Part shown: positions 1-38,923 of the stretch, in pieces
Numbering within the stretch: position 1 is the first letter of the stretch
Layout: each line of letters begins with the position of its first letter
Source of the DNA: an uncultured Candidatus Sumerlaeota bacterium
GTDB lineage: Bacteria > CAYMEV01
DNA: 38,923 nucleotides
Direction of reading: 5' to 3'
NCBI GenBank assembly: GCA_964389675.1
Contig: CAYMEV010000029.1
Span: 1-38,923, forward strand
Program-made: the position numbers and the translations under genes
The notes under the pieces: model-generated
The model's input: the letters and a program-made list of their open reading frames with translations, nothing else
Told to the model about the DNA's origin: nothing
Database searches by the model: none

Positions 1-1871
1 GGCATTATTATGAGCATCAGTTCCATCAGAGTAGAAATCTCCCAGATAAGCTCCTCCATACATAGGATCACCAAGAGTTGCAAGAGGGTTAGAAAACATC
101 CCAATATGAGTATGAGCAATACCATTGTATTCTGCGTTGCTTGACATTACGGTTCTAAAGTTTTGCCCATTCGAAGGAAGAACAAAATTATATGCCTTTG
201 AATACCCGACAAATTCTGTATCATCATACCTTTTATACATTTGAGGCCCAGGAGCAGGAGAATCTTCCTTATGATGGCCTGCACCAAGGATATGTCCTAT
301 CTCATGCGTAAATGTCAAAAGATATTTGTAAGGATTACTCTGTTCAGGATTGTGAATTGCAACTACACTGATACAGTTATTTTCAGGAGAAGTATCATAT
401 ATATCATTTAACCCATTGTTTATGTGGTATAAATCAAAATAAGTGTCGTTATTAGTATCATATTTATCTATATTTTCTATTCTATTGTAGATACTTATCT
501 GGTTTAAGCCACTAGAATGACCGGATATATGGTGTATACTTATTTCATTTTTTTCTTTTTGGGTATCTTTGACAAATAATGCAATTAAATCTGATTTTAT
601 TAGGTTCCTTTCTTTTAATACAGTGTCCATTAATCCATCTTCTGGGTCCCGGAGACATCTATGGTCTTCTCTTAAATCCCTTGTTTCATCATATATTAAT
701 AGTCTGTGCCGTATCAAGTTAATATCTAATTCTATAAAGCTGTCCGAAAAGGAAGTATTTAGATATTCCATTACAAAATCCATGAAATTGTCAATTTCAC
801 CTCCATATATTGTCTCTATGTGACTCAATGCTTTGCTTGTATAGACAATCATCATATCAATGGTGTCATCAGGAATATTTGACTGGTCAGGTATTATGAA
901 GTTAGCAGTTAAGCTAAGATCTTCAGATGGCATTTGGAATTGAAAGTATCTTTGTTTTTTCTTTTCCAATTCATAATTGCCAACCTGAATAGTTCCTGTA
1001 ATCTCCTGATTATCACCTCTTGTCCATTCTTTAAAGATATTATATTCAGTATAATCGATAGATTCAGATCCTCCAGCAGAATCGGGTATTCTCTTTGGTG
1101 TAACTAAAAAATTCATGCTAGTGCCTGGCAAGATGTAATCGTTGTATATTTCTTGGCAAGGCTCTGCTTCAAATTTTTCATTCACAATATTTAACTTATA
1201 TAAGGAGCCCGAGCCAGGTGGGTCAACATCTATTGTTAGATGGTACAGTGTTTCTTTAGAGAATTCTCCTGAATATTCATGATAAGTATTTGGAGTCACT
1301 ATAGAACCATGCGAATTGGATCTATTAAGATCTTCGTACATAATTGTATCAGGTAGGCATATAAAATTATTATCTTCAATAGGATACTGGATTACATATG
1401 TCATGTTGTCAGTTGGTGAAGTATTAAGAAAATATACCTCAGAATCATTATTAATAATCTCAAAGATTCCTATGCTGCTGCTATCATTGGTTATTAGTAT
1501 AAATCTGCTATAGAAGGCATTATCGACTTTGGCTACGATAACTATGGAACCATGCTTAGATTTATGAAATTTTGTTATTGTTGCATGATATACCTTATCT
1601 TCTTCCAGATTAATGATTATCTTATCACCCTTTTTTAAGCTTTGCTCCATTGATAAAATAGGATTTATTTCGATAGCCCTGATTTGAAGAAATGGTGAAT
1701 AAAGAGCCTTAATCTCTTGAGAAATCTGGCCTTCTCTTAGCTTTTCTTCTGTAATAAGATAATGCAAATTGGAATCATCAGCATAAATGGTTAGAGATAG
1801 TAGCAGGGTTAATAGCAGGACTATTGTCTGGATTTGTCTGGATTTGTCTGGATTTGTCTGGATTTGAACAT
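1..1871 (-). CDS. Secreted reprolysin-like (M12B/metzincin) zinc metalloprotease; 3' end runs off the window; currently frameshifted (OFF) by a 10-bp tandem repeat
   Basis: One minus-strand frame is stop-free from 1872 to 1 (read codon by codon). It contains HEIGHILGAGH (about 274-306), a Met-turn-like FRTVMSS, a DTIDMMIVYT strand typical of these catalytic domains, a prodomain Cys (FICLPD) and a hydrophobic IVLLLTLLLSLTIYA segment. The ATG at 1871 with a GAGAGG RBS is in a different frame and stops after 16 codons. Confidence 0.85.
1824..1866. repeat. 10-bp tandem repeat (TTGTCTGGAT)x4.3 in the signal-peptide coding region
   Basis: Four exact units at 1824, 1834, 1844 and 1854, plus a partial TTG. 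Confidence 0.98.
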
Positions 1872-1931
1872 TCTATAATACCTCTCTAATTTAATAAAAC
1901 TCCAATAAATTATGATAACATAATAATCTGC

Positions 1932-1962
1932 ATGATATCAAGGAATATTTCTCAATTGTCAA
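1932..1962 (-). promoter_or_regulatory. Possible sigma70 promoter of the metalloprotease gene
   Basis: Minus strand reads TTGACA (1962-1957), 19 bp, then TATCAT (1937-1932) preceded by TGn. The spacing is suboptimal. Confidence 0.35.
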
Positions 1963-2016
1963 AACAAAATAGAAATATCCCTTTTTTAAAATATTTTGAA
2001 TTATACATATGTGTTC

Positions 2017-2400
2017 CTAATTAGCTTGAATTTTATATTCTATACATGGCTGGGGTGATACAGCATATAGTTTCTTCTTAGATTTACTCAGCATAACTTC
2101 TAGGGTAATCTCTCTGAATTTCTGTTCAATACCGTTATTTGCAATATGAATCCTCCCATCCAATCTCTCTTATATCGTTACAGTTTTTGTTCTGAGGAAG
2201 GTGCCTTCTAACTGAAAATGTCGGTTGTTATACCTTACGACACCATTATTGGCAATTTTCCTCCCTGATTTTATGCTTAATATATCTGCAAGTACACGAT
2301 TTAATGGAGATTCTCCGTGTAAATTGTCTTTTTATAAGGGAATATTATAAATTTGCTGCTAAATACAAGCAAAGAATCTTTTTGGAATTGATTTGCTGAC
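2017..2400 (-). mobile_element. Degenerate C-terminal fragment of an IS1202-like (ISNCY) DDE transposase
   Basis: Minus-strand translation KDNLHGESPLNRVLADILSIKSGRKIANNGVVRYNNRHFQLEGTFLRTKTVTI*ERLDGRIHIANNGIEQKFREI resembles the family's C-terminus (LHR..IL.IK..R.V......Y.N..FQL....V.V.ERLDG.I.I...G..L.Y.EI). In-frame stops at 2170-2172 and 2332-2334. Confidence 0.65.
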
Positions 2401-2456
2401 TACAGATACAGCTCTGAGAATGTCGTTGAAGTAATCTAATGCTTATAAATTCTGAT

Positions 2457-5400
2457 TCAATCTTTTATCTTTTTTAGTTCATTAATTTTAGTTTTGTAAA
2501 AAAAGAATGGCTCCTTTTTATACAATTGACGGTAAAATTTGATGGCTTTATTCTTATATTCTTTAGTTTTTTCAAGTTTGAACAGTTCATAATATAAGAC
2601 AGCCTTTTCTTCTGTATTGTCTGTATTATCAAGCATGCCTATAAGTGATCTTACAGCCTGTTCTTTGTTATTTGATGATTTGATCAAAATTTCATGTACC
2701 TTTGTCCTGAAGATATACTCTTTATCATCAACTTGCACTGCGGCTTTCATTGCCTGCCTGTTATACTTGATTGACCCCTTGATGTCCTTATCTGCAAGCA
2801 GGATTACGGATTTCTGAAGCATGCAGTGTGCATAATCGCTTCTCATACAATCAATCTCGGTATAGATCTGGATAGCCCTGTCATAACATTCTACTGCCTT
2901 TGGAAAGTGCCTTGTTTCAAAATAAATATCCCCGGTAAAGGCATATACATGAGCAAGCCTCATCTTATCCGCCATTTCATCAAATACTGGAATGGATGCA
3001 TCGAAATATTTCAAAGCTTCATTATATCTGCCCATGTAAAGATAGGTATTTGCTATATTAAAGAGGGCTATCCCTATGTCTCTTCTATCATCCATTTTTT
3101 CGGCAAGCTGTTTATGTTTATTGAAGTATTCGAGAGATTTCTGGTATTTTCCCATTTCCCTGTAAGCACTGCCGATGTTTACATATGATATTCCGATTCC
3201 CTTTTTGTCTCCAATTTCTGTTGAATTTTTCCTGTATATCTCATAGCACTCCAATGCTTTTTCATATTTTAGCTGTCTTTTGTATATAACCCCCATGTTC
3301 CCGACTGAAATGCCAATGCCTCTTTTATCCCCTATCTCCTGTGAGATTTTTCTGTATTCATTGAAGCCTTCTGCCGCCCTGTCAAACTGCATCTGGTTAA
3401 AGTATATGGTGCCGATGCTGTTATAAATTATTGCTACTGCTCTTTTTTCTCCAATCTCTTTCATTATTTTCATGCTTTTCTTGAAACATTCCAGGGCCTC
3501 ATCCAGTTTGTGCTGGTCAATTAATACATTTCCCCTGTTTATTAAAGTGCTTGCTATACCCTTTTTATTGCCATGCTTTAGATATATCTCACTGCAGGCA
3601 TCTATATACTCCAGTGCTTTAGAATAATTACCAAGGTCATCATAGACATTCGCCAGGCATGATAATGCATTTGCCGTCCTGATCTCATCCCCTATTTCCA
3701 CTGCCAGCTTTCTTGAATTTTCATGGCATGAAATTGCCTTTTTATATTCAGATTTTATATAGCAGGCACGCCCGAGATAACTGTAGGAATCAGATAAAAA
3801 TGATATGTCATTTATAGCTTCTGAAATATCTATGCATTCCCTGTAGAGGCTCATGGCTTTGTCAAGATTACCCATGAGTTCATAAATCTCGCCTGTCTTT
3901 ATCTGTATGGATACCAGTTTTTCTTTTGATCCTGTAATCTTTAACAGCCTTTTGTAGATTTCCAGGGCTTCCCTGTTTCTGTATGTATTTTTTGAATTAT
4001 CTCCCGCCTTTTCAAGATATACTCTGGTTTTTGCTTTGTCTCCTGCCTTTTCATAATGATAGGCCAGATCAATATAATAATCCTTATTAGATTCCGCATC
4101 TGCTTTTACAATCCTCTCAATTACCTGTCCTACTGTATGATGGATAAATCTGAGCCTTTCGCGGAGCTGCATATCATAGGCCGAGTCCCTGAGAAGTGCA
4201 TGCCTGAAGATATATATTATCTCATCCAGGCTGTCCCAGATATTATCCTTCCGGGCTTTTCCCAGGATATCTGAATCCCTCGATACTTGCAGAAGCCTTA
4301 TAGCTTCGATATCAAAGCTTGCCTGCCTTTTATAGTTTTCTAATAGCAGAGAAAGCATTTCAAGTGTGCTGAACAGGATATTCTTATCAAATTCTGCACC
4401 CAATACTGATGCTATTTTAACAAGCTCTTTGATCTCTCTCGAAAGGCGGTCTATTCTTGAAATCAATATCTGATTTATTTTAAGTGGTATATGTTCTGTT
4501 TTTTTTGTAATACTGCAGATATCGGCTTTATGTGAAATATAGCGATTCTCTTTGAGATATAGACATAATTGCTCAATATAGAAGGGATTGTTCTCAGACC
4601 TTATTTTTATGAAACTCAGCATATCGCTGTCAGGTGAGCATCCCAGTATCTCTTTTATAATCTCCCCCAAAAAGCAGTCCGATACCGGTCCGAGCAGGAT
4701 TTCAGCCTGGTTAACATCTGATTCAAAGATTATTTCGGGCTTTGTCCCATCATCATTATACCTGGTTGTAATAATTATTGATATGGGATAATCCTGTATA
4801 TTTCTTGTTAGATGCTTCAGGAATAATCTTGAATCTTCATCAATCCAGTGAATGTCCTCAATCAGGATTAAAACTGGTCTTATAAGGCTTATAGCCTTAA
4901 AGAAAGCCTTCAATGACCAGAGGGTATTTTCATACCGGCCTTTTGCGTCCAGCATTTCATAAAGAGTATCCTTTGTATCAAGCGACAATAAAGCCCTTAT
5001 GAAGGATTCTGAGCGGTCTACTTCTATTAAAACTGCTTCAGACCTTTCATCCCCTATTTCAGAAATCTTATTTCTGAACCTGATGAATCTGTTTTTAAAT
5101 ATGAATTCGCGTTTATCCGCAGGCTGGCTTGACTTCAGTCCAAAAAACACATTAAGAAGGTGAATTAGCGGATTCCAGGCTTTCCTGATGGTGGATTCAC
5201 AAGGCATGTGCATTATTTCAGCATGACTTGAATAATCCTTTGCTGTCTCAAATGCAATCCTGGATTTGCCTATTCCAGCTTCACCATAAATATAAATTAC
5301 ACCAGGAAAGATTGATTTGAGGAAGGGGTCTATAAAGCTTTTAATTTTTTCTATTTCAGTATCTCTTCCATACATATTGCCCTTAAAATGCAATTCCTGA

Positions 5401-6602
5401 ATGTCCTTTTTGTAGGCCAATTCAAAGACATCAGCTTTTTCTGATTTCCCCTTGAAAGAAAAGCTGTTTATGAAATCGAAATTATAATTATATGAAGCAT
5501 TATCATAAACAGCCTTTGATACCCAGATCCTGCCCCATTCAGCGCTTACGCCTATCCTTGCCGAAAGGTTGACTGCATCCCCCAGGACATCATATGCTGA
5601 CCTTATACTGCTCCCGATATAGCCTGAAAAAAGCCGGCCGAATGTTACCCCGGCTTTGATCTTGCTTTTGTACAGGGATTTTATTTCCAGTGCAAAGTCC
5701 ATTGACCTGCTTATATTATTTTCAGGTAAAACAGGGATGCCAAAATTTATGAGGGCTGTACAGCCTTTATCTCCAAAACCGATCCTGCTGAAGTAACCTC
5801 CCCATTTATGAACTGTGTCCATTATCGTGGTTGCAAAATCATTATAGCAATCATGGTCCCAGCCAGTATCATCTATACATAGAAAAATGCTGACTGCATT
5901 CCTGAGTTCATCCAGAGGCTTATTCTCCCGCAATATCTCAGGAATGAATCTCATCAGGATATCATCATTGATATCAACATGCTCATAATTTGGATTAAGG
6001 CTTTTCCTGGCATTAATATGCAGGAGGCTGTAAAAGCCCTTGCTTGTTTCACTGAATTCTGCAGTTTCTTTTATTGGACCGATAATTGAATTATCTACTA
6101 TAATAGACATCGGGTCAGAATGTTTCTCTGCTTCTGCAGATCCATCAATAGCCCTGCCTTTGAAATAATAGGTTTTTTGATGCTTTTTTCCTAAAATCCC
6201 CCATTCTATATTTCCATATGAGATCCCTATTTTAACAGAGATATTAAATTTGCCGTATTTTGTGGTTTTTATATTCTGGGCAGAAACTTCATTTTTGATT
6301 TTTATTGCAGCCCTGCAGGCTTCAACTGGCTTTTCGGGGAAAACTGCAGTAAATGAATCCCCGGCAAATGTTGTAATGAAACCGCCTCTCTGGTAGACAG
6401 CCCATATACATGGTGAGAAGACTTCATTAATAATCCCGGATAGAATTTCTGCCCCCTCCTTGCCATGCTCTGCAAGCCTTTCAGTAATCTTGGTAAACCC
6501 TGAAATATCTGCAAACAGTGATGCAGCATTAAAATTTCCGTGAAAAATGCCATCCTGATATCTCTTAGCAACGTAATGCGGTATAAGCCTTTTCATGTTC
6601 AT
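2457..6602 (-). CDS. Class III adenylate cyclase (tandem catalytic domains)-STAND/AAA ATPase-TPR protein, soluble-AC-like architecture
   Basis: Domain 1 has FADISGFT and FAGDS. Domain 2 has GDKG and GDAVNLSAR. Walker A GEAGIGKS, Walker B LILIEDIHW, YIFRHALLRDSAY, then a long TPR array. The start may be 6596. Confidence 0.92.
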   Translation of the reverse strand: MNMKRLIPHYVAKRYQDGIFHGNFNAASLFADISGFTKITERLAEHGKEGAEILSGIINEVFSPCIWAVYQRGGFITTFAGDSFTAVFPEKPVEACRAAIKIKNEVSAQNIKTTKYGKFNISVKIGISYGNIEWGILGKKHQKTYYFKGRAIDGSAEAEKHSDPMSIIVDNSIIGPIKETAEFSETSKGFYSLLHINARKSLNPNYEHVDINDDILMRFIPEILRENKPLDELRNAVSIFLCIDDTGWDHDCYNDFATTIMDTVHKWGGYFSRIGFGDKGCTALINFGIPVLPENNISRSMDFALEIKSLYKSKIKAGVTFGRLFSGYIGSSIRSAYDVLGDAVNLSARIGVSAEWGRIWVSKAVYDNASYNYNFDFINSFSFKGKSEKADVFELAYKKDIQELHFKGNMYGRDTEIEKIKSFIDPFLKSIFPGVIYIYGEAGIGKSRIAFETAKDYSSHAEIMHMPCESTIRKAWNPLIHLLNVFFGLKSSQPADKREFIFKNRFIRFRNKISEIGDERSEAVLIEVDRSESFIRALLSLDTKDTLYEMLDAKGRYENTLWSLKAFFKAISLIRPVLILIEDIHWIDEDSRLFLKHLTRNIQDYPISIIITTRYNDDGTKPEIIFESDVNQAEILLGPVSDCFLGEIIKEILGCSPDSDMLSFIKIRSENNPFYIEQLCLYLKENRYISHKADICSITKKTEHIPLKINQILISRIDRLSREIKELVKIASVLGAEFDKNILFSTLEMLSLLLENYKRQASFDIEAIRLLQVSRDSDILGKARKDNIWDSLDEIIYIFRHALLRDSAYDMQLRERLRFIHHTVGQVIERIVKADAESNKDYYIDLAYHYEKAGDKAKTRVYLEKAGDNSKNTYRNREALEIYKRLLKITGSKEKLVSIQIKTGEIYELMGNLDKAMSLYRECIDISEAINDISFLSDSYSYLGRACYIKSEYKKAISCHENSRKLAVEIGDEIRTANALSCLANVYDDLGNYSKALEYIDACSEIYLKHGNKKGIASTLINRGNVLIDQHKLDEALECFKKSMKIMKEIGEKRAVAIIYNSIGTIYFNQMQFDRAAEGFNEYRKISQEIGDKRGIGISVGNMGVIYKRQLKYEKALECYEIYRKNSTEIGDKKGIGISYVNIGSAYREMGKYQKSLEYFNKHKQLAEKMDDRRDIGIALFNIANTYLYMGRYNEALKYFDASIPVFDEMADKMRLAHVYAFTGDIYFETRHFPKAVECYDRAIQIYTEIDCMRSDYAHCMLQKSVILLADKDIKGSIKYNRQAMKAAVQVDDKEYIFRTKVHEILIKSSNNKEQAVRSLIGMLDNTDNTEEKAVLYYELFKLEKTKEYKNKAIKFYRQLYKKEPFFFYKTKINELKKIKD

Positions 6603-6835
6603 ACTATAAAATCACCATTTTAAAATGATCTGCTTTTCAGCTGTTTTTCAGTGATCAATAAATTATAGTATACCTTATTAATTCAATGTTTGAAAATTTA
6701 AATTGGATTGATATTATGTGCCGGGTAAGAATTATTGAATTTATCCAATATGCCTGGATTTGCACATTTTATTGAACAATCTTCTAATATTGTGTACCAT
6801 AATCTAATTAATCTCTGTCATTCAGGAGGGAACTG

Positions 6836-7996
6836 ATGCTGGCAATAATCAACGGGTATTTGATAACAGTGTCCAAAGGAACTATTAATAACGGGACAAT
6901 ACTTATTAAGGATGGAATTATATCCGGTATTGGAAATGGTATAGAAATACCGGATAATGCTGAGAAAATTGACGCTAAAGGAAGGTTTGTAACTCCCGGT
7001 TTGATTGATGCCCATACGCATGCCGGTATATCTGAGCAGGGCCTTGCCTGGGAAGGGAATGATACAAATGAAAGCACAAACCCTGTCAGCCCTTACTGCA
7101 GTGTAAGGGATGGGATTAATATGATGGACAGGGCCTTTGAAAGCTTAAGGAAGTCTGGCATTACATGTGTTGGTGTCCTGCCTGGAAGCTCAAATATTCT
7201 GGGCGGAACTGGCCTGGCCCTGAAATGCACCGGGAACATTGTTGATGATGCAGTCATTAAGGATCCAATAGGGATCAAGGCAGCTCTGGGTGAGAATCCA
7301 AAGAGAAGCTACGGGACAAAAAATCAATCTCCTGCAACAAGAATGGGAAATGCTTCTGTATTACGGGAAAGCCTGATTAAGGCAAAACAGTATTTAATAA
7401 AGCGGGAAAATAAGGATAATGAATGCCATCTGAATATGCAGTATGAAGCCCTGCTTCCGGTGGTCAGGAAGGAAATCCCACTTATTATCCATTGTCACAG
7501 GCATGATGATATTGTCACGGCAGTACGTATCTGCAGGGAGCTTGATGTCAGATTTGTGCTGGAGCATGTAACAGACGGGCACCTGGTAGCAGATCTATTA
7601 AAAGTGAATAATGTCCATTGTGCTGTCGGACCCACTCTCCATTATGGGTCTAAAGTGGAAAACAGGGACAGGAACTTTAAAACGCCAATCCATCTTGACA
7701 GAAAGGGAATTCCGTTCTGCTTTATAACAGATCATCCGGTTGTAGATGCAAGAAACCTGATAATGACCGCAAGTATGGCCGTACAATGGGGAATGGAGGA
7801 AGATAGGGCACTGAGAGCTATTACTCTCGGGTCAGCAGAACATATAGGTATTGATGACAGGGCAGGTTCTTTAGAGATAGGCAAAGACGCAGACCTGGTG
7901 GTGTGGTCGGGCAATCCACTTGAATTTACATCATTTGTTGATATTACCATCATAAACGGGAAAACAGTATATGAGAGGGAGGTGAGGTCATGTTAG
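6836..7996 (+). CDS. Metal-dependent amidohydrolase (imidazolonepropionase-like superfamily)
   Basis: PGLIDAHTH, KAALGENPK, IHCHR, LEH, TDHPV and GSLEIGKDADLVVW motifs; AGGAGG RBS. Confidence 0.92.
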   Translation: MLAIINGYLITVSKGTINNGTILIKDGIISGIGNGIEIPDNAEKIDAKGRFVTPGLIDAHTHAGISEQGLAWEGNDTNESTNPVSPYCSVRDGINMMDRAFESLRKSGITCVGVLPGSSNILGGTGLALKCTGNIVDDAVIKDPIGIKAALGENPKRSYGTKNQSPATRMGNASVLRESLIKAKQYLIKRENKDNECHLNMQYEALLPVVRKEIPLIIHCHRHDDIVTAVRICRELDVRFVLEHVTDGHLVADLLKVNNVHCAVGPTLHYGSKVENRDRNFKTPIHLDRKGIPFCFITDHPVVDARNLIMTASMAVQWGMEEDRALRAITLGSAEHIGIDDRAGSLEIGKDADLVVWSGNPLEFTSFVDITIINGKTVYEREVRSC

Positions 7997-9159
7997 CTGT
8001 AAGTGGCGCAAAAATTTACACGGGTACTGGCAGGGTCCTGGTAAGCGGCAAAATTATAATTGGAGATAATGGAAGGATAGAGGCTATAGGAGAGAATGTG
8101 CCAATCCCTGATAATGCTGAAACTCTGCTGCTTGACGGCAAAGTTATTATTCCGGGCCTTATCGATGCCCATACTCACATCGGCATATGGGGTGAAGGGG
8201 AAGGTGAATCAGGATTTGACGGGAATGAATCAGTAAACCCTGTTACAGCCGGCATAAATGCTGTTAATGCTGTAAACCCCCTGCATAACAGCTTTGAAGG
8301 TGCCAGAGAAGGTGGTATAACCACTGTACAGATACTGCCCGGCTCAAATAATCCTGTTGGAGGGCTTGGTTTTGCATGCAAGACTTCAGGCAGTATTATT
8401 GATAATATGGTTATTAAAAACCCTACAGGGCTGAAGGGGGCAATGGGTGAAAACCCAAAATATGCAAATAAGCAGATGCCCAAAAAATATCCTGCTTCCC
8501 GTATGGGTATCGCCGCAGTTATAAGGGAGTATTTTCATAAAGCCGGAGATTATGGCATAAAGAAAAAACTGGCTGAATCAAGAGGCGATACTGCTGATAC
8601 AGACCTGAATATGGAATCAGGGCTTATGGTGCTTAACAGGGAGATCCCGTTCAGGATACACGCCCACAGGCATGATGATATTGTAAGTGCAATAAGGATA
8701 TGTGAAGAATTTGATATTAACTATAGCATAGAGCATTGCACGGATGGGCATCTTATAGCAGAATACCTCGCTGATAAAAACTTTTATGCAATGATCGGCC
8801 CGGGGCTTTCATCATCCTCAAAGCCCGAGACAGCTGGTTTTACTGATGAAAATGCAGTAATACTATATAATAGCGGAATAAGGGTATGTCTGATGACAGA
8901 CCATCCGTTCCTTAACTGCCGGTATTTTCTCCCATATGCTGCAACTGTGCACAAGTATGGACTGTCTGTTGATGAAACAATGAGGACTATTACCATAAAT
9001 CCTGCAGAAGCACTGGGTGTGGAAAAAAGGGTAGGATCACTTGAAGTTGGAAAGGATGCGGATTTTGTTGTATTAAATGGAGAGCCTTTCACCCTGGCAG
9101 GCAGGACTGAAGCAACCTATATAGAAGGTTCATGCGTCTGGAAAAGAAAAATGTATTAA
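7990..9159 (+). CDS. Metal-dependent amidohydrolase, tandem paralogue of the upstream gene
   Basis: PGLIDAHTH, KGAMGENPK, IHAHR, IEH, TDHPF and GSLEVGKDADFVV motifs; overlaps the upstream gene. Confidence 0.92.
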   Translation: MLAVSGAKIYTGTGRVLVSGKIIIGDNGRIEAIGENVPIPDNAETLLLDGKVIIPGLIDAHTHIGIWGEGEGESGFDGNESVNPVTAGINAVNAVNPLHNSFEGAREGGITTVQILPGSNNPVGGLGFACKTSGSIIDNMVIKNPTGLKGAMGENPKYANKQMPKKYPASRMGIAAVIREYFHKAGDYGIKKKLAESRGDTADTDLNMESGLMVLNREIPFRIHAHRHDDIVSAIRICEEFDINYSIEHCTDGHLIAEYLADKNFYAMIGPGLSSSSKPETAGFTDENAVILYNSGIRVCLMTDHPFLNCRYFLPYAATVHKYGLSVDETMRTITINPAEALGVEKRVGSLEVGKDADFVVLNGEPFTLAGRTEATYIEGSCVWKRKMY

Positions 9160-9168
9160 TTCTTTATT

Positions 9169-10083
9169 CTATCTTTCGTGGATTACTTTATATTTAATGC
9201 GTTTTTGGTACTGGGAAAGAAACAGCCCTGAAATTATAACGATCATTCCGATTATCTTTCTTCCAGAAAATGCTTCACTCAGGAGAAAATAAGCCGAAAC
9301 GGCAGTAATTATCGGTATAATATTTGTAAAGATATTGGTTTTGCTTATTCCTATTTCCCTGATCGAAATGGTAACCAGGATAAATGCAAGAGATGACCCA
9401 AACAAAGCAAGCATTACCAGGTTAAATATTACAACTGCAGGAGGCTGTACAGATAAAGTGTCCCTCCATTCAAAAGCAAGCATGAAGGGAAGAAAATAGA
9501 AGCCCCCGATCATGTTCTGAATGCGTACGATTGTCAAGGGACGGTAACGGTGAGAAAGCTTCTTGGCAACAATGCTGTATCCAATACCTGAAACAACGGC
9601 AAAAAGAAGGAAAAGCAGGCCTTTGGGGGAGGCTTCAAGCCTGGCACCTTTATTTGTTGTAAAAATGGCCAGCCCGGCAAATGACAGTAATAAGCCTCCA
9701 ATATTTAAAGGAGTAAGGCGCTCTTTATAAAAAAGGTAGGCAAAAACAGGGGAAATGACAGGTATAAGTGCTATCATTATTGATGCAAGCGTTGAGGAAA
9801 CCAGAAGAAGCCCGAAACTTTCCCCTATAAAGTAGCAGAAAGGCTCAAGAAAAGCCAGAAGAAAAAAGAAAGGCCAGTCCCTTCTTGCCACCTTTTCTTT
9901 CTTTTTTGATATTTTTGCATAAAGTGTCAGCAGGACTGATGAGATTATCAGTCGGATAAGAAGTGTGGTAAAAGGGCCATAGTACTCAAAGACAATTTTT
10001 GTCCAGACAAATGATATCCCCCAGAAAAACATGGCGGCAAGGGTGCCTGAATAAACAGCAATATCTTTATAAAGCCTTTTCAT
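9169..10083 (-). CDS. DMT/EamA family transporter
   Basis: About 10 hydrophobic helices in two EamA-like halves (FWGISFVWTK ... LFYKERL; FLLSEAFS). Confidence 0.9.
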   Translation of the reverse strand: MKRLYKDIAVYSGTLAAMFFWGISFVWTKIVFEYYGPFTTLLIRLIISSVLLTLYAKISKKKEKVARRDWPFFFLLAFLEPFCYFIGESFGLLLVSSTLASIMIALIPVISPVFAYLFYKERLTPLNIGGLLLSFAGLAIFTTNKGARLEASPKGLLFLLFAVVSGIGYSIVAKKLSHRYRPLTIVRIQNMIGGFYFLPFMLAFEWRDTLSVQPPAVVIFNLVMLALFGSSLAFILVTISIREIGISKTNIFTNIIPIITAVSAYFLLSEAFSGRKIIGMIVIISGLFLSQYQKRIKYKVIHER

Positions 10084-10415
10084 TCAGGGTATTTTAAAGG
10101 GCGATAGAAAGGCGTCAACTATAAAATGAATATCTGGTCCGGTCATGCTTCTACAGATAAGTTATTTACAGTTATACATTTATCGGGATAACAGCAGATA
10201 CGGCAAATTTCTGCGGAAGGTTTTTTATCAGAGATGGCCAAGGCAGAAAAAAAGCCTATAAGAAAAACCATAGTACAATAGTGTGCTAATGCCAATCACC
10301 AAAAGCTTGCAATTTTTATTCTGCTGTATTATCCTCAGGCAAAGGCTTATGAACTGCATCGGGGCATAAAAAGTGCAGGATGCACAAAAAACTTTGAAAT
10401 TGAAGGGGGGATACA

Positions 10416-11249
10416 ATGGATTTTATTGCAATAATTACTGGCGTTGGTCTCGGCATTGCATCTTTTTTCCTGCTGAGAATGTCAGGGAAGGAAATGAGCA
10501 ACAAGCGCCAGGTAGCTGATCTTGTGCCAGTAAAGATCAGTGATATTAAACCTGGGCTGGTACTCATCAGCGGGGAAGTAGTATGCAATGACCCTGTAAA
10601 GACACCCTATACGCAGACTTCAGCTGCCTGGTACAGGTATGAAGCGACCCAGCGCCATAAAAGGCAGCAGCAGGCAGGATTTTATGAGGAAAAACTGGCT
10701 GCAGGAGAGCAGATATGCCCATTCATGCTGAAAGATTCTACTGGTGAAATAAATATTGAGGGCAAGGGGATTACAGTTGTTTCATATCCTCATTCCCGCA
10801 TCCTTAAGTCAAAGAGCGGCAGGAGGGCCTCACTTAAGGAGCGGATGAAGAAGCTTAAGGAAATGGATAATGACAGATACCCTGAAGGTGAAAAAAAGCC
10901 CTTTTTCCGCAAAATTGAAGCCGAGGATGCTCCCCTGGATATTCCGGATGATCTTATAGAGCTTTCTCCTGGCTCTCCTGAGATAAAGACCACTCTTAAT
11001 AAGTATTATGAGTTCTGGATACAGCAGAAAGACAATGTCTTCATTGCAGGAACAGCGGTCAAAGATGCAAATGGGAGCAAAATTAAGATCACAAAGGCTG
11101 GGGAAAATACTCCCTTTTTTATGTCATCAAATCATGCTGACCTTAAAGCCAGAGCCTTTCAGAAGAATTTCCTGGTACTGCTGCTTGCAGGTGCCGGTAT
11201 GGCTATTGCAGGGTTTGGCCTTGTCATACATGGTATTGGAATTTTTTAG
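10416..11249 (+). CDS. Membrane protein with a GIDE-like domain and no RING finger
   Basis: N- and C-terminal TM helices flank KISDIKPGLVLISGEV..PVKTPYT..AWYRY..PFMLKDSTGEI and VFIAGTA, the pattern of prokaryotic GIDE-like proteins. Confidence 0.65.
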   Translation: MDFIAIITGVGLGIASFFLLRMSGKEMSNKRQVADLVPVKISDIKPGLVLISGEVVCNDPVKTPYTQTSAAWYRYEATQRHKRQQQAGFYEEKLAAGEQICPFMLKDSTGEINIEGKGITVVSYPHSRILKSKSGRRASLKERMKKLKEMDNDRYPEGEKKPFFRKIEAEDAPLDIPDDLIELSPGSPEIKTTLNKYYEFWIQQKDNVFIAGTAVKDANGSKIKITKAGENTPFFMSSNHADLKARAFQKNFLVLLLAGAGMAIAGFGLVIHGIGIF

Positions 11250-11292
11250 TAATAAGAGTTTAAGAGAAGGTTGACGGTTGCATGATTTACAT

Positions 11293-12471
11293 TTAGTAGA
11301 TCCGACGGCTTATAGATTTTTTGCCGAATTTTTTCTTTACTTCATCCATTAGCCGGTCCAGCTTTTTCTGCCTGTTCTCTGCTGTGGCCAGCAGGCTGGG
11401 CTGTATGCCATCCTCACTTCCCAAGCCGGATATATGAACTCCTATAAGCCTGAATTTGCGATTGTGATTGTCAAAATGCCCAAATAGCGACAGTGCACAA
11501 TCCTGTATCATTTTTGTCTCATTGGTAGATCGATCAAGTGTTATGCTTCGTGAAAATGTTGTGAAATCCTCAAGGCGAACCTTAATGGAAATGGTTCTGC
11601 CAGCCAGCTTTTCCTTTCGCAGTCTGGCGGCAATGTCCTCAGAAAGTTCAAGGATAATTCTTTCACATTGCCCGCGGTCTGTTATGTCCTCATTGAATGT
11701 TCTTTCCTTGCTTATGGATTTTCTGAGGTTCTTTCTGCTGAGCATTGTTGATATCACCGGACGGTCATCAATCCCATTGGCCATTTCCCAGATGTGCCTG
11801 CCATGTTTGCCCATCCTTTCTTTTATAAGTGAATGCTTCAGAATAATATCCTTTACATAATATATATTCAGTGAATTCAGGTATTCCTGTGATTTTTTGC
11901 CAATACCCCAGAGCTTGTTTATAGGGAGCGGGTACAGAAAATCCTTTTCCTTGCCGGGTTCTACGATAGTAAGGCCATCCGGTTTCTGATAATCGCTGGC
12001 AATCTTTGCAACTGATTTGTTTCCTGCAATGCCAATACTTGCAGTAAGCCCTGTCCTGCTATATATTTTTGCCTTTATCTTCATTCCTATCTCTTGCGGA
12101 TTTCCAAAAAGTGCTTCACAGCCGGTACAGTCCAGGAAAGCCTCATCTATACTGACCTGTTCTACCAGTGGAGAGAAAGAATTGAGGATTTCCATGATCT
12201 CTCTGGATTTTTCAGAATATTTGCTATGCTCAGGGCTGATGTAAATGCCCTTCGGGCATAGCCGATATGCCTTTGAAATAGGCATGGCAGAGTGGATACC
12301 ATATTTTCTCGCTTCATAGTTTGCAGTTGAGACCACACCCCTGCCATGGCCTTCTTTTGGGTCACTGCCTATAATGACAGGCTTCCCTTTTAATTCAGGC
12401 CTGCCCAGTTCCTCCACTGCTGCAAAGAAGGCGTCCATATCAACATGTACGATTATGCGCTTTATGTTCAT
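11293..12471 (-). CDS. dinB: DNA polymerase IV
   Basis: IVHVDMDAFFAAVE, STANYEARKYG, VSIDEAFLD, AKIASDYQKPDG and KSISKERTF motifs. Confidence 0.96.
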   Translation of the reverse strand: MNIKRIIVHVDMDAFFAAVEELGRPELKGKPVIIGSDPKEGHGRGVVSTANYEARKYGIHSAMPISKAYRLCPKGIYISPEHSKYSEKSREIMEILNSFSPLVEQVSIDEAFLDCTGCEALFGNPQEIGMKIKAKIYSRTGLTASIGIAGNKSVAKIASDYQKPDGLTIVEPGKEKDFLYPLPINKLWGIGKKSQEYLNSLNIYYVKDIILKHSLIKERMGKHGRHIWEMANGIDDRPVISTMLSRKNLRKSISKERTFNEDITDRGQCERIILELSEDIAARLRKEKLAGRTISIKVRLEDFTTFSRSITLDRSTNETKMIQDCALSLFGHFDNHNRKFRLIGVHISGLGSEDGIQPSLLATAENRQKKLDRLMDEVKKKFGKKSISRRIY

Positions 12472-12596
12472 TGTATAAATTATCTTTTAGAATGCTTCAT
12501 AATTAATTTTATAACTATAGTGATACAGGCAAAAGAAAAATTTAATGCCTGTAATTTCAATTAGTTCATTCAGAAAAAAAACAGGCAATCCCATTA

Positions 12597-13706
12597 TTAC
12601 TTTAATGGAGGGGAAAAGATACCCTTATATAAGGATTCCCCGTAAAAAGAAGGGTCTACATCTTTATCCATCCCAAAAATATCGAACAGGGTCGGAGTGA
12701 TTGATGAGAGTTTTGCCTGCTCTTTAAGGTTTCCAATGACATAATATCTGTTTGCAACAATCCAGATGTCTTTTGTGTCAGCACATGTATGGTGATGTCC
12801 AGTGCCTCCTTCTTCAAAACCATGATCAGTAGTTACTATTATTATGGTCTTTGAATATATATCATGAAATTCCAGTCTGCTGACTATTTCACCCAAAGCA
12901 GAGTCAAGGCGGATCAGTGCATTGCTATACTGGTCTGAATCTTCTCCTGACCAGTGCCCAGTAAAATCAGGATCTTTGTAATGAGCAAACAGGAAAAAGG
13001 AATAATTATTGTAATTATCCAGAAATGCCAGGATATTTATATTTTCAATTTCAGTTTCATCAGTTGATAAAAAACAGACATCCATTGCTCCGGCATCATT
13101 CAGCCCGCATAGTCCATGCCTGCTGCAGGCCCAGAACGGCATGGCATTAATAAATGCAGGCGTCGGAAAAAAAGGTGTGTCCTTGCCTGTTATCATACCT
13201 GTCCTGACATGAGGTTTCTGCTCTCTCAGCCTTTCGAAAAATGTATATCCCTCAGGGACAGGATTGGGGCCCAGCTGGCCGTAGCATTTAAGGGGGGACC
13301 CGGAAGGGCAGATCTCCGGACAGTCATTTTCTTTCAGCTCAGTGGCAATTGTATTTGCATGATTCTTCTGTATGGGGAAATTATAACCTGTAAGCATTGT
13401 AGCGTGAGCTGGGCCGGTCTCTGTGTGAATGGATACCCCGTCATTGAAGCATCCGCTGTTTTCAGTATCTATAACTGAATCTCTCCATATCCCGGCATCA
13501 ATCATTATCTGCAGATTCGGAAGCTGTCCCTGTAAAAGCATCTCCTGGACATGGCTTCTCTGTGCACCGTCCCAGACTATCAGGATGACGCGCCTGGCAG
13601 GCTGAACAGGGCTCCTGCAGATATCTTCGGCCAGGAAGCTAAATGATTGAATCATGATGATCAAGGCAGTTATGACTGTATTTTTTATTTTATGCATAGC
13701 AGGCAA
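12597..13706 (-). CDS. Exported alkaline phosphatase superfamily protein (phosphodiesterase/nucleotide pyrophosphatase-like)
   Basis: Signal-like N-terminus; VILIVWDG, TETGPAHATMLTG (likely Thr nucleophile), DPDFTGH and TTDHGF. Confidence 0.82.
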   Translation of the reverse strand: MPAMHKIKNTVITALIIMIQSFSFLAEDICRSPVQPARRVILIVWDGAQRSHVQEMLLQGQLPNLQIMIDAGIWRDSVIDTENSGCFNDGVSIHTETGPAHATMLTGYNFPIQKNHANTIATELKENDCPEICPSGSPLKCYGQLGPNPVPEGYTFFERLREQKPHVRTGMITGKDTPFFPTPAFINAMPFWACSRHGLCGLNDAGAMDVCFLSTDETEIENINILAFLDNYNNYSFFLFAHYKDPDFTGHWSGEDSDQYSNALIRLDSALGEIVSRLEFHDIYSKTIIIVTTDHGFEEGGTGHHHTCADTKDIWIVANRYYVIGNLKEQAKLSSITPTLFDIFGMDKDVDPSFYGESLYKGIFSPPLK

Positions 13707-13792
13707 ACCTTCCTATATTATAGATTATATATCCGGCTCATATTTTATAAAGCATAATTTTATCTTGGAAGAATTTTACATTACATGAATTC

Positions 13793-13801
13793 TGATATAA
13801 T
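13793..13801 (+). promoter_or_regulatory. Extended -10 element (TGnTATAAT), near-leaderless transcript
   Basis: TGATATAAT ends 11 bp before the ATG at 13813; no Shine-Dalgarno is visible. Confidence 0.4.
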
Positions 13802-13812
13802 ATACCAGTATT

Positions 13813-14283
13813 ATGAGCAAAAGAGAATTCCATTCAGTCCTGGATCAGCTTATGGGCGATACTAAAGCCTTTGCTGGAGGCTCTCTGGACAGCCCTGTAG
13901 TGCTCTATCGCCACAAAAGATGGCATATGATCGGTATTGGCAACCGGATCGACTTTGAAATGAAAATAAAAAGAGCAATACTTAGCGTTCATTTCATGTC
14001 AAAGGCCCGGGGTGAGAAAATGGTAGAGGAATGGATGCCTTACAGATATGTAAAGCCGTACAGCGAGGTGATGCCGGAATTTTATAAGGAGGTTGAATCA
14101 AAGGTTCTTCCAACAGCAGACCATTACCGTCCTTTGATTAGAGCAGGGCTGGTCTGCCTTATTGCTGGATACACTACAGATACACTTCACAGAATGGAAA
14201 TGGAAAGTGTGGACAGGATGATTTCCTGCTTAAGTATTATAATGGATAAGTGCCCGATCGGGCCTTATCTGCGTTTTAAATAG
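13813..14283 (+). CDS. Hypothetical protein (156 aa)
   Basis: Clean ORF filling the gap behind a promoter-like sequence; no motif recognised. Confidence 0.7.
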   Translation: MSKREFHSVLDQLMGDTKAFAGGSLDSPVVLYRHKRWHMIGIGNRIDFEMKIKRAILSVHFMSKARGEKMVEEWMPYRYVKPYSEVMPEFYKEVESKVLPTADHYRPLIRAGLVCLIAGYTTDTLHRMEMESVDRMISCLSIIMDKCPIGPYLRFK

Positions 14284-14550
14284 AAGCCAAAGGCCTTTAA
14301 AAATAATAAGTAATTGCTGGTAATGCTTTTATTAAGATCACTTTTCCAGGGTTAAGGGAGCGGAATCATTATCCAGGCTTTATATGGATGAAACCGCTCC
14401 ATGTGTCTAAAAACAGCACAATTCAAAAATAATATTGATTAATTATTTAAGCTTTTCTTAAAATTGTGCCCAGGCAAATATGGTGCATGAAATTCCTCTA
14501 ATGATGATGATCCTCTTCAGATTCTTCAAAAGTCTTATGTATTGTGCCGG
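14224..14550 (+). repeat. 327-bp direct repeat, copy 1
   Basis: Identical by eye to 18550-18876 (offset 4326). Contains the 3' end of the 13813 ORF, the intergenic spacer and the 3' end of the cupin gene. Confidence 0.97.
14357..14400. terminator. Hairpin between convergent genes, duplicated at 18683-18726
   Basis: Outer stem GGAGCGG/CCGCTCC and inner stem ATCCA/TGGAT. There is no strong U tract. Confidence 0.4.
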
Positions 14551-14665
14551 CAGGGATTAATACGATTCAGTCGTCTGATACCTCCTTTAATACTCCTGGA
14601 ATATGAAGAGACCAGGTTTAAAACAGATCTCATTGTTTTTTTCATATGGTGATCTTATCGGGTTA
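14551..14665. pseudogene. Three abutting decayed fragments of downstream sequences
   Basis: 14551-14584 matches 18958-18991 (cupin; 28/34). 14588-14633 matches 19691-19736 (151 aa gene; 38/46). 14634-14665 matches 20779-20810 (26/32). Counts by manual alignment. Confidence 0.85.
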
Positions 14666-14685
14666 GGTTTTTCTCAAGGTACTTA

Positions 14686-16560
14686 TCAGTTTATATAGAA
14701 ATTTATAGTTTTTGATATATTTCTCTCATCATAATTAAAATCAAGCCGTTTTTTGTCCAGTAAAACACTTGATTTATAAAGCATTACTTCCATGCCGTCC
14801 CAGGGTGATAGCTTATTGATATAATATTTCAGAAGGCCGTCTTCGTAAGAATATAATTCTAATTTTAATATATTCCCCGGTACATCAAGCATGACTTCAA
14901 TATCAGATTTATCAGAGTCAGTAAATACATTCACTGTTAATTCATTGCCGTCTGCAATGATAAGCCTGCCGAGATCTCCACTACTTCTTAGATCAATACC
15001 CGGATACCTTGTTAATACATATGAATCATGATAGAGATATATCTCATATTCGTCAGGAATTAACCCCTGGTCTTTATTGATGTAGAATTCCCCTTTCTCA
15101 TCTGTTGTTACCCGTATCAGGGATGCAAACATCTTTCCAAAGTCCAAATAATCTTTTACAAACCGCAGATCACCCTTGGCCTGCAATCCTATTAAAACAC
15201 GGAAATCCCGGTATGATCCGGCATAGCCGAAAATAACTCTTGTATCGGGAACAGGTTTATTGTTTGTATCGACAATATACCCTTGAGCCTCTATACCCTG
15301 CTGAAAATAGATATCTCCAACATATAAAAACTGATCCTCAGTTTTGATTTTCCTGATTATTTTATCATCAAAATAATATCTGTATGACAGAGCAGACTCT
15401 GAACCAGGCTCTTTCAGGATCAAATCAGCATAAAGCCTGTCATTTCTGAGATTATGATCCATTATGCCAATATTCTCTGTAGGATTGGGTCCTGGAATTA
15501 TGAAATAACCGTTGTAATCCGTTTCATACCATTTATCTGAAAAAATATAGTTATTAAATTCATTGTATGCAGAATCTAAAGCTGTATACTCGTAATAATA
15601 GTATATTTCAGCTTTTATCAGTGCAGGAAACCGGATATCCCTGTTTGATACCCTTCCATGGATGCCGAATTGCTCTTCAATATATATATCATGTGCCTCC
15701 TCTGAAACAAATAGATCATATGTCAAGGTTCTCCTCGAAAAGGGATCCCTGACAAGAATACAGAATTCCTCTGAATTTAATTCCTCAGGAACAGAAAATA
15801 AAAACCTGTTTCCGTAAAAGCTTTTTATCTGCATATCTTTCAGATCGCCTGTATCTTGATACAGGCATAACTTTACATGTCCTGCAGTTGGCTGATGGCT
15901 GCTTTTTTCAAATAGAATAGATCCGTATATGCTGTTCTTTTTGACAAGGTAAACGGATTTGAAATCACTAAATAAATATTCTGCTAACCTGTTCTGAGGT
16001 GATATCGTTTCAAAATCATGTTCTGATGAAAATATCATTTCCTTTTCATATATATCAGGGCCGCTTATATTAATCTTATATCGGTACTCAGGATTAATAT
16101 GGTTCAAAGTTACAACTGCAGAGTAATTATGTGTTATCTGACATATCTCGATATATTCCTCCATTCCGGGAATATAGCAGAAAAGTTCAATATGTATGCC
16201 GGGAATCGGGGTACTGATCCAGTCTAATGCAAAAAATTCAATTGATCTATCTGAAAAGGTTATATCTATCTTATCTCCCGGCGACTTTATATTTTTATAA
16301 TAAACACCCTGACCCTGGATTGCAATGAAGATATCATTGATATTCATTTCTGGAATTCTTATATTAGATAATCCTTCAGTGGAATATGTTTCAGGTTCGA
16401 TTATTTCCTGCCATATAATCTGCCATGATTCTTTATATGTATTATAAGAATAGAGGTATAAGTGCAGGTTTTCCTGTGAAGCATATGAATCTGGATTAAT
16501 AATTCCACTGGCTGAAATGATTATTAGAAAAATAAGAAGGTGTTTAAACATAGTTTTCAT
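14686..16560 (-). CDS. Exported protein with carboxypeptidase-regulatory-like beta-sandwich domains (operon copy 1, gene C)
   Basis: Signal peptide. GYIVDTNNKPVPDTRV ... VTTDEKGEFYI ... PDEYEIYLYHDSY and ETDYNGYFII patterns. Paralogue of 21497-23383. Confidence 0.8.
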   Translation of the reverse strand: MKTMFKHLLIFLIIISASGIINPDSYASQENLHLYLYSYNTYKESWQIIWQEIIEPETYSTEGLSNIRIPEMNINDIFIAIQGQGVYYKNIKSPGDKIDITFSDRSIEFFALDWISTPIPGIHIELFCYIPGMEEYIEICQITHNYSAVVTLNHINPEYRYKINISGPDIYEKEMIFSSEHDFETISPQNRLAEYLFSDFKSVYLVKKNSIYGSILFEKSSHQPTAGHVKLCLYQDTGDLKDMQIKSFYGNRFLFSVPEELNSEEFCILVRDPFSRRTLTYDLFVSEEAHDIYIEEQFGIHGRVSNRDIRFPALIKAEIYYYYEYTALDSAYNEFNNYIFSDKWYETDYNGYFIIPGPNPTENIGIMDHNLRNDRLYADLILKEPGSESALSYRYYFDDKIIRKIKTEDQFLYVGDIYFQQGIEAQGYIVDTNNKPVPDTRVIFGYAGSYRDFRVLIGLQAKGDLRFVKDYLDFGKMFASLIRVTTDEKGEFYINKDQGLIPDEYEIYLYHDSYVLTRYPGIDLRSSGDLGRLIIADGNELTVNVFTDSDKSDIEVMLDVPGNILKLELYSYEDGLLKYYINKLSPWDGMEVMLYKSSVLLDKKRLDFNYDERNISKTINFYIN

Positions 16561-16561
16561 A

Positions 16562-17608
16562 TTACTTTACCTCCCTGGTAATATGCAATATATTATCAGA
16601 AACCTTTGAAGAAAGAAATGCCCATTTATAAATCTGGCACATTATATCAGGATATTCTGACTGAAAATGCCTGAGAATTATAAGATTAATATTTTTTTTA
16701 TCATCGTTATTTAAATTAATGTCAGTAGTATAATTTTTTACATAAAGATCATATAATCTTTCAAAATGAGCAGTTCTGGAATTAACAATCAATGATGCAG
16801 GATCATTATACCAAAGATAAAACTGATTATTCTCCAGATATGTTTCTTCAATATATATTAGCATATCGACAGTATCCATGTCCAGTCTCTTCATTTGCTT
16901 TTTGCATGGGCTGGAATCTTGTTCAATCTCTATTGGCATTATGAAGGAGCCAACTGTAATATACCTTTTTTGTCTGGCTTCTCTAAGTATTCTCGTTACC
17001 AGGAACCCATCATAAATTTTTATCCCGTACTGAGGCATTCCTTCTCTGGCATTGTCAAAAATTTCTTCAAATGTGGAATAGTCTGTTTCTATTACTTTAT
17101 CAAGGCTGCTTTTGAGTATTTTTACATTAACATTAGCATCAGATTTATCTCTATAAGCATTGGCTCCGGTTTTAAGAAAATCATCTGAAGATAACCATTG
17201 TTGCCCATTATAAGAAATTATTAAATCATAGGGATTAACCTTATCATCTATTTCAGAGAATATAGGAATATAATTATCCGTAAATAAATCACTCTCAAAG
17301 TTATTAAAATTAATTATCAGCCCTGCTGGAATAGCCTCAACCTGAATGGATTCAAAATAAACTTTGGCATCCTCTTTGAAAAAATGATTAATATTTTCAG
17401 CAATCTTTGCCAGATCTATATCCAGATAATCATATACATCAGAATCAGTTTCCATATGAAGAATCTTCTTAAGCTCCAATCTACAATCAGCAAATGTAGC
17501 AGCAGCAGAATTCTTTGCTGTATCCTTATTTTCAGCTGAAATTAGTGTGCTTTCCTGAAGAGACAAGCTCATTAAACAAAGAAATATTGTTATTTTAATT
17601 ACTTTCAT
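16562..17608 (-). CDS. Exported hypothetical protein (operon copy 1, gene B)
   Basis: The ORF track starts at 17638, but the ATG at 17608 gives a signal peptide (MKVIKITIFLCLMSLSL) and its first codons recur at 25052-25069. Paralogue of 23373-24431. Confidence 0.8.
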   Translation of the reverse strand: MKVIKITIFLCLMSLSLQESTLISAENKDTAKNSAAATFADCRLELKKILHMETDSDVYDYLDIDLAKIAENINHFFKEDAKVYFESIQVEAIPAGLIINFNNFESDLFTDNYIPIFSEIDDKVNPYDLIISYNGQQWLSSDDFLKTGANAYRDKSDANVNVKILKSSLDKVIETDYSTFEEIFDNAREGMPQYGIKIYDGFLVTRILREARQKRYITVGSFIMPIEIEQDSSPCKKQMKRLDMDTVDMLIYIEETYLENNQFYLWYNDPASLIVNSRTAHFERLYDLYVKNYTTDINLNNDDKKNINLIILRHFQSEYPDIMCQIYKWAFLSSKVSDNILHITREVK

Positions 17609-17627
17609 TTCTTTAGGGTTCCAATTA

Positions 17628-18098
17628 TTATCTATCATCTTGTTGATAGCAACAGGGGCCTATAACCCGAGGATAGTATAAAACACACATAATACTAACA
17701 ATAGGTCCGGTTGGCTGTAGTATTTCTAGATGATAATCACAGCTTTCACAAGAACTGCCGGGGTCTGCAGGAACACACACTTGGCCCCATTGACAAACTC
17801 CGGGATCATTTGAATGTATAGAAACCCTGGTATAAAGGCAATTACCGACAACATGAAAGTATGGGCAAGAATCAATAGTAGGACAAGTGCCATCATAGAT
17901 CCTACCCTTTATCCGATTCTCTGAATGCTCTTCATAGATTGATGAAGAATAGATATCATCGGTATTATCTCTAGATTCTTCAATTATGTCTATGTCATCA
18001 ATACCAGAGTCTTTTGTTTCCTTTGAATAATTATCTGCTAAAAATAATAGTAGTATTAGCATTGTAGTTAAGCAGCATATTCGAATTAACTTTATCAT
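17628..18098 (-). CDS. Small exported cysteine-rich protein (operon copy 1, gene A)
   Basis: Signal peptide, acidic linker and a C-terminal domain with 10 Cys including CESC and a terminal CC; AAGGAG RBS. Confidence 0.85.
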   Translation of the reverse strand: MIKLIRICCLTTMLILLLFLADNYSKETKDSGIDDIDIIEESRDNTDDIYSSSIYEEHSENRIKGRIYDGTCPTIDSCPYFHVVGNCLYTRVSIHSNDPGVCQWGQVCVPADPGSSCESCDYHLEILQPTGPIVSIMCVLYYPRVIGPCCYQQDDR

Positions 18099-18137
18099 TT
18101 ACTAAACTCCTTTTACTTAATTTTTACTCTGTTTTTA

Positions 18138-18168
18138 ACTATACCCCCCCCCCACGATATAATGTCAA
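18138..18168 (-). promoter_or_regulatory. Sigma70-type promoter with a G10 tract in the spacer (copy 1)
   Basis: Minus strand reads TTGACA-TTATATCGT-GGGGGGGGGG-TATAGT; spacer 19 bp; about 40 bp upstream of the gene A ATG. Confidence 0.88.
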
Positions 18169-18381
18169 GTATTTATTACAAATTTTTACAGCTATTTGAA
18201 ATATTGTATTATTCAGCCTAAAAATCTCTAATAGTGAAGGCAGTTGCAAACAAAATTATAGGGCATCTACATACCAATAAAACAGGAAATTTTATATATC
18301 CATATTATTAAACCAGGCATAGTGCTATCCATACAGACTTTCTGGAACCTTCTTTACTGGCATCGATTATTTTTGCATATA

Positions 18382-18537
18382 CTGTAACAGGACTGAATCT
18401 TGGCTCACCTGTATCTATTAGCAGGTTATATGGAAAGTTCGATTTCAGCTAACAGGCCTCTATGCTGTGGGTTGCCGGAGGATTTGGGATTACGCCGTTT
18501 TTATCCAGGGCACGATCTCTGAGAAATGGAAAATGAA
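18382..18537 (+). pseudogene. Decayed internal fragment of the ferric-reductase-like gene
   Basis: Aligns by eye to about 27183-27338 (SISR.YGKFD.S..MLWVAGG.GITPFLSR.RSLRN), with TAA at 18450-18452. Confidence 0.88.
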
Positions 18538-18549
18538 GGCAAAATAGTA

Positions 18550-18876
18550 TCCTGCTTAAGTATTATAATGGATAAGTGCCCGATCGGGCCTTATCTGCGT
18601 TTTAAATAGAAGCCAAAGGCCTTTAAAAATAATAAGTAATTGCTGGTAATGCTTTTATTAAGATCACTTTTCCAGGGTTAAGGGAGCGGAATCATTATCC
18701 AGGCTTTATATGGATGAAACCGCTCCATGTGTCTAAAAACAGCACAATTCAAAAATAATATTGATTAATTATTTAAGCTTTTCTTAAAATTGTGCCCAGG
18801 CAAATATGGTGCATGAAATTCCTCTAATGATGATGATCCTCTTCAGATTCTTCAAAAGTCTTATGTATTGTGCCGG
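18550..18876 (+). repeat. 327-bp direct repeat, copy 2
   Basis: Identical by eye to 14224-14550. Confidence 0.97.
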
Positions 18877-19324
18877 ATTCATGTTCCGGAGGGCCATAAA
18901 GCACATAGACCTTCAGGGGATTATCCCCTGTGTTTATAATGTTATGCCATGTGCCTGCAGGGATTAAGACAGCCCAGTCATCTGATACCTCTTTATCAAA
19001 GGTAAGATTATCTTCCGAATTCCCCATGAGTATGCGCCCTTTGCCGCTTTCAATCCGTATGAACTGGTCATTATGGCCATGAACCTCAAGGCCGATCTCT
19101 CCTTTTGGTGGGATAGCCATAACCGTGAGCTGGAGTGTCTTCCCTGTCCATTTGGCTGTCCTGAAATTTTCATTCTCCAGGGTAAGTTCCTCTATATCAA
19201 CAGCCCAGGGTTTTTCACCGTAATCCTCAGAATCAAATTCATCCTTTTCTGATCCGTTAACAGCCGGCAGGGCAATCAAAAGTACAAGTGCCATAGCCCC
19301 GAATAGGAATAATGCTTTCTTCAC
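18824..19324 (-). CDS. Cupin domain protein with a signal peptide
   Basis: GEIGLEVHGHNDQFIRIESG and LIPAGTWHNIINTG cupin motifs; GTG start with AGGAGG RBS. Confidence 0.9.
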   Translation of the reverse strand: MKKALFLFGAMALVLLIALPAVNGSEKDEFDSEDYGEKPWAVDIEELTLENENFRTAKWTGKTLQLTVMAIPPKGEIGLEVHGHNDQFIRIESGKGRILMGNSEDNLTFDKEVSDDWAVLIPAGTWHNIINTGDNPLKVYVLYGPPEHESGTIHKTFEESEEDHHH

Positions 19325-19617
19325 AATGATCCTCCTTTTTGTTTTTTTAATATTCTATATTAAGGGCTGAAATGTTTAAAGTTTATTTATTAATGGAGAC
19401 CTGTCTTCAGATATTTTCTAAATTCATTGTCAGTATTGGTGACATTTGCAGGCTGATCAGGCAAAATATATTAAAACAATTATATATAGAACGACGAAGC
19501 TTAATTAATGCAGTAAGCTGTCTAAATTGCTAAAACTGTTTTAGGCTGATTTTTATATTACTGCTCATTAAATTTATGATATTATAAAAATACCTATTAA
19601 TGTAATGGAGGATATCT

Positions 19618-20073
19618 ATGAAGAACCTTGCTGTTATTATATGCATTGCCATACTATTCAGCATTTGTGTCCAGGCATCGGAATCCCAGGTAATACTTCT
19701 GGCTTATGAAAAGACCAGGTTTAAGACAGGCCTGATGGAAGAAATGAAAAAGAACCTTGAGAATGAAGGATTTACAGTGGAGATCCTTGAACACAGCAAG
19801 GGCGGTCTGGACAATATCGATACAGACCGCTATGCAGCTATTTTCATTACAAATTCCGGTGTAAACTCCAAAGTGCGCCCCTGGGTAAGCAAATGGATAT
19901 CTGAATCAGGTGCAAAGGATAAGATCCTGCTTCATACCACTCAGAGAAGTGACTGGAAGGTTGAAACAGATGTTGATGCAGTGACATCAGCTTCTGAAAG
20001 GAAAAATATATCTGCTTTTGCCCGGGAATATACTGAAAGGATCAAGGCCCTGATTTCTCAAAATAATGATTAA
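19618..20073 (+). CDS. Exported hypothetical protein, possibly flavodoxin-like alpha/beta fold
   Basis: Signal peptide, GGAGG RBS, ILLAYEKTRFK ... VDAVTSAS pattern. Confidence 0.7.
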   Translation: MKNLAVIICIAILFSICVQASESQVILLAYEKTRFKTGLMEEMKKNLENEGFTVEILEHSKGGLDNIDTDRYAAIFITNSGVNSKVRPWVSKWISESGAKDKILLHTTQRSDWKVETDVDAVTSASERKNISAFAREYTERIKALISQNND

Positions 20074-20179
20074 ATCTGCCCTGCTGATAATTTTATGGGG
20101 AATTTTAGTTTGCTGCGGCTATAACTGCTGGAAACACGGTCATTTTTGCTGACGTTATATGTCAAAAAAGGAGGAGCAT

Positions 20180-20740
20180 ATGAAACGGTTACTTATTCTG
20201 GCAGGCATCGCATGCCTGTTCGCGTCCCTGCTTTCAGCCGGTGATGAAGCTATTACTGAAAAGAAGATGGAATCCTTTGCTTTTGCCTGCATGCACAGTG
20301 AAGGTTCGTATGATCAAATGAACAAAGCTATTGAGGGCTTCATCCAGGAATTTTTCAGGCATGGCCTCATACCTGACGGCCCCCTCATGGGCATTTACTA
20401 CAATTCTCCGGACATGGTCAAGCCGGAAGAGTTAAAGTGGGCTGTTGGCTTTCCCGTTGCTGACGGTGCAAATGTAAAAGAGCCCCTCAAGCTGGATAAT
20501 TTCAGTCACGACATGGTTCTCTGCCATCTTTACAAGGGTCCGTACGAGGGAATGGGCAAGGCCTACGAGGCAATTGAAGTTTACATGAAGGAGAATAACT
20601 ACATCTGGGACGGCCCGGCTTACGAGCGATGGCTGGACAATCCCCAGGAGGTTAGCCCCGAAAACCTTCGCACGGAAATAATTGTACCTGTAAAGAAGTG
20701 TACGGATGAAACGGCAAAGCCTGTGAAACCCGGGAAATAG
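20180..20740 (+). CDS. GyrI-like small-molecule-binding domain protein with a signal peptide
   Basis: HSEGSYDQM, GIYYNSPDMVKPEELKW, YKGPYEGMGKAY and PENLRTEIIVPV. The ATG at 20180 follows GGAGGAG; the ORF track starts at 20159. Confidence 0.88.
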   Translation: MKRLLILAGIACLFASLLSAGDEAITEKKMESFAFACMHSEGSYDQMNKAIEGFIQEFFRHGLIPDGPLMGIYYNSPDMVKPEELKWAVGFPVADGANVKEPLKLDNFSHDMVLCHLYKGPYEGMGKAYEAIEVYMKENNYIWDGPAYERWLDNPQEVSPENLRTEIIVPVKKCTDETAKPVKPGK

Positions 20741-20976
20741 ACCTGACAGGCTGGAAATACTGGGGTTCCAGAGCCTCCTGTTCTTTTTATATGGTGGTTT
20801 TATCTGGTAACGAATATTACGCCAGAACAGATATTATCTTCTTATAAGGAGATATTAGGAATGACCCGTTGAGAGCAGTATCAGCTGGACATTGCCGAGC
20901 CTGATATCAGATGAGGGGAGATATATCCTGGATAACCGCAGGGAAGAAGATTCTGAAAGTTTACTGTTTATAAGCA

Positions 20977-21445
20977 TTAGGGAATAAAGGCTATTATTTT
21001 CATATCAGAGCCGCAGACCGGACATTTCAGCGGATCTATCTCATATACTTTATATATCAGCATTGCCCATGACCTTCGGGCTGACCTTATATCCGGGGGA
21101 TCATTAATTATTTTTATGTCCCTCTTTTTCCTTTTGCCTCTTGAAGCATTGGAATAGTACCTATAATATCTAATAAGGTATTCATAGGGGTCGGGAATAT
21201 GCAGATATACCCTGTGGAGGAATTCAATAGCATCCAGTATCTCAAAATTCCTGTTTTTGCCAGGATGCATCTTTGATCTGTATATGATATTATGGGATTT
21301 CTCTGAGAAGGTTATCTTCTCTGAGGAAAAAGAAGCATGCACTATGTACTCTGCAAGCCTGGATAGGGCATTTGGATTATCCTCTGATATCAATATTGCA
21401 TTATGGACTGAGAAGCCGTCTTTTTGTATATGGCCAACCTCTCAT
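20977..21445 (-). mobile_element. Truncated IS91/ISCR-like rolling-circle transposase (C-terminal half)
   Basis: GFSVHN, LSRLAEYIVHASFS, LDAIEFLHRVYLHIP, IRYYRYYSNASRGKR and SWAMLIYKVYEIDPLKCPVCGSDMKIIAFI. The N-terminal Zn-binding and HUH region is missing. Confidence 0.85.
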
Positions 21446-21496
21446 CTTATTAATAAGTATAGAACTAAATGAATTCAGAATGAAATTTATTAAAAA

Positions 21497-23383
21497 TTAA
21501 AGGATAATCTCTAATATCCTTTCAACATTTTTTTCATCTGGTTCAAAACCTAATTTAATCTGATGTAAAAGTATTCCTTCTTTATATATAGCTACTATAT
21601 AGGATTTATAAGACACAAGTCTTTCTATATAATATGTCAAAACACCATTTTTATCCGAAACAAGGTCTAGATATGTATTAAATCCAAGACATTCTATTTT
21701 TACTTCAATACTTTCCTTATCTGAATCAGTTATAAGATTAAGTATGATTTTATTTCCATGGTTTATTTCCAGATCCCCTAAGTCTGTGTCTTTCTTTATG
21801 CTGATATCAGGATAATAGGTCAAGGTGTACCTATCATGATATATATAAAGATCATAATTACCTTGATAGATTCCAGCATTTTTATTTATACTGAAAAAAC
21901 CTTTATCATCTGTTACAGAATTGCCGCGCGATAATTTACTTAGATCTTTTAAATATTCTGAGTAAGAATCAGGGTATTCTGCAGGTGCAATCAGGCAGCC
22001 AGTATACAGACCATAATTGGACCGGAGGCTAATATAAACAGCAGCACCTGACACTGGATCATTATCTTTATCTTTGATATATCCACAGATATAAGCACCT
22101 TCCCTGAAATAGATATCACCCAATTTCAGGATCATGGGAGCTTTTCTGTATCTTTCTATCATCTTGTCATCTAAATATTTTCTGTAAATCAATTTAGCTG
22201 CAGTTTCATCCTGTTCACAATATAGAAATAAATCTATAAAAAGCTCTTCTTCACTCATAAAACCCGGATTATAATATGGATATCTTGAAATAATATCTCC
22301 AATGTAAGTTATAGGTATATGAAAATTACCGATATTATCTGTATAAATTTCATCAATATTGTCCGATGTACTACCTGCGCATACTAATTCATCATTGGTA
22401 GTATTTATATAGGAATAGCTCATATAGGCTCTAACCTGAACCGGGAAATTTATATATTCATTAGAAACCTTTCCAATAATAGCCATTTCTTCATCAAAAA
22501 ACAACTCATAAGGCTCCCGGGATACAGATACATCAAATAATAGCGTATCATTAGTCAGCTTATTTCTGCCCGCGATACACAATTGTCTTGAGGCATATTC
22601 TTCATCTATGATAAATAGAAACCTATTGTGAATATAAGGTTTGATCGGCTCTACCAATATCAATTCACCTTCAGAATCATAATAAAAGATCCCCATTAGC
22701 CCCCCCCCACACTTAATGCCCGAATTTTTGTACCAAGTGGAACCATATATGCTGTTTTTTCTAATAAGGTAGACAGGATTATCAAATATTACGATTCCTT
22801 CCTCATCAAGCATAAGTTCTTCTTTAAAATCCTTATCTGATGAGAAAAATATCTCCTTTGTATATATATCATCACCTGTTATTGTCGCCTTATACTGATA
22901 TAACGGGTTTACAATGCTGAGCTTAACTTCAGAATATTCAGCTTGTGTTATCTGATATAGATCAATATAATCAGACATCTCGGGTATAAATACTGAAACA
23001 TTTATTTTTGCATTATTAATTCCTTCACATACCCAGTCTAGTGTGTGGAAGCTTATTGGGTCACCGGAAAAATTGATAGTTAGGTCCCCTGCTGTTTTAT
23101 CAATATTTTGATAATATACTGCCTGACCCTGCACTGCAATAAGTATGCCTCCCTCAAAAGCTAGCAGATCATAGCAGGGCAATTTACCCTCTTTGTAATC
23201 CATGGGATTTAAGATTTCAGACCATATAATCTCCCATTTATTGTCCTGACTGTTAAAACAATAAACATATAGATGAAGGTCAGCCGACGAATCTGAAAAT
23301 GATCTATCAAGGTAAAATATGGCTTTTAATACAGGTGAAAATAAAAATAGAACAACAATAAATAATATTAGCTTACTTTTCAT
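21497..23383 (-). CDS. Exported protein with carboxypeptidase-regulatory-like beta-sandwich domains (operon copy 2, gene C)
   Basis: Signal peptide; GYIKDKDNDPVSGAAV ... VTDDKGFFSI. Shares LHLY, IA.QGQ.VYY.NI, KNSIYGS, NRFLF and GDIYF blocks with 14686-16560. Confidence 0.8.
   Translation of the reverse strand: MKSKLILFIVVLFLFSPVLKAIFYLDRSFSDSSADLHLYVYCFNSQDNKWEIIWSEILNPMDYKEGKLPCYDLLAFEGGILIAVQGQAVYYQNIDKTAGDLTINFSGDPISFHTLDWVCEGINNAKINVSVFIPEMSDYIDLYQITQAEYSEVKLSIVNPLYQYKATITGDDIYTKEIFFSSDKDFKEELMLDEEGIVIFDNPVYLIRKNSIYGSTWYKNSGIKCGGGLMGIFYYDSEGELILVEPIKPYIHNRFLFIIDEEYASRQLCIAGRNKLTNDTLLFDVSVSREPYELFFDEEMAIIGKVSNEYINFPVQVRAYMSYSYINTTNDELVCAGSTSDNIDEIYTDNIGNFHIPITYIGDIISRYPYYNPGFMSEEELFIDLFLYCEQDETAAKLIYRKYLDDKMIERYRKAPMILKLGDIYFREGAYICGYIKDKDNDPVSGAAVYISLRSNYGLYTGCLIAPAEYPDSYSEYLKDLSKLSRGNSVTDDKGFFSINKNAGIYQGNYDLYIYHDRYTLTYYPDISIKKDTDLGDLEINHGNKIILNLITDSDKESIEVKIECLGFNTYLDLVSDKNGVLTYYIERLVSYKSYIVAIYKEGILLHQIKLGFEPDEKNVERILEIIL
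22700..22708 (-). repeat. G9 homopolymer inside gene C of copy 2 (Gly-Gly-Gly)
   Basis: C9 on the plus strand; reads TGT GGG GGG GGG CTA on the minus strand; currently in frame. Confidence 0.9.
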
Positions 23384-24431
23384 TTTCTATAATTTTCTTT
23401 TTTATCAATAATATACTTTCAGACAGAAGCCTGTCACGCAAATATGACCAATGCATAATCTTGCAGAAAATTTCTGCATATTCCTGTTCATCATGCGCAA
23501 ATATGTTATTATGGCACTCGAAATGATCAATTGCTTTTATATTATTATTTTTAATATAATTTATCATGTATTCATATTGAACTGAATCATAATATGCAGC
23601 TTTAGCCATAATATTTAGCAATGTGGGCTCAACTACATGAAAATATAACTCATCATTTTGCTTATATGTATCCTCTATAAAAGATTTCAATTCAGCTGAT
23701 TCAGAATTGAGATGAATAATGCTGCTGCATGTTTTGCATTCTGCATCCTTATTAATCTTTATTGGTCTGAAGAAGGTTCCAGGTTCGAGGAATTTGTTTT
23801 CTTCAATCTCCTTTATTTTCGATGTTATGAGGAATCCTCCCTGAATATGTATTCCATAATACAGATCCTTATCAATATTAGAACCACCTGTTTTCATATC
23901 ATCAGAGACAGTGAATTCTGTTTCTTCTATTTTATCAAGGTTGCTTTTCAGAATCTTTACCGGAACAACACTATCTTGATCCTGTATATATGCTTCAACT
24001 CCAGTTTTTGCAAAATCATCAGCTGATATCCATGATTTTCCGTTGTATTTTAACACCATATCAAAGGGATTTACATTTTTAAATCTTTCCCAGACCACTG
24101 GATCCATAGTATTAAAAGCCACCTCACTATGCCGTGGTATGTATCCTTCGAGAAGGCCTACAGGTACACACTCCAACTGCAATGACTCTATAATTATCTT
24201 GTCATATTCATTTAGAAGGCTTGTGATTTTATCAGATATTTCCTTTTTGCTTAAATTCAAATAGTCATAGGCATTAAACTTGCCATTCTTTATATCATTC
24301 ATAACAGGGCTAAATTTATTTTTAAATTTTTCTATAATTATTTCGCTTTCAGAGGGGCATATAACCTCCCCGACTATAAAAAAGGTATATACAATAGATA
24401 TGAGACAACCTATTAAAATTCGCTTTTTCAT
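23373..24431 (-). CDS. Exported hypothetical protein (operon copy 2, gene B)
   Basis: Hydrophobic N-terminus. Shares YDYL, ES.Q.E..P.GL, VNP.D....YNG..W.S.DDF.KTG..AY, VKILKS.LDK and YGI.I..GFL.T with copy 1 gene B. Confidence 0.8.
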   Translation of the reverse strand: MKKRILIGCLISIVYTFFIVGEVICPSESEIIIEKFKNKFSPVMNDIKNGKFNAYDYLNLSKKEISDKITSLLNEYDKIIIESLQLECVPVGLLEGYIPRHSEVAFNTMDPVVWERFKNVNPFDMVLKYNGKSWISADDFAKTGVEAYIQDQDSVVPVKILKSNLDKIEETEFTVSDDMKTGGSNIDKDLYYGIHIQGGFLITSKIKEIEENKFLEPGTFFRPIKINKDAECKTCSSIIHLNSESAELKSFIEDTYKQNDELYFHVVEPTLLNIMAKAAYYDSVQYEYMINYIKNNNIKAIDHFECHNNIFAHDEQEYAEIFCKIMHWSYLRDRLLSESILLIKKKIIENEK

Positions 24432-24587
24432 AATATGTTCACTATCTCCTATACTTTATAAATGATTATTATTGTATTATTAGGACATTGCCTGAAATTT
24501 TTAGTTCATTTTTAATATTATATATTTTTAAGAATTATAGAAAACATATACAATAGAACCTTGAGAATCTAATTTTTTCGAGAATTA

Positions 24588-25031
24588 TCAATGTGCATCT
24601 CCATTCCTGCAGCATCTGTATATTCTAGGGTATATTTTGCAATGCTTATTATAACTTCCCACATGCATAGCATATATACAACTCTCACATCCATCTCCTA
24701 TAGTTTCTTCATCACATCTGCGATAATTAGAACTTTCTGGTACGTTATTGCACATTCCAGTTGGAGTTGGCTCTATATATTCAGTTCTGGCATATATACA
24801 TAATGGTTCCACTGTAATATGCATTTTTCTACATTGGTATAAAGCACAATACATATATCCATCCCATTCCCCAGGGAGTGTTTTCTCAATATCAGAGACC
24901 TTTAATTTAACACAAATTGTCCTTTCGTTTGTATCATAATTTGGGTTCTCTCCATAGATGGAAATAACAGCAAATCCTGCAAATAAGATAACCAGAGCTA
25001 GACAACAAAACATTTTTGCAATAGAATTCAT
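24588..25031 (-). CDS. Small exported cysteine-rich protein (operon copy 2, gene A2)
   Basis: Signal peptide; same 10-Cys framework (CIYAR, GMC, CESCIY, YPRI..CC) as 17628-18098; AAGGAGG RBS. Confidence 0.85.
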   Translation of the reverse strand: MNSIAKMFCCLALVILFAGFAVISIYGENPNYDTNERTICVKLKVSDIEKTLPGEWDGYMYCALYQCRKMHITVEPLCIYARTEYIEPTPTGMCNNVPESSNYRRCDEETIGDGCESCIYAMHVGSYNKHCKIYPRIYRCCRNGDAH

Positions 25032-25074
25032 TTCTCTTATAACCTCCTTACTATTCTAATTACTTTCATTTTTT

Positions 25075-25554
25075 TTAAGCTGATAATTTTAAGTTATAAT
25101 TTGTTTTATAGCAACAGGGTCCTATAAACTGAGAATACTACAAAATACATATGAGAATAATATGCCCAAATGACTGAAGTATTCCAGATGATAATAACAG
25201 CTTTCACAAGAACTGACTGGATCTCCAGGGACACAGTTTTCGCCGCATTTGCAGACTCCGGGATTATGTGAATTTATAGAACTCCTTGCATATTGGAAAT
25301 CACAAACAACATGAGAGTATGGACAATAATCAAGAGGACAAAGTGCCCTCATAGATTCTACCCTTTATCTGAGTCTCTGAATGCTCTTCATAGATTAATG
25401 AAGAATATATATCATCGATATCATGCTTAGCTTCTTCAATTGTCTCTATGTCATTAATAACAGGTTCTCTTGTTTCATTTGAATAATTATCTGTTAAAAA
25501 TAATAGCTGTATCAGCATTGCAGTTAAGCAGCATGCTCGACTTAACTTTATAAT
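25075..25554 (-). pseudogene. Pseudogenised close homologue of copy-1 Cys-rich gene A
   Basis: Start is ATT instead of ATG (25554). One frameshift lies near 25340 (ORFs 25330-25518 and 25122-25352 are the two halves) and a second lies before IGPCCY. Collinear with 17628-18098. Confidence 0.9.
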
Positions 25555-25593
25555 TTATTAAACTCCTTTTGCTTAATTTTTACTCTGTTTTTA

Positions 25594-25624
25594 ACTATAC
25601 CCCCCCCCCACGATATAATGTCAA
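25594..25624 (-). promoter_or_regulatory. Sigma70-type promoter with a G10 tract in the spacer (copy 2)
   Basis: Same TTGACA-TTATATCGT-G10-TATAGT as 18138-18168, inside a ~70-bp identical core. Confidence 0.88.
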
Positions 25625-26335
25625 GTATTTATTACAAATTTTTAAAGGTATTTGAAATCTTGTATTATACAGCCTATAAATCTCTATTAGTGAAGACAAT
25701 TACAAACTATATGACATCTAATAGCTATGGAACAGGCATATAAACAAGGCATAACGCTCTTGATACATACTGCCGGGAACCTTCTTTTTTATATGGCGGC
25801 TACATATAAACTGTCTTATAACAGACGGGATCTTTGATGAGATAATAATTTCCCCCATAAACATAATAGACACTGGAAAAGCAGTAATAATATTCAGGGA
25901 AAGATCATTTGCAATGTTTTAGAGAGAAATGCACGTAAAACGCTTTTAATAATACCTAGCATCAGTGATACACTCATTCATAAGATGAGAGACTGGCAAT
26001 ATATGCTATTACTGATTCTCATTCTATAATTCCATGAGGGTATCAAAGGGTAATCCCAAATCCTTATTAAGATTCTATGGTCTTTTACGGATAAATATAT
26101 TTTAGGGAGAATATAATATCATAAAAGTAGAGATGCTCCTTTTTTTCTGACTTAAAACAGGGTAAAAATACTGTATTTTAATTTCAGAAAAAATATATAG
26201 ACTCATCAGAAATTATCTCCTAAAATTTTTAAGATTTCAATGATGTATGCAGAATATAGCCAGGATTTGAATATTCTGGCAAAGTTTTTTGATATTTGAA
26301 CTAAAGGGGAAAATTGATTTTTCAATCAGTAAATA

Positions 26336-27649
26336 ATGATTAAATATTTCCTTTTAATACTATTACTGGTTATAACACCTCTTGCAATACTTCTGCAGGT
26401 ATATTTCAGCGGCAACTGGTATTCATTTTTCCACAGCTATTCCCTCGGTATTGTCTTCGGCCTTTTGGCATGGGCGCTATTTCTGTTCACGCTTGTTTTG
26501 TCTTCAAGGGTCAGGCTTCTGGAAAAGATATTCGGTCAGGACAGGCTCATCGTTTTGCACAGATATACTGGAGCCGGTGCTGTTATATCAGGTATACTGC
26601 ATGTGTCATTCAAGCTGTACTTTTCATCAGATGTATCGCCTCACCTGATAAGCGGTGCTATAGCGGGATCTATTATTTTTCCAGTTTCTGCCATGTCTCT
26701 TCTAATCCTATCCCGATCGGTCTTTGACCGTTTCAGGGCAGTAAAAATGGTAAAGAGCTATGCACGCAGGTCAATACGCTATTCCACCATGAAGTTCCTT
26801 CATAATGGTATTGCATTAGCCCTTGCCATTATACTTATACATATTCTAATAGCACCTTCTACAGCGGAGACCAGCCTCCGTTCTGTTATTATAATGCTGA
26901 CAGGCATACCTGTCCTGGGGCTATGGATTTACCATAAGCTGATAAGGCCCTATTTTTATATTAAAGGGAGAATAAAGGAGATACATCATTTCACTGACAG
27001 GCTTTTTTCAGTAAAGATGGAATTTCTTAAGAGTGTTTTAAGTATCATGCCCGGTCAGTTCTGCTATTTCAGGTTCCCAGTCCCTGGTGTCCCAGGGGAG
27101 GAACACCCTCTCACCATATCAGGGGTATTTGACCACCAGACTGCAGAAGTACTTATAAAGAGGGAAGGTTTGTGGACAAATTCTGTATCGGGCCTGGAAC
27201 CTGGCTTGCCTGTGTCCATCAGCAGGCCTTATGGAAAGTTTGATCTCAGCTCCCAGTGCCCTATGCTCTGGGTTGCCGGAGGAGTCGGAATTACGCCGTT
27301 TCTATCCAGGATACGCTCTCTGCGGAACGAAAAGCTGAAACTGAATGTCAGAACTGTCCTGATATGGAGTGCGAGGACTGGCAGAGAAATGCCCTATAGA
27401 GATGAAATAGAGGATTATGAAAACATGGACGGCAATTTTACATTTATTCCCATGCTTACCCGTGAAAAGACTGCTTCACCAAGAATAGATTCTGATTTTA
27501 TTAAAAGAAAGATAAATGAATTATCTCATAAAAATGCTTCCCTATGGTATTGTGGTCCTCTTTTGCTGCGCAGGCATGTTTTCAGGGGTGCTAAGGAAGC
27601 AGGGATAAAAGCAGGGAATATGCACTGGGAAGAGTTCTCCCTGGCCTGA
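26336..27649 (+). CDS. Ferric reductase-like transmembrane oxidoreductase with FAD/NAD-binding domains
   Basis: Six TM helices with paired His (LHRYTG/LHVSF, LHNG/IHIL), plus PGQF, EEHPLTIS, VAGGVGITPF, WYCGP and HWEEF. Confidence 0.92.
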   Translation: MIKYFLLILLLVITPLAILLQVYFSGNWYSFFHSYSLGIVFGLLAWALFLFTLVLSSRVRLLEKIFGQDRLIVLHRYTGAGAVISGILHVSFKLYFSSDVSPHLISGAIAGSIIFPVSAMSLLILSRSVFDRFRAVKMVKSYARRSIRYSTMKFLHNGIALALAIILIHILIAPSTAETSLRSVIIMLTGIPVLGLWIYHKLIRPYFYIKGRIKEIHHFTDRLFSVKMEFLKSVLSIMPGQFCYFRFPVPGVPGEEHPLTISGVFDHQTAEVLIKREGLWTNSVSGLEPGLPVSISRPYGKFDLSSQCPMLWVAGGVGITPFLSRIRSLRNEKLKLNVRTVLIWSARTGREMPYRDEIEDYENMDGNFTFIPMLTREKTASPRIDSDFIKRKINELSHKNASLWYCGPLLLRRHVFRGAKEAGIKAGNMHWEEFSLA

Positions 27650-27689
27650 AAATTATATTTTATTCAAAGCTTTATAGATAATCCTCAAT

Positions 27690-27720
27690 AAAAAAAGGCT
27701 GCACAATAATGTGCAGCCTT
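27690..27720 (-). terminator. Rho-independent terminator of the C25 protease gene, possibly bidirectional
   Basis: 11-bp stem AAGGCTGCACA/TGTGCAGCCTT with a 4-nt loop, running into a T tract on the minus strand. Confidence 0.85.
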
Positions 27721-27745
27721 AATATCCGATTAATAGAATTAATGT

Positions 27746-30016
27746 TTATGATGGCGGGAAAACATAGAAGGAAACACCCTCATAGTCCCACTGAGGCAGT
27801 TCCATTACATCATCCCTTTCATTTTCATTGATTGTATAGAAATGGCCCCCTCTGACATTGTTGAAGAATCTGTAAACAGCCACACTGGAAGTGGCCTGTG
27901 ACGGCATAACATAAAAGGATATGCCCTCGTAGTTCCATTGAGGCAGCTGCATTATTGCATCTCTTTCAGATGTATTAATGGTATACAGATGGATGCCTGT
28001 TCTTGTATTGAAGAAACGGTATGCTGCAGTGCTTCCCTGGGCTTGAGTATTATAGACCCTGAATGCCACACCCTCATAGCTCCACTGGGGCAGGTCCATT
28101 ACATCATCCCTCTCAGATTCACTGATAGTATACAGGTGGCCTCCGCGGTTTGTGTTGAAGAAGCGGTAAACAGGCACTGTTTCTTCCTGAGGTTCGCTTA
28201 CTTCCTTATGTGCGACAATAGACGGATCACCAAGATAGTTCAGTGAAAAATGAACCCATCTCATGGAATAATCTGAGTTTGCAGATCCTGCAAGATGGAT
28301 CTTTGACTGGGTAAAACCAGCTCCTATTAGATGCTGGTAGGTATTCTCAAGGGTATATCTGAATATCCAGTCATTATAAGTGAATGAAGGCCCGTGCCCT
28401 GAGAGGGAAATTTCACCAAGGCCGTACCTTGATGCTCCGATATATACAACACTGCCCCCGTTTGGATTTCTTGTGAATGCCTCGCCCAGGCATGGGTCGG
28501 CTGCACCCGCAACTTCAGGGTCAAATGCATTTGTTATGCAGGCAATGGTAATTACAATACCCGGAATATTATTGAGTGCAAGTGCGCTGTTTGAAGAAAA
28601 GTCAGCACCTGTCTCCATTGCCCAGACAGTTACATTGCCGTGGGTTGCCATATGAAAGAAGTTCATACCCTGATTCAGGATACTTGACAGTGTGGAGACT
28701 GAAACAGTGGCATCTGTATCATAGAGTGTGTGTTTGTTATGGTCAGCCCAGTATGGAGCTATGTAATTATTGTACATGGCTTCGCTCTTGGCCTTGGCAT
28801 CCCCGCTGTAGTAAAAGAGCTGAACGCCTGAAAGCAGGAGATTCTTTGGAAAGCTCTGGTTGCTTCCTGCATTGATGTAAGTATTTACCTTGTTCTTGTA
28901 GTCAAGGACCTGCTGAGCGGTCCTTACTGCAAGCCTTCCGATTATTACATCCGGTGATATATCTGCATTGTCGCCACTTATTTCTCCCACTTTGCTGTCA
29001 CCGTCTGCATTCCAGTTGAATGCACCGTCAAAACAGCTGTAGAACAGGTCTCCTGGAATAGTGTTGTCAGTTTCCTTATATGGGAGATATCCGTAGACAT
29101 TCTGGTCAGGTACACTGTATGTACTGCTGGTTCCACCATCACCGATAAGGAAGACATAGCTGATATTATTGTTCTGGACATACTGATAGATGCAGTTCTT
29201 GATCTTCAGCTGATCTGTTGCACCTTCATATGTGCTTAAAATATTGGAGACAGTCTGTATTGTTGATGTAATGCCTGCTGATTGCCTGAAATTTGCATAA
29301 GTCTGTGCAGCAGACTGTAATGTGTCTGTTGTTATTATAAGCATATCATAATCTGCTGATTTTGGTGCAACATCTACTTTGTCAGGGTAGAAAAGGCTGA
29401 AATAGGAAGGGTTAACAACAGTTCCAAGGATAATATTATTAAAAACTGCATTTGGCCTGTAGTCGATCCTTTCGTTGTCCTTACTGTATTCGCATTTTAC
29501 AGAAAAACTGACATTCTGGTACATGAAAAGCTCATTTGTTTCAGTATTATATTCAAACGGGTAGTAGGAAAAATATAGAATATCAAATCCCCTTGTACTG
29601 CCTACAGAAAGATTAACAAGTCTTTTATCCGGATATACAGATCCGCTTTTATATGTCCTGCCAGGAGGAATGAAGTCATTCCTCGGCTTTGAGATTATCT
29701 CATATCCCTGAAACGGGTAGGGTGTTACTTCCCCGAGAGATACCCTGCTGCTTTCCTTGAAAATGATGTCAGTTATCTCTGCCTGCCTTGGAACAAGGAC
29801 TCTGACCATATAAGCAGGTATATCAGGGTCTCCTTCCTTAGCCAGGGAATGTGCATCCGGATCCTGGTATGAAATCCTGTAATATCCTTCAAAAGGTTCA
29901 ATAACAACCTTGTCAATATCATATTCAAGGTCGAATGTTATCACCTCTCCAAAGCATGCTATGCTCAGGAAGGCAAAAATTACGGCAAAAAAAATTGGTT
30001 TCATAATTATTTTCAT
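27746..30016 (-). CDS. Gingipain-like C25 cysteine peptidase with propeptide and three C-terminal DUF5648-type repeats
   Basis: Signal peptide, GDPDIP propeptide, DMLIIT, YVFLIGD, DVIIGRL, catalytic THG and IAC, NYLGDP. Ends with 3x (V/A)YRFFN...G.H.YTI...ERD..M.LPQW.YEG. Confidence 0.9.
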   Translation of the reverse strand: MKIIMKPIFFAVIFAFLSIACFGEVITFDLEYDIDKVVIEPFEGYYRISYQDPDAHSLAKEGDPDIPAYMVRVLVPRQAEITDIIFKESSRVSLGEVTPYPFQGYEIISKPRNDFIPPGRTYKSGSVYPDKRLVNLSVGSTRGFDILYFSYYPFEYNTETNELFMYQNVSFSVKCEYSKDNERIDYRPNAVFNNIILGTVVNPSYFSLFYPDKVDVAPKSADYDMLIITTDTLQSAAQTYANFRQSAGITSTIQTVSNILSTYEGATDQLKIKNCIYQYVQNNNISYVFLIGDGGTSSTYSVPDQNVYGYLPYKETDNTIPGDLFYSCFDGAFNWNADGDSKVGEISGDNADISPDVIIGRLAVRTAQQVLDYKNKVNTYINAGSNQSFPKNLLLSGVQLFYYSGDAKAKSEAMYNNYIAPYWADHNKHTLYDTDATVSVSTLSSILNQGMNFFHMATHGNVTVWAMETGADFSSNSALALNNIPGIVITIACITNAFDPEVAGAADPCLGEAFTRNPNGGSVVYIGASRYGLGEISLSGHGPSFTYNDWIFRYTLENTYQHLIGAGFTQSKIHLAGSANSDYSMRWVHFSLNYLGDPSIVAHKEVSEPQEETVPVYRFFNTNRGGHLYTISESERDDVMDLPQWSYEGVAFRVYNTQAQGSTAAYRFFNTRTGIHLYTINTSERDAIMQLPQWNYEGISFYVMPSQATSSVAVYRFFNNVRGGHFYTINENERDDVMELPQWDYEGVSFYVFPPS

Positions 30017-30375
30017 GAAAACCCTCCTTTAAGTAAATTATTATTGGAACAAGAATCCTTATTATATAATTTATGGCAAAACTGTATAATAATCAAATAA
30101 AATAATTAACTATAACAGGCAGTCAAGCCAATTTAATATTTCAAAGCACTTAGTAAATTATACGGATGCTTTAACAAATTGTTATAAAAGCAGTCCTGGA
30201 AATATGTATGATGTGAAAGATGTACAGCCTGTATTTTATCTTTGCCTATGCTGGAAAATTAATATATTATTAGCAATATGTATTTTGACCTATTGATTTC
30301 AGGATATAATCAGGCCATCATTATGATCATAATGAATGCTGATAAAATATCATCTATTATGGTGTTATCTGCAAT

Positions 30376-32070
30376 ATGAAGCTTCAGAATACAATAAAAA
30401 ACATATTAAGATTTTCGGAGATTACCCAGACTATCATCAAATATGGATTTTACCAGTTATTTAAGGAATTTGGCATGCAGACAAGGAAACTTCCCGGGTT
30501 TTTTGTACATAAAAAAGCTAAAAAGCTCCTTCAGAGATACAGGAATCCTGAAAGGGCCAGAGCCTTCAGAAAGCTTTTAGAAGAGCTTGGCCCAACTTTT
30601 ATTAAACTTGGGCAATACCTTTCCCAGAGGGAGGATATACTGCCCGACGAGTATATTGTCGAATTGAGGAATCTTCAGGAGAATGTAAAGACTATTCCTT
30701 ATCCTGAGATACACGATATAATATCCAAAGAACTTGCCGGGGGCATTGATCAGTTATTCAAAAAAATTGATGAAAAACCAGTAGCATCTGCATCAATTTC
30801 TCAGGTTCATAATGCTGAGATGGTTAACGGTGATAAGGTTGTTATTAAAATACTTAAGCCGGCAGCAAGAAAGCTGATCGATCAGGATATAAGATTAATG
30901 TCTGATATAGCAAGGAATATCGATGATAATATCTTAAAACACAGCAATATATCAACACTTGAGATTGTTACAAACCTGTCAAGATCACTTGAGAGAGAAA
31001 CCGACTTTTTGATCGAAGCATCGCATATTGAGCAGTTTTATAAATTTTACGAAAAAAAGGACGGCTTTAAGGATATTAAGATACCTAAAGTTTACTGGAA
31101 TGCAACTACCAGCAGTATCATCACAATGGAGAGGCTGGACGGAAAAGGTATTGACGGCATAATAGCATCAAAGAACGGAGAATTTAAGAATAAATGTGGA
31201 GAAAGGATTATCCATTTCTGCTATGACCAGATCTTTAATATGAATATTGTTCACACTGACCTGCACAAAGGCAATATAAAGGTCGAGGATAGCGGCAGGG
31301 TTGTAATATATGATTTTGGGCAGACATATCTTGTATCAAAGGATATCGTTGCAGGGTTTATTGATATTCTGATAAATATAGAGCACCAGAAATACGAAAG
31401 GGTCGTAAAAACACTTCTTTCGCTAAGCGAGCACAGGGACAGGATACCCACAAAGACTCTTAATTTTATGATCGAGGATACCAAGGATATTTTATTTAAG
31501 TATTATAATGTACCACTGAAAAGGATAAATGTCGGGAATATTATCAAAGTGCTGTTTGCAAAATACAGAAACTACCAGGTAAAGATACCAAATCAGATTC
31601 TTATGCTTGCCAAAGCCCTTTCATATGTTGAAGCTACGATAAAAGAGCTGGCTCCTGAACTTAATATGTTTATTTATTCAAGGCAGTATATCAACAGGTA
31701 CATATTAAAGAGCTTTAATACGGATAATATATCAAATATTGCCTTTAACAACGCCATGGACATAAACAGGATATTCAAGCTGATACCTGGTTCCGTGGAA
31801 AATTTCCTTATGTTTATGCTTGAAATAAACCGTTTTACAAAAAAATTCAGCGATGAAATAAATGATATCAATATTACATTCAGAAGGACAATAACAAGCC
31901 TCTGCCTTAGCATAATAGTTGCATCCCTTGTCATCAGTTCAAGTTTTTTGATAAGAGGGTCAATCACCGAAATGGTTGCAGGCATACCGATATTTGGGTT
32001 CCTTGGATACATACTTGCCTTTATTTTCAGCATTATTATGATTATTGTGCTTATAAGGAGCAATGATTGA
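30376..32070 (+). CDS. AarF/UbiB (ABC1) family atypical kinase
   Basis: LEELGPTFIKLGQ, ASASISQVH, VVIKI, HTDLHKGNI, IYDFG and two C-terminal TM helices. Confidence 0.93.
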   Translation: MKLQNTIKNILRFSEITQTIIKYGFYQLFKEFGMQTRKLPGFFVHKKAKKLLQRYRNPERARAFRKLLEELGPTFIKLGQYLSQREDILPDEYIVELRNLQENVKTIPYPEIHDIISKELAGGIDQLFKKIDEKPVASASISQVHNAEMVNGDKVVIKILKPAARKLIDQDIRLMSDIARNIDDNILKHSNISTLEIVTNLSRSLERETDFLIEASHIEQFYKFYEKKDGFKDIKIPKVYWNATTSSIITMERLDGKGIDGIIASKNGEFKNKCGERIIHFCYDQIFNMNIVHTDLHKGNIKVEDSGRVVIYDFGQTYLVSKDIVAGFIDILINIEHQKYERVVKTLLSLSEHRDRIPTKTLNFMIEDTKDILFKYYNVPLKRINVGNIIKVLFAKYRNYQVKIPNQILMLAKALSYVEATIKELAPELNMFIYSRQYINRYILKSFNTDNISNIAFNNAMDINRIFKLIPGSVENFLMFMLEINRFTKKFSDEINDINITFRRTITSLCLSIIVASLVISSSFLIRGSITEMVAGIPIFGFLGYILAFIFSIIMIIVLIRSND

Positions 32071-32169
32071 AAGATACAAATCACCTGTCATTTTGCATGA
32101 GGCTAAAATTCAGAATTATATGGCCTGTAATATGATATTTATATATTGCTATCAGGCGGGAGAACGGGT

Positions 32170-33675
32170 ATGAAGCAAGACAGCAAAAAGCTGATGAAGC
32201 TCTATGATTTTTATATTATTTCCCTTGCGAAGCTTACCAAGGCTGACTTCGAGATCGATCTCAAGGAAAAGGTGCAGGCAAAAGCCTTTATAGAGAGGGA
32301 GATAGCCAAAGAATTCAGAGAAGAGTACTATAATAAATACCTTGATCTTCTGAGCAGTGATTTTGATGAAGATGAATATAATGCTATTATTAAAGAGATT
32401 AAAGACAACGGTGTTTTGACATATGCAAAAAAGAGGCGATTCATATACAATCTTGCTCAGATAGCCCAAAGCAAAGGCAGCCTCTCTAAGACAGACTATA
32501 AGGAAATAATCTATATAGGCTGCAAGATGGGCATAGACGAGGTAAGCACTCATAATATAATCGATTCGGTATTCTCAATCACAAATACATTTATAGCGAT
32601 TATTGGAATGGTCTGCATAGGTGCAGCCCTATATTTTGCAAGAGCTTTGATGATCCCGCTTTGCCTCGGGTATTTTCTTTCAAGGCTGGTGAATAAAGAG
32701 CAGGAGATATTGTCACGATTATTTTTCAAGAAGGAAAGCATGATCATTACAAGGATAATAGCTATGCTGACAACATTTGTCCTGTTGTTTTTCATGTTTC
32801 TGATAGGCTATCAGGCTATATACGAGATGGGAAGCCAGATGCCTGCATACTGGGAAAAGCTTAATACACTTATAGAGAAGGTTGATAATTCAATTAAAGA
32901 CCTCGTAAAAAGTGAAGATGAAGATAATAAGGATAATACAGATAAAACGAAGCCTGATGATGAGGTAAAGGATAAAAGCGCGGAAGAAATGGAACTTGAA
33001 TACCAGTTTTTGGACAGCCTAGGCAAATTCAAAGAAGGGATTACCCAGTATGACTTTTCTCTTAAAAATTTCCTGCCCAAACTGGAAAGCCTGCCGATAG
33101 GAAGCATCTTAAGCTCATTTGTAGGCAGTCTTTTTAATTTCCTTGCTTTCCTGCTGATGACATTCCTGTTTGCCGGCTATCTCGTATTTTCTGATGTAAA
33201 ATTTGAAGGTATCATGCTTGAAATGGATAAGTCAATAACGGCTTATATTACTATTAAATTCCTTATTAGCCTGATAACGGGGATAGTTTTCTATATGATA
33301 GGCATTATGTTCGACCTTGATTTTGCATTCCTGTGGGGATTCCTTGCCTTTCTTCTAAATTTTATACCATCCATAGGGTCAGTCCTGTCAACCCTTCCCC
33401 CTATAATGATATCATTTCTGACTTTTCCATTAGGGAAAGCAGTACTGCTTGCCATAATACTTATTATTGTCCAGAACCTGATGGGGAATATTGTTGAGCC
33501 TTTGTTCATGGGTAAGACAATGAGGCTGAACCCTGTAGCTGTCCTGGCAGGGCTTGTTTTCTGGGGGGTTTTATGGGGAGTACCCGGGATGCTTATGTCA
33601 GCGCCCCTCATGGCATTGATAAAGCTTGTCGCTGAAAACTACAGCTTCAGCAAAAATTACACAAAATATCTGTAG
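32170..33675 (+). CDS. AI-2E family transporter with an N-terminal TerB-like helical domain
   Basis: AFLLNFIPSIGS, NIVEPLFMG..LNPVAV and WGVLWGVPGMLMSAPL. The soluble N-terminus has LAKLTKAD and LAQIAQSKGSLSKTDYKEI..IGCKMG. The ATG at 32170 is preferred over the TTG at 32146. Confidence 0.85.
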   Translation: MKQDSKKLMKLYDFYIISLAKLTKADFEIDLKEKVQAKAFIEREIAKEFREEYYNKYLDLLSSDFDEDEYNAIIKEIKDNGVLTYAKKRRFIYNLAQIAQSKGSLSKTDYKEIIYIGCKMGIDEVSTHNIIDSVFSITNTFIAIIGMVCIGAALYFARALMIPLCLGYFLSRLVNKEQEILSRLFFKKESMIITRIIAMLTTFVLLFFMFLIGYQAIYEMGSQMPAYWEKLNTLIEKVDNSIKDLVKSEDEDNKDNTDKTKPDDEVKDKSAEEMELEYQFLDSLGKFKEGITQYDFSLKNFLPKLESLPIGSILSSFVGSLFNFLAFLLMTFLFAGYLVFSDVKFEGIMLEMDKSITAYITIKFLISLITGIVFYMIGIMFDLDFAFLWGFLAFLLNFIPSIGSVLSTLPPIMISFLTFPLGKAVLLAIILIIVQNLMGNIVEPLFMGKTMRLNPVAVLAGLVFWGVLWGVPGMLMSAPLMALIKLVAENYSFSKNYTKYL

Positions 33676-33870
33676 AATGGATAAAAGAACAGATAATACT
33701 GGAATTCATATTCATTTCTTTATTTTATCCTGATGAATAAAAATCAAACATATTTAAGGTATAATTCGAATTTGCATTTAGGATTATTCAAGGAAAAAAG
33801 CCTGATATAAGCTTTTATAAAAATGGAATTAATCTTTAAACAATATTAAATGCTGAGAAGGGAGTCAGAT

Positions 33871-34326
33871 ATGAAAAATGAGAGCGTGGGCAAGATACTT
33901 GATTTTGCCATAGAGAGAGAAAAGGAAGCAGCGGAATTCTACAGGAATCTTCAGAAAGATGTCAATTTCAAGAGCAAGCTGGAATTGTTAAAAAATCTGG
34001 AAGAAATGGAATTATCACATATTGATATACTGAATGAACTAAAAAGTAAAAACATTGAAGCATTTAAAAGCCAGCCGGTTGAGGATCTTAAGATCAGTGA
34101 TTATATAGTAGAGACACAGGACAGAGATGACCTGACTTATCAGGATATTCTCATAATTGCTATGAAAAAGGAAGAATCCGCATTCAAGCTTTATTATAAT
34201 ATGTCTCAGAAAATGACGGGTAACGAAAGTGCGAGAAGGGTTTTCCAGAAGCTTGCTTCGGAAGAGGCCAAGCATAAAAAGCATTTTGAAGAGATCTATG
34301 ACAGCGAGATCCTGAGCGAAAATTAA
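33871..34326 (+). CDS. Ferritin-like (rubrerythrin-family) di-iron protein
   Basis: Two AI..E..A..FY / E..H repeats. The ATG at 33871 follows GGGAG; the ORF track starts at 33850. Confidence 0.9.
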   Translation: MKNESVGKILDFAIEREKEAAEFYRNLQKDVNFKSKLELLKNLEEMELSHIDILNELKSKNIEAFKSQPVEDLKISDYIVETQDRDDLTYQDILIIAMKKEESAFKLYYNMSQKMTGNESARRVFQKLASEEAKHKKHFEEIYDSEILSEN

Positions 34327-34339
34327 GTAAAGGTCTCAC

Positions 34340-35392
34340 TTGGCCATGCACCTTAAAAATCTTATAATACCGGAAAATTACAGCAGTCTACTTAACCTTG
34401 TTGAAACAGAAAGCGCAATAAAGGCTATAAAGGACTTTTTCCAGAGCAGCTTTTCATCTGCACTTGGCCTTGAAAGGGTTACAGCACCCCTCTTTGTGCC
34501 TTCAGGAACAGGAATTAATGATGATCTTAACGGAATTGAAAGGCCTGTCTCCTTTACAGTAAAGGGAGCAGATAATATTGATGTCGAAATTGTCCAGTCC
34601 CTTGCAAAATGGAAAAGAATGGCACTGGCAGATTATGGCTTCAGGTATCCTCAGGGGATATATACGGATATGAATGCCATAAGGCCGGAGGAGAATCTTG
34701 ATAACCTGCATTCAATATATGTTGATCAGTGGGACTGGGAAAAGATCATGCTGCCACAGGAGAGGAACCTGGACTTTCTGAAGGATGCTGTAAAAAGGAT
34801 ATATAAATCTATCAAGGATACTGAGGAGCATATATGCGGAATTTATCCACACCTGGATCCTATTCTTCCTGATGAGATATTTTTCATCCACTCCGAGGAG
34901 CTTTTGGAAATGTATCCCGGATCTCCACCCTCTATCAGGGAGAAAAAAATAGCAGAGAAACATAAGGCAGTCTTTATAATAGGGATTGGAGCCAGGCTTT
35001 CTGACGGCAGGCCCCATGATGGCAGGGCCCCTGATTATGATGACTGGATCTCAGTCAGCTGTGATAAGGGATACAAGGGGTTAAACGGAGACATACTGAT
35101 ATATTATCCCCTTCTTGATTGTGCCTTTGAGCTCTCATCAATGGGTATTCGCGTAAATAAGGATAGCCTGATAAGGCAGCTTGACGAATGCAGGACTGCC
35201 AATAAGCTTGAGCTGATGTTTCATAAACGGCTTTATAACGATGAATTGCCGCTAAGTATTGGAGGAGGCCTGGGACAGTCCAGGATGTGCATGGTTTTTC
35301 TGAGAAAGGCTCATATAGGTGAGATCCAGGCAGGAATATGGCCTGAGGATATGAAAAATAAGTGCAGGGAAAATAATATAATGCTGCTTTAA
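34340..35392 (+). CDS. asnA: Aspartate--ammonia ligase
   Basis: NDDLNGIERPVSF, SLAKWKR, YVDQWDWE, HDGRAPDYDDW, ELSSMGIRV and SIGGGLGQSR. Confidence 0.96.
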   Translation: MAMHLKNLIIPENYSSLLNLVETESAIKAIKDFFQSSFSSALGLERVTAPLFVPSGTGINDDLNGIERPVSFTVKGADNIDVEIVQSLAKWKRMALADYGFRYPQGIYTDMNAIRPEENLDNLHSIYVDQWDWEKIMLPQERNLDFLKDAVKRIYKSIKDTEEHICGIYPHLDPILPDEIFFIHSEELLEMYPGSPPSIREKKIAEKHKAVFIIGIGARLSDGRPHDGRAPDYDDWISVSCDKGYKGLNGDILIYYPLLDCAFELSSMGIRVNKDSLIRQLDECRTANKLELMFHKRLYNDELPLSIGGGLGQSRMCMVFLRKAHIGEIQAGIWPEDMKNKCRENNIMLL

Positions 35393-36481
35393 TCAGAGAA
35401 AAAGCATAGCATCGCCATAAGAGAAGAATCTGTATTTCCTGTCAATAGCTTCCTTATAACATTCCTTGACGCTTTCAAGTCCCGCAAAAGCAGATACGAG
35501 CATAAGAAGCGTGGATTTCGGCAGGTGAAAATTTGTTATGAGGTGGTCTGCAATGCTGAACGTGAATGGAGGCCTTATAAAAAGGTCTATTCCTCCGCTG
35601 AATGCCTGAATATCTTTTACCTTATCATATATGCCTTCCAGGCTTTTTAGTGTTGTAGTGCCCACCGCAACAACCGGTATATTATCTTTTTTTGCTCTTT
35701 TTATCCTGTCCGCATTCTCATCATCAAGGGTAACTGTTTCACTGTCCATCTTATGATGGGAAATGTTGTCCGATCTTACCGGACTGAATGTTGCCAGGCT
35801 TATATCCAGGGTCACGAATGCAGTCTCAATTTTATCCGATTCGGCTATTCTTCTCATCATCTCTTCAGAGAAATGCAAACCAGCTGTTGGTGCAGCAACT
35901 GAACCCGAATGCCTTGCATAGACAGTCTGATACCTTTCTTTATCCTTTTTTATATCAGATTCCTTGTTTTGCTTTCTTCGCTTGATGTAGGGCGGGAGAG
36001 GCGGCCTGCCGTATCTTTCCAGAATGTTCCAGAACAGCTTTGCATCATCAAAGGATAACAGCAGTCTGTCGCCAAGGTTCCTGACTTTGAGAATAATAGA
36101 GGGTTCCCGGCCAATTATAATCTCATCGGTATCCAGGAATGTTTTCATTTTTTTGGCAAGGGCATAGTACTGGTTTTCAGTGATCTTCTTATAGAAAAGC
36201 AGGTCAAAAACCCTTCCGGTTCTCACCTTGACACCCTCAATACTAGCGGGAATAACCTTGGTATCATTGAATACCATAAGAAGCCTTTCAGGAAGATACT
36301 TGAAGATATTGCGGAAAACGTCATGGTGTATCTTTCCCGGTTTCCTGTCATAGACCATAAGCCTGGATTCATCCCTTTTATCAGATGGATGCTGGGCTAT
36401 CAGATCAGCAGGGAGATGAAAGTCAAAAGTACTAAGAAGGTTATATAATTCATTCTTCGAAGAGTGATTTTTGTCTTGCAT
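35393..36481 (-). CDS. queA: tRNA preQ1(34) S-adenosylmethionine ribosyltransferase-isomerase
   Basis: FDFHLPADLIAQHP, PLPPYIKR, SVAAPTAGLHF, TNFHLPKSTL and YRFFSYGDAM. The ATG at 36481 is preferred over 36517. Confidence 0.96.
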   Translation of the reverse strand: MQDKNHSSKNELYNLLSTFDFHLPADLIAQHPSDKRDESRLMVYDRKPGKIHHDVFRNIFKYLPERLLMVFNDTKVIPASIEGVKVRTGRVFDLLFYKKITENQYYALAKKMKTFLDTDEIIIGREPSIILKVRNLGDRLLLSFDDAKLFWNILERYGRPPLPPYIKRRKQNKESDIKKDKERYQTVYARHSGSVAAPTAGLHFSEEMMRRIAESDKIETAFVTLDISLATFSPVRSDNISHHKMDSETVTLDDENADRIKRAKKDNIPVVAVGTTTLKSLEGIYDKVKDIQAFSGGIDLFIRPPFTFSIADHLITNFHLPKSTLLMLVSAFAGLESVKECYKEAIDRKYRFFSYGDAMLFL

Positions 36482-37478
36482 TAAACTTGTCTTCCTTTTT
36501 AAGGTGCTTATAAGCATATTTTGTCACTATTCTGCCCCTTGATGTTCTGCTTATCAGGCCCATCTTAATCAGGAATGGTTCAAACACCTCTTCAACAGTG
36601 CGTTTGTCCTCGCCTATTGAGATGGATATAGTGTCAATACCCACTGGACCCCCGTTAAAATTATCGATCATTACCTGAAGTATCAGCCTGTCCATCTTGT
36701 CAAGCCCAAGATTGTCAATCTGCATGGAATCCAGCGCCTGGTCAATGATTGACTTCTTTATGACCCCCTTGCTGTATACAGTTGCAAAATCCTTTATTCT
36801 GGATAAAAGGCGGTTTGCTATCCTTGGCGTACCCCTGCATCTGTATGCAAGGTACTCTGCAAGATCATCCTTCAGCACAATCTTAAGAAGTTCAGATGTC
36901 CTCAGCAGTATCTTCCTTATTGAATCCGTATCATAAAAATCCAGCCTGTCCTCATATCCAAACCTTCCTCTCAGAGGTGATGTGAGGTTTCCAGCCTTTG
37001 TAGTTGCGCCTATCAGCGTAAATTTCTTAAGCGGAAGCCTGAGGGTGGATGCTCCAAGCCCGGAACCCATGACAATGTCTATTTCGAATTCTTCCATTGC
37101 AGGATAAAGCATTTCCTCTATGTTCGTTTTTAACCTGTGTATCTCATCAATAAAAAGGATGTCATTGTCTTCGAGGGATGACAATATGGCTGCGATATCT
37201 CCCTGTTTATCAAGTATAGGGCCTGATGTAATTTTAATGCTTACCTTCATTTCATTTGCAAGGATCCTTGAAAGAGTAGTTTTTCCCAGGCCTGGGGGGC
37301 CGTACAGGAGAATATGGGGCAGGGGGCGGTTTTGTATGACAGAAGATTTGACAAAAACCATAAGGTTTTCCACAAGCCTGCTCTGGCCGATAAATTCATC
37401 AAGTGTCTTCGGCCTTATATTATTCTCAAAAAGCTCTTCATTGCTGTCGATAATTTGTGGATCAAGATTCATATTCAT
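36450..37478 (-). CDS. ruvB: Holliday junction branch migration helicase RuvB
   Basis: RPKTLDEFIGQ, GPPGLGKTTL, FIDEIHRL, RGTPRIANRLL and EPFLI. Confidence 0.97.
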   Translation of the reverse strand: MNMNLDPQIIDSNEELFENNIRPKTLDEFIGQSRLVENLMVFVKSSVIQNRPLPHILLYGPPGLGKTTLSRILANEMKVSIKITSGPILDKQGDIAAILSSLEDNDILFIDEIHRLKTNIEEMLYPAMEEFEIDIVMGSGLGASTLRLPLKKFTLIGATTKAGNLTSPLRGRFGYEDRLDFYDTDSIRKILLRTSELLKIVLKDDLAEYLAYRCRGTPRIANRLLSRIKDFATVYSKGVIKKSIIDQALDSMQIDNLGLDKMDRLILQVMIDNFNGGPVGIDTISISIGEDKRTVEEVFEPFLIKMGLISRTSRGRIVTKYAYKHLKKEDKFNARQKSLFEE

Positions 37479-37481
37479 AGA

Positions 37482-38087
37482 TTATTTTCTCAGATTAGAA
37501 AGTATTGCAAGAGACCTCTTAAGCAAATAGGCTACATCCCTGCTTTGTGTCTCTTTTCTGAGGATCTGGAGCACCTCCTGTATAAGGTCATTCTTGAAAC
37601 CAAGGTTGGCCAGGCCTATCCTGACCTTGTCGAGGGGTGCATCATCCCTGGTGCTTATTGCAAAATCTCTCTTAATTTTGGGTATTTCCTCCTTCAGTTC
37701 GGATATTATCCTTTGTGCGGTCTTTTTACCGATCCCCGGTATCTGTTGTATCAATGATACATTGTCATTCTGGATTGATTCAAAAAGGCTCGAATGATCC
37801 AGGTTTGAAAGAATGTTCATCGCATATTTTATGCCTATCCCCGGAATCTTCGTAAGCTTTTTTATAAGATGTTTATCTGATATATCAGCAAATCCATAGA
37901 ATGATATGGATTCATCCTTGATAAGTGAAAGAATATAGAGGGTAATTGAATCGCCGATCTCAGGCATTTCAGAATTTGCTTTCCTGAGATAGTTTACCTC
38001 ATAACCAAGGCCGTTGTTTTCAATGAGAAGCACATTCTTTTGAATATCTATTATCTTGCCCTGAAGAAAGGAAATCACGGCCTGCAC
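37482..38087 (-). CDS. ruvA: Holliday junction branch migration protein RuvA
   Basis: ISFLQGKI, NGLGYEV, two HhH motifs (IPGIG) and LANLGF. The start may be the GTG at 38078. Confidence 0.94.
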   Translation of the reverse strand: MQAVISFLQGKIIDIQKNVLLIENNGLGYEVNYLRKANSEMPEIGDSITLYILSLIKDESISFYGFADISDKHLIKKLTKIPGIGIKYAMNILSNLDHSSLFESIQNDNVSLIQQIPGIGKKTAQRIISELKEEIPKIKRDFAISTRDDAPLDKVRIGLANLGFKNDLIQEVLQILRKETQSRDVAYLLKRSLAILSNLRK

Positions 38088-38584
38088 CCCTTTTTTCTCA
38101 ACTCCATGCAGTGGTCAAGCCCACAGCAAAAGGCTATTGATAATGCATCAGATGCATCGCTCTTCATTTCAGGATTATTAATTTTCAGCAGCTTTGATAT
38201 AATGAATGCCATTTGCCCCTTTCCTGCAAAAGCATGTCCGCTAAGGTAACTCTTTACCTTGGTAGGATTATATTCCCTGATTGGGATACCGTGAATCCCT
38301 GCTGCCACAAGCGCAGCAGCCCTGCTGTATGCAAGAATAGTTGATGTGCGTATATTCTTTCCTGTAAATACCTTCTCAATTGCCATGATCTCCGGCTTAT
38401 ATCTTTCAATTATATTTGATACTCCATTAAATATATATGCCAGGCGCATTTCCATGCCATTATTCCTTGAGGGATTTATTGTATCTGCATCAAGGTAGGA
38501 AAAATCCGAATTGCTTTTGAATTCGATAATACCGTAGCCTGTGCTGTTAATCCCAGGATCGATACCTAATACAATAAAACCCAT
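38075..38584 (-). CDS. ruvC: Crossover junction endodeoxyribonuclease RuvC
   Basis: VLGIDPG, MAIEKVF, EYNPTKVK and DASDALSIA. Confidence 0.95.
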   Translation of the reverse strand: MGFIVLGIDPGINSTGYGIIEFKSNSDFSYLDADTINPSRNNGMEMRLAYIFNGVSNIIERYKPEIMAIEKVFTGKNIRTSTILAYSRAAALVAAGIHGIPIREYNPTKVKSYLSGHAFAGKGQMAFIISKLLKINNPEMKSDASDALSIAFCCGLDHCMELRKKGCRP

Positions 38585-38593
38585 ATAAAAACT

Positions 38594-38923
38594 TTACTGA
38601 TTCTCCTCGAATTCCTTTTCATCTATATCAAAATTGCTGTAGATATTCTGCACATCATCATGATCTTCAATCTTGTCTATAAGGTTCAGCAGCTGCTGGG
38701 CCTTCTTACCCTCCAGAGGGATATGGGATGTCGGTATCATTGATAGTTCCGATGATTCTATATTTAATCCCCTGGATTTGAGAAGATCAAGAATATCCTG
38801 ATATTTATCAGGTTCTGTGATTATCTCAAACATATTATCCTCTGTTTTCAGGTCCTCGCAACCCATATCCAGGATTATTTCCAGCAGGGAATCTTCATCT
38901 ATCTCGGTGCATGCCATGGTTAT
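38594..38923 (-). CDS. yebC: YebC/PmpR family protein, 5' end outside the window
   Basis: C-terminal IDKIEDHDDVQNIYSNFD; the position upstream of ruvC is the usual one. Confidence 0.93.
   Translation of the reverse strand: MTMACTEIDEDSLLEIILDMGCEDLKTEDNMFEIITEPDKYQDILDLLKSRGLNIESSELSMIPTSHIPLEGKKAQQLLNLIDKIEDHDDVQNIYSNFDIDEKEFEENQ

Follow-up and report, generated by a model that had tools for sequence, protein, structure and literature searches.

Here, we have analysed a 38,923-nt stretch of DNA (the window) from an uncultured marine-sediment bacterium and showed that it carries two copies of a three-gene operon, A-B-C, which is very probably a real and conserved module for exported proteins. 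We argue, at slightly less than an even chance, that these are lineage-restricted contingency operons and that each encodes a polymorphic envelope module of three proteins. Both lie on the minus strand. Copy 1 (18098-14686) consists of A1 (17628..18098, 156 aa), B1 (16562..17638, 358 aa) and C1 (14686..16560, 624 aa), and copy 2 (25031-21497) of A2 (24588..25031, 147 aa; divergent within the A family), B2 (23373..24431, 352 aa) and C2 (21497..23383, 628 aa). The two-copy order proposed by the sequence-only reading holds, coordinates included, and so do two further features it had pointed out, namely that B and C abut or overlap (a gap of 1 nt between B1 and C1, an overlap of 11 nt between B2 and C2) and that the operons are richer in AT than their surroundings (GC 0.31-0.36 vs 0.40-0.45 in the flanks). 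It had also assigned signal peptides to all six proteins. Hydrophobic N-termini can indeed be read on 6/6 of them, and the models of B1 and C1 have an N-terminal helix; that these segments direct export by Sec is what they would suggest. The duplicated module as such is supported by the order A-B-C being kept in 6/6 operons whose upstream part is on the contig.

The host belongs to a very isolated lineage, with only two genomes known at the phylum level, and it is diderm, with Omp85 encoded in its genome. A search for conserved synteny and further copies, which the sequence-only reading had proposed, found a third operon in the same genome, split over contigs C22 and C38, so that there are at least three paralogous copies. 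It also found two operons in the sister genome G001, a complete A-B-C operon at the metagenome locus L019 and a B-C pair at L020. Only 8 of 1,835,955,588 representative proteins match the B profile, all of them B-like, and a B1 homologue is found in 2/61 genomes. The C profile matches in 2/401 genomes and in both genomes of the phylum-level group, while the A profile finds matches only within the window's own genome. Profile searches gave no homologue of A, B or C outside the window genome, the sister genome and related metagenome contigs. Within this narrow range the proteins differ strongly, as had been claimed for the two window copies: B1 and B2 are 32% identical (E 2e-53), C1 and C2 are 35% identical (E 1e-107), and the BLASTP match of A1 to A2 is not significant (E 0.054). 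Housekeeping genes in the flanks are far less diverged than either the paralogues or the cross-species counterparts; the best cross-species matches of A, B and C are 27-48% identical, whereas two of the flanking housekeeping proteins reach 68% and 80%.

In A1, a hydrophobic N-terminus leads through an acidic linker into a C-terminal domain of ~85 aa that holds 10 Cys and includes a CESC motif and a terminal CC. Its earlier description as a 10-Cys protein is correct for A1 and has to be relaxed for the other members, which have 8-11 Cys; 7 Cys are invariant across the 6 A proteins compared, and the Cys scaffold is common to A1 and A2. Neither A nor B had been recognised as belonging to a family, and searches of Pfam, NCBIfam, PADLOC, PHROGs and PDB sequences agree, A1 having a weak PHROG match (phrog_32502, E 1.5e-4). 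The label 'disulfide-rich' is doubtful, because the 94%-complete genome yielded no DsbA, DsbB, VKOR or Thioredoxin_4, and for the same reason an exported Cys-rich fold is hard to place.

Structure prediction and Foldseek, both called for by the sequence-only reading, place a PDZ fold in B, which that reading had not seen. In the AF2 model of B1 (pLDDT 74, pTM 0.77), an N-terminal hydrophobic helix and a helical region are followed by the predicted PDZ fold at residues ~100-210 and by a C-terminal helical bundle. In VIA, the model matches the PDZ domain of Aquifex S2P (Z 9.6, rmsd 2.1, 82 aa), SpoIVB (Z 9.3) and dozens more PDZ entries, and residues ~100-210 of B superimpose on envelope PDZ domains with Z 9.6-8.0 and rmsd 2.1-3.0 over 81-92 residues. 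The PDZ domains of GRASP, RseP, SpoIVB and HtrA are among the Foldseek matches listed, all at E > 0.001, and a language model gave a weak hint of the same fold. The first strand of the PDZ fold in B carries a conserved phi-G-phi motif (PAGLI / PVGLL). At the sequence level, no PDZ family was found for B1 or B2 in Pfam at E up to 1, and B1 has no Pfam or NCBIfam family match. B thus resembles the PDZ proteins of the envelope (the PDZ tandem of RseP/S2P, SpoIVB, HtrA/DegP and Ctp) in its predicted fold and its phi-G-phi motif. These proteins have a protease catalytic domain, whereas in B neither a protease nor any other catalytic domain was detected, no peptidase profile of Pfam or NCBIfam matches it, and its structural matches to PDZ proteases span only their PDZ part. 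The helical parts on either side of the PDZ fold had no convincing structural match. Unlike the known envelope PDZ proteins, the B family is confined to the host lineage.

C had been taken for a beta-sandwich protein, and the AF2 model of C1 (pLDDT 71, pTM 0.52) supports this, a hydrophobic N-terminus being followed by about six predicted beta-sandwich domains with single-domain Z of 8-10. In VIA, residues 103-183 match the CnaB/SpyCatcher fold (Z 8.4), residues 194-287 have FN3-like matches, and residues 421-540 are transthyretin-like (Z 9.9 to the transthyretin-like domain of carboxypeptidase D); Pfam CarboxypepD_reg is below its cut-off in C1. Foldseek ranked MG-domain and Ig-like arrays first, with whole-chain TM-scores of only 0.1-0.16, and no family was found for C in Pfam, NCBIfam or PDB sequences. 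Tandem Ig-like, CnaB and transthyretin-like domains of this kind are also found in the stalks of RrgB, SpaA, GBS52, Mfa2 and TIE proteins. Each of the familiar classes differs from C in other respects. Alpha-2-macroglobulins have MG-domain arrays that resemble C (Foldseek TM 0.10-0.14 only), but these thioester proteins have a CxEQ motif and ~1500 aa, and C1 has neither; sortase-assembled pilins and CnaB adhesins have LPXTG and a monoderm host, whereas neither C1 nor C2 has LPXTG or another recognised sorting signal at its C-terminus and the host has Omp85; and type V (Mfa/Fim) pilins have a lipobox cysteine, whereas the N-termini of C1 and C2 have no cysteine at all. C2 also has an in-frame G9 tract (22700-22708) that encodes Gly-Gly-Gly.

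The earlier suggestion that these genes diversify by allele swapping fits the mosaic structure of the locus. Between copies 1 and 2, the promoter and the 5' part of A are 90% identical, the identity decays to 71%, and no DNA similarity is left beyond. A correction to the sequence-only reading concerns copy 2, where the shared promoter does not lie directly before A2 and instead precedes a decayed A1-like pseudogene (25099..25554, minus strand) with its ATG start changed to ATT and several frameshifts; it is this pseudogene that is 90% identical to A1 DNA at its 5' end and 71% at its 3' end. The flanks of the window copies are 78-97% identical, compared with only 32-35% for the B and C proteins, and together with the pseudogene this points to cassette replacement, which we regard as the probable source of the mosaic.

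Along with the pseudogene, the sequence-only reading had overlooked the long direct repeats and the IS remnants around the cassettes. Copy 1 is bracketed by a direct repeat whose left (14197..14550) and right (18523..18876) arms are 97% identical over 308-354 nt, the left arm holding the duplicated 3' end of a cupin gene. The region upstream of promoter 1 (18294..18532) is made up of a multi-copy IS-end fragment (18294-18364) and a fragment of a ferric-reductase-like gene (18376-18532), the latter 78% identical to 27177-27333. Downstream of C2 lies a remnant of the IS91 family (20977..21466, minus strand; Pfam Y2_Tnp, E 3.5e-9), which is multi-copy, with blastn matches on contigs C19, C40, C2, C46, C8, C3 and C34 and raised contig depth. 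A second remnant of the same family (25739..26331) lies upstream of promoter 2 in inverted orientation, and 21363-21466 pairs with 25964-26067 as an inverted repeat (I1). Part of the family is decaying, since B3 of the third copy is interrupted at a multi-copy repeat and copy 2 carries the dead A gene.

An identical promoter core had been noted in both copies, and it extends over ~74 nt. On the minus strand, promoter 1 (18138..18168) reads TTGACA (18168-18163), 9 nt (TTATATCGT), a G10 tract (18153-18144) and TATAGT (18143-18138), and promoter 2 (25594..25624) is identical, with its G10 at 25609-25600. The hexamers that flank the tract are perfect, although this consensus may not be that of the lineage, and the spacer between them is 19 bp; a consensus scan that accepts spacers of 16-18 bp leaves promoter 1 unreported. 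Such tracts are more frequent in the genome than expected, with 9 G/C tracts of at least 10 nt compared with ~0.6 estimated from base composition. A second kind of repeat, which the sequence-only reading did not include, is found at the start codon of A in other operons: four perfect units of ATGCAAAC at A3, six perfect units of ATGCAATC at L019, and six degenerate octamer units on contig C73 of the sister genome. A repeat thus occupies a control point in all five operons with a visible 5' region, G10 in 2 and an octamer of 4-6 units in 3, the octamer unit and its copy number differing between operons. As the unit is 8 nt long and contains ATG, every third unit offers an in-frame start.

Both kinds of repeat have counterparts in well-known switches of pathogen surface genes. 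A passage in one report (PMC7864442) gives a poly-G tract between -35 and -10 as controlling tp0126 and porA, with an optimum of 17 bp, and tprL as switched by G8 vs G10. As in N. meningitidis porA and T. pallidum tp0126/tpr, the G tract here lies between recognisable -35 and -10 elements, and its length is likewise predicted to set a spacing near the 17-bp optimum ahead of envelope genes; unlike porA and tp0126, one promoter is duplicated here before two diverged operons, and the host is an uncultured sediment bacterium rather than a host-adapted pathogen. The octamer loci are closer to the opa type, with a non-triplet tandem repeat where the coding sequence for an exported protein begins and a copy number that varies between related loci. 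Translational phase variation of opa in Neisseria depends on CTCTT repeats within the leader-peptide region. The octamer differs from CTCTT in being 8 nt long, in containing ATG and in occurring in one phase in 3/3 examples; we know of no described case of phase variation with this unit.

The claim that the operons are phase-variable by simple repeats holds as far as the repeats at control points are concerned, and we give switching driven by them a slightly better than even chance on what the sequence suggests. Length change, the other half of the claim, was not seen among assembled contigs crossing the G tracts, all of which have G10. It is conceivable, if unlikely, that there is no switch at all, that the G10 and the octamers are inherited features that do not change length at high frequency, and that these real, lineage-specific genes for exported proteins are fast-evolving and partly decaying cargo of IS-rich regions. 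The G10 is the same in three instances, in both assembly copies and in a contig of run X2, from a second sample, that crosses the copy-2 tract. In 3/3 octamer operons the RBS-adjacent ATG is out of frame, always in one and the same phase, and one more unit would restore the frame; ON and OFF frames were not both found in this very small sample, which could mean a fixed leader ORF and not random switching. The degenerate repeat of the sister genome, the A pseudogene and the IS-interrupted B3 also speak for this alternative. It is at odds with the placing of the repeats, which in 5/5 visible 5' regions lie precisely in the promoter spacer or at the start codon and in two unrelated forms, with the variation of the octamers in unit and copy number between operons (4 and 6 perfect, 6 degenerate) and with the perfect -35 and -10 hexamers 19 bp apart around the tract. 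That the contigs from the deepest run (X1) break off at both G tracts gives a weak hint only in the same direction.

How a contingency operon of this kind could work is suggested by combining the predicted folds with the repeats. All three proteins would be exported by Sec. C could serve as a stalk or display scaffold and A as its variable head or ligand, while B may tether or assemble A and C, its PDZ groove binding a peptide tail or strand. Slipped-strand mispairing would switch each copy independently of the others. For the two copies of the window, the length of the G tract would set the -35/-10 spacing, so that G10, at 19 bp, is predicted to be weak or OFF, while the optimal 17 bp would be reached with G8; in the octamer operons the number of units would set the frame between the RBS-adjacent ATG and A. 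New variants could then arise by cassette replacement between conserved flanks. A role in surface display or adhesion is possible, and we hold it with appreciably less than even confidence. More tentative still is the idea of an undescribed envelope appendage or delivery device, with a Cys-scaffold head, a PDZ adaptor and an Ig-domain stalk, of which each genome would hold several antigenically distinct versions, each switched independently by one of two repeat mechanisms and renewed by cassette replacement. If true, a contingency system of the pathogen style would be at work in a free-living bacterium of the sediment, presumably under pressure from phages or predators.

Other roles for the same proteins appear improbable to us. 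One is that they work with neighbouring secreted cysteine peptidases (C25 or C10, with DUF5648 repeats), for instance by forming a scaffold for the binding of particles or polymers or by being substrates that these peptidases mature. A Peptidase_C25+DUF5648 gene (27746-30016) lies 2.1 kb from promoter 2, a paralogue lies ~3 kb from the C3 gene on contig C38, and in L021 a Peptidase_C10+DUF5648 gene and the C gene converge. With DUF5648 in ~16 genes of 3.57 Mb, finding one within ~3 kb of 2/3 operons seems to us above what chance would give, although the two cases in the window's genome (G000) may be one duplicated block. The two C-terminal domains of C resemble the two-domain units of type V pilins and adhesins (Mfa2, Z 8.3; BT2657, Z 7.4), the Mfa2 match of C1 residues 421-624 (rmsd 4.7, 171 aa) being within the range of generic matches, and gingipains mature type V pilins in Bacteroidota. 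C, however, is without the lipoprotein cysteine of these pilins, the peptidases are outside the operons and on other strands, and none adjoins copy 1, L018 or L019.

We consider it similarly unlikely that the module is one of polymorphic antagonism, in which A would be a secreted Cys-rich toxin or bacteriocin, B a membrane-anchored immunity protein or chaperone holding the tail of A, and C the part for delivery or receptor binding. That the divergent paralogues would be different toxin-immunity types is as doubtful. In its favour, A is a small, exported protein, hypervariable around a fixed Cys scaffold, the cassettes are multiple and diverged, with signs of replacement and an orphan A pseudogene, and mobile-element remnants bracket the loci. 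However, profile searches, which novel toxins would escape, assigned none of the three proteins a domain for toxicity, immunity or dedicated export, and all three diverge together rather than A with one partner alone. Of the three, C is both the longest and the best conserved, an unusual situation for a toxin-immunity pair, and the cell would pay a high price for an immunity gene that phase variation can turn OFF.

Finally, it is very improbable that the operons are a receptor-binding or tail-fibre module of phage origin that resides in the chromosome, since the many BFVD phage Ig-array proteins matched by the C model (E down to 1e-15) have TM-scores of 0.1-0.18, that is, generic Ig-array similarity, the weak PHROG match of A1 has no equivalent in B, C, A2, B2 or C2, no phage structural or replication genes were found in the neighbourhood, and A, B and C all have hydrophobic, Sec-like N-termini.

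The window carries two three-gene operons of the same order on the same strand, each encoding a small cysteine-scaffold protein (A), a PDZ-fold protein (B) and a beta-sandwich-array protein (C). Copy 1 consists of A1 (17628-18098, minus strand, 156 aa), B1 (16562-17638, minus, 358 aa) and C1 (14686-16560, minus, 624 aa), and copy 2 of A2 (24588-25031, minus, 147 aa), B2 (23373-24431, minus, 352 aa) and C2 (21497-23383, minus, 628 aa). B1 and B2 are 32% identical (E 2e-53) and C1 and C2 35% (E 1e-107). A1 and A2 gave no significant BLASTP match; when six A proteins are aligned, the invariant residues include seven cysteines, two tyrosines and one glycine. The B and C genes lie end to end in copy 1 and share 11 nt in copy 2, the GC content is 0.31-0.36 across the operons versus 0.40-0.45 on either side, and the genes between the two copies (a cupin, an unassigned 151-aa ORF, a GyrI-like protein and a Y2_Tnp transposase fragment) are unrelated. 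The sequence-only reading had described a duplicated, phase-variable operon for an exported cysteine-rich protein and two partners. Its observations of a duplicated gene order, of B-C contact, of AT-richness and of a promoter core (TTGACA, G10, TATAGT) identical in both copies are confirmed and extended here. Our data support its interpretation in part, being compatible with a polymorphic exported module having repeat elements and cassette exchange, whereas switching, A-B binding and a ligand or toxin role of A are what we only infer.

None of the three proteins had an above-threshold match in Pfam, NCBIfam, PADLOC or PHROGs, and a sequence-profile search of the PDB returned nothing for A or B and one chance-level match for C, in line with the earlier failure to recognise a family for A or B. 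Among the papers listed by a literature search combining PDZ, cysteine-rich and phase-variable operon, none was relevant by its title or the start of its abstract. A HMMER profile of six B proteins matched 8 of 1,835,955,588 representatives at E <= 0.001, all of them B-like and several of them fragments, while word-indexed searches found 3 B, 4 C and 3 A proteins, the A matches coming solely from the host genome. B1 was matched in 2 of 61 genomes and the C profile in 2 of 401.

The host genome (3.57 Mb, 94% complete, the window being its contig C29) has a third operon, split across the starts of contigs C22 and C38, with A3 (225 aa), two B3 fragments and C3 (608 aa). As the C22 end is a multi-copy sequence that several other contigs have at or near their ends, and as ∼110 B codons are unaccounted for, B3 has probably been split by a repeat or IS element; it looks like an IS insertion at which the assembly broke as well. 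The sequence at which B3 breaks off (C22:1-58, C38:1-53) recurs at or near the ends of C39, C53, C37 and C34. The sister genome G001, the sole other genome of the phylum-level group, carries two operons. Initial scans (C1 against genome contigs, the B alignment against metagenome contigs) were empty, and second scans gave the loci, including four metagenome contigs: L019 with a complete, distinct operon (A 204 aa, B 348 aa, C 605 aa), L020 with B-C, and L018 and L021, which duplicate G001 sequences. The order A, B, C was kept in all six operons whose 5' part lies on a contig. The sequencing runs that contain the window are labelled marine sediment or sediment metagenome, and none listed is recorded as RNA. 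The phylum-level group holds two genomes only, both in one genus, and any gene family from such a group is nearly unexplored territory.

Both window copies have the promoter TTGACA-TTATATCGT-G10-TATAGT, with GGAG and the A1 start 33-35 nt downstream. The spacer is 19 bp long, outside the 16-18 bp accepted by the consensus promoter scan, and a G8 tract would make it 17 bp. Poly-G at the same promoter position controls tp0126 and porA with an optimum of 17 bp, and tprL was switched by G8 versus G10 in a reporter (PMC7864442). The position of the tract in the window copies is exactly like that in tp0126 and porA. C2 has an additional in-frame G9 tract. In the third operon the promoter is a good TTGACA-16-TAGAAT with no tract, and (ATGCAAAC)x4 stands at the A3 start; (ATGCAATC)x6 occupies the same place at the A start of L019, and the operon on G001 contig C73 has six degenerate octamer units at its A start. 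Thus all five operons whose 5' region is visible carry a repeat, either at the promoter spacer or at the start codon. A search of G001 for the G10 promoter DNA found no match; the promoter of the C154 operon of that genome is out of sight, since that contig begins 12 nt before its A gene.

The repeats lie where the proposed control by simple repeats would have them; no tract-length variation was seen among the assembled contigs mapped on the window. One second-sample contig spans the copy-2 tract and reads it as G10. In the deepest run, the contigs stop at both G tracts, a faint hint at best. By our reading, the ATG beside the ribosome-binding site is shifted out of frame equally in each of the three octamer operons, and one extra unit would restore the frame; the identical phase could equally reflect a fixed leader-ORF arrangement. 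Across the host genome there are nine G/C tracts of at least 10 nt versus ∼0.6 estimated from base composition, and the organism may have many repeat-controlled loci. The longest tract is 14 nt; examples are C3:142290-142299, C3:142590-142603, C5:5984-5994 and C18:33398-33411. The two on contig C3 are 300 nt apart in similar sequence contexts, and the one on C5 is preceded by (CT)n(GT)n dinucleotide repeats.

In kind, A-B-C would be a contingency-locus family, whose proteins belong to no described family. To our knowledge, almost all known repeat-driven contingency loci come from host-adapted pathogens. Here, an uncultured lineage from marine sediment shows their sequence logic twice, in two forms that differ in mechanism, in front of a protein trio without described relatives. 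If the switching is true, stochastic surface variation would be an ecological strategy outside hosts too, most plausibly against phages, and A-B-C would be marked as an exposed, selected structure of these cells.

The two window copies form a mosaic. The region upstream of A2 matches promoter 1 and the 5' half of A1 at 90% identity, which then falls to 79%, 71% and none; this copy-2 region is an A1-like pseudogene whose start is now ATT and which has several frameshifts. The same IS-end fragment lies upstream of both promoters. Upstream of copy 1 is a 157-nt fragment of a ferric-reductase-like gene, the intact form of which lies upstream of copy 2. Downstream of C1 are pieces of the cupin and 151-aa-ORF genes, both intact downstream of copy 2, with a 354-nt stretch that is 97% identical. 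The simplest reading is that a unit of flank, promoter, A-B-C and flank would have been duplicated in tandem, and that divergent cassettes would later have been swapped in between the conserved flanks. The fading identity, shared flanks and pseudogene are compatible with the allele swapping suggested earlier. The stretch 14197-14633, compared with 18523-19736, is a compacted, partly deleted duplicate of the cupin/151-aa-ORF region that includes a second cupin 3' end encoding a C-terminal His-rich tail.

How the cassettes became so different allows two readings. Between G000, the host genome, and G001, two housekeeping proteins from the flanks share 68% and 80% identity, versus 27-48% for the best cross-species A, B and C matches, which would suggest either that the trio evolves very fast or that the paralogous types are long-lived. 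An invertible 4.4-kb segment, read from opposite-strand joints at 21462/25838 and 21296/26180, was rejected: on both sides of copy 2 lie remnants of a multi-copy IS91-family element, inverted relative to each other, that explain the joints, both joint sides are adjacent in other IS copies (e.g. C19 58867-59930), and the joint positions do not match the inverted repeat pairing 21363-21466 with 25964-26067.

The model of B1, built from a six-sequence alignment (pLDDT 74, pTM 0.77), has a PDZ fold at residues ∼100-210. The top match was the PDZ domain of Aquifex S2P (Z 9.6, rmsd 2.1 over 82 residues), followed by SpoIVB (Z 9.3) and dozens of RseP, HtrA, Ctp and GRASP PDZ entries; the protein atlas gave only sub-threshold PDZ-like matches (0.86). 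A P-A/V-G-L/I motif is conserved in the first strand, its glycine being invariant, and would be the carboxylate-binding loop. No catalytic domain was detected in B, and the helical parts flanking the PDZ had no convincing structural match. Predicted complexes of B1 (40-358) with A1 (60-156), run without controls, scored 0.15, 0.54 and 0.05 against a mark of 0.32 and speak on neither side of the question of binding. A stand-alone PDZ protein in the same operon as its likely clients poses a testable biochemical question.

The C1 model (pLDDT 71, pTM 0.52) has about six beta-sandwich domains, as had been read from sequence. Residues 421-540 are transthyretin-like (Z 9.9), 103-183 CnaB/SpyCatcher-like (Z 8.4) and 194-287 FN3-like; whole-chain Foldseek against the PDB and a viral library returned generic Ig-like or MG-domain arrays (TM 0.1-0.16). 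The C sequence has no LPXTG motif, lipobox cysteine or thioester motif.

Protein A starts with a hydrophobic segment, followed by a linker that varies and is often acidic, and then by a cysteine domain of ∼85 aa that had no match in the protein atlas. The host is diderm, with Omp85 present. Since DsbA, DsbB, VKOR and Thioredoxin_4 had no profile match in this 94%-complete genome, the cysteines of A could form disulfides or bind metal, and such a scaffold where no Dsb system is detectable also poses a testable question. The genome encodes several exported cysteine-rich proteins despite these missing matches. Another 220-aa signal-peptide protein (C19:59995-60657, minus strand) has a cysteine-dense C-terminus of a pattern unlike that of A; its gene adjoins a copy of the IS family found on either side of copy 2.

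Three A-B-C operons each have, no more than ∼3 kb away, a gene for a secreted cysteine peptidase that ends in DUF5648 repeats: Peptidase_C25 proteins in the window (27746-30016, minus) and on contig C38 (locus L022, 2934-5204), and a Peptidase_C10 protein with an I69 inhibitor propeptide on L021 (1989-3551). As the host genome has ∼16 DUF5648 genes (22 matching stretches), the adjacency looks more than random; the two host cases may be one duplicated block. Unrelated to the operons, the window also encodes a 1381-aa protein (2457-6602, minus) with an adenylate/guanylate cyclase domain, an AAA_16 ATPase and many TPR repeats, a STAND-like signalling architecture.

Follow-up and report, generated by a model that had tools for sequence, protein, structure and literature searches.

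Genes A1 and A2 are real and belong to an orphan family that is so far known only from one genus-level lineage of uncultured bacteria from marine sediment. Both are located in the window, i.e., the whole stretch of 38,923 nt analysed here, and encode predicted exported proteins with a ten-cysteine domain. This new family has a very narrow distribution. Its genes head three-gene units (A-B-C), and repeats are found in the promoters and coding sequences of these units. Given the positions of the repeats, we tentatively read the units as a phase-variable, fast-diverging exported module in which the cysteine-braced domain would provide a rigid scaffold for variable loops, a reading that may well turn out wrong. 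The window belongs to a genome (G000 in the following) of 3.57 Mb in 58 contigs that is 93.8% complete. Respective coordinates are collected in Table 1.

Table 1. Features of the A-B-C loci within the window.
Feature	Position (nt)	Strand	Description	Basis or detail
A1	17628-18098	minus	156-aa exported protein (predicted), ten-cysteine C-terminal domain	ORF and translation
A1 signal peptide	18036-18098	minus	about residues 1-21	
A1 acidic linker	17895-18035	minus	about residues 22-68	
A1 Cys domain	17628-17894	minus	residues 69-156	
B1	16562-17638	minus	358-aa exported or anchored protein (predicted)	predicted PDZ at about residues 102-232, helical flanks
C1	14686-16560	minus	624 aa, signal peptide	sub-threshold CarboxypepD_reg-like match near residues 483-527
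A2	24588-25031	minus	147-aa exported protein (predicted), ten-cysteine domain plus linker Cys40	ORF and translation
B2	23373-24431	minus	352-aa B1 paralogue	tblastn E 3.2e-49, 32% identity
C2	21497-23383	minus	628-aa C1 paralogue	34% identity; G9 run in frame
psiA3	about 25102-25551	minus	broken A1-like copy, directly upstream of A2	frameshifts, 5 stops inside match
Candidate phase-variable promoter, A1-B1-C1	18138-18168	minus	TTGACA and TATAGT around a G10 tract	TTGACA 18163-18168, G10 18144-18153, TATAGT 18138-18143
Second promoter copy	25594-25624	minus	TTGACA and TATAGT around a G10 tract	TTGACA 25619-25624, G10 25600-25609, TATAGT 25594-25599
G9 homopolymer	22700-22708		inside C2 reading frame	

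Results

The ten-cysteine scaffold and its members

The cysteine spacings given in the original prediction agree exactly with the translated ORFs. That is, the domain cysteines of A1 are residues 72, 78, 87, 102, 108, 117, 120, 138, 149 and 150 (gaps 5-8-14-5-8-2-17-10-0), and those of A2 are residues 62, 67, 78, 94, 106, 115, 118, 131, 140 and 141 (gaps 4-10-15-11-8-2-12-8-0). Most motifs described as shared are likewise present in both proteins, namely C.Y.R (CLYTR/CIYAR), G.C (GVC/GMC) and CESC.Y. The last one, YPR(V/I)..CC, holds for A2 (YPR-I-x2-CC) but has to be corrected for A1, where three residues precede the CC (YPRV-IGP-CC). To compare the spacings, we used the L1 distance of the two gap vectors, which is 17. 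Among 200,000 random placements, 0.036% come as close or closer, and so do 0.13% of the permutations of the A2 gaps, i.e., a chance origin of the agreement is unlikely (P about 4e-4 to 1e-3).

In total, six members of the family are intact and one further copy is broken. Beside A1 and A2, this genome encodes A22 (225 aa) on another contig (C22), while A73 (245 aa) and A154 (147 aa when counted from its likely start) are found in the same-genus genome G001. The sixth member, A20, is located on a metagenome contig (L020) and is the orthologue of A2, with 57% identity and all 11 cysteines kept. This count includes Cys40, the eleventh cysteine of A2, which sits in the linker. In addition, a near-identical copy of A1 (95-99% alike) is present in contigs from the sequencing run of another study. 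The broken copy psiA3 reads ATT at the position where A1 has its ATG start codon. A CC pair inside the signal peptides of both A1 and A2 was considered as a family feature and rejected, since it is not conserved in the G001 relatives.

The alignment of the six intact members confirms the predicted combination of a conserved cysteine scaffold and variable loops. Seven of the ten Cys columns are invariant in all six members, compared to only 4 of the 66 non-Cys domain columns, for which the mean majority fraction is 0.45. Homologues that lose their cysteines would speak against such a scaffold. This was not observed, as all ten domain cysteines are kept in five of the six members. The exception is A154, which is without Cys positions II and VII and has gained one new cysteine in a loop.

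The relation between A1-like and A2-like proteins is not significant when judged by sequence alone. BLASTP aligns A1 and A2 over 13 residues only (E 0.054), an HMM of the A1-like group misses A2, A20 and A154, and the reverse search misses as well. Pairwise hhalign comparisons among the three A subgroups result in P-values of 0.051, 0.004 and 0.14. We nevertheless suggest a common origin of A1 and A2, because their cysteine patterns are collinear and both genes take the identical position upstream of clearly homologous B genes and of C genes with 34% identity.

Layout and predicted export of the A proteins

Both genes are preceded by a Shine-Dalgarno motif (AAGGAG 8 nt upstream of A1, AAGGAGG upstream of A2). 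The order of signal, acidic spacer and Cys domain proposed for A1 is recovered in the translation, where the 47-residue linker contains 14 D+E and has a net charge of -8. All A members start with a hydrophobic signal-like segment, and good -3/-1 cleavage sites were identified by eye in four of the six (VSG, VNG, SNA, SNS). The linkers cover 31-135 residues and are all acidic, with net charges from -2 to -8. This layout points to export via a Sec-type signal peptide. We also considered the A proteins as lipoproteins, which was rejected given that LLAC is found in A154 and A20 and absent from A2 and A1.

Omp85/BamA was found in the genome (192 bits), i.e., the organism is diderm. Neither a surface anchor nor a signal for secretion across the outer membrane was recognised in A, B or C, and the three proteins may therefore never leave the periplasm.

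Searches for relatives and folds

No curated family was found at threshold for the A proteins in Pfam-A, NCBIfam, PHROGs or PADLOC. Within Pfam, A1 hits only Adeno_E1A (16.9 bits vs. a cut-off of 27.7) and A2 has no match; NCBIfam and PADLOC show none for A proteins. PHROGs provides one A1 match (E 1.5e-4), which mainly covers the acidic linker (residues 39-81). A phage or defence origin was thus rejected for lack of a meaningful match in PHROGs or PADLOC.

Similar results are observed for larger collections. The PDB sequence profile search has 0 matches for A at E <= 10, the ESM Atlas search gave no usable match, and a word-indexed search of 5.8 billion proteins with A1 returned A1 itself only (1 of 6 candidates). 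When the domain HMM was run against 1.84 billion representative proteins, 6 matches were found at E <= 0.001. Four are own members of the family and one is an 83-aa fragment near A154. The remaining one is a repetitive 442-aa protein, which we regard as spurious because its 7 short matching stretches cover profile positions 10-42 only. A literature keyword search of limited scope revealed no paper on such a bacterial ten-cysteine family.

The structure model of the A domain is of low confidence (mean pLDDT 60.9, pTM 0.49). Fold searches with this weak model reached at best E 0.72 in Foldseek and Z 3.2 in VIA-align (48,161 chains). Neither a known family nor a known fold, either of which would contradict the original prediction, was found; for the fold, a model as weak as this one may miss an existing match.

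A conserved three-gene unit

Each A gene heads an A-B-C unit on the same strand, with B of about 350 aa and C of about 620 aa. All loci that are long enough show the same gene order. Both window copies and two further loci (L018 and L007) contain the complete unit, and that of A22 is distributed over the ends of two contigs. There is an overlap of 11 nt between A1 and B1, while B1 and C1 abut. This genome carries three units, which show 28-46% identity.

For B, the AlphaFold2 model of B1 (pLDDT 69.9, pTM 0.72) shows a PDZ fold. The top Foldseek matches are the PDZ tandem of GRASP55/65 (E 0.01, prob 0.96) and that of RseP, and the PDZ matches overall include GRASP, RseP, Nas2 and SdrC-like proteins (prob 0.84-0.98). 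VIA-align ranks GRASP55 first (Z 8.0), followed by the RseP PDZ (7.8) and then MucP, SpoIVB and DegS. Among its best 30 matches, nearly all are PDZ domains (Z 5.2-8.0) that align to model residues of about 102-232. This part of B superposes on the PDZ domains of RseP/MucP, DegS/DegP, CtpA/CtpB, SpoIVB and GRASP55/65 with Z 5-8 and an rmsd of 2.2-4.6 Å over 59-105 residues. Weaker support comes from PDZ clusters of the Atlas (0.85-0.86). Unlike bacterial periplasmic PDZ proteins, B is without a detected catalytic domain, i.e., neither a protease nor another such domain was detected in Pfam, Foldseek or VIA-align, and its sequence-level PDZ signal is marginal: Pfam PDZ_2 is matched below threshold in 1 of 6 B-family members (E 0.043).

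For C, CarboxypepD_reg was matched in all six family members, with a best E of 2.6e-5 that is below the Pfam cut-off, which hints at beta-sandwich features in this protein. Both families are as rare as A. Among 5.8 billion proteins, B has 3 and C has 4 matches, the window's own included, and in the PDB profile search B has 0 matches while C has one, at E 0.31. Of 41 genomes that were searched for B, 2 contain it, namely G000 and its single congener G001, which carries two cassettes (those of A73 and A154). A search of genome contigs for related loci with the single B1 sequence provided none. Using the B alignment instead, we located only the two contigs of G001 and three metagenome contigs, two of which are identical to those of G001 and one of which is new (L020).

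Divergence of the cassettes

The cassettes evolve fast and diverge far more than housekeeping genes. As a reference we used RuvB, which is 91% identical between G000 and G001 with a dN of 0.061 (pS 0.76, i.e., saturation at synonymous sites). The A Cys domains are 46-60% identical, with a dN of 0.32 (A2/A20) and 0.59 (A1/A73), which is 5-10 times the dN of RuvB. Between related cassettes, B is 40-67% and C 49% identical.

The original prediction took the loop variation as a sign of diversifying selection. This is not shown by the pairwise dN/dS values: despite the high dN, they amount to 0.35-0.46 for A2/A20, 0.27 for B2/B20 and 0.77 for A1 vs. psiA3. Since the ratios are below 1, the loop variation may reflect relaxed constraint and not selection for diversity.

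With regard to the genomic setting, the cassettes have a GC content of 31-34%, compared to 40% for the genome. Homologues of the flanking genes in G001 show about 70% nucleotide identity and are scattered over many contigs. The window also contains a Y2-transposase fragment (20977-21393) that is multi-copy in G001 at 90-93% identity.

Repeats in promoters and at gene starts

Upstream of both A1 and psiA3, TTGACA and TATAGT are separated by a spacer of 19 nt that includes a G10 tract. A standard promoter scan missed this candidate promoter because it covers spacers of 16-18 nt only. The second copy probably drives A2-B2-C2 through psiA3. Tracts of this kind would be rare by chance: from base composition, about 0.7 G/C tracts of length at least 10 are expected, while 9 are present in the genome. 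Another homopolymer, G9, is part of C2.

The start of A22 carries a different repeat, namely four perfect 8-nt ATGCAAAC units. The two A22 ATGs nearest to the RBS are out of frame and run into stops after 31-33 codons; one extra ATGCAAAC unit would bring both in frame. In A73 of G001, this 8-nt repeat is present in degenerate form. Perfect repeats of at least four units, each 4-11 nt long, occur only 7 times in the genome. In four cases, the repeat directly follows an ATG, namely in A22 and, with a 10-nt unit, at three similar gene starts. One of these three 10-nt repeats precedes a metallopeptidase-like ORF (window positions 1-1767).

The G10 tract, the four 8-nt units and the G9 run are all placed such that a change of their length alters promoter spacing or reading frame. 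From this we infer that the A-B-C units may be switched by repeat slippage. In the assembled contigs, no variation of repeat length was seen; they break off at the G10 tract, none of those from other runs reaches across it, and the duplicated promoter alone suffices to explain these breaks. None of the sequencing runs found to contain the locus is an RNA run.

Promoter spacers and 5' coding ends are where phase-variable repeats are classically located. Within Neisseria, a homopolymer is found in the promoter spacer of PorA and Opc, and Opa is a contingency locus with a 5-nt repeat in the region coding for the signal peptide. The loci described here are similar in three respects: G10 is located between -35 and -10, a non-triplet repeat is found at the 5' end of a coding sequence for a (predicted) exported protein, as in Opa, and the units are multi-copy, divergent paralogues. 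They differ in that the proteins are unrelated, that we are dealing with an uncultured bacterium from marine sediment and not with a host-adapted pathogen, that a three-gene unit including a predicted PDZ protein is concerned, and that switching is here proposed from repeat positions.

Disulfide or metal chemistry

The conserved cysteines suggest that the A domain is cross-braced, either by disulfides, of which the original prediction assumed five, or by metal. A2 and A22 are the two most Cys-dense among 483 predicted exported proteins of the genome. Some results speak against the five disulfides. Within the 93.8% complete genome, none of DsbA (PF01323), Thioredoxin_4 (PF13462) and DsbB (PF02600) was found, and VKOR reaches 17.4 bits only, which is below its cut-off. 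Thioredoxin_2 matches are considered generic because this family was found in all 14 control genomes.

An even-number bias of cysteines is a published indicator of disulfide formation (PMC2823432). Here, 194 of the 428 Cys-bearing proteins (45.3%) among the predicted exported ones have an even Cys count, which equals the cytoplasmic fraction; the exported set was defined by a crude in-house signal-peptide filter that missed A1. Within the family, the total of cysteines after the signal peptide is odd in three of the six members (A2, A20 and A154), and these proteins therefore have at least one unpaired thiol. On the other hand, A154 has lost Cys II and VII together, as would be expected for two cysteines that pair with each other.

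The sequencing run in which the locus is best represented is labelled marine sediment. A rubrerythrin gene is also present in the window. Both the label and the gene fit an anaerobe.

Given these observations, the A proteins could be metal-binding, i.e., the cysteines would ligate Zn, Fe, Ni, Cu or metal-sulfide clusters for buffering, capture or redox in sulfidic sediment. The missing oxidising enzymes, the even-Cys fraction of 0.453, the odd totals, the habitat label and the CxxC and CC motifs present in the Cys domain are all consistent with such a function. As the primary role of the A proteins we still consider it unlikely, but for the chemistry of the cysteines metal binding is a serious alternative. 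The even-Cys count depends on the crude predictor, no histidine or acidic ligand is conserved, and A154 lacks two cysteines, one of them from the CxxC, while it keeps eight and an intact cassette. Furthermore, no metal transporter or regulator is conserved beside the cassettes in both genomes, and phase-variable control, paralogue turnover and fast divergence would be unusual for metal homeostasis.

Comparison with cysteine-scaffold peptides

Defensins are cationic, with a mature peptide of about 30-50 residues and three or four disulfides. The A domain does not show this combination; it covers 86-90 residues with ten cysteines and has net charges of -6 to +2 across the six members. The proposed resemblance to eukaryotic toxins and defensins is thus not supported, and no fold match was obtained with the weak model. 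Likewise, the defensin logic of an acidic propiece that neutralises a cationic peptide is inapplicable because of the net charge of the Cys domain.

The analogy holds at the level of general design only. Mussel MgCRP-I peptides are described as combining a conserved pre-pro region with a variable mature part (PMC4558851). The A proteins resemble MgCRP-I as well as defensins, knottins and conotoxin-like peptides in having a signal, an intervening region and a Cys-conserved domain with variable loops. They also share with MgCRP-I that the 5' part is better conserved, i.e., A1 and psiA3 have a nucleotide identity of 90.7% upstream and of 86.2% in signal and linker vs. 78.0% in the Cys domain. Unlike the eukaryotic peptides, the A domain has ten cysteines in its longer, acidic to neutral sequence, is bacterial and operon-encoded, and has no fold or sequence match. 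Its disulfides are putative, and its host is without recognisable Dsb enzymes.

The design would also fit a secreted toxin or antimicrobial prepropeptide, where the acidic propiece is followed by a disulfide-knotted effector that is freed by cleavage and where B and C process, immunise or deliver. Such a protein would be expected to show the layout found here, a 5' part that is better conserved than the domain (86-91% vs. 78% in the above comparison), a short conserved stretch directly before the Cys domain, as present in the A1-like members, and a multi-copy, fast-diverging family. We regard this as quite unlikely given that the domain is not small and cationic, that neither a toxin family nor a PDB sequence or fold was matched, that no Dsb machinery was found, and that profile searches revealed no protease, transporter or known immunity family in B or C.

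That A forms intermolecular thiol links which stiffen the outer layers, comparable to the Cys-rich pair OmcA/OmcB thought to cross-link the envelope of Chlamydia, is highly unlikely: a small Cys-rich protein is indeed encoded beside a larger exported protein, the odd totals leave an unpaired thiol in A2, A20 and A154, and the linker Cys40 is conserved between A2 and A20, but C1 and C2 are not cysteine-rich, no lipobox is common to all members, no oxidising machinery was found, and a structural role fits on/off switching and multiple divergent copies poorly.

Discussion

Among the readings considered, we tentatively follow that of a phase-variable, fast-diverging exported A-B-C module with a cysteine-braced scaffold. 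The family itself, its layout and conserved cysteines, the gene order, the PDZ fold of B and the positions of the repeats are much better secured than this functional reading. Repeat slippage would turn alternative A-B-C units on or off, and each unit would build an envelope or surface assembly, which is suggested by gene order and gene overlap. The variable loops of A might face an outside partner, e.g., phages, other cells or the surfaces of particles. The PDZ domain of B could hold the C-terminal tail of A or C. Here, the A proteins show no conservation at their very C-terminal ends, which weakens the case for the A tail as the bound partner. The C proteins end in hydrophobic FIL, IIL or YIN.

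A further-reaching version is that the design of a fixed Cys scaffold with variable loops, as known from venom and immune peptides of eukaryotes, evolved independently in this deep-branching lineage. It would form the variable head of a surface module that consists of the Cys domain, a PDZ adaptor and a beta-sandwich protein and is switched stochastically. We consider this unlikely. Given that no recognisable disulfide-forming enzymes were found, the ten-cysteine domain would in that case represent a new metal-clustered fold, or else it would be made by an oxidative-folding route that is new as well.

With members in just two genomes and on a single metagenome contig, the practical reach of the family is limited. 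If our reading is true, it would provide a new bacterial Cys-braced mini-domain without detectable relatives. In addition, the missing DsbA, DsbB and VKOR turn the chemistry of the ten cysteines into a sharp and directly testable question. Repeat-driven phase variation is best known from host-adapted pathogens. If true, the A-B-C units would mean that free-living, deep-branching sediment bacteria use it as well, for families of exported proteins.

Neighbouring genes and relatives in the reference set

The features of this part are collected in the table, which covers the window as well as C19, another contig of the source genome.

Features of the window and of contig C19
Location	Strand	Feature
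Window 1824-1866	minus	perfect 10-nt repeat (4.3 copies), just upstream of ORF 1-1767
Window 2457-6602	minus	1381-aa protein: adenylate/guanylate cyclase, AAA_16 (STAND-type) ATPase and many TPR repeats
Window 20977-21393	minus	Y2-type (IS91-like) transposase fragment, directly 3' of cassette 2 (A2-B2-C2 unit)
Window 22700-22708		G9 run within the C2 reading frame, encoding Gly-Gly-Gly
Window 27746-30016	minus	gingipain-like Peptidase_C25 protein with C-terminal DUF5648 domain
C19:27095-27820		predicted exported protein, C-terminal dense cysteine cluster with CxC motifs
C19:59995-60657		predicted exported protein, C-terminal dense cysteine cluster with CxC motifs

The genome search labelled all 'relatives' except one same-genus genome only as 'same domain', and the source lineage thus appears to be very isolated within the reference set. 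At least 28 different ORFs of this sister genome match the last ~145 residues of the Peptidase_C25 protein, which suggests that its C-terminus is a sorting or anchoring domain common to many proteins. Copies of the transposase fragment with 90-93% nucleotide identity are also found there, at several sites.

For both C19 proteins, the cysteine pattern is unrelated to that of the A family (the small exported ten-cysteine proteins). The gene at 27095-27820 is preceded on its 5' side by a 23-nt (GTGA)n repeat located between promoter-like hexamers.

Repeats within and at the start of genes

The G9 run of C2, the exported protein encoded by the third gene of cassette 2, could act as a frameshift switch; its paralog C1 has no such run at the equivalent position.

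The 10-nt repeat is preceded by an ATG with a ribosome-binding site and, in the present frame, reaches a TAG stop. The large ORF 3' of it shows a weak match to M12/Reprolysin_5 metallopeptidases (25.1 bits, cut-off 27). Similar 10-nt repeats follow very similar starts elsewhere in the source genome (C19:393 and C19:77547). Together with the window locus, they have the look of another family of exported genes under phase-variable control, in addition to the A family cassettes.
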